From Candidatus Tenderia electrophaga (GTDB lineage Bacteria; Pseudomonadota; Gammaproteobacteria; Tenderiales; Tenderiaceae): 64,000 bases of DNA. The notes under the pieces are model-generated. The model ran no database searches. It was not told where the DNA came from and saw only the letters and a list, made by a program, of their open reading frames with translations. Made by a program: the position numbers and the translations under genes. The DNA lies in contig CP013100.1 of NCBI GenBank assembly GCA_001447805.1, positions 42,767 through 106,766 on the forward strand, given 5' to 3'. Below, piece after piece: positions 1 through 64,000 of the stretch; position 1 is the first letter of the stretch, and each line of letters starts with the position of its first letter.

Positions 1-3000
1 CATCCAGTCCGCTAACTCATCATGGAACAACCAGATTCGTGGAAGCTGTTCGGATGATGAAACTTTGCGATTGTAGTTATCGAGCTTGGTGACCCCGGCC
101 TCCGCAAGAAGACGGTTTCTTCTTTCCATCTCGGCCACCAATTCTTCGAGAGCCTGGATGGCTTCATCCTGCTCGGTAATGAGGTCTCCATCGAGGTGTG
201 GCATGTTTCGCAGCCAGGGGAAATCAATCCCGGCCTTGGGATCAATCATACGGATGCGCGCTTTTTCAGGAGAGTTGGTTGCGCATATGTCCAATAGTAA
301 AGACTGTACCAGTACACCTTTACCACTCCCCGTTTCCCCGGCTATCAGAGTATGTGGGCCGTGTGGTTGATGCCCGCCGAATTCGTTGCCGACATTCAGG
401 TATAGAATTTCACCGTCAGCTTCTTTCGCACCTAGCAGTAAGCTCGTATTAGACTCCGGTGCTGTTGAGGGAAGTTGCCGTCTTCTCCAGAGATCCTGCA
501 ACCGCAGGATTGCTCGATGTGGTCGTTTGACCATGATGATAATTACCATTGGAGCAGCAAGGACCGTTATGACATCAACTGCATGGGATGTGAGTAGTTC
601 CTGCCGTTTTTTCTCCACCTTGGGTACGGTGAGGTCGTCTGAGCCCCTGAACCGAACAAGGGCTGCATTTGGGGTTAGCCTTGCACCAATCAGCTCAGCA
701 GTCATTTCATAACCCCGCAAAGCTCTTTGTAGGGCTTTGACTGTATTGTCCAGCCATGCTTTCGTGTCTTCGTCGTCCTCCTCGGAAGCAGCCCCGTTAT
801 TGACCCATTCAGCAAGCTGCCGTGACGGCCACATATTCAGCAATTCCTTTGGAACCTCGGAGTTGGCTTCTTCTATTTCATGGTCGTGCTGAGATGTTGT
901 GTTACTTCCCGTTGGGGCAGGGGCACTCGTAAGCGGTTCGGCTGGGGTTGTCGGTTCTTGCTTAGCGCCACGTTCTATAGATTCTGATTCTGGGGACTGG
1001 GTTTGTGAGACAGAGGATGTATTCGTTTCCGTATTCGTGGTTTGCTCTTGAGTTTTTGAAGCGACTCCCGTTGAAACAAGTGCATCAGTCCAAGTGCTAC
1101 CTTCGGATTGTGACTGCTCTTCAGGCCTACTGTCATTGTTAGCAAAGGAGCGGAATGCTCCTGTGACTTTCGCTTTGTCAAATACCTGTTGTACACAATG
1201 AGGCATGCCTTTTAGTGGTGTCGCGTCACCACTATCAACATATTCGTCATTATCGTGAACGAAGACATGCGAAAAACCCGCAAGCTGTATCGGCATCTTG
1301 TCTTGTCTGACTTCGTCTGACCATTTATGTAAGTCCCAACCATTCATCAAAGCTGAATCAAACGGCTCCATGCCTTCAATCATGAAGTCGCCTATGCGAT
1401 TTAGCCAAATGTCACGATCTATTCGTTTGTGATTGGGGTCTATGGCTCGTCCTAAGCGAGCTACGGTTTCTTCAAGTTGTTTGGCGGACTTCTTCGCCTG
1501 TGTTCTGTACCCGCGAGAACTTACAAACTTTGCTTCCGATATCGCTACTTTGAGAACCGGCAGACCATCCACGATACGAGGGGCAATGGCCATGATATCG
1601 GCGATTTGCTCTTCGCGTTGTCCGAACCAGGAAGCAAAATCATCCAGAAAATACCAACCTATAGGCAGATTAGAGTCTCCAAGCCTGTTTCGAATTTCTT
1701 CCATGGACAGGACAATGCCAAGCAACTCGTTTGCATAATGGCCATATCGAGCGGCACGCATAACCACTTGGCCAGACAATGTATTGGCTTGGTCAATGAG
1801 TTGGTCAATCACCGACTGATCATTGGAGGTTATTGCAGGATCGAGCCTGTCGAGCCGTTCTTTGAGAAGGACACGTAAAAGTTTGGGTTTGGATGTGGTC
1901 GAGACGACGATATTCCGGTCTACTTGCCGGTCTCTAATATGACGAATTACCCGTACCCCATTGTTGCTAAGAAGGCGACGGTCAACCAATTCATCAAAGT
2001 TTACAACCCATTCACCGATTTTGTGGGTTTGAGTAAAGACGTTGCCGATATCGCCATCTCTAAAGTTGACCTCGCGGGCAGGGATCACATTGCCCGGCGG
2101 AGCATTATCACCTTTCAAAAAGCCATGAATGAGGTTGAGATAATTCTGGCCCGGTTGTGGTTGCATGGGACATGCCAAATACACGGATGTGGCTGTATCC
2201 GCTAGGCCGATGGGGCGACGACGTGACCAGCGCGCCGGAACGTGAGTAATTAACTCTGGATGCCTGTCGCCGGGCGCTCTTTTCCATACGAGTTGGGCGT
2301 TCCTGGCCACAACGTCTTGAAGAGCCACCAAATCGGCGGCACGATCATTCTCGTCTTCCGGGATTTTAGCCGCATCAAGAAATCCTACGCGAAGTCTGGA
2401 AAGAAAATTTCTTGCCGCCTCACTGGCCATAACCGAGCCGGATTCTTCGTTTACTGTGACATTCTGTTGCTCATAAATCCGTCTAATGCGTTTGGGCTCT
2501 GAGTGCGTAAGCAGAAGATCACATTGCAGTTGATTCTCTTGTTCAACCTTGCTGGATAGCTCCGACGCCAAAGCGCTTGGTAACGCCTTGGATTCGGCGT
2601 TATACAGCACCACTGAAAAATTGCTGCGTTCGTGAGGCAGGAGCTTTAAATACTGCTCTCCGACTTTGCCAAAGGCTTTGGCCGCGACACCCGGCTCAAT
2701 ATCAAGTGCGTCGTCTCCGTCCTGTCGGTTTCTCCTTAAGGGCGGCTCTGCAAGCGTATAATCATAAGATGTGTCAGCCGCTGATAGGAGTATCGGCTGA
2801 TCCCGATCAAAGCCGATGCAGACTTCCGGGTAATAGTTCGCAAGCAGCTCGAACTGAACCTGAGAAAACAGAAGGTCCGCACGGAAAATATCATCTTCTT
2901 CCGCTTCAAGGACATCATGAATCAGTGTTGCAGCCTGACGGGCTTTGATATGAATTTCCGCAAGGCGTAGAGGATGCCATGGTGTAACGATGGCTGCCGG

Positions 3001-5010
3001 ACTCCCGGCACCGACATTGGCAACGCCAAATCGGAGAATTTCCTGCCAAAGCTTTTCTCGGGCGAGATCATTGCTTGCCTGTTTCACAAGGGCAACAAGT
3101 AACCCATCATACTCTATCGCCTGTTGAGAAAACGCAGTTGAACTTATTCCGGGGCCTTCCGCTGCGACCCAGTTACGAATAGCCTCCGAATAGGCAATGC
3201 GAAAGGCTTCAAACTTTTCACCGATAATTCTGGTGGCCTCTGTGCCTAATAGACTGGAAAGCTCCGTCAATTTAGTCAGAAAGGCTTCGCTTCGATCACC
3301 GCTTTGCTTATTCGGCGCAACAAGCTTTCCGTCATTCGTATTCGTGACATCGCGGATTGTATTTACATCATTCAATGCGATTCGCTGAATACTTCCTTTA
3401 GCACTGACAGATTGTCTGGCGATGTCTGCCGTAGGTAATAGTGCGTGCTGCTCTTCTTCATTGGCCACATTCAACAAGTCATCCGGCATGGCGGTGGCAA
3501 TCGCATCAATAGGCATTTCCCAGTGGAAAATCAGCTTAGCCTTCACACCATTGGGGTCGAGTACGGCTTCGAACTTGATGGATCGAGCCTCTTTAGACCC
3601 GGATGTTGTTTTAGCAAGATCGTCATCGGTTTGTGGAAAGTAAAATTCCATCAACTTTCCGAAATCTAATTCGACCTTGTCCCCCAGGATGGCCTGTAGT
3701 CCCCGATATCGAAACGCGAAGTACCGCGCTACCTTCGGGTTCTTTGCACGCCAAAAGCTTTTTTCTCTAGCGTTGGGGATGCGAATTGATAATTTCTTTT
3801 CGGTTAAATCGTCGTCACTGACCCTGCGGCGCAAGCTGTCCAGGGTATCCAGTAATCCAACCAGAAAGTCATGGTATGTTTGAGGGTTTCGATAGACGTA
3901 TCTTTCCCATTTTCCGGACAACTTTTTATCACGTGCCAAGTGCTCTCGGTGTGTTTCAAAAAAGTCTTGTAAATCGTCCGATGGGTCTTTGGGGAAATCG
4001 CTCGAAAGAAGCTCCCGTTCCTCTTCCTCAAGTAAATCGTCAAATTCATCGTCAAAGAACTTGACTGTTTCTTCACCCAAAGGCGTTGACGAGGTTTTTG
4101 TAATTCCTTCAAAAAGGTCAGAGACAGATCGCCAATCTAAGTCAACCAATCCTTTTTGCGCATCTGACCAATCATCAATACGCAAATCGGCCTCTAAAAA
4201 CGTTTCGATGGCTTGGCGTTCCGATTCATCTAGGCGCTCGGAAATGTCATTTAAGTTCGTGCGTAATTGCTCTCTGGGAATCGGCTCACCTTTCTCGGTT
4301 TCCTGAACCAGAAGAGGCCGAACTTTGCTATGCAGCCCTTTGAATATCTTGTCCCATTCCTTGGTTGAATTGCGCTTCTTTTCAGGTATGCGGTCAAAGT
4401 AACCGGAATATCGTGGAAGTTTCAAGCTCGGAAGGGCGTTATCAATGGCTTTTTGTAGAGGAAGTCCTTTGGTGATAATTCCTTCTGCAATAGAAAGTAC
4501 AAAATCTGCAAATGTCTCAATTGTTCTTGCGGCATGAGTGTTATTAGCCGACTGAAGGGCTGTCAGTAAGTGTTCCCGTTTAGGTCCATCAAGATATACT
4601 GAAGTTAACCCAACCTGATCAACCCAGGCATCATATCGTGCCCTTAGAGTGTCTGTTTCTATTTTTGTGACTTTTTCAACGCTCTTATCGTTACGCTGTA
4701 GCTCTTCGTGTGATGCGGCAAAGAGCACGGCACGGATACCTTCCGGTAAGCGACAATGACGCCAGTGCGTAATAGACTGATCGCTTCTCGCCTCGGGAGG
4801 GAGAGTGGCTTCAGGATCAAATAAATTCGGAACTCTTACAGCAGCATCGGATGAGGCATCCGAGTCAGCCAATACGGCTTCTGCAATAGAACGCACGAGG
4901 GAAGCTTCAAGACCAAGCATGCAAAAGCGCATGGAGCCATCTGGTTCCTGATCCAGATAGCCCTTTATGAAATCGAGCGCGACTGCCGCGATGAGTTCGT
5001 TTCTTGTCAT
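1..5010 (-). CDS. dptH: Giant DptH/DndH-like protein (>=1670 aa; C-terminus runs off the left edge) with a C-terminal FtsK/HerA-type translocase ATPase
   Basis: The minus-strand frame is open from the ATG at 5010-5008 to position 1, so it is missing from the complete-ORF track. The ATG overlaps the stop of the upstream gene (5007-5010). My translation of the last ~350 aa gives an FtsK-like segment: ELIGARLTPNAALVRFRG..., Walker A LIAGETGSGKGV (about 314-348), and Walker B RIWLFHDELADWM at the window edge. It is the third gene of an F-G-H-like operon. The family assignment rests on architecture only. Confidence 0.5.
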   Translation of the reverse strand, partial: MTRNELIAAVALDFIKGYLDQEPDGSMRFCMLGLEASLVRSIAEAVLADSDASSDAAVRVPNLFDPEATLPPEARSDQSITHWRHCRLPEGIRAVLFAASHEELQRNDKSVEKVTKIETDTLRARYDAWVDQVGLTSVYLDGPKREHLLTALQSANNTHAARTIETFADFVLSIAEGIITKGLPLQKAIDNALPSLKLPRYSGYFDRIPEKKRNSTKEWDKIFKGLHSKVRPLLVQETEKGEPIPREQLRTNLNDISERLDESERQAIETFLEADLRIDDWSDAQKGLVDLDWRSVSDLFEGITKTSSTPLGEETVKFFDDEFDDLLEEEERELLSSDFPKDPSDDLQDFFETHREHLARDKKLSGKWERYVYRNPQTYHDFLVGLLDTLDSLRRRVSDDDLTEKKLSIRIPNAREKSFWRAKNPKVARYFAFRYRGLQAILGDKVELDFGKLMEFYFPQTDDDLAKTTSGSKEARSIKFEAVLDPNGVKAKLIFHWEMPIDAIATAMPDDLLNVANEEEQHALLPTADIARQSVSAKGSIQRIALNDVNTIRDVTNTNDGKLVAPNKQSGDRSEAFLTKLTELSSLLGTEATRIIGEKFEAFRIAYSEAIRNWVAAEGPGISSTAFSQQAIEYDGLLVALVKQASNDLAREKLWQEILRFGVANVGAGSPAAIVTPWHPLRLAEIHIKARQAATLIHDVLEAEEDDIFRADLLFSQVQFELLANYYPEVCIGFDRDQPILLSAADTSYDYTLAEPPLRRNRQDGDDALDIEPGVAAKAFGKVGEQYLKLLPHERSNFSVVLYNAESKALPSALASELSSKVEQENQLQCDLLLTHSEPKRIRRIYEQQNVTVNEESGSVMASEAARNFLSRLRVGFLDAAKIPEDENDRAADLVALQDVVARNAQLVWKRAPGDRHPELITHVPARWSRRRPIGLADTATSVYLACPMQPQPGQNYLNLIHGFLKGDNAPPGNVIPAREVNFRDGDIGNVFTQTHKIGEWVVNFDELVDRRLLSNNGVRVIRHIRDRQVDRNIVVSTTSKPKLLRVLLKERLDRLDPAITSNDQSVIDQLIDQANTLSGQVVMRAARYGHYANELLGIVLSMEEIRNRLGDSNLPIGWYFLDDFASWFGQREEQIADIMAIAPRIVDGLPVLKVAISEAKFVSSRGYRTQAKKSAKQLEETVARLGRAIDPNHKRIDRDIWLNRIGDFMIEGMEPFDSALMNGWDLHKWSDEVRQDKMPIQLAGFSHVFVHDNDEYVDSGDATPLKGMPHCVQQVFDKAKVTGAFRSFANNDSRPEEQSQSEGSTWTDALVSTGVASKTQEQTTNTETNTSSVSQTQSPESESIERGAKQEPTTPAEPLTSAPAPTGSNTTSQHDHEIEEANSEVPKELLNMWPSRQLAEWVNNGAASEEDDEDTKAWLDNTVKALQRALRGYEMTAELIGARLTPNAALVRFRGSDDLTVPKVEKKRQELLTSHAVDVITVLAAPMVIIIMVKRPHRAILRLQDLWRRRQLPSTAPESNTSLLLGAKEADGEILYLNVGNEFGGHQPHGPHTLIAGETGSGKGVLVQSLLLDICATNSPEKARIRMIDPKAGIDFPWLRNMPHLDGDLITEQDEAIQALEELVAEMERRNRLLAEAGVTKLDNYNRKVSSSEQLPRIWLFHDELADWM

Positions 5011-6539
5011 TTATTGCTCCTGAACGGGTTCTCAACGTAGGCACAATCATCAGATAGGCGACGAAGCAATCCTAATGTTCTCAAACGCTGTTCTAAACGC
5101 TGCGTATTTTGCATGAAGGCATTTTGATCAGTCGGCAGAGTTCCAAACGCTCTCTCTGCTTCTTTGGCGCCGATTACCAAACGGAATCGGTCATAGAGTT
5201 TTGCGAGAAAGCGGTGGTATTCCTCCCTACCTTCATCCACAACACACATGACCAGGGCTTTGAGTAGAGAATCATCTGGCGAGTACCATGTTCCAGCGCC
5301 ACGCCGTGATACTGCTAATCCAATATGCCTTGCCCATTCCATGTGTACTTTTGCCACATGCTGCTGGTGACGCTTCTCGGCATAAGTCCTTAAGGCATCA
5401 AAGATTGTATCCGGATCACCGGAGGGAGGACCATCGTCCGGCTGCCATTCGTAGCGTTCGGTAAGATATTCCCGTACCGCTTCTGCGGGCGATCTGGCTT
5501 GTAGTGCTTCACGCCAGCGGTCGTCGTTTTTTGCAGATTCTATATATGCGCGAACGGCCCGTGTCGATAGCATACGGTTCGCTCCGAAATTCTCTTTTGA
5601 GAGTTCAAAGAGTGTTGTTCGGCGAGGTGAGGCGATTTCCAAGACAAACTTTGGTTCACTGGCGTCACCCACTTCTTCATTCGCACGTTTGAGCATATAT
5701 AAAAGCATGTGTAATGAAGAGAGGCGCATCAAAGGATCGAGCAATGCTTCGCCGGATAAATCCAGATTCAGCAGGCGAGTCCATGTTTCAGCAAGATCTT
5801 CGTATTCGGGGCGCTCGGCAAAAGGCAGGTATCCAATATTGCTCGACACCAAATTAGAGTTGATCCTATACCCATCAGGTAACAGCGCCCGAACGACGCG
5901 ATTCCACGTTTCATCTTGGCGCAGCAATTTCTCGGAAATCAATTCGGCGAGTTCTTTTCCCTTACTGCTACGGTTCAGCATCAGGTAAAGTAGTTCACCG
6001 CTTCTTGCAAAGAAGCGTCTGTCGGGACTTCCGTTTACATTCGCCGGTAAATCCGCATACAGGCAGTTCGGGCCGTACGGAAATAGAAAGCGAGAGGTCC
6101 ATCGACGTTGGCGGTGCGGCTCAATTGCTGTGGTTTGAAAGAACTCGACGACGCGGGAAAGCCGGGCGAATGAACCAAAACGGTCTTGTAGATATCCGAA
6201 ATCATCGTCTGTAGAAAATGTTTTCAACCACGCCCGCCATCTCTCTGTATCAGACTGGTGGTTGTCCTCAACATATCGAATGTGGGGGTTGTTAAAGACC
6301 AATTGCCGAAGTGGAATAAGGCGAGGAATATAATACGAGAATGTCTCGTGCGCACCGTCGTTACGGATTTCTTTCAGTGCTTTTCCTTCAGCGTCTCTCG
6401 ACTGAAAGATGGCTAGGAACTCCAGGAACACAATCCACGGTGTCTGGTCGTTGTATAGACGGTGTCCCCAGATGGCTTCGTCAACCCAAACATTAACATC
6501 GCTTCTGTATTTAGCAGGAGCTTCAAGACGTGTATTCAT
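5007..6539 (-). CDS. dptG: 510-aa protein, DptG/DndG-like by position and size (no motif I can name)
   Basis: Complete ORF whose start and stop both overlap the neighbouring genes (6536-6539 and 5007-5010). It is the middle gene between a P-loop NTPase and the FtsK-motor giant protein. Confidence 0.4.
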   Translation of the reverse strand: MNTRLEAPAKYRSDVNVWVDEAIWGHRLYNDQTPWIVFLEFLAIFQSRDAEGKALKEIRNDGAHETFSYYIPRLIPLRQLVFNNPHIRYVEDNHQSDTERWRAWLKTFSTDDDFGYLQDRFGSFARLSRVVEFFQTTAIEPHRQRRWTSRFLFPYGPNCLYADLPANVNGSPDRRFFARSGELLYLMLNRSSKGKELAELISEKLLRQDETWNRVVRALLPDGYRINSNLVSSNIGYLPFAERPEYEDLAETWTRLLNLDLSGEALLDPLMRLSSLHMLLYMLKRANEEVGDASEPKFVLEIASPRRTTLFELSKENFGANRMLSTRAVRAYIESAKNDDRWREALQARSPAEAVREYLTERYEWQPDDGPPSGDPDTIFDALRTYAEKRHQQHVAKVHMEWARHIGLAVSRRGAGTWYSPDDSLLKALVMCVVDEGREEYHRFLAKLYDRFRLVIGAKEAERAFGTLPTDQNAFMQNTQRLEQRLRTLGLLRRLSDDCAYVENPFRSNK

Positions 6540-8401
6540 GAACCCACCCTGATCCGTACATTGTCGCGATGGATTCGGCCATGCTCATCCACAGTAAGTG
6601 CTTGCAAGCTGATTTCATCACCGGACGGCTCTTCTCCGATCAGGTCATCAAGTCTTTTGATCAGCCTTAATTTGAAATCCAGAAAGTCTTCGTTGCATTG
6701 CCGGGAAAAGCTTGCCGGTAAACTGCCGCTTGCGACACGGATAAGATACTCGAAATGAGTAAGCTGAAGGGTCAGGCTGTCAACAATACCGTCGCCGTCG
6801 GCGGCAGGATCAATGATCTGCAAACACGGTGTGGCGCCGTCGGCCCCCAATGCAAAATTGAGGTAGGGGTCTCTTCTGTGGCGGGTTGTCGGCAAGTCAT
6901 AATTCAGAAGAGAGGCAATCCGACCTCGGCCATCACCACCGGATGACGCAAGATAAAGTTCCGTTCCGTCATCAATCATCATTCCACAGAATGTTCGGTT
7001 TAGCCCTCGAACAAGGAGCTCTGTCGTCCTGGATGTGTCGCCGCTGTTTTTTAATCCTTCTACAAAATCCAGAAACTGCCCAGATGCCTGATAAACAGTT
7101 AAACGCCAAGGATCAAGGTTGCTTTCGCCAGACAAGGAGAAAAAGAGCCGTTGTCGTTGTCTCGAAAGCGCCTGCATGAATGCTTCGATGTTCTCTCGTG
7201 CGCCTTCAAGGTAATCTCGTAAATATGGTTCATACGCGGTTGCACCGTAATAAGCATCTTTGGAGACCAAATCCGTATAGAGTGTTGAATCGCTGTATGA
7301 GCCGTAAATGAGCAAATTATCAAACTTGTTGTCTGTTTCGCGTCCAATCCCGAAGGCTTCTAGGATGTTGAATACTTGATACTGTTGCCGTTGGCGCTCA
7401 GAAAGATTCATTCCGAATACGTTGGCATAGGGGTTCGTTAAGCGATAGTCGTCTTTCTCAGCGCGATTCTTTGCCGTACGGCAGGTTAATAAAATCCGTC
7501 CGCTTTGCCGGTCTCCCAACAGTATATTGACACCGAGAAGAAGTAAGTCCCGGATGGGAATGTGCATACGGTTGGCCCGCGCAAGCTTCATCAGTTCTCC
7601 CAATCGCTTGCGAAACACTGACCCTTCGCTTCCGTTGCGTAGACGCTCTCTGTTAATGCGGATAGGACAAGTCGTTGATCCGTCGCTCTTTAACATGTCA
7701 CAGGCGTCACATTGAGACCACTGCGGATGCTCAACCACTTGCTCAATGAGATCCTGAAAATGTTCAGAAGCATCGAGATGACTGAGATTATAAAGATTTA
7801 GATGAAGAGTATCGTCTCTTGTACGTTCCTCAACAAGCATGTCTTCTACGATTTTGAATGTCTTGTGTTCTTCCTCTCCTTGGCTTTCCGACCAATCACG
7901 CCAACTCGCCAGAAGCTGGCCATCATTGGCCGCGACAAGATACACATTCTCAGAATCTTTGCCGGCGACGGACGAGGCCACCCTGGCCAGAATTTTGTTC
8001 TTTTCCTCTTGTGTCAGCTCGCTCAGGTCTTTGATAATGGTTAATGTTTTTCCCGAAGTGGGAAGTGTTAGAGAGACACTCTTTTCGCCAGCATCCCAAT
8101 GTTTGGGATCGCCGCCGAAAGCAGTCCAGATTTGGCGGCAGTGGAAGGTCTTTCCATCGCCAGCCGTACCCGTAAGGACTACGTTACGAGGTCCAGATTT
8201 CCTAAAATTCCTGTCTATTTCTTGTAGCTTAGCTGGAGTTATGTGAATTTCATGGTGAATCCCATGCCGCTCTATTTCGGCCTGAATTAGTTCGTCGTAC
8301 ATGTTGTCCCCAGCAGGAATGGGGCCGTAATGACGTAGAAAAGAGACTAAGCTATTTGACTGGCTCACCCGTATGGCCTCCGTAAAAGTAAGAATGGGCA
8401 T
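6536..8401 (-). CDS. dptF: 621-aa P-loop NTPase, DptF/DndF-like
   Basis: Walker A VVLTGTAGDGKTFHC. First gene of a three-gene, translationally coupled operon, preceded by a ~700-bp AT-rich intergenic region. Confidence 0.45.
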   Translation of the reverse strand: MPILTFTEAIRVSQSNSLVSFLRHYGPIPAGDNMYDELIQAEIERHGIHHEIHITPAKLQEIDRNFRKSGPRNVVLTGTAGDGKTFHCRQIWTAFGGDPKHWDAGEKSVSLTLPTSGKTLTIIKDLSELTQEEKNKILARVASSVAGKDSENVYLVAANDGQLLASWRDWSESQGEEEHKTFKIVEDMLVEERTRDDTLHLNLYNLSHLDASEHFQDLIEQVVEHPQWSQCDACDMLKSDGSTTCPIRINRERLRNGSEGSVFRKRLGELMKLARANRMHIPIRDLLLLGVNILLGDRQSGRILLTCRTAKNRAEKDDYRLTNPYANVFGMNLSERQRQQYQVFNILEAFGIGRETDNKFDNLLIYGSYSDSTLYTDLVSKDAYYGATAYEPYLRDYLEGARENIEAFMQALSRQRQRLFFSLSGESNLDPWRLTVYQASGQFLDFVEGLKNSGDTSRTTELLVRGLNRTFCGMMIDDGTELYLASSGGDGRGRIASLLNYDLPTTRHRRDPYLNFALGADGATPCLQIIDPAADGDGIVDSLTLQLTHFEYLIRVASGSLPASFSRQCNEDFLDFKLRLIKRLDDLIGEEPSGDEISLQALTVDEHGRIHRDNVRIRVGS

Positions 8402-9122
8402 TTGAGGAGGGATATTTCCACTTCACGTTTCTCAGGCCATTACGGGTACCCCCATTTAATTTTCGTCCCTGGAGTTTCTTTTCAATAAGTTCGGACATGG
8501 TTGCTGGTATCGGCTGTAAGTCAGTTGCGAACCACATTCGGTGGGAGACTACGAGAGTTACGTGATTCATTTATTATCTGATCCATTAGAAGGGTCCGCT
8601 AGCATTGGAAATTCATTAAATTTATGCTCATTATCGGGCATATGTGTTATTTGATGCATACTCTTAATGTGTGTGATGGACATCTAGGTTGGTGTATTAG
8701 TGATCAATAATACGATGTTGATGAATGCATCAAGCAATTTCTTGTTACCCGAGAATCTAATTTACAGACAAATGTTGTGTCCCTAACGCGTCCTTTGCGC
8801 GAGCTGAGTCCTGGGAGGCCAGCTAGATCTTTAGCTTTTCTCTCCGATTCTATGTGGTTGGCAAAATCAAGTGTTCGCGCGTCGTGCTACCGAATTGCAC
8901 GTTGGGCACGGATATGATCGTGTTTTTCAGAATACAATGCCGTAAGGGCAGGAGTAATTTCTACGCGATGGGGAAAAATGTCGCAACCCGACATTGAGAT
9001 ATCATCCCCCAAAGTGTTTAATTACTCGTGTTGTTTTTCGATATTAGCTGATCAACCGCCTTCCCTGCAGCATAAATTAACTTATGGGGATAATAGCAAG
9101 CCGAGGGCGGAAAATTAAAACC

Positions 9123-9959
9123 CTACTCCGATTCATACCCTAGCCGCTCTAATACCCCCCCAAGAACATCAAGATTCGCATACCTGATTCGTAACTCCCC
9201 TGCCCCATCGTGGTGGTCAAGCTCAACGGGACAGCCGATCAATTCGCCCAGGCGCTCCTCCAGCCGGACGATTTCTCGGTCTTTGTTTTTCTGAGTCCGG
9301 GGGGGTGAAGATGAGGAGGAGCTTGCGGGTCCTTCCTCCGGCGGCAGGCCTTCGATGGTCGCGCTCACCATGGTTTCGAGCTGACGGCTCGTCACCCGCT
9401 GCTTGATGCACTTCTCAGCGAGCTGGCGTTGCTCCATGTGGGATAGCCGGTCGTTTGCCAGGATGCGTGCATGGGTGTAGTCGAGGCGCCCGGCACGGAT
9501 CTCCCCTTTAACCCAAGGGGCCAGCTGAAGCAGGCCGAGGAGCTTCGATACGACCGTCCTGGTTTTACCGAATCGGCGGGCGATCTCCGCTTTGGAGACC
9601 TTTTCCCGATTCATCAGCGCTTGGTAACACTCTGCCTCGGTGATGGGGTCGGGCTCATTCGAGAGACGATAATCGGCGCCGATGAGATCGGCTGCCTGGG
9701 TATCTGAGAGGTCGTCTCGGATGGCGCATGGAAGGGTGTAGATGGCTGCCCTCTGGGCGGCAATCCAAACTGCCTCCCCTTTCACGAGCTCATATCGGGT
9801 GGAATCCTGTGGGGAGGGCCTGACAGTGACGACGTCAGTTACGCCGTGCTGGACCAGGGAGCGAACCAGCTCCGGTGAAGGAGTTGCCGGCGCCCGCTTT
9901 GGTCTCAGCGGTGAATAGCCGATGAGATCGATGTCCAGCTGTTTGAATTGTACGCCCAT
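9123..9959 (-). CDS. ParB/Spo0J-like DNA-binding protein (278 aa from ATG 9959)
   Basis: ParB N-terminal box YELVKGEAVWIAAQRA; HTH AEIARRFGKTRTVVSKLLGLLQL; Spo0J-type C-terminus LEERLGELIGCPVELDHHDGAGELRIRYANLDVLGGVLERLG. The longer 305-aa start would run through a terminator hairpin, so I prefer ATG 9959. Confidence 0.75.
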   Translation of the reverse strand: MGVQFKQLDIDLIGYSPLRPKRAPATPSPELVRSLVQHGVTDVVTVRPSPQDSTRYELVKGEAVWIAAQRAAIYTLPCAIRDDLSDTQAADLIGADYRLSNEPDPITEAECYQALMNREKVSKAEIARRFGKTRTVVSKLLGLLQLAPWVKGEIRAGRLDYTHARILANDRLSHMEQRQLAEKCIKQRVTSRQLETMVSATIEGLPPEEGPASSSSSSPPRTQKNKDREIVRLEERLGELIGCPVELDHHDGAGELRIRYANLDVLGGVLERLGYESE

Positions 9960-9995
9960 TGATTGTGTCCCAGTGTCGTTACCTAATAAGCTAAC

Positions 9996-10030
9996 AAAAA
10001 GCGTGCCGCGCGGCACGCTTTTTGTTTTTT
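9996..10030. terminator. Bidirectional rho-independent terminator between parB and the Spo0J-like gene
   Basis: aaaaaGCGTGCCGcgCGGCACGCtttttgtttttt: a GC stem flanked by an A-run and a T-run. Confidence 0.7.
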
Positions 10031-10175
10031 CGGGGTTCATAAGAGGACTAAGTGGGTGGTATATGCTTATATCAGCGGGGTGTGCGGGACAGGGGTGGGA
10101 AATCCGCCGTGAGAATGAGCTCTATTTTAACTTGGCCAAAATCTTTAAAAAGTATTTAAAAACAATATGTTAATT

Positions 10176-10199
10176 AAAAATTGGCCATGGCCAATTTTT
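10176..10199. promoter_or_regulatory. Perfect 24-bp palindrome, candidate parS centromere/ParB operator
   Basis: AAAAATTGGCCATGGCCAATTTTT abuts the parB stop codon. An 18-bp copy of its core lies at 13742-13759 inside oriV. Confidence 0.5.
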
Positions 10200-11151
10200 A
10201 TTGATAGTGTTTCTCCAGCACCTTCTCCAGAGCCTTCCTGACTTCCTGCTTGCTGGCGCCTGGTTCAATGGCGATCGACAACCCGCCCTTCCCTTTTCTG
10301 CTCACGCTCATCATCTTGGCGCCACTGGATGTCTCGAATGAGGCGAGAACCGACTTGTTGGGGCGGGGCTTTTCGGTGGCCGCCTTCAGGGCCGCGATCA
10401 CCTGTTTGCCGTCCAGGCTTTTGTCGTGCAGCTCCAACGCTGCTTCGAGCAGCTTCTTCTTGGTGTTTGAGCGCTTTAGCGCCGGCGCCAGGTCGCGGTA
10501 ATGGCGCACCTTGATTTCCGTGATGTCGCGGTAGGCCTTGACGATTTCGTCGGGGAGGTCGGCGAGCGCCAAGAACCGGCTCAGCCAGTCGATGGATACC
10601 TCGAGCCGCTCCGCCATCTGCTTCTGGCTGGTGTAATACTCATTGAGGGCGTTCTTGTAGTCCACTGCCCGCTCGTAATCCGAGATGTCTTCGCGGTCAC
10701 GGTTCTCGATGTCGGCAAGGCGGAAGGCCTCCTCATCGGTCAGCTCACGGACTTCGACCAACAGATCCCATCCGAGATAAGTCGCGGTCCAATGGCGCCG
10801 CGCACCGCAAATGACCTCGTACTCGTATTCACTCCCCTCCCCTTCCACCTGTCTGACGATGGCCGGGAATTCCTGCTTGCCGGCTGACTTAAAGCCCTCG
10901 ATGAGGTCCCCGCAGCGCGTTTCATTGAGGAGATCATATTGCCGGTTGTGTTTCTCCCACAGGCGGCACTTGGCGGGAGACACCATGTATTGCACCTTTC
11001 GTACCCGCTGGCCCTTGTTGATCTCGCGAGTACTATCCAGGCGGCGCCCGAGGATGCCTTGTGTGGAAGGCTTGGCACCCTCCCCTTTTTCGCGCCGTTC
11101 CTTGAGGCTCTTTTTAGTCGCTTCAGCCAGTGTGCTATTCGGGTTCACCAT
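10198..11151 (-). CDS. parB: Plasmid partition protein ParB
   Basis: ParB box EFPAIVRQV...YEVICGARRHWTATYLGW and LADIENRDREDISDYERA. It lies immediately downstream of parA. ATG 11151 has an AGGAGA SD; the track's GTG 11169 is less likely. Confidence 0.85.
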   Translation of the reverse strand: MVNPNSTLAEATKKSLKERREKGEGAKPSTQGILGRRLDSTREINKGQRVRKVQYMVSPAKCRLWEKHNRQYDLLNETRCGDLIEGFKSAGKQEFPAIVRQVEGEGSEYEYEVICGARRHWTATYLGWDLLVEVRELTDEEAFRLADIENRDREDISDYERAVDYKNALNEYYTSQKQMAERLEVSIDWLSRFLALADLPDEIVKAYRDITEIKVRHYRDLAPALKRSNTKKKLLEAALELHDKSLDGKQVIAALKAATEKPRPNKSVLASFETSSGAKMMSVSRKGKGGLSIAIEPGASKQEVRKALEKVLEKHYQ

Positions 11152-11174
11152 TATTCGCTCTCCTGTCACTCAGA

Positions 11175-12335
11175 TTAGATTAGTCCGCTCTCTCTCAGCG
11201 CCTTTGCATGACTCGGCCAGCTTTTACGGATAAGCAGCTCGATTTCAGCATTCACCGCATCAAGTATATTCAGGCAGCGCTTGTGGACCTTGGTATTGCT
11301 CTTATCCATTTCATAGACGGTACGCTGCAGGTTGCCCGCGGTTACGATCTCGGCAGATTCACGCAGCTTGGCGGACATCACTACATTGCCAAACTCGCTT
11401 TGGATCAGGTCGACCAGGGTCGCCTGCCCGCTCTTGTTCTCGTCAAAGCGACTGATGAGCAGCTTGACGAATTTGTAGTCGATGCGCCCTACTTTCTCCT
11501 CAAGCACCTCCATCGTTTCGTACAGCATAGTGAGAAATGAGATGGTTGAATAAAAGTCATACATGGATGGCGGCATCGGGATAATCAAGGCGTTCGCCGC
11601 ATAAATCACATTCAGCGAGATCATCCCCAAGGCGGGCGGCGGATCCAACAAGATGATGTCGAAATCATCTTGCACGGACTCGATGCCCTCGCGGAGCATA
11701 GAAAACGTATCGGGAGTTACGTGCGCGGCTAGCGAATACTCTGCCTGGTAAAGATGAAGGTTGGCGGGAATGATCGACAGCCCATCCCAATACGTTTCCC
11801 GGATGGCATAATGCAGCGAATCCTTTTCATCCCGGAGGAATGGATAAAGCGTCTCCTCCTCTCTTATATCGTGGTCGGGCAAATACCCGAATGTGCTGGT
11901 GCTGCTCGCCTGCGAGTCACAATCGATCAAGAGGACGCGGTACCCTTCCCTAGCCAGGTACTCGCCGAGATGAGTGGCGACCGTTGACTTCGCCACGCCA
12001 CCCTTGAAGTTCTGAACCGCGATGATGGCCGGCTGGTCGTCATCCAGCCGTGACGGACGTGTGCCGAAGACATCGCGCATTTGATTAATCTGTTTCAGTG
12101 TGAATCCCATCCGGCGGCCATTGGCGCCGGTTTCGGGTGGCGCTAGCCGGCCGTCGGATTCGGCATCGCGGATGGCTTGATGGGAGCGGCCCACCATCTC
12201 GGCCGCCTCTTTCATGGTATATCGACGGGCATCTACTTTGATAGAATCCGGGGTGAAATTGTTGTCTCGGAATGCAACTCTTAGGTCGTCGGTACGTTCA
12301 ACTAATTCAGAAATTATCTCTATCCCTGTGCCCAT
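11175..12335 (-). CDS. parA: Type Ia partition ATPase ParA (with N-terminal HTH extension)
   Basis: Deviant Walker A NFKGGVAKSTVATHL, then LLIDCDSQ. The 386-aa length includes an N-terminal regulatory domain as in P1 ParA/F SopA. Confidence 0.9.
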   Translation of the reverse strand: MGTGIEIISELVERTDDLRVAFRDNNFTPDSIKVDARRYTMKEAAEMVGRSHQAIRDAESDGRLAPPETGANGRRMGFTLKQINQMRDVFGTRPSRLDDDQPAIIAVQNFKGGVAKSTVATHLGEYLAREGYRVLLIDCDSQASSTSTFGYLPDHDIREEETLYPFLRDEKDSLHYAIRETYWDGLSIIPANLHLYQAEYSLAAHVTPDTFSMLREGIESVQDDFDIILLDPPPALGMISLNVIYAANALIIPMPPSMYDFYSTISFLTMLYETMEVLEEKVGRIDYKFVKLLISRFDENKSGQATLVDLIQSEFGNVVMSAKLRESAEIVTAGNLQRTVYEMDKSNTKVHKRCLNILDAVNAEIELLIRKSWPSHAKALRESGLI

Positions 12336-12357
12336 CTCGGTTTCATCCCCTTAGACT

Positions 12358-12385
12358 TGAACAATTCTGGCTAGAGTATATAATA
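12358..12385 (+). promoter_or_regulatory. Sigma70-like promoter for the replication initiator gene
   Basis: TTGAAC, a 16-nt spacer, then TATAAT. It sits in the parA/rep divergent intergenic region ~55 nt upstream of the rep start. Confidence 0.55.
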
Positions 12386-12438
12386 ATGCTCAAGTTTGGC
12401 AATGAAGACTTAACTTTCTAAGTCTCTGGGAGAGTCGC

Positions 12439-13476
12439 GTGGCGGCAGTCAAAAGGGGTGATGGTAAAATAGAGTCGATGTTCGATAAGCTCGAACGGCT
12501 CCAAGGCCAGTCTACCTCCAAAGCCAAGCAGAACGCGAGCGACGCGCTTTCTACATCAGCCCCCAAACCCAAACGGCGCTCCAGCCGTCGCAGCCGGGTT
12601 ACCCTAGAACAATTCAACCTCGATCTGTTTGCCAAAGAGGTCGATGGTCGCTTTTCCTCATATCCGCTGAACCCCGGGTCAGAGTTTCCGACCTTCCTCA
12701 CACGCATTCCGATCTTTCTGCCCATGAAACGGGGCCGGAGTCTGAAGCTGGACCACGACAATGCATTGCCATTTGCGACGTCGTGGGGAAGGGGACGTAA
12801 GCACGGCCCGCCACTCACGGTCTACGACGAAGACACCCTCATGGCCATAGCCAGATTAAGGAAGAGTCGTCTGGAAGGGGCGCCGGCCAATATGCCGATT
12901 CCATTGTCTGCGATTCAACCCAGGTCTGGGGAGGATAAGAAAGACGTTTCGGTTCATGTCTTGGCCTGTACGTTGAGCGATATCCAACACGAATGCGGTG
13001 ACTCGGATGGGGGCACCAATCTGCAGCTGCGACTCGCCAGCATCAAGCGCCTCGGCGCAACCGTGATCGAATTCGATCGCATTACCCAGGACAAGCAGGG
13101 TTACCGCGGTACTCAAATCAAGCTCGTCGACGTGGCCTGGGATGTCTACGAGGATAATGCCGTCCTCCTGATCCAGTTCTCACCGTTGATGGCCATGTGG
13201 CTCGAGAGCGAATATACCTATATTAATTGGAGCGTTCGCCGGCAACTGTCGGATACCGGAAAAGCGATCCATCGCTTTCTCAGCGCTCAGCCGAAGCAGT
13301 ACACCATCTTCACCGAAAAGCTCATGGCCACGATCGGCTTCCAGCGCTCTTACCGCTATTTCATGAGCGACCTTCGGGGTACGCTGACCAAGCTCGAAGA
13401 ACTGGGTTGGCTGACGAGTTGGGAGATCACAGGTACAGGCCGACGTATACCGCACAAGCTGACCATCCTCCGGTAA
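12439..13476 (+). CDS. TrfA-family plasmid replication initiator
   Basis: The layout matches what I recall of TrfA: a basic N-terminus, ...PIFLPMKRGR...YDEDTLMAIARL..., and a C-terminal ...INWSVRRQLSDTGKAIHRFLSAQP...LGWLTSWEI. It is divergent from parAB and is followed directly by iterons. Confidence 0.65.
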   Translation: MAAVKRGDGKIESMFDKLERLQGQSTSKAKQNASDALSTSAPKPKRRSSRRSRVTLEQFNLDLFAKEVDGRFSSYPLNPGSEFPTFLTRIPIFLPMKRGRSLKLDHDNALPFATSWGRGRKHGPPLTVYDEDTLMAIARLRKSRLEGAPANMPIPLSAIQPRSGEDKKDVSVHVLACTLSDIQHECGDSDGGTNLQLRLASIKRLGATVIEFDRITQDKQGYRGTQIKLVDVAWDVYEDNAVLLIQFSPLMAMWLESEYTYINWSVRRQLSDTGKAIHRFLSAQPKQYTIFTEKLMATIGFQRSYRYFMSDLRGTLTKLEELGWLTSWEITGTGRRIPHKLTILR

Positions 13477-13492
13477 AGGAGGGGAGAGGCCA

Positions 13493-13514
13493 CGATCCGT
13501 TAATAAACGGATCG
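13493..13514. promoter_or_regulatory. Palindrome built from two inverted iteron-core half sites
   Basis: CGATCCGTTaataAACGGATCG lies 17 nt after the rep stop. It contains the CCGTTAAT iteron core in inverted orientation. Confidence 0.45.
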
Positions 13515-13741
13515 AATGGTTTCCCACCTCTGCAGCTTAGCCATCCTTATCGCCTTCCAGCCCCCATTCTTACTGGGTTCCTGTCCTATTTAGCCACTCC
13601 AAGACGCGTGGCGATATTGACCCTACAACAGGAGATTCACGCGCATTACCCGTTAATCTACAGACCGAACCTGTATTTTTGGGTAAGCGCGAACTCATAA
13701 ATCAAGATGCCGCGAAAGGGGAGGATAGAGGGATGACGTAA

Positions 13742-13759
13742 AATTGGCCATGGCCAATT
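13742..13759. promoter_or_regulatory. Second copy of the parS-like palindrome core
   Basis: AATTGGCCATGGCCAATT, an 18-bp perfect palindrome identical to the core of 10176-10199. Confidence 0.5.
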
Positions 13760-13961
13760 CTATATTATATGATTGATTTAATTGTAATTATTGGATTTAT
13801 TCGGTCTTTTAGCGTAGGCCAGTAAATCGATGAGGTACTACCGTTAACCTACGGACCGAATGCGTTACCTTGAGCCTTAATCACCGTTAATACACAGACC
13901 GAACCGACCGATAGGGGAGGGGGCACTACCGTTAATATAGCGACCGAATCATCAGCCCTAC

Positions 13962-13970
13962 TTATCCACA
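13962..13970 (+). promoter_or_regulatory. Consensus DnaA box
   Basis: TTATCCACA, a perfect 9-mer located between iterons. Confidence 0.6.
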
Positions 13971-15262
13971 GGCTACCGTTATTGTCCCGATCGACTGGGG
14001 TGTAAACACGATTCAACGCAGGTAATGTACCGACCGACCTCCGTTACTATAGCGACTGGCCACCGTTACTAATACGACTCAATTTCTTCTCTAAACGCTG
14101 TTACCTCAGTTCTATCAAACGCTTAGCCTTTCGCTCCCAATAGGTAGTCCTTTTTTAGTATTTTTATAATTAATATGTAGTTCCTGTTTCAAGGTATTCC
14201 ACCACCTAACCCTCCAGTCGCTATCGCTCCTTCCGCCCTGCTTCGCAGCCTATTAAGGAATTCGCTCCCGCTCATCCTGTTGGATATCCTAGGTTCCTTT
14301 AAAAGCGCCCGCGCTCCCGTCATCAGTCCCTTTCCAGGCCCTTCTACGGGCTTTAATCGGTCTACAATGTATAGAAGCGGTTTGGGGCAAGGATCACCTT
14401 CATTCGCCTCATCACGGACCGTGGTCCTTGCCACGAATGACCATCTCCTTACCGTGCTGCTCGCACCCTTCCCCGCATTCGTTTACCGCCTGGTGGCGCC
14501 GCTCACAAAGCTATTTTTGTGTTCTCAACACTACGATGGCATTGCCAAAACGTTTTGTTACTGACGCTCTATTTGTGCCCGAATATGCATATCGGGCGAC
14601 ATAACCTCCGGTAATGTCACAACTAGTTACACCATCGATCTGCGCATTAACGCCAGGAACGAGGGGCCGAATCAAGACGCTGTACGTCGCTAACGCTCCA
14701 ACAGCCTCTAGATCCAGCCGCCCCGGTCGGCCCTTACTTCCACTACGTTCCAGTAAGGGTGCTAACGCACGCCGAGCCTGGGCCCTCGTTCCTGGCGCGC
14801 CGCGCTCAGAAAGCCTAATGTTTCGCGGCTGCGCCGCGCGTTTTTATATGTATATGCGTTTCGTGGCCACGGCCCGAAACGGGGCCAGGGCAAACAACGT
14901 TGCCCAGGCCGCGGAATGCGATGAAGCGTTTCCATCGCATGCTTGTTTGAATTTGGTTTTAGGGTGCGAATGACGGTGGGGATAGCACCCATGTTTTCCC
15001 CAACATCCACGGCCTGGAACCCGTGACGGCCGGAGCATCACAACGATGATTGCGAGGCCAAGCACGGGCCGCCCGGCGGGCGGGGCGGTGGAGGCTTGTG
15101 GAAAACCCGCCCGGAGCCCGTGTGCGTGCGGCACATACTTGATTTAGCAATGAAAAAGACAAAACTCGCTAACGATGGCGGTTTATCTGGGTAGACAAAA
15201 GAAACGCTGTTAATTATTAGTATCCTATGTCTTATCTGTATATTTAGGCTATAATCGCTAAT

Positions 15263-15577
15263 ATGTTTACTATTAATGATACCGAGGCTACAGTACTGAA
15301 ACGCTGGGGCGAGCAGCTCAAGGCGCGTCGCCTGATGCGCAACGATCGCCAAAGCGACGCCGCGGCGCGTCTGGGGGTGTCGCTGGCCACGTATCGCAAG
15401 CTCGAGGCTGGCCACCCGACCCTCCCGGTTGGCTATTGGCTGCGCATGATCCGCATCTATGGCGACCTTGATGCCTTGAACGAGGTTTTCACGGAAAAGA
15501 AACGCCTGTTCGATCAACTCGATGCCTCTGAAAGCGCGGATTACACCCAGGGGCGACAACGGGCGCGGCGGCGATGA
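15263..15577 (+). CDS. hipB: XRE-family HTH antitoxin (HipB-like)
   Basis: HTH SDAAARLGVSLATYRKLEAG. Its stop overlaps the hipA start (ATGA at 15574). Confidence 0.75.
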   Translation: MFTINDTEATVLKRWGEQLKARRLMRNDRQSDAAARLGVSLATYRKLEAGHPTLPVGYWLRMIRIYGDLDALNEVFTEKKRLFDQLDASESADYTQGRQRARRR

Positions 15578-16791
15578 TTCATCTTGAGGTTTGGCTGACC
15601 CTTCCCGACGGCGAGCGGATCCAGGCCGGCGAGATTGTCACCGCGGATCCGGACGCTGAACACGGCGGCGCCCTGCAAGGCGAATACCGTTACTGTACGG
15701 ATTATTTAGATTCACCGCGGGCCTTTCCGTTGGATCCAGTGGCCCTGCCGTTACAGGACCGGATTTTCAATGCCAACAATCCCCGTAGTGGGGTTCATCA
15801 AGTGTTCGAAGACTCCCTGCCAGATGACTGGGGCCGCCAATTGTTGGTGCGCCGCTACCGTTTACCCCGAGGCCGACAACGGCCGCCGCAGCTGTTGTCT
15901 TGTATTGGCATTTCCGCCCTCGGCGCGCTGGCGTTCATCAATAAAGACCGTCCTCAACCGGAATCAAATGCCGCAGGTCTACCGGACCTGCCGGCCCTGC
16001 TGCAGGCAGCGGCGCGCTATGAGCAGGGTGAGCTGGCGCAGGGCGATGAATTGCAGCTGCTGTTTCAGGCCGGCAGTTCGCCGGGCGGGGCCCGGCCGAA
16101 GGTACTGGTAGAAGAACAGGGGAGGGGATGGATCGCAAAGTTTCCCTCGGCACGCGACCGTTTTGATGTGGTGCGATTGGAGGCGGCCAGTCTCGAGTTG
16201 GCGCGACGTTCCGGCCTGGTCGTCCCCGAGTTCAGATTGGTGGACGCGGCCGGCCGGGCGGTGCTGTTGGTGCGGCGCTTTGATGAGACAGGGGAGGGGG
16301 GTCGGCGCCACCTGGTCAGTATGCGCACCCTGCTACAGGTCGAGAATTACTACAATTGTGCCTATCACGATGTGGCCGATATTGTGCGCTGCCACAGTGA
16401 TCATCCGCAACAGGATCTGGCGGCGGTCTACCGTTGGATGGTGTTTAACGCCGCCCTCGGCAATACCGACGATCATCTCAAAAATATTATGATGCAACAT
16501 GATGATGACGGTTGGGCCCTGGCGCCACTGTACGATCTGGTCCCGAATATCAACCGCAACCTGGAACATGTGCTGATGTTTGATACCTCCTTCTACCCGC
16601 CGGACAAGGCCGGGCTGGTGGGAATGGCGGCGAAGTTCGGGCTCTCCAAGCGCCAGGCTGAAGCGATCGTTGAGGCCGTTTGGGAAGCCTTGACCCGGTG
16701 GGAATCGGTGTTCGCGGAGCAAGGGGTTCCGGACGCAGACATTGTACGCTTGCGTCCGGATATCTCAGGACGGTTAGCCGCTAAGGACTGA
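15574..16791 (+). CDS. hipA: HipA-family serine/threonine kinase toxin
   Basis: GSSPGGARPKVLV and ALGNTDDHLKNIMM motifs. Confidence 0.85.
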   Translation: MIHLEVWLTLPDGERIQAGEIVTADPDAEHGGALQGEYRYCTDYLDSPRAFPLDPVALPLQDRIFNANNPRSGVHQVFEDSLPDDWGRQLLVRRYRLPRGRQRPPQLLSCIGISALGALAFINKDRPQPESNAAGLPDLPALLQAAARYEQGELAQGDELQLLFQAGSSPGGARPKVLVEEQGRGWIAKFPSARDRFDVVRLEAASLELARRSGLVVPEFRLVDAAGRAVLLVRRFDETGEGGRRHLVSMRTLLQVENYYNCAYHDVADIVRCHSDHPQQDLAAVYRWMVFNAALGNTDDHLKNIMMQHDDDGWALAPLYDLVPNINRNLEHVLMFDTSFYPPDKAGLVGMAAKFGLSKRQAEAIVEAVWEALTRWESVFAEQGVPDADIVRLRPDISGRLAAKD

Positions 16792-17085
16792 TGTGCGCCA
16801 TCGACGGATATCTGGTGTCAGGTACACGTTATTGTTTTAAATACATAAAATGGATTAAAACGGAATTAAATCAAGTTGACCATAAATTTATAACGCACCA
16901 TTGAAGTATGGTTGACTCGCTGAATATACATGTTTTGTCCATATTGGACGGGCCTATTATGGCTGTTGGCTCTGATCCGCTCCGAAGCGATCTTGATGTC
17001 GGCGGGGTAAACAACTTTCGCATTGATTGAAGTCTCTGGAAGGGCTTCTCTTTAAACAGATACTAACCAAGAATAGGGAATTGCA

Positions 17086-17520
17086 ATGGACGAGATCACA
17101 CGAGCAAGACTGCGACAACGGCGCGATCGGGAAATGGCTCGCGCCATTGAACACGGTCGGGAGGCGCCCGACCGTTTCCTGGAGGCTTGGCTGAAAGGCG
17201 TCAAAAAGGTGGGTCCCCAGTATTTCGAGTTTCGGGCACCTATCTACGACGCGTCGGTTCAGCCCGCCGCTTCCCTGGAAGAGGTGACATCCAAATGGCA
17301 GGTCGTGCCAAACGAGGCATTCATCGAACAGTCAATTGGTGTCCTCTCAAGTGGAGAGGCGACACTCTTAGCCGTCATGTGTTCCTTTTATAATGCCGAA
17401 TGGGGTGGCCGTTTGATGCGGGCGCAGGGGATTGAAGGGATGGCCGACATCGCCGGCACACTCGATCTGGACAGTAACGAGATTGTTGCAGCGTTGCTGG
17501 TCAATTATACCGGCTGGTAG
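17086..17520 (+). CDS. Hypothetical protein (144 aa)
   Basis: Clean ORF with plausible composition. I recognise no motif. Confidence 0.5.
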   Translation: MDEITRARLRQRRDREMARAIEHGREAPDRFLEAWLKGVKKVGPQYFEFRAPIYDASVQPAASLEEVTSKWQVVPNEAFIEQSIGVLSSGEATLLAVMCSFYNAEWGGRLMRAQGIEGMADIAGTLDLDSNEIVAALLVNYTGW

Positions 17521-17612
17521 ATTCTTCCAAATACCTCACCTGGCAATGGGCGCGCCCGTGATGCCGATCTAAGGTGAGTATTTATTTCCAAAAGAGCACA
17601 GAGTAGGGCTGT

Positions 17613-18215
17613 ATGTCGATCGCTGATTTAGTCGCCGAAAAGCGTTTGCGCGAATATCGCAAGGCCTTTGCCGACAGTGGCTGGGCACTGCGCGCTGAGG
17701 CACGTGCAATTGCCGGGCATACCGATATCCGCGAAGGTCCGGTGTTCTATCTCTGTGATGTGGCAACCGGGCAATTGCACGTTGTGGTTGCGATCAAGAA
17801 TGTCTTTGACATCGCGGAGCGAAGAAACCAGAGCGGCGGATTTCCCTACCAGGATATATGCGATGCGTTTGGATCGCTCTATTCGGATATTTGTAATGGC
17901 AACATCGGACTGGATGACGAGGCCGAAGATATGTTGGCGCTGGGGGCCTCTTTATATATTGCGGGCACTCAGGGGTACCAATTGGTTCAGAACCAGGGGT
18001 TGCAGAACATGCATTATCTGGTTATTCGCCATTGGGATTATGCAAACGATATGGATATCCTCAGGCCGGTCCCTATCAAGGGGAAGGCGTTTTACGCTCC
18101 AGAGGAAATCGAGGGGTTGGTGGATCAAGTCCTGGCGATAGATCGGAACAATCACCCGGATCGGTTCAAATCCGCTGAGGTCATTCCGTTTAAGATCAAA
18201 CAACGCATCGACTAA
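17613..18215 (+). CDS. Hypothetical protein (200 aa)
   Basis: Clean ORF co-directional with 17086-17520. I recognise no motif. Confidence 0.5.
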   Translation: MSIADLVAEKRLREYRKAFADSGWALRAEARAIAGHTDIREGPVFYLCDVATGQLHVVVAIKNVFDIAERRNQSGGFPYQDICDAFGSLYSDICNGNIGLDDEAEDMLALGASLYIAGTQGYQLVQNQGLQNMHYLVIRHWDYANDMDILRPVPIKGKAFYAPEEIEGLVDQVLAIDRNNHPDRFKSAEVIPFKIKQRID

Positions 18216-18764
18216 AGTAATGCCCGCCTACACTTGAGTGGGCTACTGCAGAAATTAGTGTAGTTTCGTGGCCATGGACGTATGGCTAAACCTCTGCGTA
18301 CCTCCGTTCAACGCCAACCCTCCATCTGTAAATATGAGGCCCGGCCTGGGGCAGGTGTCACAAGATCGAGGCCGGTTTGTGCGACTCATAACAGTCAACG
18401 GTTGATCTCTGAAGTTATCCTCGTTACAATTACCCCTGTATTCTGGGGGCAGAAGAATTGGCACGATGTGGTTACAATTTCCGCGTTCAAAATTTGCTAT
18501 CACCTATATTTGGTGATCGCCAGTCCAATATTTTCCTACCTAGTATTTTCTTCATCTATTCGCCAGACCGACCATCGCACAACACGGTGTGTTGCCTTGT
18601 TGTGTCTTTGATCTCAATTGTTATCCAAGTAGCGCTCTGATGCTTGGGCTGGATCTTAAGGAGATGACAGAAAACGCGTGTTGATTGCAAGGCACCATGC
18701 ATTGCATTCCCACCCAGCCCCCTGAGGATTAAGTAGTTAATAACTAAACCGCAGGAGAACAATA

Positions 18765-19370
18765 ATGAAAAACAGTATGTTGACACGAGCGCTTGTGGGG
18801 AGCTCCCTCGTTTGCATGTTTCAACCGGCGATGGCGCAAGACCTGAATTATGACTACGTCGAAGTGATCTATGCGTCCGCTTCAATAGACTACGGTGGGA
18901 CGAGTGATCTCGATGGCAATGGTGTTGGAGTGGTGGCATCGGGGAGCATTTCACCCAATCTCGCGATTGGGGCTGGTTATTCCGGGGTGAGTTATGACCG
19001 GCTGATGGGTGTGGATCTGGACACCTCAAGCCTGACATTTGGCTTGCTGGGGCATACCGCTGTGGCCCCCAAAACTGATGTCTACGGCTCCTTTTCTGTA
19101 CTTCGGGCAGAGATTGAAGTCAGCAATGGATTCGCTTCAGCCAGTGATGATGATGTCGGAAACACAATCAGTGTGGGTCTGAGACACCTGGCCAGTGATG
19201 CCGTTGAGCTGGAAATCAGTCTTGCTCGCGTAGATGTTTTCGACGAATCCGAAACTGGCTTCGGCGTAGAGGCAAGGTTTTTTGCCACTGAAAAACTCGC
19301 GATCGGAGTGGGATACTCCCAAGGTGATGATGCTGACGCGATATTGTTAAGCGCCAGGATTGGTTTGTAA
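18765..19370 (+). CDS. Small outer-membrane beta-barrel protein
   Basis: Signal peptide ...CMFQPAMA/QD, alternating amphipathic beta-strand pattern rich in G/Y/S, SD ggagaa upstream. Confidence 0.6.
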   Translation: MKNSMLTRALVGSSLVCMFQPAMAQDLNYDYVEVIYASASIDYGGTSDLDGNGVGVVASGSISPNLAIGAGYSGVSYDRLMGVDLDTSSLTFGLLGHTAVAPKTDVYGSFSVLRAEIEVSNGFASASDDDVGNTISVGLRHLASDAVELEISLARVDVFDESETGFGVEARFFATEKLAIGVGYSQGDDADAILLSARIGL

Positions 19371-19557
19371 TCGACGTCACTATTGTAGCGCTGTCGCCAT
19401 GTGCGACCTGTGTAACTGAACAGGCAATTACGCCTACAGGCAAGACGCGGTTCGGCACAGGATAGCGGCAACTTCCGTCTATGAGGCGAATCGAGAGTAT
19501 TGGCGCATCTACATTTACGTACGCGACTCTAAACCAACCGACTAAAGGAAAATAATA

Positions 19558-20289
19558 ATGAAAAAAGTGACATTGTTGACGACGGCGATCTTGGTGTCCG
19601 CATGCGGCGGAGGCGGTGGTGGCGATGAGGGGTCGAATGTTGACACCGTAAATCTCAAGAGTTCGATTAGTACTCCACCTGGTATCTATTCCGGCACGGT
19701 GACACCCACAGGCGGCGCGCCGGACGATGCCGTGGCACTGGTTACTACAGATGATCGTATTGCCATTGTCGATCTTGTGACCTTGGAGGCCTTCATGGGG
19801 AATGTCACGGGGGTTGATGTTGACGGCGCCATGTTTTCCAGTTCTGTTGTGCCGGCCACGGGCAAAGTGACATCGATATCAGGGAATAACATCAACGGCA
19901 CCTATGACAGCTCATTGGGTGGTGGGACTTTCGCTCTTGTGGCGGACCCTAACCTTTATAATCGGGGCGCGAGCCTTAATAAATTGACGGGTGTTTGGGT
20001 AGATTCCATATTTACGAACACTACTGGAACCACAACATGGGTTATTCAGGCGGATGGTTCATTTGCCATGACCTCGACGTCTGGTTGTGCAGCGCAGGGT
20101 GATTTTTCTCTGTTGGACCCGTCTAAAAACGAATACGGAGTCGACATTACCGTAACCAATTGCCTTTCTTATAACGGAACCTATTCCGGAATAGGCGCAT
20201 TATCGGACACCTATAACAATGACGATACGTTGTCTTTCATGTTTAGTAACGGGTCCGTAGCGGGTCTTTTCGAGCCAGTCAAACAATAG
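19558..20289 (+). CDS. Lipoprotein (243 aa)
   Basis: Lipobox LVSAC followed by a Gly-rich linker GGGGGGD. SD aaaggaa upstream. Confidence 0.65.
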   Translation: MKKVTLLTTAILVSACGGGGGGDEGSNVDTVNLKSSISTPPGIYSGTVTPTGGAPDDAVALVTTDDRIAIVDLVTLEAFMGNVTGVDVDGAMFSSSVVPATGKVTSISGNNINGTYDSSLGGGTFALVADPNLYNRGASLNKLTGVWVDSIFTNTTGTTTWVIQADGSFAMTSTSGCAAQGDFSLLDPSKNEYGVDITVTNCLSYNGTYSGIGALSDTYNNDDTLSFMFSNGSVAGLFEPVKQ

Positions 20290-20632
20290 TGGATTTTAAC
20301 AATAGAACTAATTGTATAGCTGTTTCATTCAATCATTGTCGACTGGTGGGTCGACAATGGTTCGGGCGATGATTCGGGTGAAGTGTGGCCCGTTAATTTT
20401 TTTTGAAATCGGCTAACAGAATTCCGGATTGTCATTGCATGTTGTTCAGGTCCATTGGCGAGGTAATAGCCATTTATCTAGTAGACACATATTAGTGAGT
20501 GCATCACCTCGCTTTCCAATCTTGCAAAAATTGTAATGGCGAAGCGTGGAAGACCGATAGGTAGTTCTGCATTCGCCTTTTCATCGTTGTATTGCGAAAT
20601 TCACTATAGTAGTATTTTTGGGCAAGGGGGTA

Positions 20633-21262
20633 ATGGTGAAGAATCCACGTACGGCACGAGTTTTAGAAAAGGCGAAAAGTGCGGCGACAATTCGTCTGTC
20701 AAAAGCTGATCGCTCATTCCTTCAAGATCTATCCAAGACGCTCATCATCGATGAAATAACAGCGAACCAGTGGCACTACGTGGACCGAAAACATGGGGCG
20801 CGGCGGCGATTGGATAAGTTGGTGGACGCTGGAATTCTGGAGCGCGTCGACATCGGTGCGCCCAAAGGTATGGAAAAAATCACCGCTTGGCAGTTCGCCA
20901 ATAAGGCGGTCGCCAGGGCCTGGGGGGGAGACGTGCCTGGGGTAGGGGGCAACCGAAGCCATTTCCATGAATTACTGGCAGGGCGCGCGTATTTCGAGCT
21001 GGGGCGCCCGCAAGAATTTCGCACAGCCAGTTGTTTTACCGCCGATGACAAGTTGCTGTTCGGTAGCATTGCTCCGGATGCCATCGCCAAAGGGGCAAGT
21101 GGAGAGTCGATCCTGGTCGAGGCAGACAGTGGTCACTACACCAAACGACAGATTCAGCAAAAACAACTTGCTTGGCAGCATCAGCGCCAATTATGGATCC
21201 AGCCGAGGAACGCCATGGCCAGGGTTCCGCTGGGAGCGAGTGTTACCGCAGTGCGTATCTAG
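20633..21262 (+). CDS. wHTH protein, Replic_Relax (replication-relaxation)-like, paralog 1
   Basis: N-terminal pattern LSKADRSFLQDLSKTLIIDEITANQW...ARRRLDKLVDAGILERV is typical of the replication-relaxation family. It is the first gene of the transfer operon. Confidence 0.45.
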   Translation: MVKNPRTARVLEKAKSAATIRLSKADRSFLQDLSKTLIIDEITANQWHYVDRKHGARRRLDKLVDAGILERVDIGAPKGMEKITAWQFANKAVARAWGGDVPGVGGNRSHFHELLAGRAYFELGRPQEFRTASCFTADDKLLFGSIAPDAIAKGASGESILVEADSGHYTKRQIQQKQLAWQHQRQLWIQPRNAMARVPLGASVTAVRI

Positions 21263-21353
21263 TGCCGTCGGCACATCGCTGTTTTTAAAAAAATAAATAC
21301 CAAATTGGGCCGAGCGGATGGTCCACCAAAAAGCAATAAGAAAGGAAGAGTAG

Positions 21354-22430
21354 GTGAGTCTCGAGCAGTTGATTGCGGCAAAACGCGAAAGAATAAACCA
21401 GCAACAACAGGACGACAGGGGTCAAATAAAGCACGAACAAGATTACTCCACGGAACAATCACATCGAGTTGAACCAGTTAATGTGGCTTCAGTTCGTCAT
21501 GATGACCCGGATGCCGTCGTTATCGATATCGATTTAATCGATATTCACGCCCAAGTTCGACAAGAATACGATTCACGCGCTTTGGAAGCGCTGGCGGATG
21601 ACATTGCCGCCCATGGCCAGGACTCACCGATCTTGGTACGTCCAGCGGGGAACGGCCGGTACGAGCTCGTCGCCGGTGAACGACGTCTACGGGCCAAGCG
21701 GATATTGCAACGACGCGAACCGGATGTATCCGCGCATCACAAAATTCGCGCGACCTTAAAAGCGCTAGACGACGAACAAAAAACCAATCGCCAGCTGGCG
21801 GAAAATATTCAACGAGAGGATCTCAAACCACTGGAGATCGCCCGCGCCTTGGTAAACCAAAAAGAGGTCCATGGCTACACGGATGCGCAACTAGCGGATA
21901 AGATCAACAAGGACCGTAGTTACGTCACCCGCCACCTGGGCCTGCTCGGCCTGTCTCCCGAGCTTCAGTATTTGATCGAGATCGATGAGGTCAAACCGCG
22001 GCCGGCCTTAAAGCATAGGGACAAGCTTGTACAGTCGGCTCTTGATGAGATGCCTCAAGGTCTTCGTGATCAAGTGGCGCAGGGTGAGCTAACAACTCTG
22101 GCTGCGCTTAAGGCGCGGGCGTCATGGCAAGCCGCCGATGGCCAATCGGCCGAGCATGAGTCCCATGGCGGCGACAGGGCCCTGAATAGCGGTGCGGTGC
22201 CAACACGGGTGTCGCGGGCTGCTTCAGCGAGGGCGTCGAGACTTTCTGTATCCATGCCAGCGGCGGAGGCCTTGGCCGATTTATTGGGACTGCTGGCCGA
22301 AGATATGGCGCTTAACCCTATCAAGGTCAGCAAGCAAAAAGGCAAGCCGGTGCGTAAAGAGCTATTGGCGACGCTAGAGACACGTGCACAGGACGTCTTG
22401 CAGGCGTACCGCGGCAAGATTGCAAGCTAG
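21354..22430 (+). CDS. ParB-like/KorB-like DNA-binding protein (third ParB paralog)
   Basis: DSPILVRPAGNGRYELVAGERRLRAKRI and QLAENIQREDLKPLEIARAL. The C-terminus is Ala/Ser-rich. Confidence 0.75.
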   Translation: MSLEQLIAAKRERINQQQQDDRGQIKHEQDYSTEQSHRVEPVNVASVRHDDPDAVVIDIDLIDIHAQVRQEYDSRALEALADDIAAHGQDSPILVRPAGNGRYELVAGERRLRAKRILQRREPDVSAHHKIRATLKALDDEQKTNRQLAENIQREDLKPLEIARALVNQKEVHGYTDAQLADKINKDRSYVTRHLGLLGLSPELQYLIEIDEVKPRPALKHRDKLVQSALDEMPQGLRDQVAQGELTTLAALKARASWQAADGQSAEHESHGGDRALNSGAVPTRVSRAASARASRLSVSMPAAEALADLLGLLAEDMALNPIKVSKQKGKPVRKELLATLETRAQDVLQAYRGKIAS

Positions 22431-22436
22431 AGCATC

Positions 22437-23183
22437 ATGCTCAAGCAACGGGAGTTGGACACCCTGCAGGTGTTGGGGCGGCTCATGTATGCCACGCCCG
22501 GCCAGCTTGACGCTTGGGGTATTCCCCAATACGCGGTCTCGCGCATGTTGCCCAAGCTGGAACGGCTCGGCCTGGTGCAGGTCAACCGCGCGGTGCGCCC
22601 CAACATCATCGCCCTGACCCACAAGGGAGGTGGCGTGGTGGATCGGCCATTGCCTTCCGGCAAGAGTTATACCTCCTGGGCAGTCATGGCACATCGCTGT
22701 ATGCGCAACGAAGTCGAGCTCGCGCTTCGCCTGCGTCACCCCCGTTTCACCTTCTTCAGCCGTAAATACGCGTTTGCACGCGGCCTCAATCCGGCCCGTA
22801 GCGAACACGGCGGCTCGGATGAACACGGCAAGGTCTACCTGGTGGTGATCGATGATTACTTCATGCAGCCGCGCCGTCTGGCCCACTGCTGGACGCGTCG
22901 CCACAGTCCCAATCCCCGTTACTATCAAGACACTGCCGGGCGCAGTTGGCAGGACGTCTCTGACGAACTCATCGTCGTATCTAACGATACTCATCAAGCA
23001 GCACGCCACCGCCAGTTTCTGGGCAAATGCGCCGCCATTCGTGAGATGACGCGGGCGGGTGCGCCGCGGGCGCAGATCCGCGACCAATTTGGTCTCAAGA
23101 CCCTCGATACCATCGAGCAATATATCAGCCTGCCCGAAAAGGTCGGCGTGCAAGAGATGACACCACTGTGGGAATTACGCTGA
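22437..23183 (+). CDS. wHTH protein, Replic_Relax-like, paralog 2
   Basis: MLKQRELDTLQVLGRLMYATPGQLDAW...MLPKLERLGLVQVNR. Its stop overlaps the T4CP start. Confidence 0.45.
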   Translation: MLKQRELDTLQVLGRLMYATPGQLDAWGIPQYAVSRMLPKLERLGLVQVNRAVRPNIIALTHKGGGVVDRPLPSGKSYTSWAVMAHRCMRNEVELALRLRHPRFTFFSRKYAFARGLNPARSEHGGSDEHGKVYLVVIDDYFMQPRRLAHCWTRRHSPNPRYYQDTAGRSWQDVSDELIVVSNDTHQAARHRQFLGKCAAIREMTRAGAPRAQIRDQFGLKTLDTIEQYISLPEKVGVQEMTPLWELR

Positions 23184-24778
23184 TGCGCGTGGTGAGTTTG
23201 ATTCTTCTGGCCGGCGTGGCGTTCAACCTGTTCCTGATGGGGTGGTTCTTCTCCGCCTGGTGGAGTGTCGCCCTGGGTGTTGTTATCGCTGCCATGGGCA
23301 GCGTTCTGTTGCGCCGCTGGTATCGTAGCCGACCGCTCCAGTCGGCGACGGCGGGATGGCGCATCGGCGACGCCATTGAACTGAGCAATCCTTATACGCC
23401 CCGGCGAGTGAACGACGCGGTCCTGCCGGTGGCCTACATGGGCCTGGGCGCCCTGTGCCTGGGTTCGCCCAAGGCGGGCAAGACAGAGTCCATGCTGCTC
23501 GGCATCCTGGACAAAATGGAATCGTTTTGGCCGGGTTCCGGCTACGCCGTGTTCGAGGGCAAGGGCGATATCGATATATATAAGAAGAAGGTCGCCAGCA
23601 GCGGCGCGCCGGATTATTTCTTCTCCTCCGAGCTCCCCGGCACCCATAGCGTCAATCTTCTGGACGGCGAAGCCAATGATGTCGTGGACCGTCTGACCCA
23701 CAGTCTGATTGGCCACACCCAGTCGACGTCGTTCTATAGTGATGAGCAGCTGGCCAAGTTGCTACTCGTGGTGCCGATCCTCAAGGGCCTGGGCATGCCG
23801 GTCAATCTAAGGGACCTGTATACCGCCGTGGCGGTGGAGGATGCCGAGATCGAGCTGCTGCGCCTGGCCAAGGGCGCCGGTGTCGACCCGGTGGCGCTGT
23901 CGATGTACGAAAACTGGATCAAGAGCGACGAGCATGAGAATCGCCGCGCTGTGCTGCAGGGCCTATTGAACCGCTTGTTTCCGTTTGTCTACGGCCCGCA
24001 CACCGATCGGCTCAACGACTATGCCCCGGACATCAAGGTGGCCGAAATTGTGGAGCAGGGGAGAGGTGTCTATTTCCACCTGCCATTGACCAAGTTTTCC
24101 AAGACAGTCGCGGTGGCCTTGGTGGAGATGTTCAATGTGGAAGCCCGGCGGCGCCAACTGGCAGGCGCCGATGGGTCCGAGCCGTTTCCGCTATTCATGG
24201 ATGATTGGGGTGACTTCTTTCATGCCAACTTCGGCCCGTTCTCGGCACGTTGCCGCAGCGCCGCCATGCCGCTATTTTTCTCGTTCCAGAGTCTTGCCCA
24301 GCTGGAGTCGGTCTCGCCCGCCTTCAAGGACGAGCTCGATGACACCATCGCCAACAAGATCGTGCTGCGCGTCATGGGCGATAGCACTTCCCATTACGCC
24401 GTGCGTCTTATGGGCGAATACGAGCGTACCGAACTGGGCAGCTCAGATCTCGATGGCCGTGATGGCGTCAGTCTGATGAACCGCATGGTATTTCGCACCA
24501 GCTCCCAGGATTTCAAACAGCTGCGTCCGGGTGAGGCCTATATCTCGACCCTGATGGATGTCGCCGGCGACACACTCAATCCGATCTTCAAGACCCGCCT
24601 GCCGTTGGCGGACTTTAGCGAATGGCAGAACGTGGCCATGCCCGATCCAGTTCAAGACAAAGTGGCGGGACGCGGCCTGGATCTCTGGGGCAAATACATG
24701 GACCCGGCCACTATGGACGCGATCCAGGCCGAGGCCGAGCACCTGGCCGATCCCGAGCAATACCGGGAGGTGGTGTGA
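23183..24778 (+). CDS. Type IV coupling protein (VirD4/TraD-like)
   Basis: Two N-terminal TM helices, Walker A GSPKAGKTES, Walker B-like FPLFMDDWGDFF. It sits directly upstream of the mating-pair-formation genes. Confidence 0.75.
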   Translation: MRVVSLILLAGVAFNLFLMGWFFSAWWSVALGVVIAAMGSVLLRRWYRSRPLQSATAGWRIGDAIELSNPYTPRRVNDAVLPVAYMGLGALCLGSPKAGKTESMLLGILDKMESFWPGSGYAVFEGKGDIDIYKKKVASSGAPDYFFSSELPGTHSVNLLDGEANDVVDRLTHSLIGHTQSTSFYSDEQLAKLLLVVPILKGLGMPVNLRDLYTAVAVEDAEIELLRLAKGAGVDPVALSMYENWIKSDEHENRRAVLQGLLNRLFPFVYGPHTDRLNDYAPDIKVAEIVEQGRGVYFHLPLTKFSKTVAVALVEMFNVEARRRQLAGADGSEPFPLFMDDWGDFFHANFGPFSARCRSAAMPLFFSFQSLAQLESVSPAFKDELDDTIANKIVLRVMGDSTSHYAVRLMGEYERTELGSSDLDGRDGVSLMNRMVFRTSSQDFKQLRPGEAYISTLMDVAGDTLNPIFKTRLPLADFSEWQNVAMPDPVQDKVAGRGLDLWGKYMDPATMDAIQAEAEHLADPEQYREVV

Positions 24779-25140
24779 TGCTGACCTGGATCCGCGTCTG
24801 GGTGATTTGCCCGGCCCCATTGATACCACTCTTTCTCGTGGGCTGTTTCCCGTCGTTTCAATTCAGGGGTGAGATGGTGCACGGCGGCATTATTCGCCAA
24901 TGGTTTGTCAATCACGCGGCCTTGCCAGTGTTGCCCCATAACTGGGCTATGCAGCTGGCTCAGTGGTTCGAGCAGGCCAGTTACGCCCAAGAGCTGATAC
25001 TGCACCTGATCATCTCGGTCGACCTCACTGTGCTGTTGTTGCCCCTGACGTTTCTCATCGGACAAGCCTCGATCTCCATCAGCGCATGGGTGTCCACCAC
25101 CGATCATTCATTGAAGACACAACAAGTTAGACAAAAATAA
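24778..25140 (+). CDS. Small hydrophobic protein (about 120 aa)
   Basis: The ATG overlaps the T4CP stop (TGATG). Hydrophobic segments at the N-terminus and near the C-terminus. Confidence 0.4.
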   Translation: MLTWIRVWVICPAPLIPLFLVGCFPSFQFRGEMVHGGIIRQWFVNHAALPVLPHNWAMQLAQWFEQASYAQELILHLIISVDLTVLLLPLTFLIGQASISISAWVSTTDHSLKTQQVRQK

Positions 25141-25152
25141 GGAGTTGCAAAG

Positions 25153-25467
25153 ATGAAACATCTATTTTCCGTGTTGGTGGTAGTCGGCGTCGTGTGGCTT
25201 GCCCTGCCCGATGCCGCCATTGCTGAGGTGAAGCTGCCCAGCTACGCCAGCAGCGGTTCTGCGGATAGCCAAGCCCAATCGGTCGGCAAGAAGGTCACTG
25301 ACTTTCTCTCCCTCGGTGTGGGCATCCTGGCCATCATCGGCATGCTGGCGGGTGCCGGTTTCTTTTCCATGGGGAATCGTGATCGCGGCTGGCAATTTCT
25401 CTCCGGCGGTTTTGTGGCACTGGTGATCGCCGGGCTGGTCTATGGCATCGCGGGGCTCGCCGCCTGA
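25153..25467 (+). CDS. VirB2/TrbC-like pilin
   Basis: 104 aa: signal peptide ...LPDAAIA, then two hydrophobic helices. SD aaggag upstream. Position is immediately before the VirB3/VirB4-like genes. Confidence 0.6.
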   Translation: MKHLFSVLVVVGVVWLALPDAAIAEVKLPSYASSGSADSQAQSVGKKVTDFLSLGVGILAIIGMLAGAGFFSMGNRDRGWQFLSGGFVALVIAGLVYGIAGLAA

Positions 25468-25469
25468 TC

Positions 25470-25748
25470 ATGCCTGCCTTCAACGCCCGCCTGCGTCCCA
25501 AGGAGCTGTTCGGCCTGCCGCTGCAGGGTGTCATCAGCGGCCTGGTGGCCTTGGCCAGCGGATTCCTGGCGCTGACCTTTCCGCTGCTGCCGGTGAAGAT
25601 CCTGCTGGGCCTGGTGGCGCTGTTGGCGTTTGGCGCGATGATTGTGCTATTCGCCCTGGGTGAAGAGCTGGCCTTCCTGCGAGTGCGTTGGCTGGCCAAA
25701 CGAGAACGCCATGCCATCACCTACGAGGCCGGGCGTCAGCACCAGTGA
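25470..25748 (+). CDS. VirB3-like small membrane protein
   Basis: 92 aa with a hydrophobic core. Translationally coupled to the VirB4-like gene (GTGA overlap at 25745). Confidence 0.55.
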   Translation: MPAFNARLRPKELFGLPLQGVISGLVALASGFLALTFPLLPVKILLGLVALLAFGAMIVLFALGEELAFLRVRWLAKRERHAITYEAGRQHQ

Positions 25749-28117
25749 GCTATCACCGTCATTACACCTGGAGCCATCCCTTGACCGCTTCGGTCATTGC
25801 CCATAGCGATGGGGCGGTGTCGGTGATGGTGGTCTGGGACGGACTGGACAGTGAACTACTCACCGACACCCAGCGCCAGCAGCAGTTCTTCAACCTGTAT
25901 CAGTTGCTGAACCGCTTCGAGCGCGGCTATGTAGCGGAATTCCACCTCTGGCGCGAATATGACGCCAGCCTGGCGCGCGAATACATAGAGCGGGGCGGGG
26001 CGATGGAGCGCGGGCAGGCCTTCGCCGCGCCCTTGCGCCAGGACATGGCCGAACATCTAGCGAATATGGCCATGGCCAACCGGGTGGCCCTGGTGGTGAC
26101 CAAGCGCCCCGCCCACCGCCCCTTGTTTGCGCGCAAGGCGCTGGTCAGGCAATCCCGCGATGCCTTGGCCCTGGAGGCCTATGTCCAAGGCCTGCTGCGC
26201 TTCCTTCCCGCTGGACGCCTGGCCACGCTTGAGGAGTACGCGGCCCGCGTACAGCAGAGTTTATACCGCCCCGCTTATATCACCGATCGCAGGCCAAGGG
26301 TGGACCAGCGCTACTCGCTGCGCGAGCAATGGGTGAGAGAGAAGCCCGCTATCGAAGGGGCGATGCTGCAATGCCAGGACCAACACACCAAGGTGCTATT
26401 TCTATACATGTACCCGGATGCGGCGCCGGCCTGGTTCGCCGGCATGGCGGCCTTGCCCTGCCCCCTGCACGTGAGCCACATCGTCGAGGCCGTCGACACC
26501 AAGGCGGCCATGCGCAAGAGCGAAGGCGAATCGGATCTGGCCGAAGGCCTTATGTCGCGCCGCGGTCGCGACTATTCCGCCAAGGGGCTCAGTGACCTGT
26601 CCGCTTTTCGCCAGTTCGTGGCCGACAACAACCTGGGTATCTATAAAAACGCCTATATCATCCATCTGCACGGCACAGAGATGCAGGTTAGCAGCGCAGC
26701 CAACAGTATCGCCGACTGGGTCGAGACCCACGGCGGCCAGGTGCGCAGCGCCGATTATATCCAGCTGCCCTATTTCCGGGTCGGCCAACCGGGGCAAGGT
26801 TATCGTTCGCCCATGTTGCGCCCCGATGACCAGATGCAGGTGGCCGACATGTTACCGGTGCAAGTCTACAACTCGGGCGAGCGCCATCCCGAATCGCTGC
26901 GCATCGGCGCGGCGGGCCAGCTGGTCGGATTCAATTACACGTCCCTGAAGCTCTCCCATGGCGTCACCAGCGCCAAGACCGGCATGGGCAAGGGCGTGGA
27001 TAAGGTGGCGACCATTCTGGAGACCTATCCGTTTGGCGTGGATTGGTATATCGCGGAGATCGGCGAGAGCTATCGCTGGGTGGTTGAGGGCTTTGGCGGC
27101 AGTTATTCCAAGGTCGATCCCAATGAAACCGTGATCAATCCCTTGCCGCCTTACACCATGGCCACCACCGACGCAGGCAGCTTGCCCCTGGACGCCATCG
27201 TGGCCGGCGGCACGGTGCAGGCCCTGGCCTTCATCCTGGCCGACGGCAAGACCTCCCTGGATGTCCATCAGGAGGCGGCGGCGCAAACCGCCCTGCAGCT
27301 GCTCTATGCGGTCCCGGCAAAGCAGGCGGCGCCGACCCTGGACAAGCTTCTTCTCGAGCTGCAAGACACTGGCAACTTCGGCAGCGAACCGCAGCTTAAG
27401 GCGGCCCAGGTCATGGCCAGCAATTTAGAGAGCTTTCTCCATACCACGGAGGGACGGCTTTTCACCCGGCAGGACAATCTCAGCCTCAGCGAGGGCATCA
27501 CCGGTGTCGACCTGAAGGACGTGGATAAGGCCTCGCCCAAGCTGCTGCAGTTTTACTTGGTCTTTTTGTCGTTGCGCTACTCTCATCTGGCCTTCGCCCG
27601 GCGGCGACCGGCACGGGTCCTGCTGGACGAAATGCACAAGTTCGTGCGCGTGGCGCCTGAGGTGGTGGGGCGGCTGATCTCCGAGCTGGCGCGCATGGGG
27701 CGCAAGGATGCCGGGGCCATCGACCTGGTGACCCAGGGGATCCACGAGATCGATACCATCGAATCCGAGGTGCTCAACTCCATGTCCCTGTATTCACTGC
27801 TCTACCGCGAGGACGAGCATGACGAGATCGCCCAGCGCCTCAATATGCCCGCCGGCGCCCTGGAGACATGGCGTGCCTATCCCTTCCCCATGGAGTTCGA
27901 TTGGCGCCCGGCCCTGCGGGCTGTCGGCGATCGCTATTTCAATCTCCATCTCAGCTTTCCCGCGCGGGTACTGGCCCTGGCCAACACCGATCCGGCCATT
28001 CTCGACCTGAAGACTGCCATTGGTGCACACACCGAGGACCCACTGATGCGCTTGCAGCTGCTGGGTGAGGAGATCCAGACATTGAAGCAGATCAAGGAGC
28101 GGCGTGATGCGGCTTAG
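25745..28117 (+). CDS. VirB4/TrbE-like conjugation ATPase
   Basis: About 790 aa. Walker A-like SAKTGMGKGV, then VDPNETVINPL, then Walker B VLLDEMHKF. I chose the GTG at 25745 rather than the track's 25688, which overlaps the upstream gene. Confidence 0.75.
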   Translation: MSYHRHYTWSHPLTASVIAHSDGAVSVMVVWDGLDSELLTDTQRQQQFFNLYQLLNRFERGYVAEFHLWREYDASLAREYIERGGAMERGQAFAAPLRQDMAEHLANMAMANRVALVVTKRPAHRPLFARKALVRQSRDALALEAYVQGLLRFLPAGRLATLEEYAARVQQSLYRPAYITDRRPRVDQRYSLREQWVREKPAIEGAMLQCQDQHTKVLFLYMYPDAAPAWFAGMAALPCPLHVSHIVEAVDTKAAMRKSEGESDLAEGLMSRRGRDYSAKGLSDLSAFRQFVADNNLGIYKNAYIIHLHGTEMQVSSAANSIADWVETHGGQVRSADYIQLPYFRVGQPGQGYRSPMLRPDDQMQVADMLPVQVYNSGERHPESLRIGAAGQLVGFNYTSLKLSHGVTSAKTGMGKGVDKVATILETYPFGVDWYIAEIGESYRWVVEGFGGSYSKVDPNETVINPLPPYTMATTDAGSLPLDAIVAGGTVQALAFILADGKTSLDVHQEAAAQTALQLLYAVPAKQAAPTLDKLLLELQDTGNFGSEPQLKAAQVMASNLESFLHTTEGRLFTRQDNLSLSEGITGVDLKDVDKASPKLLQFYLVFLSLRYSHLAFARRRPARVLLDEMHKFVRVAPEVVGRLISELARMGRKDAGAIDLVTQGIHEIDTIESEVLNSMSLYSLLYREDEHDEIAQRLNMPAGALETWRAYPFPMEFDWRPALRAVGDRYFNLHLSFPARVLALANTDPAILDLKTAIGAHTEDPLMRLQLLGEEIQTLKQIKERRDAA

Positions 28118-28784
28118 GCGAAGTGGCGTACTGACACTGGCCCTATTATTGGTGGCAAGCCCAGCCAAGGCCAGCATCTTTGGCGAGGAGAATGTCTCCC
28201 TGGCCAAGATGGTTACCCAGCTGGAAGCGATGTACACCAAGATGGTGGATATGGTGCAGGAGGCCAAGGCACAGAACGAGACCCTGTCCAAGGTCAACGA
28301 CGCCATCAAGACCGTCAAAGAAGAAAAGGACGCGGTGGAGAATACCTTCTTGCATAACCTGGATGATGTCTTTCGCCGCGATCTGGGAAACGTCACCGAG
28401 CTGGATGCGCTCTCCGGCATGACCCTGGAAGAAAAACTGCTCACCCTGAGCCGGGAATTGGACCGGCGCCTGGAACAACCGCTCGATGAAGCGGAGCGCG
28501 AGCGCATTGAAGCGCAGCAGCGGCTCATTGAACAGGAGCGCTTCCTGTTACAGCTGGAGCAGGCCAGTCATGAAAATCTGAGCAAGGCGGCCGACGGCGT
28601 CACTGACAAGGAGGCGGCGCAGATCGCGGCCGAGTCCGCCGCCATCTATGCCGCCCTGGCGGCCTCGGAGCGCAGTCGCCAGCTGGCCGAGCAGCGCGAA
28701 GGGGTGGAGGATAGCATTCAGCATGAGCGCATTATCGAGCTGCAGGCGGATATCTTCGGTGCGGCGTCAAGGCGTGAGGAGTAG
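28107..28784 (+). CDS. VirB5/TrbJ-like secreted coiled-coil protein
   Basis: Signal peptide ...ASPAKA/SIF. Helical and coiled-coil composition. Positioned between the VirB4-like and VirB6-like genes. Confidence 0.5.
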   Translation: MRLRRSGVLTLALLLVASPAKASIFGEENVSLAKMVTQLEAMYTKMVDMVQEAKAQNETLSKVNDAIKTVKEEKDAVENTFLHNLDDVFRRDLGNVTELDALSGMTLEEKLLTLSRELDRRLEQPLDEAERERIEAQQRLIEQERFLLQLEQASHENLSKAADGVTDKEAAQIAAESAAIYAALAASERSRQLAEQREGVEDSIQHERIIELQADIFGAASRREE

Positions 28785-28787
28785 GGC

Positions 28788-30131
28788 GTGGACTTTGTTG
28801 TATCCCTAATTGAGCTGTTTAGCGCCGCACCCATCTACGCCAATGTGGAATCCCTGGCCCTATGGATGCTGACCCACATCACGCCGGTGTTGGTGGTAAT
28901 CGCCATGTGGGTGCGCCTGACCGAGACTCAATTGGACAGCTTTGCCGGGCAATCGCGCTATGCCGCGGCGGTGCGCGATTTTCTCTGGTACGGCTTCCTG
29001 CTCTCGGCTTACATGGCCATTGGCGCCATGATCAGTTACGCCTTCAACAACTTCTACGGCCTGTTGAACGAGAAAGGCTCGTTCGAAGTGGTCTTCACTC
29101 AGATGCAGACCTTCATCGAGCAAATCAATCAGATGGACAAGGCCGATCAGGGCCTGGGCAGTTCGGCCTTGAGCCTGGTCACCGCGCCAACGACCGGGAT
29201 CGCCTATTTCGTCTATTACCTGTCACTCATCGTAGTGGTCTTCCTGTTGGTGGTAATGCGCCTGGCCCTGGCGGTGGGCTATGGCCTGGTGTTCGTCTGG
29301 GGCCTGGTGGTGATTCCATTGTCCATGACCAGCAAGTTCAAGATGCTGCGCGGTTGGGGCATCTTCGCCGCAGGGGTGCTGCTGTGGCCGATTATCGAGG
29401 CAATTCTGATCTGGTTCTTTTCGCCAGTGCTCAGTGGGGCGGCGCAGAATCTGATCAGCGGCGATGCCAGCAGCTTCATGGTGGAAAAGGCCGGTGTGTA
29501 TCTGCTCTACACGGTACTGAACTTCCTGATCGCCGCGATCATCATCGCCGCGCCCTTGATTGCCGGACTCATGGCCGCCAACAACAGCGCCATGAGCAGC
29601 CTGGTCATGCCCTTTGCGGGCGCGGCCATGGCGGCCTCGGCCACGACCTTGAAGGTCACCCGGCAACGTATGACAGGTGGCGCCCGGGATAGTGTGGCGG
29701 CGGTAGGGAGCAGTGATTTGGCCCAAGCGGCCTCCGCCAAGATTGAAGGCGCCGCTCGCACCATGACAGGTATGGGGCCGGCGGCCCGGCCCGCATCGGC
29801 CGCGGCCGCCAGTCGCATGACTAACCACGGCCGCCTGTCCGAGTCGCTTCGTACCCAAACACCTAGCGCCAGCGGTGCAAATCCGGACGCGTCAAAGGCG
29901 AATAATGGCGCCAGCGCCAAGAAGGCGGCCACTGCGGCTGTTGTCCAGCAGGCTACGGCCGCCACCACAGGCGGTGGGGTGGATGTAAAGGGAAGTGCGG
30001 CCGGGGCATCATACGAAGCCCCGGCCCAGGACGCCAAGCAAGGCGATGCCACACCTGCGCGCACCCGCAGCAGCGAGGCGGCGCGCCGGGGCCATTTTAT
30101 TCACCAAAATCTCAAGAAAAAGGGTAGTTAG
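28788..30131 (+). CDS. VirB6/TrbL-like polytopic membrane protein with a disordered Ala/Ser/Gly-rich tail
   Basis: At least 6 predicted TM segments in the first ~290 aa and a low-complexity C-terminal ~150 aa. Confidence 0.6.
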   Translation: MDFVVSLIELFSAAPIYANVESLALWMLTHITPVLVVIAMWVRLTETQLDSFAGQSRYAAAVRDFLWYGFLLSAYMAIGAMISYAFNNFYGLLNEKGSFEVVFTQMQTFIEQINQMDKADQGLGSSALSLVTAPTTGIAYFVYYLSLIVVVFLLVVMRLALAVGYGLVFVWGLVVIPLSMTSKFKMLRGWGIFAAGVLLWPIIEAILIWFFSPVLSGAAQNLISGDASSFMVEKAGVYLLYTVLNFLIAAIIIAAPLIAGLMAANNSAMSSLVMPFAGAAMAASATTLKVTRQRMTGGARDSVAAVGSSDLAQAASAKIEGAARTMTGMGPAARPASAAAASRMTNHGRLSESLRTQTPSASGANPDASKANNGASAKKAATAAVVQQATAATTGGGVDVKGSAAGASYEAPAQDAKQGDATPARTRSSEAARRGHFIHQNLKKKGS

Positions 30132-30133
30132 CC

Positions 30134-30760
30134 ATGGAACAGCCAACGCAGCTAAGCGAAAAGGAGCTGCTTAATATGCACGGTCCCACAGGTGGTCTGG
30201 TCATACGCTTACAGCGTTATGCCTTGTTGGGGTGGATGCTGGCCGGCGTACTGTTGTTCGTGCTGGTGGCCTATGTCTTTCTCGACAAGGTGTTCGGCAC
30301 GCCTGTGCTGGCCGTCAATGAGGAAGGGCAGGTATTGGGCCACTTCGAGTATCTCAGTGGCAGCTCGCGCACGGACGATGAGATCATGGCCGGCGGGCAG
30401 CGCTTCCTGCGCGACTACCTGAGTGCCAACTCGTCCTTCATCATGGAAGACTATACGCGGGCCCTGAACATGATGGCGGTGGAGCTGCGCGAACAGAAAC
30501 TGGCCGAAGTATTGGAGACGAACTACCTGGTTCGGATCGGCGAGGCCAACACCCGCTCCCATCTGGAATTTACCGCTAATCCAAGTATCGAATGGAGGCG
30601 CGAGCTGGAGGCCTCGGTACGCTACCACGGCAATGTGGTGGCCCAGTCGGGCAAAAGCATCGTCGAACAACCCTTTGACATCACCCTGACCCTGCTCGCC
30701 GTGCCGCGCTCCACCCTGGCCACGGTGGGCTTCAAGGTGATTGGGATTGAGGACAACTGA
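30134..30760 (+). CDS. VirB8-like bitopic protein
   Basis: A single N-terminal TM (YALLGWMLAGVLLFVLVAYVFL) followed by a ~150-aa periplasmic domain. Position supports the call. Confidence 0.5.
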   Translation: MEQPTQLSEKELLNMHGPTGGLVIRLQRYALLGWMLAGVLLFVLVAYVFLDKVFGTPVLAVNEEGQVLGHFEYLSGSSRTDDEIMAGGQRFLRDYLSANSSFIMEDYTRALNMMAVELREQKLAEVLETNYLVRIGEANTRSHLEFTANPSIEWRRELEASVRYHGNVVAQSGKSIVEQPFDITLTLLAVPRSTLATVGFKVIGIEDN

Positions 30761-30761
30761 T

Positions 30762-31673
30762 ATGTGGCGCTGGATTGTTGCTTCACTGTTGTTCGCACCC
30801 TTGCTAGCCGGCGCGGGAGAGGCGGATAATGCGCCCCGCGTCAAGCGCGTTGCGCTGCAGGAATTCACCACCCTGACCATCGATATCGTCCCGGACCTGG
30901 GCACGCGCCTGGTGTTTCCCTTCGTGCTGGATGAGCAGCCGCGGCAGGGCGAGGCGCCCTTTACCATGACCTTGACCAATGGCGTGTTCAAGTCCGATCG
31001 CAAGGAAGGCCGCAACGTCCTGGTCCTGACCGCGCCTCCGAGCCGGGACGGCGGAGATATGAGCGGCTATCTTGGCGACCTGTTCATTTCCGTGGCGGGC
31101 TACAACATCACTGCCCGGTTGCGCACTGTGAAAGACTGGCGCGAGCACTATACGGATATTGTTTTCGAGCCGTCCGAGGAAGACCGGCAGGACCTGATCG
31201 ACGCAGCGGTGCAGCGCCGCCTCCAGGCCCTGGAGAGCGAGTACCAGCGCAAGCTTGAGGCCCTGGAGCAGGACATCGACCAGCGCGCCCTGGCGAAAGT
31301 GGCCTATCTCGCCCTGCAGGACGCCGAAGAAGACCGGGTGAAGGAATATTCGCGTATGGTCTTGGCCAACGGTGACCGGCTGGTGTTGTCGGTGGATTCG
31401 GTGTTGGGCTATGACCAGTTCTCCATCGTGCCCTTCGAGCTCGAGGCCGACACCTTGGGCGACGTGAAGATCCTGGATGCGCGTCTGTTCGTCCAGGCTG
31501 ACAGCGACTCACCGGCGCACCTGCTGCCCACCAGCCTACAGGTGCGGCGCCGTGTGGAGGCTGGCGAACGCGTCCAGGGCGTGGTGGCAGCGGAGCAGTC
31601 CAAGCTGATGGCCTACGAGGTCATCAAGCTGGTTGTGTTGACTGACCAGGGGCAGGTGGAGCTGACATGGTGA
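30762..31673 (+). CDS. VirB9/TrbG-like periplasmic/outer-membrane protein (by position; contains a coiled-coil insert)
   Basis: Signal peptide MWRWIVASLLFAPLLAGAGEA. It lies between the VirB8-like and VirB10-like genes. The central RRLQALESEYQRKLEALEQDIDQR segment is atypical. Confidence 0.4.
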   Translation: MWRWIVASLLFAPLLAGAGEADNAPRVKRVALQEFTTLTIDIVPDLGTRLVFPFVLDEQPRQGEAPFTMTLTNGVFKSDRKEGRNVLVLTAPPSRDGGDMSGYLGDLFISVAGYNITARLRTVKDWREHYTDIVFEPSEEDRQDLIDAAVQRRLQALESEYQRKLEALEQDIDQRALAKVAYLALQDAEEDRVKEYSRMVLANGDRLVLSVDSVLGYDQFSIVPFELEADTLGDVKILDARLFVQADSDSPAHLLPTSLQVRRRVEAGERVQGVVAAEQSKLMAYEVIKLVVLTDQGQVELTW

Positions 31674-32653
31674 GGCTAGTGATGCTGGGCAGTTTGCTGC
31701 TCGCAGCTATGGCGCCCGCCAGCGCCGAACGTTTGCTGACGGTGGACGAGCTGCGCCAGCTGGCTGGCGATGCCGACCGGGTGCACCGGGAAAAGCGCGC
31801 TCGCATCCAGGGCGGTGACCTCAGCCAGCTGTTGCCCCAGGTACAGCGCGAGGATGGGACGGCCCCGCCGAGCAAAGTTTCAAAGGAGATAGCGACTCCC
31901 CCCGTGCCCGACGCCGTTGTTATCCAGACACAGGAATCACCTCGGGTGACGAAGTATTCCAAGCCGAAGGCGATACGATCCAGGCGGGAAACCGAACGCA
32001 CTGTCAGTTCACCAGAGAGCGCCGCCGAAGCGGCGCCTGAGCCGGCAAGTGCCAAGGTAAACCCGTTTGAGTATGTGCCACCACCCCGCACGCGGGCTAC
32101 CGATGAAACGGTCTATACCGATGCCGTCATTGTGGATGAGCTGGAGTATGGCATCCGCATCGGGACCTGGATCGACGTGGAGATGCTGCGCAATATCAGC
32201 AGCGCGGAGCCGGGCATGGTGGCGTTTCGGGTTGACCAGCCAGTGGCTGGGCGCTACCGGACACTGGAGGCGGGCACCGAACTGTTTGCCGAGAAGATCT
32301 TCAATGGCGCCACGCAGCGGTTGGAATTGATGGTGACACGCGGCGTGACATCATACGGCGAAGAATTCGCCATTCGAGGCCAGGTCTACGACATGCAGAA
32401 AGTCTCTGGCCTGGACGGCATCGTGAAGAAAAAGGCGCTGGTGAAGGGCAGTGTGCAATCAGGGCTGTTGGCGGCAACCCGTACCGCTCTTGGTATGGTC
32501 GCGCAAGAAGGGCCCGTTGGCGCCGGCGCGGTCACCGCCGCGGATGTGGTGATTAGTGAAGGTGAAGGTGCCGTTGCGGAGCAGCTTCAAGACGAATACG
32601 TGATCTATGTCTCCAGCCGGGAGGCGCGTCTGTTTATCACAGAGGCATTCTGA
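31667..32653 (+). CDS. VirB10/TrbI-like protein
   Basis: N-terminal hydrophobic anchor, a Pro-rich linker (PPSKVSKEIATPPVPD...), and a C-terminal beta-barrel region GTWIDVEMLRNISSAEPGMVAFRV...LEAGTELFAEK...RLELMVTRGVTSYGEEFAIRGQVYD...GLDGIV. Confidence 0.7.
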   Translation: MVRLVMLGSLLLAAMAPASAERLLTVDELRQLAGDADRVHREKRARIQGGDLSQLLPQVQREDGTAPPSKVSKEIATPPVPDAVVIQTQESPRVTKYSKPKAIRSRRETERTVSSPESAAEAAPEPASAKVNPFEYVPPPRTRATDETVYTDAVIVDELEYGIRIGTWIDVEMLRNISSAEPGMVAFRVDQPVAGRYRTLEAGTELFAEKIFNGATQRLELMVTRGVTSYGEEFAIRGQVYDMQKVSGLDGIVKKKALVKGSVQSGLLAATRTALGMVAQEGPVGAGAVTAADVVISEGEGAVAEQLQDEYVIYVSSREARLFITEAF

Positions 32654-32740
32654 ATGACCCGCGCCGTAGCGGGATTCAGTGGTTTGAACTCATTTGATGA
32701 TTTCTTTATATTGACAATGCAGTAGCTCGTTGGGGAAAAA

Positions 32741-33301
32741 ATGAAGTTGGTAGGATGTTTTGCAGTGCTTGCCTGCGTCGGGGTAGCGCAGGCAGGGGAG
32801 TTTGGTTACACCGCCTATGGCGCATCTCTTTCGGTAGATGACCCGGATGGTACGACTAGTAGCACAAGCTACTTGGCGCCGTTTAATGGGTTTTACGCCG
32901 ATTCTCTCAAGCGCGATATCAGATATCAGGTCGAGGCCTTTGCGGATTCCGTGATCCTGGACGCAGGGATCAACCAGATCGGTCAGAAGGTTCAATACCA
33001 AGGCGTAGGTCTATCACTCCAACACCGGTTTCGGCTGACGCCCGATATTAAGCCCTGGCTTGGTGTCGGGGTCGACTATATCGACCTCCGTTATCGCGAC
33101 CGCCACAGTGTCGATACGGGCGGATACCTCACCTATCGATTCCCCGATCGCAGTGAATCCGGTATGAATCTCGTCTTAAATGCCGCCAATTACTGGGCCT
33201 TTTCCCGTTCCTGGGACATCGGCCTCGTCGCCAAACTGGGCCAGCCGGTCGCCTCCGATTCAACATTCTTGAAGATTGGGATTTCCGCGCTTTATAGATA
33301 A
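32741..33301 (+). CDS. Small outer-membrane beta-barrel protein
   Basis: Signal peptide ...GVAQA/GE, beta-strand periodicity, C-terminal ...GISALYR. GC drops here relative to the transfer operon. Confidence 0.55.
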   Translation: MKLVGCFAVLACVGVAQAGEFGYTAYGASLSVDDPDGTTSSTSYLAPFNGFYADSLKRDIRYQVEAFADSVILDAGINQIGQKVQYQGVGLSLQHRFRLTPDIKPWLGVGVDYIDLRYRDRHSVDTGGYLTYRFPDRSESGMNLVLNAANYWAFSRSWDIGLVAKLGQPVASDSTFLKIGISALYR

Positions 33302-33328
33302 TGAAAAATAAATAAGGAGTAGGGTAGT

Positions 33329-36211
33329 ATGAAATGGATGTTTGCGCTCGTCGCAGTGATGGGCCTGGCTGTTTCCGGCTGTCAGTCAGGGGGAGAGGGC
33401 GGCCTGCCGCCAGAGCGATCCACAAGTACCGTCAGTGGCTATTCGGTAGACGCCATTATTCGAAATGGCACTATCAAGGTGTATGGTCTCAATAGTGATG
33501 CAACCAAGGGCGAGTTTCTTGGCTCAACGACGACAGACGAGAACGGCTATTATGAGTTGAGTCTTCGATCCGCATCTCTCCCGGTATTAATTGAGGTGAC
33601 GGGAGGGACGTATATCGAAGAGGCCAGCGGAAAAGTCATTACCTTGGCTACTGGTGACGTGCTGCGAGCGATTACGTTTTATGAGAGCGGTGAACCGCTC
33701 AGTGTAATGGTGACGCCGCTTACCAACCTCGCAGCCGGTTTTGTCGTCTACAAAGTCGGCCAGGGAGTCAATCTCAATAATGCAATTGTCGAATCATCAA
33801 CGGCCATTAGCTCTTATGTTGGCTTCGATATTCTCGACACGGTGCCGCGAGATGTCACCAATCCTATAAATTATGGCTATTCCTTGGATGATGGCATGCG
33901 CTACGGCCTGTTTACCGCTGCGATTTCCTCTTGGACTAAACACGCTGGCGAGGAAAATCTTCAGTCTCCTCATACCATCTATACATCGATTCGCCTTGCG
34001 AGCATCATGTATGACGATATCAGTAGCGACGGGCTTCTGGATGGCAAGAAGGTAACCGGAGATGATCAAAACCAAAGCATTGCGGGTCTGTCTTACGGCG
34101 CAGTTCCCCTGGGCCCGAACGTATACCGTTCAGAATTCGCCAACCACATGCTGACGGTGGTATCTGACACGAATATCAATAAGACCGGTCTCGTCTTAAC
34201 AGACTTGCTGTCGGATGCCCAGGCGATCGCGAATAGCGGGCATCGTATGTTCACTGACGTGCCACCGCAACCGATTGATAAGGACGCGCCTCGCATCTCC
34301 CAAATTGACCCTGAAGGGCAATGGTATTCGGGCGCGATCAATTATGAGGTTAAAGTCTCCGACTTTGTGGGTGTCGCAGAAGTAACATTCGATATAGATG
34401 GTGAAGTCATTGGTCTTGCTTCTGATCCAAGTGCGCCCTCCGTGCCAATCATCACCGATCAGTATGGCGACGGGGAACACTACATCGGCGTAAGAGCGCG
34501 CGATTTTATGGGAAACGAGGCCTATCAGAAACTGCTGGTCAATTTCAACAGCACTGGCCCAGTGATAAATGTTACCGTCCCGAAAATCACCAACCAAACC
34601 GACTATGAATTGGCAGGCACCTGGGAGGGGTTCGGTGTCGCGCTTGATTATCTTAGTGTGCAAGATAATCAAGCGGTAATTAACAGCGACGGTACTTGGA
34701 GTGCAACAGTCGAGCTAGCGCCAGGGAGTAATGTGATTCCCATAGAAACGATGGATGAACTCGGGAATAAGACAGAGATTGAATCTGTGGTTGATCTCGA
34801 CCAAACTCCGCCGGCGGCGACTGTCATTTATAGTAATGCCACTTACAGTCTTGGTGGAGGAGAGACCTTCATAGAGTCTCTAAAGTTTGCGTCAGATGAG
34901 ATCTACCCTTTGTATATAAGTACGGATAAGGTCAAGCTAAATGGGCTATCCCTCAATACAGCAGTGATGTTTGAAAATGGGATACCAAATATTGAATATC
35001 AAGTGGCCGATCCAGTCGTAAAGGGAGTGGCAACAGAGCCCAATGATATTTATCTCGAAGTCAGATATTCACGAGGTGGAAATCTGTTGACAGATTGGAG
35101 ACCAGCCCAGAGAACACTATATCCAGGGAATAGCCACTACATGGTTGCGCTCGCGGAGGAAACGCTTTCTGAAGACTGGCACATTACTACACCACAAGAA
35201 ACACATTTAATTGAGTTGAAAGTATCCGACGACGCGGGTAATTTTAGACTGGAAAGTTTCAACTTTCGAGCTGAGGTATACCCGGCCGCATCCGATGACT
35301 CAGTCACCGTTTCAGAGCAATGGCCCGATTTGACTGAGACATCATTTGCCCAGCGTGGGAGCCTGTACGGCCAAAGCGGAGTGAGACTGGTGGACTACCA
35401 GTACCAGAATAATTCCCCTTTTGACCAATTCATACAGATCACTGATAACAGCCTTCATTATGTTGAAAGTACTGTCGAGAAAGCCATCCGTAAGCACAAT
35501 GCTCGGATCGTCACGGCATTTGATAGCAAAGTGGTGCCGTACGATAGACTCGAGTTTGTCTATGGGGGGGATCCTGCCATTGCGTGCGAACAGTATCATC
35601 ACACTATCGTCCATGCCTCGCCACATCCGAACCAACAAGGACTTTTTATGGTCACATGTGATCCCGGGGATGAGTGGGGACAAACGTCTACCCTAACCTA
35701 TGGTGACTACCAGGAAATCGAGTCTGAAAACCTATCTCCCGCAGAAAATACCGAATGGGTTGCTGGTGAGGAGCACGAAATAATTGCAAATAAATGGTAT
35801 CACCGATCGCGGTCTTGGTATGAATCAGAGCCCGGGTATCCGAAAAACGTAATTTCCGAATTCACAGAGTCCGCGTCTTTTGATACGGCCGATATCCAGG
35901 TATTTGACGAGGCGGGTAATGCGCGCACTGCGGTCAGTGGTTGGTATAAAGTCATGGCAGGCGAACGCGTGAATGTTGTGAAATACGTCGATACGCCGAT
36001 CCTGCCCCAATATTCTGACGTAGGGGTGGCAGATCTGGAGTCGTTCGCGAGCTATAACTATAAAACGTACGATAAATCGGTATCTTGGGAGCTCGATGGT
36101 TCGCTTGCTATCAGCGTGATCCATGGAAATAGCTTCAATATGCTGGCGAGTATGCCGAGGTTGGCACTGTCCGGGGAAAGCGGGTCAATCACGCATACCA
36201 TCGCTAGATAG
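33329..36211 (+). CDS. 960-aa surface lipoprotein with a CarboxypepD_reg-like domain and Ig-like repeats
   Basis: Lipobox LAVSGC. IRNGTIKVYGL...TTTDENGYYELSL (carboxypeptidase-regulatory-like fold). Ig-like segments such as INYEVKVSDFVGVAEVTFDIDGEVIG...HYIGVRARDFMGNEA. Confidence 0.6.
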   Translation: MKWMFALVAVMGLAVSGCQSGGEGGLPPERSTSTVSGYSVDAIIRNGTIKVYGLNSDATKGEFLGSTTTDENGYYELSLRSASLPVLIEVTGGTYIEEASGKVITLATGDVLRAITFYESGEPLSVMVTPLTNLAAGFVVYKVGQGVNLNNAIVESSTAISSYVGFDILDTVPRDVTNPINYGYSLDDGMRYGLFTAAISSWTKHAGEENLQSPHTIYTSIRLASIMYDDISSDGLLDGKKVTGDDQNQSIAGLSYGAVPLGPNVYRSEFANHMLTVVSDTNINKTGLVLTDLLSDAQAIANSGHRMFTDVPPQPIDKDAPRISQIDPEGQWYSGAINYEVKVSDFVGVAEVTFDIDGEVIGLASDPSAPSVPIITDQYGDGEHYIGVRARDFMGNEAYQKLLVNFNSTGPVINVTVPKITNQTDYELAGTWEGFGVALDYLSVQDNQAVINSDGTWSATVELAPGSNVIPIETMDELGNKTEIESVVDLDQTPPAATVIYSNATYSLGGGETFIESLKFASDEIYPLYISTDKVKLNGLSLNTAVMFENGIPNIEYQVADPVVKGVATEPNDIYLEVRYSRGGNLLTDWRPAQRTLYPGNSHYMVALAEETLSEDWHITTPQETHLIELKVSDDAGNFRLESFNFRAEVYPAASDDSVTVSEQWPDLTETSFAQRGSLYGQSGVRLVDYQYQNNSPFDQFIQITDNSLHYVESTVEKAIRKHNARIVTAFDSKVVPYDRLEFVYGGDPAIACEQYHHTIVHASPHPNQQGLFMVTCDPGDEWGQTSTLTYGDYQEIESENLSPAENTEWVAGEEHEIIANKWYHRSRSWYESEPGYPKNVISEFTESASFDTADIQVFDEAGNARTAVSGWYKVMAGERVNVVKYVDTPILPQYSDVGVADLESFASYNYKTYDKSVSWELDGSLAISVIHGNSFNMLASMPRLALSGESGSITHTIAR

Positions 36212-36547
36212 TCATGTAAGAGGCAAAAAAGACAGTGACAGCTCTAATTGGGTGCTTATCATTAGGATACCGGTTGCGATGGAAGAGCTCGACCCGCAGC
36301 CGTACATTCAGCCTTGATCCTGTCAGTGCCAGGTCTACCGATGCCGTCTTTCAGAATGAATGCATGAGTAGAAATTAATAATATTACACTTCTGTGTCCG
36401 AAAAGACTGCATGTGCCAAAAAGAGATTGAATATGGGCTACCGTACCATTGCGGTGCGGAGTCTTCCATATCGTTTGTAGCTTGCGGATTTCTGAAAGCG
36501 GACATTGGCACCATCTGTTTGGTGGTGCCAATGTCTGTAATATTTCC

Positions 36548-37606
36548 TCATCTTGGCATGCGGTCAAGCGGGCTGCTCACCTTGCTGTAGTCTGGTTTAA
36601 TATGTGTGTAAATCATGGTCGTCTCCAAATTGCGATGGCCAAGCAAACTCTGAATCGTACGTATATCCGTCCCCGCCTCTAAGAGATGGCTAGCAAAACT
36701 ATGGCGTAGAGTGTGGATGCCGACGTGTTTGTGAATCTTGGCCTGAGTGACTGCCTCTCTGAACGCGCGCCGTAAGGTCGATGGAGAGCAGTGCCAACGC
36801 GCGAATTTTCCAGTATCTCGCCACGGTCTTATCATCGTTGAGGGGAATACAAACTGCCAACCCAGCGAGCATGAGGCTGAGGGATATTTCTGATAGAGCG
36901 CATTGGGCATGGGGACATAGCCATTGCCGTTTAAAAGATCGGATTTATGCAGCTGTGCCACCTTAAGCAGATGATTCCGCAATGCAGGAATCAAACGTTC
37001 CGGTAACAGCGTCACGCGGTCCTTATTACCCTTTCCGGCCCGCACCGTGACAGCACGGTTGTCAAAATCGATATCCTTGATGCGCAGTGTCACACACTCA
37101 CTGATGCGCATGCCGGTCCCGTAGATCAACTCCGCCATCAATCGCGGCGTTCCCTTCATTCGTTCAAATGTAGCGCTGACCTCATCAATCGACATAACAA
37201 CAGGGATATTCTGTTTGCGCTTAACCCGCCTTAGTTTATCCAAGCCAGGTAAATCCTGATCCAACACTTCCCGATAGAGAAAGGCAATGGCATTTAAAGC
37301 GGCAGATTGTGTGCTCCCCGAAACATGCTTTTTAGTCGCCAAATGGTTGAGATAGGTCTCAATATCGCGTTGGCTCATGTCTTTAGGGTGCCGTTTGTTA
37401 TGAAACAGAATCAGGCGACGAATCCAGAATACGTACGATTTTTCCGTACGAGGGCTGTAATGCAATCGACGACAGGCAATTCTTACCTGATCGAGTAACT
37501 TAGGTTTTGCCGATGTTGTATCCTGACCCCATAAGGTTACCTCCAAAATTAGACATGTTCTACGTGCCACGAGTTGTTTGTAAAGATGAACGTGATAGAA
37601 AATCAC
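36548..37606 (-). CDS. intI: Integron integrase IntI
   Basis: Tyrosine recombinase boxes GTGMRISECVTLRIKDID, HTLRHSFASHLL and LLGHRNLETTMIYTHI, plus the IntI-specific insertion NALYQKYPSASCSLGWQFVFPS. It is divergent from an attC-bounded cassette array. The exact start (GTG 37606 or downstream) is uncertain. Confidence 0.9.
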   Translation of the reverse strand: MIFYHVHLYKQLVARRTCLILEVTLWGQDTTSAKPKLLDQVRIACRRLHYSPRTEKSYVFWIRRLILFHNKRHPKDMSQRDIETYLNHLATKKHVSGSTQSAALNAIAFLYREVLDQDLPGLDKLRRVKRKQNIPVVMSIDEVSATFERMKGTPRLMAELIYGTGMRISECVTLRIKDIDFDNRAVTVRAGKGNKDRVTLLPERLIPALRNHLLKVAQLHKSDLLNGNGYVPMPNALYQKYPSASCSLGWQFVFPSTMIRPWRDTGKFARWHCSPSTLRRAFREAVTQAKIHKHVGIHTLRHSFASHLLEAGTDIRTIQSLLGHRNLETTMIYTHIKPDYSKVSSPLDRMPR

Positions 37607-37656
37607 TAACCCGCTGATTTACGTTAGAATATAGACTCTAAAACCGAAATAACTAC

Positions 37657-37701
37657 AAAAGGATAACGAGACAGCGGGTCTCGTTTATCCAGCTGTTATG
37701 T
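37657..37701 (+). repeat. attC-like site (conserved unit) sitting where attI is expected
   Basis: aaaaGGATAACGAGACagcggGTCTCGTTTATCCagctGTTATGT: the same hairpin unit as the cassette attCs, 50-95 bp from the intI start. Confidence 0.6.
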
Positions 37702-37711
37702 GTAAAAGAAG

Positions 37712-38014
37712 ATGAGCATAAATATCGTCAAGAAAGGAACTTGGCTCTACGATGGAACGGCCGTTAATCCCGTTGACATTATCGCCTTAGACTTTGACTG
37801 GTGGTACGAAATGGTGAAAGAAGAAGATGGGTTGGAAGAGGGAGAACAACCCATACCGCTAGGGGATGACGGTTACATCTACTATGTACGATTTCAACGT
37901 GCGGGTGAGCGCGAACATTCGACCTGGGTTGATTCAGGAGGAGAGAGAAGTTTAAGTGAAGCAATTAAGGTAGCTGAATCAAAAGTTACTGGTGAAATCA
38001 CATGGCTCAACTAA
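37712..38014 (+). CDS. Cassette 1: hypothetical protein (100 aa)
   Basis: ORF bounded by the attC-like site and a heterologous attC. Confidence 0.55.
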   Translation: MSINIVKKGTWLYDGTAVNPVDIIALDFDWWYEMVKEEDGLEEGEQPIPLGDDGYIYYVRFQRAGEREHSTWVDSGGERSLSEAIKVAESKVTGEITWLN

Positions 38015-38017
38015 AAC

Positions 38018-38098
38018 ACATAACAATCGGCTCAAATTCGCTCCGCTTCGCTACGCCGGACGCTCACTCCGTTCGCGCCGTTTAGCCGGGCGTTATAG
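38018..38098 (+). repeat. attC of cassette 1 (81 bp, different type)
   Basis: R'' ACATAAC, L'' CGGCTCAAA ... L' TTTAGCCGG, R' GTTATAG. Confidence 0.7.
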
Positions 38099-38113
38099 CG
38101 CATTGAGGAAGGT

Positions 38114-38857
38114 ATGAGTAAAACGAATATATCTGTCGCTACTATAGGCCACATGCCCAGTGAGTTCGATAAAAGAAAGATCGGTCTCTGGCGTTCGGAA
38201 ATATTCTCTATTGCAGGTGATATCGAAAATTATTCCCTTACAGAAGATTCGGACGGGTATGGATGGGAGTTCAGTGACGAAAGGCTTGAACAACTTTTAC
38301 CAGAGCAGTTCAACGGTGATTTTCTTATTGCCATTGTCAATGTACCTATAGAACTTAATTGGTATTCTCGGAGGCTTAGTAAAAATCGAGTAGTTTTTAC
38401 ATTTCATGAAATAAAGGAAATATTGGATCATTTTAATATTCCTCTGGAAAATGCGGTGTTTAGGCTACTGTATGCGTACACATTTCTGTATAAAAGAAGT
38501 GGCGACCAAATCCCCTTAAACGATGTACCCACGAATTTTGCCCATGATGAAACTCGTGGCTGTCTTTTCGATATGAATGGGATTAAGACTGACATTGTAT
38601 ATTCCTTACATGAGCCTATTATTTGTTCTGATTGCATCGAAAGATTAAGAAAGGAAAAAGTTGCTAACGAAACAATCGACAAAGCACAAAAAGAAATAAT
38701 TCGAATAAAGAAACCACTATTTTATCGAATCGTTTCCTTCGTAAAAAAACATCCTATTTGGTCATTATTCATATCTGCAGTTTCAGCAGTATTTTTAGGC
38801 GCAATAGGCTCCTACATTGCTACAGTGATTTATGAGCTTACCAACCCTGCGCTATAA
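38114..38857 (+). CDS. Cassette 2: hypothetical protein (247 aa) with a C-terminal TM anchor
   Basis: Clean ORF whose stop TAA lies inside the attC R'' box. C-terminal helix IWSLFISAVSAVFLGAIGSYIATVIY. CSDC motif. Confidence 0.6.
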   Translation: MSKTNISVATIGHMPSEFDKRKIGLWRSEIFSIAGDIENYSLTEDSDGYGWEFSDERLEQLLPEQFNGDFLIAIVNVPIELNWYSRRLSKNRVVFTFHEIKEILDHFNIPLENAVFRLLYAYTFLYKRSGDQIPLNDVPTNFAHDETRGCLFDMNGIKTDIVYSLHEPIICSDCIERLRKEKVANETIDKAQKEIIRIKKPLFYRIVSFVKKHPIWSLFISAVSAVFLGAIGSYIATVIYELTNPAL

Positions 38858-38902
38858 AAAAGGATAACGAGACAGCGGGTCTCGTTTATCCAGCTGTTAG
38901 GC
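38853..38902 (+). repeat. attC of cassette 2 (conserved short type)
   Basis: ctataaaaaaGGATAACGAGACagcggGTCTCGTTTATCCagctGTTAGGC. Confidence 0.8.
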
Positions 38903-39332
38903 GCCAGATGAAACCACAATTGAGCGATAAGCGGATATTCGACATTGGCTGGCAATCGAAGAAAATCTTCGTTCACAAATTCTAAGTAATAATGTGAGCC
39001 ATGGGCGTCGGAAAGTCAGTTGTGGCAATTGCCATGACGGGGTAAAGTTTAATAGTTGAGCCGGTGTGGCTTGGCGCGCTTCGTTCGAGGTCGGTAGATT
39101 AAGGCATTGCTTTGGCCTGGCAAATACACAAAGGCCAGGTGGGCAACCGAAAGCTCGAAAAGCCGTGCTCTTCCGCTTCGGCAAGAAAGCGCCAAGCCAA
39201 GCTAAAGGCATTAATAAAAACATGATAGGCAGCGGGGGCGGCCAGTGTGTCGGCAATAGGAACAACTCAATTTCAGTTTTATTCATGTGCGGCACCTCGC
39301 CGCACTCTCCCAAGCCAGGTCAAAGGGCAAGC

Positions 39333-39383
39333 GCCTAAAAAAGGATAACGAGACAGCGGGTCTCGTTTATCCAGCTGTTATAT
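39333..39383 (+). repeat. attC of cassette 3 (conserved short type)
   Basis: GCCTAAAaaaGGATAACGAGACagcggGTCTCGTTTATCCagctGTTATAT. R'' GCCTAAA complements the R' GTTAGGC type. Confidence 0.8.
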
Positions 39384-39872
39384 TTAAAAAAGAAAACTGA
39401 ACCGATACTTAAATACATCATAATAGCTGCCATATTTGTTGGCATTGGCTTTCTTGAAGGCATAATTACAAATCCAACACCTTCTCAGGAGCAATTAGAG
39501 TACCAGTCATATTACGAAGAACAAGCCAGTAAGGAAGCGCTCACGCAAAATGAATATAAAGAGCTTAAAAATAAAGAAACCAAGTTTTTAAATTCGCCCA
39601 TAGAGCAGTCACAAGTAAGCTACTTAGTGACATTCAAGGCCTTGTTCGCTTTTATTTTCTTGGCCGCTATGTTCGTAAGCTATAAATTCATATTAAAAGG
39701 CACAACAATAAAACAAGTTATGCTTTTAAGCGGTATAAGCCTTGTTTCAATTTTCATGCTTGTTTCAACGTTTGAGTTGGTTGTTTACATGATGTTTTGC
39801 ATCTCTGGGGCTCTGCTAGGTTTTAAATATAACAAATCGCTCAACCAGATCGGCGCAAACAACGTGATCTAG
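39339..39872 (+). CDS. Cassette 4: membrane protein; frame open from inside attC, no canonical start before GTG 39627
   Basis: The frame is open from 39339. The translated upstream part (..KYIIIAAIFVGIGFLEGII.. then a charged coil) looks protein-like. The track ORF (39627-39872) encodes 2-3 TM helices. The last codons were altered by the IS3 insertion. Confidence 0.4.
   Translation, partial: KRITRQRVSFIQLLYLKKKTEPILKYIIIAAIFVGIGFLEGIITNPTPSQEQLEYQSYYEEQASKEALTQNEYKELKNKETKFLNSPIEQSQVSYLVTFKALFAFIFLAAMFVSYKFILKGTTIKQVMLLSGISLVSIFMLVSTFELVVYMMFCISGALLGFKYNKSLNQIGANNVI
39827..39864 (+). repeat. Left part of the cassette 4 attC (split by an IS)
   Basis: R'' ATATAAC and L'' GCTCAACC. The matching L' GGTTAGC and R' GTTAGGT lie at 41181-41201 after the IS. 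Confidence 0.6.
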
Positions 39873-39891
39873 CACCACTTTTGTGGACGCC

Positions 39892-40704
39892 TTAAGCCAA
39901 TAGTTTTTCATACATATCTGGCGATTGATAGCCCAATGAGGAATGCAATCGCTCCCGGTTGTAGAATTCAATGTACTCCACAATATGAGCCACGGCTTCA
40001 ATTTCATTTTCAAACATTTTCTGATGAACAAGCTCGGCTTTCATTGTATGGAAATAGGATTCCATAGTGGCATTATCCAGCGGGTTTCCTTTTCTGCTCA
40101 TGCTACGCACAAATCCTGCACCTAGAACCATGTCCCGGAACTCATGAGCGGCATACTCAATGCCTTGGTCAGAATGGAATATACAGTCGGTGTCTGGTTT
40201 GCTTCGTACCAAGGCCATTCTTAATGCGCTCTTCGTCAATTCAGTGTTTCGTTTTTTACTGAACGACCAGCCAACTACTTTTCGGCTGAACAGATCCAAC
40301 ACGACAGCATGATAGATCCATCCATTCCGGGTGCGTATATAGGTGAAGTCACTGACCCACTGCTCACCCACTTTTCCCGGCTCCTGCAGTTCCTTGAGCT
40401 GGTTTCCCGTTGACGAATAAAACTCATGCTGCCCTGGTCTCCACGCATACAACCCTGTCGTTGAGGCCTTAATGCCAAGCTCGCGCATAAGGCGGTTGAT
40501 GCGCCTGCGGCTGCAGCCATAGCCTCGATTACGTAATTCCCAATGCATTCTGGCGGCCCCATAGGCTCGACGATGCCCTTGATGCAACTCACGAATAAGT
40601 TTCATTAACTGAATATCATATTGGCGTCGCTGACTTATCGGGCGTACACGCCAGGCATAAAAACCACTCGTGGAGACACCCAATAAATCACATAATGTCG
40701 ACAC
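39892..40704 (-). CDS. IS3-family transposase orfB (DDE domain; made as an OrfAB fusion by -1 frameshift)
   Basis: ...HSDQGIEYAA... and C-terminal ...FYNRERLHSSLGYQSP. Confidence 0.9.
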   Translation of the reverse strand: MSTLCDLLGVSTSGFYAWRVRPISQRRQYDIQLMKLIRELHQGHRRAYGAARMHWELRNRGYGCSRRRINRLMRELGIKASTTGLYAWRPGQHEFYSSTGNQLKELQEPGKVGEQWVSDFTYIRTRNGWIYHAVVLDLFSRKVVGWSFSKKRNTELTKSALRMALVRSKPDTDCIFHSDQGIEYAAHEFRDMVLGAGFVRSMSRKGNPLDNATMESYFHTMKAELVHQKMFENEIEAVAHIVEYIEFYNRERLHSSLGYQSPDMYEKLLA

Positions 40705-40742
40705 TTTATGAAAACAGCGGTTCTTCTCGATAAATTCAAATC

Positions 40743-41114
40743 TTACCGTCTTGCTTTCGAAAAGAACCGCTTGGCTTTTTTTAGGATATCGAGCTCCTCT
40801 TGCTTTGCTGCCAGAGTCTTCTCGAGATCCTTAATTCGTTTATTAGCTTTTAGTAATTCGGCCTGCCTCTCGACCATGGGATCAGGCTGTGGTTTTGCTT
40901 TCCGGGATGGCTTGGCTTTCTTCTTCATCTGTTTGTTTTCACGCAAGGTTCCATTTTTCTTTTCCATTCGCCAACGATACAACATGACAGGGTGGATACC
41001 TAGCGTCTCCGCCACATCCAGCGCGGTGATATTTGGATGATCGGACAGTTTTATGGCGTGCAGTTTGAATTCCAGAGTGTAGCGGTCATAGTTTTTCTTG
41101 ATGGTCTTTCCCAT
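40743..41114 (-). CDS. IS3-family transposase orfA (HTH)
   Basis: 123 aa, HTH followed by a leucine-zipper-like region. It overlaps the orfB frame at the slippery site. Confidence 0.85.
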   Translation of the reverse strand: MGKTIKKNYDRYTLEFKLHAIKLSDHPNITALDVAETLGIHPVMLYRWRMEKKNGTLRENKQMKKKAKPSRKAKPQPDPMVERQAELLKANKRIKDLEKTLAAKQEELDILKKAKRFFSKARR

Positions 41115-41170
41115 CTTGCGCCTCTTCAGCAGTACAGTGATAAACTGTCCACAAAAGTGGTGCTAGATCA

Positions 41171-41201
41171 ACGCGCCTCCTGGTTAGCTCAACCGTTAGG
41201 T
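41171..41201 (+). repeat. Right part of the cassette 4 attC
   Basis: acgcgcctcctGGTTAGCtcaaccGTTAGGT. Confidence 0.6.
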
Positions 41202-41203
41202 GA

Positions 41204-41728
41204 ATGGTGAATTACACATTGGTAGTAGATTCAGAGCTTTTGAAACTTAGCATTCCTGATAGATTCTTTGAATACGCGGAATCATACGGAAATGGTGCAA
41301 AAGCTCTCGCAGAGAAAATGGTATTTGATAAAGACGAAGCTACTTGGCCAAATGCCGCAGTAGTATTGATGCTATCAGCTCATTCGGTTGAGCTTTTTAT
41401 GAAAGGCGCAATATTCAAATTCGATTCAAAAGCTAAAATTGGGAACCATAATATTGACGCTCTGCTTGAAAAGTACTGCCAAACATATCGAGAAGAAAGA
41501 TATTATTTTGATATGCCATTTAAAACTGAATACCCGGGGATGTCTGAAGAGGAAATAGAGGCTTTGAAAGAAAATAAGCGTCCAACTCCTAGCGTTCTGT
41601 ATAGATATCCAACTGAAACAGGTGAGTCTGAGTGGAAAGGTTCGTATGGGTTTGAGGCGTCTTCGTTTCTTCCGATAATTTCCGGTCTATTGCAGGATTA
41701 TCGAAGGCTGAGAAAGTGTTTCACCTAA
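41204..41728 (+). CDS. Cassette 5: hypothetical protein (174 aa), possibly HEPN-fold
   Basis: SAHSVELFMKGAIF...GNHNIDALLEKY resembles the classical HEPN helix pair. This is a weak call. Confidence 0.5.
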   Translation: MVNYTLVVDSELLKLSIPDRFFEYAESYGNGAKALAEKMVFDKDEATWPNAAVVLMLSAHSVELFMKGAIFKFDSKAKIGNHNIDALLEKYCQTYREERYYFDMPFKTEYPGMSEEEIEALKENKRPTPSVLYRYPTETGESEWKGSYGFEASSFLPIISGLLQDYRRLRKCFT

Positions 41729-41773
41729 AAAAGGATAACGAGACAGCGGGTCTCGTTTATCCAGCTGTTAGGC
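41723..41773 (+). repeat. attC of cassette 5 (conserved short type)
   Basis: ACCTAAAaaaGGATAACGAGACagcggGTCTCGTTTATCCagctGTTAGGC. Confidence 0.8.
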
Positions 41774-41783
41774 GAAAAAATGT

Positions 41784-42833
41784 ATGAGCATTATCGGTAA
41801 GAGTATTTCTAGATCAAAAAAATCTACACTTTCTATTGCTGAAATACTTGCAAAGGAAGGTATGACTAATTTAGTTCCAGGAGGAGGGATTCTTTTCGAT
41901 GGGGCGAAAGTATTATTTGGTCATGGAAGAAAGTATATACAGGATAGGAACGATGAAAGAATATCCGAGTTCCACAATGTTCTAATGTCCCATACAAGTA
42001 GCCCAGAGGAATGTGAAGCGTTATTAAATGGTGAATTTGAAGAGTCAGACTATCATGCAATATTGGGTAGTTGTATACAAGATATTGAGGATGAAAAGAC
42101 CGAGGTTTATGCGCGGCTACTGAGAAGCTTAATAATTGATCCTCCACACAAGAATATAAAGATAATTTTTATTGAAGCATCAAAAAACCTTTCTCTTAGC
42201 GATTTGGAATACTTAAAAGAAATATATATACAGAGTAAATATGACCTAATGACGGTTGGTGGTACCTCTCATCAGATAGAGATTTTATTGAAACAAACAG
42301 ACACAATTAGGGGGATATCTATAAACCGGTTTGTAAATCTCGGTTTCTTGAATAATGAAAAGGCCAATATTACCGAGTTGGCGTCTGATTTCATAAAGCG
42401 AGCTTATGGCGAGGAAAATTTGACTCCTGAAGCTACTGGGAGAAAATCCTGGACCGGTATTAGAATAAGTGTTCTATCGTTTGATATAGGCAATATCGAT
42501 CATTCCATGTTCTATGAAACAATAGAAAGGGATTTGTTCAGCAGACAAATTAAGGCTAACGTCCATAATCTGGATTCGAGAAATAGATTTCGATACGGTT
42601 TATGCCATGGCGGTATCGTGTTAGTAGGTGACGAGGATATTTCTGGCCCATTTCTAGAGGGGTTACAGAAATTTTCGGAAATTAAGCCCTTAGTAAGGAT
42701 CAATATTACCAAGGGCAGTGAAGTTCGAGAAATTGAAGGAGTTTCATTTCAGGGTAGCTATTCTTTGTCTCATTGTTCTAAGAGCAATGTAAAGGAAGAG
42801 GTGCATAGTGTTTTATCAGAAATATTCGCCTAA
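41784..42833 (+). CDS. Cassette 6: hypothetical protein (349 aa)
   Basis: Clean low-GC ORF. I cannot identify a motif with confidence. Confidence 0.55.
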   Translation: MSIIGKSISRSKKSTLSIAEILAKEGMTNLVPGGGILFDGAKVLFGHGRKYIQDRNDERISEFHNVLMSHTSSPEECEALLNGEFEESDYHAILGSCIQDIEDEKTEVYARLLRSLIIDPPHKNIKIIFIEASKNLSLSDLEYLKEIYIQSKYDLMTVGGTSHQIEILLKQTDTIRGISINRFVNLGFLNNEKANITELASDFIKRAYGEENLTPEATGRKSWTGIRISVLSFDIGNIDHSMFYETIERDLFSRQIKANVHNLDSRNRFRYGLCHGGIVLVGDEDISGPFLEGLQKFSEIKPLVRINITKGSEVREIEGVSFQGSYSLSHCSKSNVKEEVHSVLSEIFA

Positions 42834-42947
42834 CAAAAGGCTTCAAGGGACATCACTCCGCGATGCTCGTTTGTGGCTAGATGCCACAAGCCTCACCCCG
42901 CTGCGTAATGAACCGCCCCGGGAATCGCGGAGGCTGTTTGATTTAAG

Positions 42948-43796
42948 TCATGCTGCAATAGCAGCATGACGGCGGTCTTGCCTATAGTAGTTTGCCTCAG
43001 CTTCTGCCGGAGGGATATAACCCAGTGGTTCCATCAGCCGGTGGTGGTTAAACCACGAGACCCATTCCAGGGTCGCCAGCTCCACGGATTCCCGCGTCTT
43101 CCACGGTCCGCGACGATGGATCAGCTCGGCCTTGTACAGCCCGTTGATGGTTTCCGCCAGGGCGTTGTCGTAGCTGTCGCCCTTGCTGCCCACCGAAGGC
43201 TCGATACCGGCCTCGGCCAGCCGCTCGGTGTAACGGATTGAGACGTATTGCGAGCCCCTGTCGCTGTGATGGATCAGGCCATCATCTGAATCGGGCTGCC
43301 GGGCGTACACGGCCTGCTCCAGCGCGTCGAGCACGAAGTCCGTGGCCATGGTACTGCTGACCCGCCAGCCGACGATACGCCGGGCAAAGGCATCAATCAC
43401 GAAGGCCACATACAGCCACCCCTGCCAGGTCGAGACATAGGTGAAGTCCGACACCCACAGCTGGTTGGGCCGATCGGCCTGGAACTGCCGATTGACCCGG
43501 TCCAGCGGGCACGGCAGCGAGCGGTCCAGCACGGTAGTGCGAACGGTCTTGCCTCGGCGTGCGCCCTGCAGGCCCAGGCGGCGCATGAGCCGCTCAACGG
43601 TACAGCGTGCCACGGGAATACCTTCGCGGTTCATCTGCTTCCAGACCTTGTCGGCGCCGTAGACCTGCAGGTTGGCCGCCCAGACACGTTCAATCTTCGG
43701 CATCAGCACATCATCGCGCCTGGCTCGGGCGCTGCGCAGTTCAGGGTTGCGCTGCCGGGCGGCGTGGCGCCGGTAGGCCGATGGGGCAATCTGCAA
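42948..43796 (-). CDS. IS3-family transposase orfB
   Basis: ...IHHSDRGSQYVS... and ...WFNHHRLMEPLGYIPP. The upstream orfB frame reads ...IDQHRDTYGVEPICKVLQIAPSAY. Confidence 0.9.
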   Translation of the reverse strand: MQIAPSAYRRHAARQRNPELRSARARRDDVLMPKIERVWAANLQVYGADKVWKQMNREGIPVARCTVERLMRRLGLQGARRGKTVRTTVLDRSLPCPLDRVNRQFQADRPNQLWVSDFTYVSTWQGWLYVAFVIDAFARRIVGWRVSSTMATDFVLDALEQAVYARQPDSDDGLIHHSDRGSQYVSIRYTERLAEAGIEPSVGSKGDSYDNALAETINGLYKAELIHRRGPWKTRESVELATLEWVSWFNHHRLMEPLGYIPPAEAEANYYRQDRRHAAIAA

Positions 43797-43852
43797 GACC
43801 TTGCAGATCGGCTCGACCCCATAGGTATCCCGGTGCTGGTCGATGTAGGCGT

Positions 43853-44176
43853 TTACGATTTGAGTTTGCGGTCGAGCTCCGCCTGCGCGAAAAAAGCGCT
43901 GGCCGTCTTGAGGATCTCATTGGCCCGGCGAAGCTCCTTGTTCTCGCGCTCCAGCTCCTTGATGCGTTGCATCTCTGCCGTGGTCATCCCCGGACGCGCC
44001 CCGGCATCGATCTCCGCCCGCTTGACCCACTCCAGAAGCGTCTGCGGCACACAGCCGATCTTCGGGGCTATCGACTCAACGGCCGACCATAACGATGGAT
44101 ACTCCCCACGGTGCTCCTGCACCAGCCGCACCGCACGCTCACGGACCTCAGGTGAAAACTTGTTTGTCTTGTTCAT
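43853..44176 (-). CDS. IS3-family transposase orfA
   Basis: [22 protein letters not shown]... is a typical IS3 OrfA HTH. Confidence 0.9.
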
Positions 44177-44226
44177 GGCTCCATTCTCTCAGATGTTGGA
44201 GCCTCCTCAAAACCCGGGGCGGTTCA

Positions 44227-44263
44227 AACGAGACAGCGGGTCTCGTTTATCCAGCTGTTAGGG
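44227..44263 (+). repeat. Truncated attC of cassette 6 (conserved type, 5' end displaced by the IS)
   Basis: AACGAGACagcggGTCTCGTTTATCCagctGTTAGGG. Confidence 0.75.
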
Positions 44264-44275
44264 CGCACAGAACTT

Positions 44276-44770
44276 ATGGACTATGACGACGAACAGACAC
44301 GAGATGTTTATGCGCACTATGGACTAACCATGTATCTAGCGCAGACTCTCGAACATGGAATAGTGAATGCCCTGGTAATTCTCAGGTTACCTGAGAAGGA
44401 CAAATATACTCGTCAAGACATAGACGATTTCATGGAGGGTAGGTTTCAGAAAACTCTCGGGGCTCTGCTCAAGCATCTCAAGTCAGAAGTGGTGTTACCG
44501 TCGGATTTGGAGTCCACGCTAACTGAAGCATTGAACCGAAGAAATTATCTGGCACATCACTATTTCCGAGAAAAGGCGGAGTGCTTTGTTACCCGGAGTG
44601 GTCGAGACCAGATGCTTCAAGACCTTCAAAGCGACCAACAGCTCTTTGAAATAGCAGATGAACAATTGGGAAAGGCACTTACACCATTTCGCGAAAAGCA
44701 TGGAGTTACTGACATTGTGTATGAGGAAGAATACAGGCGCATGTGCCAGAATCTCGGTATCGCGCCCTAA
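44276..44770 (+). CDS. Cassette 7: HEPN-motif protein (164 aa), putative RNase/abortive-infection-type effector
   Basis: An Rx4H motif in ALNRRNYLAHHYF, as seen in many HEPN nuclease families. The stop lies inside the attC R'' box. Confidence 0.55.
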   Translation: MDYDDEQTRDVYAHYGLTMYLAQTLEHGIVNALVILRLPEKDKYTRQDIDDFMEGRFQKTLGALLKHLKSEVVLPSDLESTLTEALNRRNYLAHHYFREKAECFVTRSGRDQMLQDLQSDQQLFEIADEQLGKALTPFREKHGVTDIVYEEEYRRMCQNLGIAP

Positions 44771-44825
44771 CAAACCCATCCAGTCGACGCCAAAAAACTG
44801 CGTCTTGCGCGCGCCCTGGTTATGT
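44765..44825 (+). repeat. attC of cassette 7 (third type, ~61 bp); last recognisable attC
   Basis: R'' CCCTAAC ... imperfect stem CCAGTCGACGC/GCGCGCCCTGG ... R' GTTATGT. Confidence 0.5.
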
Positions 44826-45057
44826 CGGAGCAGTTATGGATGGGGCTCCAGGCGGATGGATCATGATCTGGAAGAGCCGAGGAGGTCCTCCGGTAAAGCA
44901 CTGTAAAAGGTGCGCTCAGTCGCGGCCTAGGGAGGCGGTACTATCTAGGGTAAGGAGATTTGTTGTATTTAACATAAGATACATTATGCGCTGTAAGTCA
45001 CTGATTATAAAATAATAACAATTGCGCTTATCATGAACAATAATAGCGATCATTGGC

Positions 45058-45099
45058 TTGACCCAATCAATTAGAGAAACCATAATGGAACCATTATGG
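45058..45099 (+). promoter_or_regulatory. vapBC promoter with overlapping palindromic operator
   Basis: TTGACC, a 17-nt spacer, then CATAAT. Inverted repeat CCATAATGGaaCCATTATGG at 45080-45099. Confidence 0.6.
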
Positions 45100-45121
45100 A
45101 ATCTAATTGAGGTTTACGTTT

Positions 45122-45364
45122 ATGCCAACATTGACTGTCAAGAATATCCCAGACGAACTCTATGATCGACTGAAAGCTGCCGCGCAGGCACATCATCGTA
45201 GTTTGAACAGCGAGATATTGTACTGCGTCGAGCAAACCCTGGGCGCCCGGAAAATCGAAGTCAAAGACGAGCTTGCCATTGCCAAGGCGTTGAGAGCGAA
45301 AACGGCTTCCCATCCGATCTCAGATGCAGAGCTTGATGCGGCCAAAAATGAAGGTCGTGCATGA
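45122..45364 (+). CDS. vapB: RHH (Arc/FitA-like) antitoxin VapB
   Basis: MPTLTVKNIPDELYDRLKAAAQAHHRSLNSEIL. Its stop overlaps the vapC start (ATGA). Confidence 0.8.
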   Translation: MPTLTVKNIPDELYDRLKAAAQAHHRSLNSEILYCVEQTLGARKIEVKDELAIAKALRAKTASHPISDAELDAAKNEGRA

Positions 45365-45762
45365 TTGTTGTCGATACAAATATCATCTCGTATCTATATA
45401 TTACCGGCGACAGATCAATACAAGCCGAGCGTCTTTTCGCTTTAGATCCGCACTGGACGGTCCCTATTTTATGGCGAAGCGAATTCAGAAGCGCCCTAAG
45501 TCAATATTTGCGAAAGCAGTATCTGGCGCTTGAAGGAGTGCTGCTCATTATTCAGCAGGCAGAAAAAATACTTAAATACAATGAGTACGAGGTCTCATCG
45601 ACGCATATCATGCAACTTGTTCAGTCGAGCAAATGCTCAGCATATGATTGTGAGTTTGTGGCATTAGCACAGAGCCTGGATGTGCCATTGATTACTGCGG
45701 ACAAAAATATCCTCAAGGAGTTTCCTGACACTGCAGTATCACCTGATTCCTATATCAATTAG
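45361..45762 (+). CDS. vapC: PIN-domain toxin VapC
   Basis: MIVVDTNIISY..., then ...SAYDCEFVALA... and ...LITADK, typical PIN acidic residues. Confidence 0.85.
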   Translation: MIVVDTNIISYLYITGDRSIQAERLFALDPHWTVPILWRSEFRSALSQYLRKQYLALEGVLLIIQQAEKILKYNEYEVSSTHIMQLVQSSKCSAYDCEFVALAQSLDVPLITADKNILKEFPDTAVSPDSYIN

Positions 45763-45870
45763 TTTCGAAATGATCTGATACCAAGAATACCCATTAGCTT
45801 CGGAGCGATCTCCTCCTGCCCTTGCCTGTAGGGAAAATACCATTTATTCTGCTTGCAATTACGGGGGGTT

Positions 45871-46371
45871 ATGTCGATGAAAGCATCAAGATTCAATAAT
45901 ATTGCGTCGACCCATCAGAGGGGCTTCACGCTCGTCGAGCTGTTGATCACTCTGACCATTGCTGCCATATTGATTTCTCTCGCATCTCCCAGCTTTTCAT
46001 CAATGATCAAAAACAATCGTATTGCTTCACAGGCCGACGAGCTAATTCTCAGCCTCAACTACGCCCGTAGCGAAGCGATAAGTCGCGGTGAAAGTGTCAG
46101 CCTTAATAGTGGCTCGGTCAACTGGCACGAGGGGTGGACCGTTGATACGGGCGACGGTACCACGATCCGTAACTACGCCGCTTTGGAAGGAAGTACCACC
46201 CTCGTGGGGTCTGCTAGTACCTTAGAATACCGAGGTAACGGCTTTTTTGCAGGCGATGGCGCCATCACATTTACCCTTTGTGACGACCGCGAGAATTCAA
46301 CTGGAAGAGCCATATCTGTATCTCTGACAGGCCGAGTAGAAAATAACAATATGCTCTGCAATCCGGCGTAA
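45871..46371 (+). CDS. GspH/FimT-family minor pseudopilin (orphan)
   Basis: Prepilin-type N-terminal motif QRGFTLVELLITLTIAAIL followed by ...ELILSLNYARSEAISRG. Confidence 0.75.
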   Translation: MSMKASRFNNIASTHQRGFTLVELLITLTIAAILISLASPSFSSMIKNNRIASQADELILSLNYARSEAISRGESVSLNSGSVNWHEGWTVDTGDGTTIRNYAALEGSTTLVGSASTLEYRGNGFFAGDGAITFTLCDDRENSTGRAISVSLTGRVENNNMLCNPA

Positions 46372-46473
46372 CTGATAGATCAGGCCTTCACCTACTGCAC
46401 GTTATCTAATTGCCACTTGGCCATGAGCAGGGTGAGACATTCCCAGGTCGTCATATAACGCTCGGATAGCCTT

Positions 46474-46698
46474 ATGTCAAAAAACATTATTGTGATCGTG
46501 ATAGGACTGCTATCAATCTTGTATTTATTCAATCCAGGCGCCGGTGTGTTTGAACTTATTCCTGACAACATTCCAGGTATCGGCAATCTTGATGAGGCGA
46601 CGGCAGTGGTACTTTTGATTGCCTGTTTCAGATACTTTGGTATCGATATCAGCAATCTATTCAGGCGTAAGGATCAGAAAGGCATAAATAAAGAGTAG
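46474..46698 (+). CDS. DUF1232/YkvA-like small membrane protein
   Basis: LIPDNIPGIGNLDEATAVVLLI signature. Confidence 0.6.
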   Translation: MSKNIIVIVIGLLSILYLFNPGAGVFELIPDNIPGIGNLDEATAVVLLIACFRYFGIDISNLFRRKDQKGINKE

Positions 46699-46868
46699 CC
46701 AGTAACACTACCTCCCATTTCTACTCGATCCCTAGTTACCTTGAGAAAGACGGGTTTGGCAAGCACCTGATCGCTGAAGCCAAACGACCTGATGTCCGCC
46801 AAGGGCTCACCGATTTCCTGAATGGTGAGAAACGCCTTATCGGTAGTGGAGTATTTCGGGATAACGCG

Positions 46869-48200
46869 AAAATATTTTTCGCACATTTGAGACGGCGGTG
46901 GTTCATGTGGTTAAGTTGGAATTGCGACATTTCAACAACCACAAAGAGGAACCACCACCATGAGCAACAATAGCAAAAAACTGGGCAAGGTTGTGAGCAT
47001 TGACGAGGCCAAGATTCACGACCATCTTGGCGAGCTGGTCCGGGGCACCGTGGAAGAGACCCTCAATGCCATGCTCGATGCCGAGGCAGATGCTTTGTGT
47101 GGCGCGCAGCGCTATGAACGCAGCCCGGACCGGGTCGATACCCGCGCCGGCAGTTACGAACGCCAATTCCATACCAAGGCCGGCGAGGTGACGCTGAAGA
47201 TGCCCAAACTACGCAAACAGACCTTCGAGACCGCGATCATCGAGCGTTACCGGCGCCGCGAGGCCTCCATCGAGGAGTCGCTGATCGAGATGTACCTGGC
47301 CGGCGTCTCGGTGCGCCGGGTCGAGGACATCACCGAGGCCCTGTGGGGCACCCGGGTCTCGCCTGGCACCGTCAGCAAGCTCAACCAAAAGGTCTACCAA
47401 CACATCGAGGCCTGGCGCAATCGCCCGATCGAAGGCGACTATCCCTACGTCTATCTCGACGGCATTGTCCTCAAGCGCAGCTGGGCCGGCGAGATCAAAA
47501 ACGTCTCGGTGCTGGTCGCCGTGGGCGTGGACCAGGACGGCTATCGCCGTATTCTTGGCGTGGCCGAAGGTCAGAAAGAGGACAAGGCCGGCTGGAGCAG
47601 CTTCCTGGCCTACCTCAAGCAACGCGGCCTGAAGGGCGTCAAACTGGTCATCTCCGACGCCTGTCTGGGCCTCGTGGAGTCGGTGACGGACCATTATCCC
47701 GAGGCCGACTGGCAGCGCTGCACCGTACACTTCTACCGCAACGTCTTCAGCCACGTGCCCAACACCAAGGTCAAGCAAGTCGCCTACATGCTCAAGGCTA
47801 TCCACGCCCAGGAAAGCCTGGTGGCGGCCCAGCAGAAGGCCGAGGCAGTGATTGACAGGCTACGGCAGATGAAACTGCCAAAGGCCGCTGATCTGGTGAA
47901 AGAATCGATTGCCGAGACACTGACCTACTACCAATACCCCGACACCCATTGGCGGCGGATACGCACCAACAACCCCTTGGAGCGAATCATGCGCGAGATC
48001 CGCCGGCGCACCCGGGTGGTCGGCGCCTTCCCCGATGGCCAATCCGCACTGATGCTTTGCGCCGCCCGGCTCAGGCACATCGCGGGCACCAAATGGGGCA
48101 CTAAACGCTACCTCTCCATGGAGGCATTGCACAAGCAACATCTGGAAGAACAACTGACCGCATGAACAGCCGCCAGATCAAAAAGTGCGAAAGATTCTTT
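46869..48200 (+). mobile_element. IS256-family insertion sequence (about 1.33 kb)
   Basis: Imperfect terminal IRs: AAAATATTTTTCGCACATTTGAGACGGCGGTGGTTCATG on the left versus the complement of CATGAACAGCCGCCAGATCAAAAAGTGCGAAAGATTCTTT on the right. A single transposase gene. No flanking target duplication is visible. Confidence 0.8.
46960..48165 (+). CDS. IS256-family transposase
   Basis: ...EETLNAMLDAEADALCGAQRYERSPDRVDTRAGSYER... and ...IEMYLAGVSVRRVEDI... are characteristic of the family. Confidence 0.95.
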   Translation: MSNNSKKLGKVVSIDEAKIHDHLGELVRGTVEETLNAMLDAEADALCGAQRYERSPDRVDTRAGSYERQFHTKAGEVTLKMPKLRKQTFETAIIERYRRREASIEESLIEMYLAGVSVRRVEDITEALWGTRVSPGTVSKLNQKVYQHIEAWRNRPIEGDYPYVYLDGIVLKRSWAGEIKNVSVLVAVGVDQDGYRRILGVAEGQKEDKAGWSSFLAYLKQRGLKGVKLVISDACLGLVESVTDHYPEADWQRCTVHFYRNVFSHVPNTKVKQVAYMLKAIHAQESLVAAQQKAEAVIDRLRQMKLPKAADLVKESIAETLTYYQYPDTHWRRIRTNNPLERIMREIRRRTRVVGAFPDGQSALMLCAARLRHIAGTKWGTKRYLSMEALHKQHLEEQLTA

Positions 48201-48726
48201 ACACTACCAATCATAATGAAAGTGGTCGTTAACGCATGGGCTCTGCGGCCGATTTGGAGGCGCACCGCGTCGGAAAAGCGATCCACTGCAGCCCCTGGTT
48301 AGGCTTTATTTGGACTCTTCCAGATCGCAGCTCGAATTACCATCTAGAGCCCACTGTTTGATTAATGGAAGATTTTTCTCCTAAACATAGGCGTTAACAT
48401 TTGCTTGTGCCTCAGAGACTGCCGCAACATCCATATGCATATAATAACGTTGCATATCTGCATTAGACATCATGAATGTTATCTCCCCTTCCTTGAGCTC
48501 ATTATATAACTCACTATTTATATGGTAACTAGCAAAAACACCTGCCCATCCCTCACCGACACATTCATGCATTTTGTCGAGAAGGTTCTTGTATACGCGC
48601 TGATAATTGTTTTCGACTTTAAACTCTATTTAAGCAGATGAATTATTTTTTAAATCTCTCACATTACTCGCGGCACAAGACACAAGAACAAAACAAGCAA
48701 AAATAAAGACTTGCAATTGAAGTAAC

Positions 48727-49173
48727 TTGCTGATTAAACTGCCGCCCATGGATTTTTTTCGCAGACAAAACAAAAAAACATTGCTATGGCTGACCCTGCT
48801 GTTCGCCGTAGCGCTGCTGTCTGTCCAATCTATCGGGCTGCATGTCCACGAGCTGGATCACGGCTCTGATCATCAGAACTATATCCACGCAGCCGATACG
48901 GTTGCCGATGACCACACCCATCTCACCAAAGTCCATTCGGCTCATGATTCAACTCACAGCGAACACCATGACGATGTGTCTGAAATCGACATCAGTCCCG
49001 ACGGCTTTCTGAAAAATCTCACCACCGTTTTTGCTATTGCATTAGTTGTCTATCTTTTAGCCGTCGTAATGTTTTCTGTATCGCGGCTCATGGTTTTCCG
49101 CCAACGGCAAAACTATCCCCTTTATAAATATTTCGTTCTCTCTCCGCCCTTACGGGCACCACCACTCCACTAA
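48727..49173 (+). CDS. His-rich membrane protein upstream of czc (possible CzcI-like metal-binding/regulatory protein)
   Basis: N-terminal TM, an HVHELDHGSDHQNYIH...DDHTHLTKVHSAHDSTHSEHHDD stretch, and a C-terminal TM. Confidence 0.45.
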   Translation: MLIKLPPMDFFRRQNKKTLLWLTLLFAVALLSVQSIGLHVHELDHGSDHQNYIHAADTVADDHTHLTKVHSAHDSTHSEHHDDVSEIDISPDGFLKNLTTVFAIALVVYLLAVVMFSVSRLMVFRQRQNYPLYKYFVLSPPLRAPPLH

Positions 49174-49369
49174 AAACATCCCGGCTAATCCTGATTAGCT
49201 TCGCTTCCTGCACTATGCGCAGGTTGATCGTGCCTGTCGATTTTTTGTTGGCCGGCATCCGTTAAGAAATTTCACTCTGAAGAATTTTTCCTAAGCGGTT
49301 TTAGGACGAATTTTCGGGGGTTCTCCCTGGACAGGGGGTTGCGCCTTGGGCGCAGACAAGGAGTTTGTA

Positions 49370-50661
49370 ATGTGGAAACCCTTTAATCTGCCAATGCATA
49401 TTGGCAAGCGAGCGGCTGCGTTCGGTTTGTTGATACTAAGCACTGCTGTCGCTTCAGCATCCAACGGTGGTGCAGATACACGCACTATCAGTTTGCGCGA
49501 AGCGGTGAACAAAACGCTTTCAAACAGTCCTGAGTTACAGGCCTTTGATTACCGGCTCAAGGCTCAGGAAGGCCAGCTGCAACAAGCAGGTCGAGCGCCC
49601 AGCCCCGAATTGAGTATCGAGTTGGAGGATGCCGTCGGCTCCGGCAACTACACAGGCCTGGATAGCGCCCAGGCAACGGTCAGTATTGGCTGGGTGCTGG
49701 AACGCGGTGTCCGTCAACGCTATATCGATGCGGCGCGGGCCGGATCGGATCTGGTCGCCGTCGAGGCGGATATCAAACGACTCGATGCCGCCGCCGAAAC
49801 AGCGCGCCGTTATCTAGTCAGCCTCGGTTTTCAGGCGCGGATGGTGAATGTGGATAAAACCGTGCAGCTGGCGCGAGAGACCATTGAAGCCGTGGCAAGA
49901 CGGGTCAAGGCGGGCAAAACCCCTGAGGCGGAACTCTTGCGAGCGCAGGCCGAACTGGCGCGTAGAAAACTTGAGCGTGAGGATCTGGAGCATGAACTGC
50001 TCTCCGCGAATCGGCAATTGGCCGCCCAATGGGGCGCGACAACACTGGATTTCGCGCGGGTCGAGGGCGACATCCTAACGCTTCCCCAACTGGCATCGTT
50101 GGACACACTGCAATCACAGCTGCAACAGAATCCGGTATTTGCCCGGTTGTTGTCGGAACAGCGGCTAAAAAAGGCGGAACTGGATCTTGCCTTGGCGCAA
50201 GAAAAACCAAGCTGGCGGGTCAGCGCAGGCCTGCGCCACTATCAAAGCACGGATGATCAGGCCTTGGTGGCCGGTATCACCATCCCCTTTGGCGAGGGCA
50301 CTCGAAATCCAGGCAGAGTTGCGGAAGTTCGGGCGAATCTGGCGCAAATTGATCTGCAACAGACTGTAACACGCGTGCGTGCTGAAACGGCCCTCTTCGT
50401 ACTCTATGAGAAGTTAGAACACAGCGTGCATGTGATCGAAACCGTGCGCAGTGACATCCTTCCACCGCTTGAGCAAGCCCTGACTGAGACCCGCCGTGCC
50501 TATAACCTCGGACGCTACAGCTACCTGGAACTGCGCAGCGTTCAGGCTGAACTGCTGGATGCCCAAGAGGCGTTGATCGAAGCCAGCATCGCCGCTCACC
50601 AGGACATTATCGAAATCGAACGACTCACCGGTATGCGCATCGCGCAACCCACCCAAGAATA

Positions 50662-50662
<1 letters not shown>
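49370..50662 (+). CDS. czcC: Outer-membrane factor CzcC (TolC family)
   Basis: Signal peptide, two-repeat OMF architecture, SD AAGGAG before ATG 49370. First gene of the C-B-A order. Confidence 0.8.
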
Positions 50663-55546
<4,884 letters not shown>

Positions 55547-55607
55547 GCGGAAGATCATTACTTTTATCGATAATTATTTGTATCTACCACTACACAAGGA
55601 GAACGAC

Positions 55608-56045
55608 GTGTTAAAAAAAATCATATTTACATTAGGTTTTACCGTAGCAACCGGTATTTTGGTTTCAGGCTGCGCCACCAACAGCGCGGCTAAACAAGCT
55701 CAAATATCAATTGAGCGAGTCGATTCTTCAAGCGTTAATATCACTCACGCCTACCTCACAAAAACTGAGAAAGGTTTAAACCTTCGCGGTGAGCTGAAAC
55801 GCAAACAGCACAGTCACGGACAAGTGCTTGGTCACGTTCACGTTGAAGTTGTGAATGCAAATGGGGATATCATTAAAACTGTTGAGCTTGACCCCAGCAG
55901 AAAAGCGAGTAGCGATCATATCGCGAAATTTCACACAACATTACCGAATGACGCTACGGGTAACACAGTAAAAATTATTCATCACGATGCTTTATCCCAT
56001 AAGCAGGAGAGCAAGGTAAATGTTTGGCAGGATGCTAACAACTAA
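55608..56045 (+). CDS. Lipoprotein (about 145 aa)
   Basis: GTG 55608 with SD AAGGAG. Lipobox LVSGC. Confidence 0.55.
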   Translation: MLKKIIFTLGFTVATGILVSGCATNSAAKQAQISIERVDSSSVNITHAYLTKTEKGLNLRGELKRKQHSHGQVLGHVHVEVVNANGDIIKTVELDPSRKASSDHIAKFHTTLPNDATGNTVKIIHHDALSHKQESKVNVWQDANN

Positions 56046-56060
56046 GGATTAGATATACTC

Positions 56061-56103
56061 AAGTGTTGGGATGTTGAAAGGGATTATCTGCATCCCAACA
56101 CTT
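56061..56103 (+). terminator. Stem-loop terminator after the czc-associated genes
   Basis: AAGTGTTGGGATG, 17-nt loop, CATCCCAACACTT, followed by a weak T-tract. Confidence 0.45.
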
Positions 56104-56436
56104 AACTTCTTTTGATATTGCTAACAATTCTCTTCAATGGATTTGGATAAGGCCAAGATGCTTTAACTTACAATGGCCGCTCTCTCTATAGCGGACATTT
56201 AAACTATCGCCTGTCAAAGGGAGTAACGGGCGCGTTGCTTAAAATCACACACATTTTCTGTAATTCCGCTTTGTCTATACAGCGGCCGTTTTGCGGTGTC
56301 GGGCCGATAGGCAGATGCTTGTCAGGTTCTAGTTACTTATAACCTGTATCTGTCAACGACGGATGACCCCACATTGTGGTAGCGCTAGGTGTGTGTACTA
56401 TATGCCTACAAATGGTTCGTAGGAAGTGTCAGGTGT

Positions 56437-57546
56437 TTAGTCCGCCCCACCGTCTCGAGTGAGATACCGTTTCAAACCGGGCTTTTCGATATGATATTCG
56501 CCCTTGCGAGTCTGGCTGATCAGGTTCGCTTCCGAGAGTCGTTTTATCGATCGCTGGATGTTAGGCGCCACACCTTTGACGTCGGTCTCACGGTCGATTC
56601 TCGCCATTAGCTCCCTTGAGAATGGGTTCTTGCCGTCACAAAGGGCTAAAAAGACAATGCGATCGACCGGCCGCACCTTCTTGGCGAGGGTGGCAAAGCC
56701 CTCGGCGGCCTCCATCAATTGAAGGATGTACTCTTCTGCCTTGGGCAGGGTTTGTTTGAAGGTCACCATATGGGCGATTATCTTCATCATCCAGTAGGGT
56801 GAATGATCCAGGCGTTCGAAAGCCTTCTTGAGGGCTTGGTGGCCTGCATCAATACCGTGCTCTTCCGAAAGCTTGGAGCTCAAGAAGGCGATGAATTCGT
56901 CATCCAGGTCTGGGAAAGGAACTGTCTCAACGAAGTGATAGAACGGCGACTGCGACTCATTGAACAAGAGATTCATGTAATGCCGGGACGATCCGGTAAA
57001 GATCGATTTCACCCGCCCCTGGCGCTTGTCGAGCATGGTCCTGAGGGTGTGGGTGAGCGGATCGAAGACTTTTGATGTGGACAGATGCTGGACTTCATCG
57101 ATCAGCAGCAGTACGGTCTTTTTGCCGGCCTTCTTCTCTAGCTCGCCGAGAAGCTGTTCCAGGTAGGCCAGTTCCTTGTTGTTGGCCTTGGCGGGTGCGT
57201 TGGCGAATTCCACTTCCATTTTGCCCAGCAGCTCGTTGCTGACGGTGGTTTTCTTGATCTTGGCGTTCAGCAGGCGCCTGAGGGTTGCCCGCTTATCGAT
57301 AGTCTGTACCGCCTCTTCCAGGGCCAGGATGAGTCCTTCATGAGGTGCATTTATGTTCTGCCATAGACTGGCATAAACCGGGAGGTAGTTGCGTTTTTGG
57401 GCCAGTGGGGCCAGATCCTGAAGCACAAACAAGGTCTTCCCCTTGCGGCGCGGGGCAATGATGGCCAGGCTGGATGAAATCCCGAGTTCCAGCAGGTTAA
57501 GATAGTGATCGGCAAGTTCGGGCCTGGGGAAATGCCATTCGTCCAT
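56437..57546 (-). CDS. AAA-type ATP-binding protein (Arch_ATPase/DUF234-like) with a C-terminal wHTH
   Basis: Walker A IIAPRRKGKTLFVL and Walker B VLLLIDEVQHL. Confidence 0.65.
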   Translation of the reverse strand: MDEWHFPRPELADHYLNLLELGISSSLAIIAPRRKGKTLFVLQDLAPLAQKRNYLPVYASLWQNINAPHEGLILALEEAVQTIDKRATLRRLLNAKIKKTTVSNELLGKMEVEFANAPAKANNKELAYLEQLLGELEKKAGKKTVLLLIDEVQHLSTSKVFDPLTHTLRTMLDKRQGRVKSIFTGSSRHYMNLLFNESQSPFYHFVETVPFPDLDDEFIAFLSSKLSEEHGIDAGHQALKKAFERLDHSPYWMMKIIAHMVTFKQTLPKAEEYILQLMEAAEGFATLAKKVRPVDRIVFLALCDGKNPFSRELMARIDRETDVKGVAPNIQRSIKRLSEANLISQTRKGEYHIEKPGLKRYLTRDGGAD

Positions 57547-57610
57547 AATTATGCGTCTTTATGCCTAATATGCATAATTATGCATTATATAGGATATTAG
57601 GCATAATTCA
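57546..57610. promoter_or_regulatory. AT-rich repeat/palindrome cluster upstream of the ATPase gene
   Basis: ATAATTATGC appears in two full copies and one partial copy, including the 12-bp palindrome GCATAATTATGC. Flanking inverted repeat TGCCTAATAT/ATATTAGGCA. Confidence 0.45.
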
Positions 57611-57922
57611 AATGACGGCACAGTTCTATCGCCTCAGGCATTCTCGTCCATTGCGCCTGAAAACGGGCGCTTCGCGCAAGGCCCTGCAATGTGCCGGATG
57701 AGGACAGCGCTCGCGCAATCAGTTCCAGCTTGGCAAGCGCCTAATCGCTGAGGCCAAACGAGCTGATGTCCGGATTATTCACCAAGTACCCATTTGATTT
57801 TCCCAATGGTCCTCGCCGGCAAGCCCTCCGGGCCGGGCTACTCCAGGTTCGCTAAACGCTCATCCCTGCAGGACGGGCCTTTCATGTCCCTATTGTCTGA
57901 CGCGTTCCGCTTGTTTGGAAAA

Positions 57923-58181
57923 GGCGCCAACAGAAGCTGTCGCTACTGTTGGGAGCTGTGTTATGGGCCCGGTCGACAGATGCGGCTGCAACTGCCGCCA
58001 GGCCGGTAGATCCGGCTAGGGGCGTTGCCCCACGCGCGGGTCAAGGGGTATCCCCAGCCTTCCGCTGGCCTCCCTTCGGTCGTCCCTTGTGCAGCCCGGG
58101 TGATTCCCCTCCCCTTGCCCCTTGCTACCCCCACGCTTCGCCAGCGGTGCAGGAGCGCCGGCGCCATGCGCTGCCGCTCAA
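57923..58181 (+). repeat. Conserved ~260-nt structured non-coding element, copy 1 (ends 27 nt before the ATG at 58208)
   Basis: Aligns along its full length with 62241-62500. Contains hairpins CCAACAG..CTGTTGG, GGGGCgttGCCCC and GGGGtatCCCC, a C/T-rich tract and a GC palindrome. See findings. Confidence 0.7.
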
Positions 58182-58207
58182 TTTCAAACCACTTAGGAGA
58201 AGCGAAT

Positions 58208-58807
58208 ATGACGATCTACGAACGTATCTACAAGAACCTGGACAAGCTTGGCGTGATGCAGGTGCTGGCTTCGGGCCGGCGCTCGGCCCGCTCCGAGGTC
58301 TCCGGCGTCATGAACTTGCATCTGGATGTCGTCCTGGAGGAATCATCAGGTGTGGTGCGCATTGCCTTGGCGCACTATTTTCGGCAAAGCGGGGATTTGT
58401 GTTGTGACCCGGACATGACGATTCGGATAGACCAACAGCACAAGGTGGCCGAGGCGTTGACCTTCCAGCAGGCGATGCCGCCCGTTTACCAGGAAGTGTA
58501 CCCGGAGCCTGGGCTGGTGCGTCCTAAGTTGAAGAAGGATCTCAATGCCTTTCTCGATCAGTGGCTGAAAAATTGCCTGAGCCAGGGCCATTCGTTCGCG
58601 ACCAAGGTCGTGAGCCGGGCACAGGCCCTGACGCTGGTCTGGCGTAAAACCCATCGAGATTACAAGGCCAAGCGCGAGGACGGCCGGAAGTGGATCATGG
58701 TGTTGCGCCAGGGAGGTTCCACGCTGGTGCCCTTGGATCAGCTCAGCGATGGGGAGATCAAGGATCGATTGCCCCCTGGGGTTGAGCTGGACACTGCCGC
58801 TGATTAA
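58208..58807 (+). CDS. Hypothetical protein (199 aa)
   Basis: ATG with SD AGGAGA. The track ORF (58025-) extends in frame through the repeat element, but that extension is Pro/Arg-rich and non-coding-like. Confidence 0.6.
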   Translation: MTIYERIYKNLDKLGVMQVLASGRRSARSEVSGVMNLHLDVVLEESSGVVRIALAHYFRQSGDLCCDPDMTIRIDQQHKVAEALTFQQAMPPVYQEVYPEPGLVRPKLKKDLNAFLDQWLKNCLSQGHSFATKVVSRAQALTLVWRKTHRDYKAKREDGRKWIMVLRQGGSTLVPLDQLSDGEIKDRLPPGVELDTAAD

Positions 58808-58982
58808 GGCGAGCGGCGCCAGGTCCGAACGGGGAGCATCGCTCCCCGTGGACACGGCGGCCCCAGCTGGGGCTGTCGAGGGCCGGGATGCCCTGAAGGA
58901 TGGCCCAATAGAGCCTAGAGGGCTGATTGGACATAACTCCCATATGGGACTAATATTATCATATGGTATTATTGATGGAGGT

Positions 58983-59378
58983 ATGGCCATGCGACACCAG
59001 CCCATGACCGCACCGGCGAATGTGGGCCCCGCCGCATTACGCACGTTTTTCAATATCCTTGAGCGATGGGGCTTGGGCCCCAGGGAAGGGCAAACGCTGC
59101 TCGGCACCACAAGCAGCACCTATTTTCGCTGGCAGAAGGATCCCGAAAAGGCCCACGTCGACGCCGATAAGCTGGAGCGGATCTCTTACATCTTCGGGAT
59201 CTACAAGGCGCTGCACCTGATCTACAGCGATGATGCTGTCGCTGATGGCTGGATCCGGCGGGCCAATATGAATCCGTTGTTTTCCGGGCACCCGCCCCTG
59301 GAACGGCTGCTGGCGGGGCATGTCGCCGACCTGTATGTCACGCGCCAACACCTGGATGCGCGTCGGGGTGTGATTTGA
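58983..59378 (+). CDS. Xre/MbcA/ParS-type antitoxin (DUF2384)
   Basis: ...TYFRWQKDPEKAHVDADKLERISYIFGIYKAL...WIRRANMNPLFSGHPPLERLL... SD GGAGG upstream. Overlaps the RES gene. Confidence 0.8.
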   Translation: MAMRHQPMTAPANVGPAALRTFFNILERWGLGPREGQTLLGTTSSTYFRWQKDPEKAHVDADKLERISYIFGIYKALHLIYSDDAVADGWIRRANMNPLFSGHPPLERLLAGHVADLYVTRQHLDARRGVI

Positions 59379-60070
59379 ATATCCCGTTCACAGAGGACAG
59401 CTGGCCGCGGGCCTACAGGATCATCAGCAGCCGCTTCCCGCCCGTGGGCATATTCGACAGTGTGGCGGATCCCGCCGACCTGGAGGCAGTGTTTTACGTA
59501 GAAAACTTGACGAATCCACGCACCCGCGAAGAAATGGGGCAGATTGAGCTGGTCAAGCCCGAGGACCAGGTGGCGGGGCCGGGGACAACGCCCATCATGG
59601 CGGCATTTACCCATGTAAATCCGCCCGGCAGCCGTTTCAGCAACGGCGAGCATGGTGTCTATTACGCCGCCAAGTCCCAACACACCGCGATCGCGGAGAC
59701 GGTCTTTCACACCGAGCAATGGGCGCGCGAGGCGAATGACCCGCCCACCTCGTTTGTGATGAGGGTCTATATCGGCCGGCTGAATAAGCGCGCATATCAT
59801 GACTTACGGGGGCAACGGGATACGTTTCCTGATCTTTTCGACCCTGACCCCGCGCACTACGGTCCCACCCAGCGCCTGGGTGCCCAACTGCGCCAAGCCG
59901 ACAGCTGGGGCCTGCTCTACGACAGTGTCCGCGACCCGGACGGCCAATGCGTCGCCGCCTTCAGACCCCCAGCCTTGGGTGCCGTCCACCAGGCTGCCCA
60001 TCTGGCCTACGCCTGGGATGGTGAGAAGGTTATTGACGTTCTGGAGTTGCGCTCGCTGGGTTTGCCGTGA
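59375..60070 (+). CDS. RES-domain toxin (MbcT/ParT-like NAD-targeting)
   Basis: ...PGSRFSNGEHGVYYAAKSQHTAIAE... and ...GLLYDSVRDPDGQCVAAF give the R-E-S pattern. Confidence 0.8.
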   Translation: MNIPFTEDSWPRAYRIISSRFPPVGIFDSVADPADLEAVFYVENLTNPRTREEMGQIELVKPEDQVAGPGTTPIMAAFTHVNPPGSRFSNGEHGVYYAAKSQHTAIAETVFHTEQWAREANDPPTSFVMRVYIGRLNKRAYHDLRGQRDTFPDLFDPDPAHYGPTQRLGAQLRQADSWGLLYDSVRDPDGQCVAAFRPPALGAVHQAAHLAYAWDGEKVIDVLELRSLGLP

Positions 60071-60370
60071 TCTGGCTATCGAAAAGCCCGCATGTGACTG
60101 GGTTTGTAAAGACAAGCTGTCTGTGCGTATTGTGGCCATGCTGGCGTTGTCCAGGCAGGCCCCCCTTCATTTCAATGTCTTCGTGATACCCGGTCTGTGA
60201 TTCTATCGACTCGACCGGGTCCCTTTACAGCTGGGGAATTGCGATCGGTCTCAGAGCTCCTCTACTGCAGCCTTGCGCGCTTGGCCTTCTAACCAGGATG
60301 AAAGGCTTTTCTTTGGCGAAGGCCTAAGCGTCGGTGGAGCACCCACCGGAATAGGCTATGATAGCGAAGG

Positions 60371-61633
60371 CTATTGAATGGCAAAGTCCTTATGCAGCCT
60401 TTGCCAATGCGCTCGCAAGGCTGTTTTGTGCGCGTCCATCATCGGCGCACCCTCAAGATTTTCAGGCCACGCACCGCGCGCCGCCTCCATAACATCGTCC
60501 AGATGGGGCTTGATCGCCCGCCAAGGCACACCCACAGAATTTGCCCATGTTTCAAAGTGCTCCATGGTCATGGCGTACCACTCCTTGTTGCCGGCCAGGT
60601 TGAGGGATATTTGGGACTCGCCCGGAATGTAGGCCTGGGTATAGACGATGTCATAGGCCGGCGCCAGTTCCGCGGTAATTCGATTTGGGTAGATTAGGCT
60701 CCAGTTTTTCAAGTGCGCATCACCGTTGCCCAGCAGGATATTCACGAGCAAGCGCCTTGCCATCTGCTGAACATTGGCCAGGCCAAGACCCGTGAATTGG
60801 TAGAGTACCTTGCCAAGCTGCTCGAAGCTGGCGGTGCTGTACTTCTCGTGAGCATACTTGAACAGCACTTGCGCAAAATCCTCGGCGTGGACTCGGCCAC
60901 GCTGCGCATGGCGGTCATACCGGCGAATGGCATAGGCGTATGGTTCGCTCGGAAGGTTGAGCGGCGGCAGGTCCTGTAATCGGTCCAGCTGCACCAGCCT
61001 GATTTCGGGTATCTCGACACCTGCCAATGCGGCCAGCGTCATGGCCGTGTATTCGTTCACCGGCACACCCTGATGACGGGTGGAGGGAGTCTTGACAATC
61101 CACTCCCCCAGGGAGTCTGGCTGCGAGATATTGAAGCGGCCATCGGTTTCATGCATGGAGAATTTCATCTGCACACCGGCCAGCGAGAAGTGTGGCTGTC
61201 CATGCGACACCCTTTTCGGCACCGCCTCCACTCGGGTCCGGTGATCCAGCACGCCCTCGGGGATCTGCTCAGGCGCCACCGGCTCAGCCACCAGGGCGCC
61301 GGGCAGGTCGGTCCCGACTTGGGCAAAGAGGGGGAATTCATTGTCGGGATGCACTTTGAGCGTTTGGGCAAACCAATTCCGCAATGCACCTTCCGGCAAC
61401 AAATTGGAGAGTACCGGGTGCAGACGCTGTTGGCGCACCCAGGGGGATGCGTAAATCTTGCCGCTGGCTGGATGATCGGTAATCCCGGAAAGAGTGAAGG
61501 TTGGGCGGTCCGGATCGGCCACATAGGCGGGATCAAAGACCACTATATTGCGGCCGGCTTGGTAACCTGCCAAGTAACCCACCGTTATCCCATGTAGACT
61601 GAGCTTGAGGACCTCGACCGTCTCCGTCGCCAT
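60371..61633 (-). CDS. hipA: HipA-family kinase toxin (second, divergent copy)
   Basis: SLAGVQMKFSM and LLGNGDAHLKNWSLIY motifs. Confidence 0.85.
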   Translation of the reverse strand: MATETVEVLKLSLHGITVGYLAGYQAGRNIVVFDPAYVADPDRPTFTLSGITDHPASGKIYASPWVRQQRLHPVLSNLLPEGALRNWFAQTLKVHPDNEFPLFAQVGTDLPGALVAEPVAPEQIPEGVLDHRTRVEAVPKRVSHGQPHFSLAGVQMKFSMHETDGRFNISQPDSLGEWIVKTPSTRHQGVPVNEYTAMTLAALAGVEIPEIRLVQLDRLQDLPPLNLPSEPYAYAIRRYDRHAQRGRVHAEDFAQVLFKYAHEKYSTASFEQLGKVLYQFTGLGLANVQQMARRLLVNILLGNGDAHLKNWSLIYPNRITAELAPAYDIVYTQAYIPGESQISLNLAGNKEWYAMTMEHFETWANSVGVPWRAIKPHLDDVMEAARGAWPENLEGAPMMDAHKTALRAHWQRLHKDFAIQ

Positions 61634-61636
61634 GGC

Positions 61637-61924
61637 TTACAGCACCTCCGACCACGGGTCTTCATGCGTCTCTGTGTCGGCGGACCTTGCCTCGTCGCCA
61701 CCGTCTCGCAGCAGCGCCTTCACCGCCAGCAACTTGTCCTTAGGCACCAGCACCAGCTCCGCCTCTAGCCCCTCGGCCACTAACTCCAGGGTCTTCAAAC
61801 GCGGATTGCCCCCCGCCTCAATGCGCTGGTATTGCTGTTGGTCCATACCGATGCGCAACTTCATATCCGTCTGTTGGAGGCCAAGCTGGAGACGGCGGGC
61901 TTTGATTTGGGGGGTCAGTTTCAT
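61637..61924 (-). CDS. hipB: XRE-family antitoxin (HipB-like)
   Basis: IKARRLQLGLQQTDMKLRIGMDQQQYQRIEAG. Immediately upstream of hipA. Confidence 0.75.
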   Translation of the reverse strand: MKLTPQIKARRLQLGLQQTDMKLRIGMDQQQYQRIEAGGNPRLKTLELVAEGLEAELVLVPKDKLLAVKALLRDGGDEARSADTETHEDPWSEVL

Positions 61925-62240
61925 GAGGGCGCCAATACAACGTAAATGTTGTATTTACTATAGAGACAATCTAAACGTTGTGCAATGCCGAATATACATC
62001 ATATATGATGTAATTGTGCGCATTCGAACCCGGCATAAGCCAAATTACAACTTATATGATGTATCTAGGACGCATTCAATCGAATACTCTGGCCGGCAAA
62101 CGCCGTCGGTGGGAAGGGGGTTGGATTCCCCGCTTGATGCCTCCGGGCCGCAGATTTCGGAGGTCATGGGCTCCCCCATTCTTAATTTAGAGCAGTTCCT
62201 CTAGTTTCCTATAGCGCCACGCCTGCTGCTTCGCTGACCT

Positions 62241-62500
62241 GGTGCCGACAGAAGCTGACGCTACTGTCGGCGGCTGTGTATTGGGCCTGGTCAACAGATG
62301 CTGCCGCAACTGCCGCCAAGGCGAGGAAGAGCCACTAGGGGCCTTGCCCCACGCGCCGGTCAAGGGGTATCCCCAGCCTTCCGCTCGCCTCCCTTCGGTC
62401 GTTGTTTGTGCAGGCCGGGTGATTCCCCTCCCCTTGCCCCTTGCTACCCCCACGCTTCGCCAGCGGTGCAGGAGCGCCGGCGCCGTGCGCTGTCGCTCAA
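62241..62500 (+). repeat. Conserved ~260-nt structured non-coding element, copy 2 (ends 30 nt before the klcA ATG)
   Basis: Same element as 57923-58181. Here it is out of frame with, and separated by a stop from, the downstream gene. Confidence 0.7.
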
Positions 62501-62529
62501 ACATTCAATCACGATAAGAGGTGAAGCTA

Positions 62530-62952
62530 ATGAACAATACTATGGACCTAGAAATGCCGGTGACCGCGACGCAGGTTCGGGATGCGGATCGAGTGAAGAT
62601 GCTGCCAAAATATTTTGGGCGGGATCTGATGCGGGTTGAATCGGCGATCTACGCTTTCATGGATCGGTTATGTGAGAACTACCAGGGTGGCTATTGGGAT
62701 TTCTATGAGCTGTCGAACGGTGGGTTCTATATGGCGCCGGCAACGGAGGAAATGCTGAACCTGAGTTGGGCGGAGAACTATTTTCAAGGGGAAATGAGCG
62801 CCGATGCTGCCGGGGTTGTGGCGTGCCTGTTTGCTTACAACCACCTGGCCTGGGAGACGCGCGATGAAAGCTTGATCCTGATGTATGAGTCTTTACGTGA
62901 ATATGTGGGCTTTCATACTGAAGCCAGTCTGATTTTTAGGGCGATTGATTAG
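62530..62952 (+). CDS. klcA: Antirestriction protein KlcA/ArdB family
   Basis: LPKYFGRDLMRVESAIYAFMDRLCENYQGGYWDFYELSNGGFYMAP...GEMSADAAGVVACLFAYNHL...IFRAID closely parallels RK2 KlcA as I recall it. Confidence 0.85.
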   Translation: MNNTMDLEMPVTATQVRDADRVKMLPKYFGRDLMRVESAIYAFMDRLCENYQGGYWDFYELSNGGFYMAPATEEMLNLSWAENYFQGEMSADAAGVVACLFAYNHLAWETRDESLILMYESLREYVGFHTEASLIFRAID

Positions 62953-63148
62953 ACCCGTGGGGCGGCTGTGGCCGCCCTCCTCCCTCTGGTCCTGCGGGAG
63001 CGGGATGTGATGAAAAATAGATTGGATCATCTTTGGCTGTGGGGGGAGAGTGCTCATTTGAACACGAATTCGGAGATGATAAACTAGATTTGAAGTGTTG
63101 CTTAACCTCATCATGACCCCCGTGAGCGTGGATATGGCACTTCTTTTC

Positions 63149-63180
63149 ACCCCGGCCATTGGCTGGGGTTTTTTATTTTT
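63149..63180 (+). terminator. Rho-independent terminator downstream of klcA
   Basis: ACCCCGGCCattGGCTGGGGT followed by TTTTTTATTTTT. Confidence 0.7.
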
Positions 63181-63351
63181 CTGCTAATTGAAAAGGGCAA
63201 ATGAGGCTTGGCATTGCCGTCGCGGCCAATAAGTGGTCCTCCTGAGACTGCCGACCAATATCAGGTTCTCATTGGAATTGGCAAAAAGAAAAAGCCTGAG
63301 CTAACCCGGTTTTCTGCTTAACAGGAGAGACCAATGTCTCTGCGCCACAGG

Positions 63352-64000
63352 CTAGCGTTGCTCCGGAAATAGTCCTGGCATCCACCGTGATGCCAGCTTG
63401 GCCGGGAAGGCGAGGCGCAGCGGTGCGCGCGTGCTTTCCGAGACGAGAACACCGCGTTCGATTAGGGCGGCGACGACGCGGCGGGAGTGGCGGTCGCTCG
63501 CCCCAATCAGTTCCGGAACGTCCCCACGCCGTAGTTCTCCTCGGTAAAGAATTGCTTCCAGGATGCGCCCGGCCTTTTGCGGCAGCGCGTCGGCGCGGAT
63601 TTCTTCTTCGACCCAGAGCAGAATACGCCCCCTAAGCCGGTCGGGCTGGACTAACTCTTCCATAAACTTGACCTGGTCGAGGCAGATTTCAAGGAAGAAA
63701 TGCGTGAACGAGACCAAGCCTTGCTCGCTGAGATTGCCGCGACCATCGAGATCGTTGTGGCGCGGAAGATCACATTGGGCCAGATGGTTCTTGTATGACC
63801 GCACGTTCCTGGCAAGACCACGGGCAATAGACCAAATGCCGCCGGTATCCAGGGCGTCTAGAAGCATCGCATATGACATCAGTCTGGCTACGCGTCCATT
63901 GCCGTCCAGGAATGGGTGTATCCATAATAGCCGGTGGTGTGCTGCCGCAGCCGCTATAATCGTCTCCGCTTTTCCCAGGCCGCTGTAAGTCTGTTCAAAT
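63352..64000 (-). CDS. Fic/DOC-family protein (N-terminus beyond the right edge)
   Basis: Translating the minus strand at about 63880-63935 gives HHRLLWIHPFLDGNGRVARL, the Fic motif HxFxDGNGRxxR. The frame stays open to the window edge. C-terminal wHTH-like region. Confidence 0.85.
   Translation of the reverse strand, partial: FEQTYSGLGKAETIIAAAAAHHRLLWIHPFLDGNGRVARLMSYAMLLDALDTGGIWSIARGLARNVRSYKNHLAQCDLPRHNDLDGRGNLSEQGLVSFTHFFLEICLDQVKFMEELVQPDRLRGRILLWVEEEIRADALPQKAGRILEAILYRGELRRGDVPELIGASDRHSRRVVAALIERGVLVSESTRAPLRLAFPAKLASRWMPGLFPEQR

Follow-up and report, generated by a model that had tools for sequence, protein, structure and literature searches.

To our knowledge, single-strand promoters are the sole known route by which anti-defence genes can be expressed before second-strand synthesis, and we know of none that has been characterised outside the F and IncI plasmids of enterobacteria. 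Those of class 1, the Frpo or ssi elements of F and ColIb-P9, are non-coding, lie upstream of leading-region establishment genes (ssb, psiB, ardA and ygeA in F and IncI) and fold in the transferred template strand (PMC9849209; PMC11541004). F carries two of them, Frpo1 and Frpo2, which share 92% identity and flank a toxin-antitoxin module at a spacing of ~5 kb (PMC9849209), and Frpo hairpins are also described as priming and blocking DNA synthesis (Masai and Arai 1997). The class 2-3 ssDNA promoters of pESBL and F stand upstream of klcA/ardA and M.EcoGIX and are without Frpo homology; their hairpins are reported to rebuild -35/-10 boxes, with start sites that have been mapped (PMC12672017). 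Large surveys have added single-strand promoters only via homology or via -35/-10 boxes (PMC11541004). The element described here resembles class 1 in being non-coding and upstream of establishment genes, in apparently folding in the transferred template strand and in having copies co-oriented with a relaxase operon as in F. Our best reading is that it may represent a new class of ssDNA early-expression signal, Frpo-like in its action.

The layout of the locus also recalls F. Within the 64-kb stretch of Candidatus Tenderia electrophaga DNA that we analysed (the window), two copies of the element stand 4.3 kb apart with an Xre-RES pair and a HipA-like gene between them (Table 1). As the preliminary description of this DNA had claimed, the copies can be aligned from end to end on one strand, with an identity of 83% over the first 83 nt and 95% over the last 166 nt, and their last ~85 nt differ at only two positions (58171 A/G and 58174 C/T). 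Only three repeat families of at least 40 nt were found in the window, and the element copies make up families D2 and D3. A covariance model built from homologues and run over the window with filters off found both cores, the next best site scoring 12.8 bits. Each copy heads a divergent intergenic region and lies, again as first described, directly 5' of the SD and ATG of the 199-aa gene and of klcA, for which the domain searches returned DUF6908/DUF1249 and PF03230; the gap from copy end to ATG is 26-29 nt across the two copies, and after copy 1 the SD AGGAG occupies 58195-58199. Neither a relaxase nor an oriT was recognised in the window by Pfam or NCBIfam.

Table 1. Features of the two element copies and neighbouring genes (window positions).
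Feature	Position	Strand	Evidence or annotation
Repeat unit, copy 1	57923-58181	sense + (= downstream gene); inferred folded strand -	pairwise alignment, repeat-family search
Repeat unit, copy 2	62241-62500	same as copy 1	pairwise alignment, repeat-family search
Core rod hairpin, copy 1	58038-58121	-	covariance-model match 62.0 bits, covariation, strand evidence
P1, copy 1	58038-58048 with 58111-58121		
P2, copy 1 (T58101 bulged)	58051-58055 with 58098-58103		
P3, copy 1	58057-58060 with 58093-58096		
Conserved internal loop TTCCCCT (minus strand AGGGGAA), copy 1	58104-58110		
Apical variable mini-hairpin, copy 1	58064-58088		
Core rod hairpin, copy 2 (architecture of copy 1, offset +4319)	62357-62440	-	covariance-model match 66.9 bits; minus-strand DNA fold recovers P1-P3
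H0, 5' flanking hairpin GGGGC-GTT-GCCCC	58019-58031; copy 2 62338-62350		sequence inspection
H3, 4-bp stem closing pentaloop TCGCC (58138-58142)	58134-58146; copy 2 62453-62465		
H4, variable strong hairpin directly 5' of A/T-rich linker and SD	58153-58179; copy 2 62472-62498		
Window-specific 5' extension, hairpins 57927-57952 and 57968-58002	57927-58002	-	
First gene after copy 1, 199-aa DUF6908/DUF1249 protein	58208-58807	+	Pfam/NCBIfam
Xre-like antitoxin (start codon uncertain) and RES-domain toxin, between copies	58749-60070	+	
HipA-like toxin kinase, between copies, divergent from copy 2	60371-61633	-	
First gene after copy 2, klcA/ardB anti-restriction	62530-62952	+	PF03230 Antirestrict

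A search for an exact 22-mer from the core hit at least 120 genome contigs, drawn from Alpha- and Gammaproteobacteria, Acidobacteriota and Planctomycetota, and blastn with a sphingomonad copy as query matched 63 PLSDB plasmids at 120 places; a search of 2.9 million viral contigs gave zero matches. Most instances were gathered by this exact pattern, so that the near-invariance of the 22-mer is partly an ascertainment bias. The hosts are plasmids and, likely, ICEs. In nearly all of ~118 unique instances an SD and a start codon follow 73-171 nt downstream on the same strand. A Pfam census of 93 first downstream genes gave the ArdC N-domain in 30, DUF3768 in 13 and ParB_N in 6, with DUF2958, DUF6908, DUF932, N6_Mtase and Antirestrict as further families; for the most part the same families are seen in the F leading region. 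The earlier suggestion that the element precedes genes for anti-restriction and establishment in a conjugative element is supported. At multi-copy loci all copies are on one strand in 20 of 21 cases, and up to three copies occur per 8 kb, each heading a separate operon. On a Thiothrix plasmid a ProQ/FinO-family gene lies near the copies, and some Caulobacter-type copies are followed by an AT-rich, operator-like palindrome.

Could the conserved stretch encode a small protein? We rejected this because the single 1-nt indel between the window copies offsets the reading frame, the homologous cores (83-99 nt) have lengths in all three classes modulo 3 (43/36/21) and no period-3 conservation was detected across them, a null result that upholds the non-coding status first proposed. 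Pairing in turn is evident from the homologues, in which the 85-nt core forms a rod hairpin with 13 of its 21 pairs changed on both sides. Of the core pairing cells 89% are paired; the share is 75% in shuffles and never exceeds 59% once the partners are slid. Compensatory cells number 316 against 113 in shuffles, none of 500 shuffles reaching the observed count. Compensatory changes in the inner helices, including GGGG/CCCC to CCGG/CCGG, are also seen among copies that the covariance model, and not the 22-mer, brought in. The internal loop reads AGGGGGA on the minus strand in most members and AGGGGAA in the window copies. Among the flanking modules, H0 is by inspection kept across lineages with variable inner pairs, and H3 is present in 85 of 111 unique instances with covariation of its three inner pairs (TA/CG, CG/TA/GC and GC/CG/AT/TA). 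In the 5' extension the differences between the window copies preserve pairing, three of them solely via G·T on the minus strand. The support for the structure comes from the homologues and the window copies' own folding is weak: taken alone they fold weakly better than shuffles, with z about -0.9 to -2.0 (-1.97 on the minus and -0.87 on the plus strand for the element of 276 nt), and the cores (85-145 nt) give z of -0.95 to -4.5. The element is thus conserved, structured and non-coding.

This covariation, which the preliminary description had pointed to as the way to examine the structure, redraws part of the fold that had been proposed from the window. The compensatory change of CCAACAG/CTGTTGG to CCGACAG/CTGTCGG stood on re-inspection. 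The small hairpin GGGGtatCCCC is refuted, since covariation joins GGGG to the distal CCCC of CTCCCC, and the adjacent CCCC to GGG(T)G; in place of a pseudoknot of the C-rich tract the covariation gives nested pairing, and the GGAGC/GCTGC stem found no support. The hairpin GGGGCnnnGCCCC, singled out as a key feature, exists as H0 but is peripheral. A G-quadruplex on the G-rich strand was likewise rejected, as covariation shows the G-runs to be base-paired.

Wobble asymmetry, apical DNA mini-hairpins and folding z-scores all point to folding of the template (minus) strand of the downstream genes. Read on the sense strand, the non-Watson-Crick cells of the core comprise 83 A·C and 10 G·T, and pairs 27-79 and 28-78 switch among G-C, A·C and A-T without ever being G·T. 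The apical motif n-C(GNA)G-n' was present on the minus strand of 48 of the 76 instances and on the plus strand of none (shuffles: mean 2.5, maximum 8). Folding both strands, as had been proposed, gave a composition-controlled z of -2.87 for the minus and -2.25 for the plus strand (p = 6e-5), and with DNA parameters the minus strand had the lower MFE in each of the five pairs compared. The 5' extension specific to the window shows the same strand bias. These results show that selection acts on the template-strand fold. They also bear on the choice that had been left between an ssDNA signal and a 5' leader RNA, favouring the former and counting against a sense-strand leader. Such a leader would be made from an upstream promoter and would control translation or stability through its fold or through a C-rich, anti-SD-like tract (GAUCCCCCUCCCC). 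The tight distance to SD and ATG and the constant placement on the strand of the gene would suit it, as would the 8 of 76 apices that read C(UUCG)G on the sense strand, and a precedent exists in the radC motif, which is leader-like before DNA-handling genes including anti-restriction (PMC2864571). The 3' modules are in its favour too: H3 with its pentaloop and H4 adjoin the SD, have no strand preference and could act as RNA, and a T·G, a sense-strand wobble, occurs at the outer position of H3, coming from one clade only. In the core, however, a sense-strand RNA would have to form A·C rather than G·U pairs, the covariation paths through G-C, A·C and A-T fit the opposite strand, the GNA triloops are found solely there, the sense strand folds worse by both measures, and no conserved or consensus promoter was found upstream of the element. 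We therefore hold a leader RNA to be distinctly unlikely.

A transcript of the minus strand would share the wobble pattern and the better folding. This could be a small antisense RNA that base-pairs with the establishment-gene leader as FinP does with traJ, and the ProQ/FinO-family gene of the Thiothrix plasmid would be in keeping with it. We nevertheless regard such an RNA gene as highly improbable: the scan gave no antisense-direction promoter-like site downstream of either window copy, a terminator-like U-run is absent from the minus strand in every lineage inspected, and the co-orientation with relaxase operons described below would be left unexplained. The apices, moreover, are C-G-closed GNA triloops, a DNA-stability motif, and not GNRA or UNCG tetraloops. 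We infer that the folded molecule is DNA rather than an antisense RNA. Short DNA hairpins are familiar from the promoters of the phage N4 virion RNA polymerase and from the d(GCGAAGC) mini-hairpins of single-strand phage origins; the likeness to these is limited to the apical type, a 3-nt purine loop closed by C-G on a single-stranded template, and N4-type hairpins need a phage-encoded single-subunit polymerase, an enzyme not seen here.

Transfer polarity, which had been named as informative relative to oriT, could be inferred for five other plasmids, and in all five the folded strand is the transferred T-strand. A Sedimenticola plasmid has an IncP-type oriT, with an inverted repeat followed by TATCCTG|C on the + strand, and carries both of its element copies and their operons on the - strand. 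In pBM151, L042, pRW412c and S. yanoikuyae unnamed4 the element precedes the relaxase operon in the same orientation, and in the latter two toprim-domain genes lie in the same co-oriented blocks. On pPZ02 a relaxase is absent within 50 kb of the region. By analogy, the folded strand would be the T-strand in the window itself.

We give about even chances to the proposal that the element is a cis-acting ssDNA signal in the T-strand, the template of the downstream genes, serving early expression in the way of Frpo. On entry into the recipient the G-rich complement of the written sequence would fold as a rod hairpin made of the covarying closing stem, the conserved inner stem with its bulged base, the purine-rich conserved internal loop and, at the tip, a very stable C(GNA)G mini-hairpin. 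The hairpin would let the first establishment genes be expressed ahead of complementary-strand synthesis, switching on the DUF6908 gene and klcA here and ArdC, DUF3768, ParB-like, methylase and DUF932 genes elsewhere, a role like that of the Frpo/ssi single-strand promoters of F and IncI plasmids. Such a hairpin could also prime or delay complementary-strand synthesis, and one possibility may be that this is all it does, as an ssi or roadblock site at which host DnaG, the PriA primosome or a plasmid toprim/TraC-like enzyme would act with no promotion of transcription. All of the evidence for folding in the template and T-strand would fit this as well. Mini-hairpins of the d(GCGAAGC) type are known from phage single-strand origins, the toprim-domain genes of pRW412c and S. 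yanoikuyae unnamed4 would suit a priming function, and the conserved minus-strand GGCCTGCAC includes CTG. Frpo hairpins, too, prime and block DNA synthesis (bioRxiv 10.64898/2026.01.09.698686). Priming or stalling, however, needs neither the 73-171 nt spacing to the start codon that is seen nearly always nor an element at the head of every operon, up to three times per 8 kb; both window copies occupy divergent intergenic regions, where a promoter is required, and the Sedimenticola plasmid has no annotated primase. An exclusive role in DNA synthesis therefore seems unlikely to us.

On the preferred reading, an early-expression signal, the element presumably drives transcription. A consensus sigma-70 scan gave no hit in or near either window copy and was equally blank on F Frpo2, and because this control fails too the scan is not decisive. 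By inspection there was no TAnnnT or TTGACA-like box at a conserved core position on either strand. By eye we also considered a DnaA box (TATCCCCA), sigma-32-like (CTTG..CCCCCT) and sigma-54-like boxes and the Caulobacter GCTANAWC -10, and none was at a lineage-conserved position. If sigma-70 boxes are truly lacking, the element would offer a different way to start synthesis on ssDNA. We further speculate, as a possibility that we consider unlikely, that it is a start signal which does not mimic a sigma-70 promoter and whose near-invariant unpaired T-strand bases (the loop AGGGGGA, the bulged A, GCAC...GGAA and the C(GNA)G tip) are read directly. These bases would be recognised either by an enzyme of the host that is deeply conserved (RNA polymerase or primase) or by a protein carried along with the DNA, for instance a toprim protein or an ssDNA binder of the ArdC/TraC type. 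A signal read in this way would, if real, be a phylum-independent ignition switch and would help to explain broad-host-range transfer outside Enterobacteria.

The likeness to Frpo does not extend to the sequence. In the F leading region the best covariance-model score was 15.6 bits (E = 0.09), off the Frpo sites, and blastn gave E>=0.2. Frpo is a rod of ~330 nt, with z = -6.1 over 391 nt for F Frpo2, whereas the present hairpin is 85-145 nt long, GC-rich and of modest z, shows no recognisable -35/-10 boxes, and combines a purine-rich conserved internal loop with a tip formed by the GNA mini-hairpin. It is found in Alpha- and Gammaproteobacteria, Acidobacteriota and Planctomycetota, Frpo in Enterobacteria. 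With the class 2-3 promoters the element shares downstream families (klcA and DNA methylase), and the two class 2 copies are similar to each other as ours are (PMC12672017); neither the covariance model nor blastn revealed similarity to F 48-70 kb, which holds methylase and klcA-like genes and class 2-3 homologues. Among structured RNAs, the radC motif RF01754 is a sense-strand RNA in putative 5' UTRs of radC, integrases, methyltransferases and an anti-restriction protein and is absent from phages (PMC2864571). Our element is likewise a conserved structure before DNA-acting genes and absent from phages; the radC covariance model was blank in the window and eight related loci, and the published alignment is without the core sequence, so the motif was rejected. 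STAXI RF01728, which the preliminary description had raised, is built of tandem pseudoknots whose loops are UUCG; it occurs in Enterobacteriales close to genes for Ssb, anti-restriction and integrase, and its authors entertained the idea that it works as ssDNA (PMC2864571). A search of 57500-63000 at E<=10 gave no STAXI, and the present element is a nested rod hairpin. More generally Rfam 15 had nothing at the element, either at gathering thresholds over the whole window and the eight loci or at E<=10 over 57500-63000, the sole match in the window being an ALIL pseudoknot elsewhere. Rhodopirellula-1 (Weinberg 2010) looked promising from its taxa and was rejected, as its sequences resemble integron attC. 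A literature search for the exact core sequence gave no match, and keyword searches gave only the enterobacterial ssDNA promoter literature.

For environmental and broad-host-range elements, this family supplies a concrete candidate equivalent of such a signal. In unannotated genomes it could mark leading regions, transfer polarity and new anti-defence genes. Counting against the preferred reading, the orientation of the element is not absolute: L017 and L102 each have, 3 kb from mobC-relaxase, an additional inverted, cassette-like copy, and in L031 two copies converge.

These single inverted copies in L017 and L102 would be in line with a recombination site that moves with gene cassettes, or with a double-stranded protein-binding site of the operator or centromere type, and so would highly conserved blocks before many different genes and the palindrome after some Caulobacter-type copies. 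Integron attC was rejected, the core alignment being without RYYYAAC...GTTRRRY boxes and unrelated to the attC-like family D1 of the window and to the attC-like Rhodopirellula-1 motif, which also speaks against a recombination site. Sites acting as duplex DNA are in our view very unlikely, since compensatory covariation at 13 of 21 pairs would be unexpected in them and the strand-asymmetric wobble is inexplicable in double-stranded DNA.

The central observation of the preliminary description, a duplicated same-strand element that stops shortly before a Shine-Dalgarno sequence (SD) and ATG, was borne out. A pairwise alignment matches the two copies over their whole length in the same orientation, the repeat finder divides the pair into a part of 83 nt at 83% identity and one of 166 nt at 95% identity, and a covariance model built from homologues finds only these two sites in the 64 kb with all filters off (66.9 and 62.0 bits; the runner-up scores 12.8 bits). 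The element is also non-coding, as had been proposed, since the copies are distinguished by a 1-nt indel, the homologous cores (83-99 nt) represent every length class modulo 3, and period-3 conservation was sought in these cores and not found. Both copies are placed in divergent intergenic regions whose upstream neighbours run on the opposite strand, and each copy therefore heads a transcription unit. The first ~90 nt of the repeat are lineage-specific and form two extra hairpins in which the copy-to-copy differences keep pairing.

The element belongs to a new family with its own sequence, architecture and hosts, outside Rfam 15 and the searched literature, in which no paper contains the core sequence. 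Rfam 15 gave no match at the element at the gathering score or at E<=10, and none in eight diverse related loci; the element is thus neither the STAXI motif, considered at first, nor the radC motif. Using blastn against plasmids, the central ~150 nt were first matched in Sedimenticola, Thiothrix and Paracoccus, always upstream of, and on the same strand as, an ArdC-like zincin, N6 methylase, DUF4942 or DUF2958 gene. An exact 22-nt core pattern occurs in at least 120 genome contigs, with Alpha- and Gammaproteobacteria, Acidobacteriota, Planctomycetota and a few others as hosts among the matches listed, and does not occur in 2.9 million viral contigs; a sphingomonad copy used as query matched 120 places in 63 PLSDB plasmids. 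Most instances were gathered by the exact pattern, so ascertainment bias accounts for part of the invariance seen in those 22 nt; GGGYGATCCCCCTCCCC is nearly intact even in copies found by the model instead.

The anatomy of the core was derived from an alignment of 76 non-redundant cores and from 100 model hits, and both sets show a nested rod hairpin. In sense-strand notation, helix P1 joins a variable stretch of 7 nt together with GGGG to CCCC and a complementary 7-nt stretch. Next comes an internal loop, with TN 5' opposite T-CCCCC-T 3'; helix P2 is formed by TC-CCC and GGG-(T)-GA, from which the T bulges out, and P3 by RNCCT and AGGYC. Above them lie an apical internal loop (TCC..GTGC) and, at the tip, a short variable hairpin. 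It is flanked by a 5' hairpin, H0 (GGGGC-nnn-GCCCC), an ACCCCC linker, a 3-bp covarying stem with a TCGCC pentaloop (H3; 85 of 111 unique instances) and a strong variable hairpin, H4, lying 5' of an A/T-rich linker and the SD. Pairing cells amount to 89.2%; shuffles reach 74.8%, and sliding the partners leaves no more than 58.8%. The covariation looked for in homologues was found: 13 of 21 core pairs change on both sides, the 76-core counts giving a similar picture, and 316 cells are compensatory against 113 in shuffles, none of 500 attaining 316. In copies outside the pattern, inner helices that are elsewhere invariant show compensatory changes (A-T at 27-79; C-G, A-T and T-A at 28-78; T-A at 29-77), and in one model-found copy GGGG/CCCC is swapped for CCGG/CCGG. 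Because this covariation supports a nested rod, with GGGG and CCCC pairing across it, the local GGGGtatCCCC hairpin and the pseudoknot initially suggested are refuted. We regard the structural and contextual claims for the element as strong. Caulobacter-type copies carry a different form of H3 (GCTCATTGGCGCCGG); between element and gene they have an AT-rich palindrome (AACATCTTTATC ... ATAAAGATGT), perhaps the operator of a repressor superimposed on the element.

Three independent lines agree in pointing to the template strand, complementary to the genes, as the strand that folds. Of the non-Watson-Crick helix cells, 83 are A·C and 10 G·T in the sense reading, the former becoming G·T wobbles on the opposite strand, and at pairs 27-79 and 28-78 G-C, A·C and A-T alternate and G·T never occurs. 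On the minus strand, 48 of 76 instances have an apical hairpin of the form n-C(GNA)G-n' (most commonly GCGCAGC, 15; GCGAAGC, 10; CCGAAGG, 8; CCGCAGG, 8; plus others); on the plus strand none has it, and shuffles average 2.5 such instances and never exceed 8. Loops of the d(GCGAAGC) type are classic extra-stable DNA mini-hairpins and to our knowledge are not favoured in RNA; to an antisense RNA as the folded molecule we give very little credence. Composition-controlled folding of the core yields z = -2.87 for the minus and -2.25 for the plus strand (p = 6e-5), and with DNA parameters the minus-strand MFE is lower in 5 of 5 pairs tested, with P1-P3 reproduced. In the window-specific 5' extension, three one-sided copy differences keep pairing only via minus-strand G·T. 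H3 and H4 are without clear strand preference and these 3' modules may act in the transcript; that the element is a sense-strand leader RNA appears improbable.

Related plasmids suggest that the folded template strand is the one transferred in conjugation (T-strand). In the traJ-like/traK-like intergenic region of the Sedimenticola plasmid, the + strand carries an inverted repeat and then TATCCTG|C, the IncP-type nic motif. RP4 transfers its nicked strand 5' to 3' in the direction leading away from the relaxase operon; from motif and polarity the Sedimenticola + strand would be the T-strand and, since both element copies with their operons (ArdC-ParA-ParB-Fic; methylase) lie on the - strand, so would the folded strand. 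Four further cases (P. tegillarcae pBM151, locus L042, Sphingopyxis pRW412c and S. yanoikuyae plasmid unnamed4) have element and genes co-oriented with and upstream of the relaxase operon, pointing toward oriT, the same layout as in the F plasmid. All copies share one strand in 20 of 21 multi-copy loci. Exceptions are L031, with two convergent copies, and two related Paracoccus loci, where a further copy lies inverted, in the manner of a cassette, 3 kb from mobC-relaxase, an arrangement hinting that the element and its gene can move together as a cassette; that the element itself is a duplex protein-binding or recombination site is highly improbable. The window has no recognised relaxase, though VirD4-like, VirB4/TraC-like and VirB10-like T4SS genes were found, within a very divergent conjugation block that gives weak matches only and in which the majority of large ORFs lack a Pfam family. 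Altogether a role on the single-stranded T-strand is well supported, if indirectly.

In nearly all of ~118 unique instances an SD and start codon lie 73-171 nt 3' of the core on the same strand, and the family shows at most 3 copies per 8 kb, every copy preceding its own operon. When the first genes downstream, 93 in all, were sorted by Pfam family, ArdC N-domain was counted 30 times, zincin MPTase 26, DUF3768 13 and ParB_N 6, with DUF2958, DUF6908, DUF6876, DUF932, N6_Mtase, Antirestrict, DUF1419 and further families at a few each. For the most part these families are also those that make up the leading region of F (methylase, KlcA-like, Ssb, ParB-like, PsiB, DUF932). The most economical reading is that the element is a functional analogue of Frpo/ssi, the single-strand promoters of F and IncI leading regions: a T-strand hairpin would let the first establishment genes be expressed ahead of complementary-strand synthesis, and we infer a promoter function on this basis. 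Frpo1 and Frpo2 of F, 92% identical, enclose the flm toxin-antitoxin locus (flmAB) and are separated by ~5 kb (PMC9849209); the window copies are 4.3 kb apart and likewise enclose two toxin-antitoxin modules, Xre-like/RES and HipA. Frpo hairpins also prime complementary-strand synthesis (PMC12672017) and act as a roadblock to it (bioRxiv 10.64898/2026.01.09.698686), roles that the element could share; a pure priming or stalling site is an unlikely description of it. Returning to the promoter reading, the conserved unpaired T-strand bases are AGGGGGA, a bulged A and GCAC...GGAA, and we speculate that the asymmetric internal loop would be a pre-opened bubble, with synthesis starting at the GA of GAUCCCCCUCCCC. 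A consensus promoter scan found no sigma-70-like site on the sense strand of the copies' intergenic regions; the scan is not decisive, because it is negative on the Frpo2 control too. Membership of the Frpo family itself was rejected: neither sequence nor model comparison showed similarity to the F leading region (including Frpo1, Frpo2 and class 2/3 homologues), the hairpin falls far short of Frpo2 in both length and stability, and no conserved A/T-rich hexamer fit for a -10 was seen. Single-strand hairpins with a regulatory role in leading regions are already known, in three described classes, all from IncF and IncI plasmids (PMC12672017), from which the present family differs in sequence, architecture and hosts.

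Features of the window and of related loci (positions with an L prefix refer to the latter)
Feature	Position	Strand	Remark
Element copy 1	57923-58181	+	ends 26 nt 5' of ATG 58208; 199-aa DUF6908/DUF1249 protein
Element copy 2	62241-62500	+	ends 29 nt 5' of ATG 62530; PF03230 anti-restriction protein, KlcA/ArdB
Upstream neighbour of copy 1	56437-57546	-	
HipA-family toxin kinase	15574-16791	+	
HipA-family toxin kinase	60371-61633	-	upstream neighbour of copy 2
Xre-like/RES pair	58749-60070		
ORF preceding hipA	61637-61924	-	95 aa
AT-rich region	61985-62073		
AT-rich hairpin	56053-56110		beyond ORF end 56045
Large ORF pair	5007-8401	-	510 and 621 aa
Conjugation (T4SS) block	23168-36211		
VirD4-like	23168-24778		weak match
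TraC/VirB4-like	25688-28117		weak match
VirB10/TrbI-like	31667-32653		weak match
Integron	36548-44281		
Integron integrase	36548-37606	-	TIGR02249, 398 bits
D1 repeats, five	37653, 38854, 39335, 41725, 44215		45-67 nt, ending GTTAGGC/GTTATRT
ALIL pseudoknot	43782-43898	-	RF01497, 111 bits
Extra inverted copy	L017:1756-1990, L102:200-288		with 70-aa ORF, downstream of ArdC operon
Caulobacter-type copies	L008:5432-5560, L032:4090-4220, L054:430-553		
Group II introns	L130:37137-42957, L010:3228-6634		in or beside ArdC genes
Element copy in L130	L130:40200-40286		

Elsewhere in the window, the D1 repeats of the integron look like attC sites bounding gene cassettes, and the ALIL pseudoknot acts as frameshift signal in an IS3-family insertion sequence that lies inside the cassette array. 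Neither member of the pair of large ORFs has a Pfam family; for the first, NCBIfam gives a weak MAD7 match (E = 1.7e-9, far below the curated cutoff), MAD7 being a protein of the methylation-associated defence system. The AT-rich region upstream of the 95-aa ORF contains repeated TATATGATGTA...GCATTC(A)A motifs and is palindromic, as its weak Rfam matches are symmetric on both strands (mir-144, E = 0.3); it may be the hipBA operator region. The near-perfect AT-rich hairpin (AAGTGTTGGGA ... TCCCAACACTT) may be a terminator. In related plasmids, the group II introns were called from reverse transcriptase/maturase genes and Rfam group-II-D1D4-6 and Intron_gpII, and the ArdC start in L130 is probably mis-annotated, since the annotated CDS overlaps an element copy.
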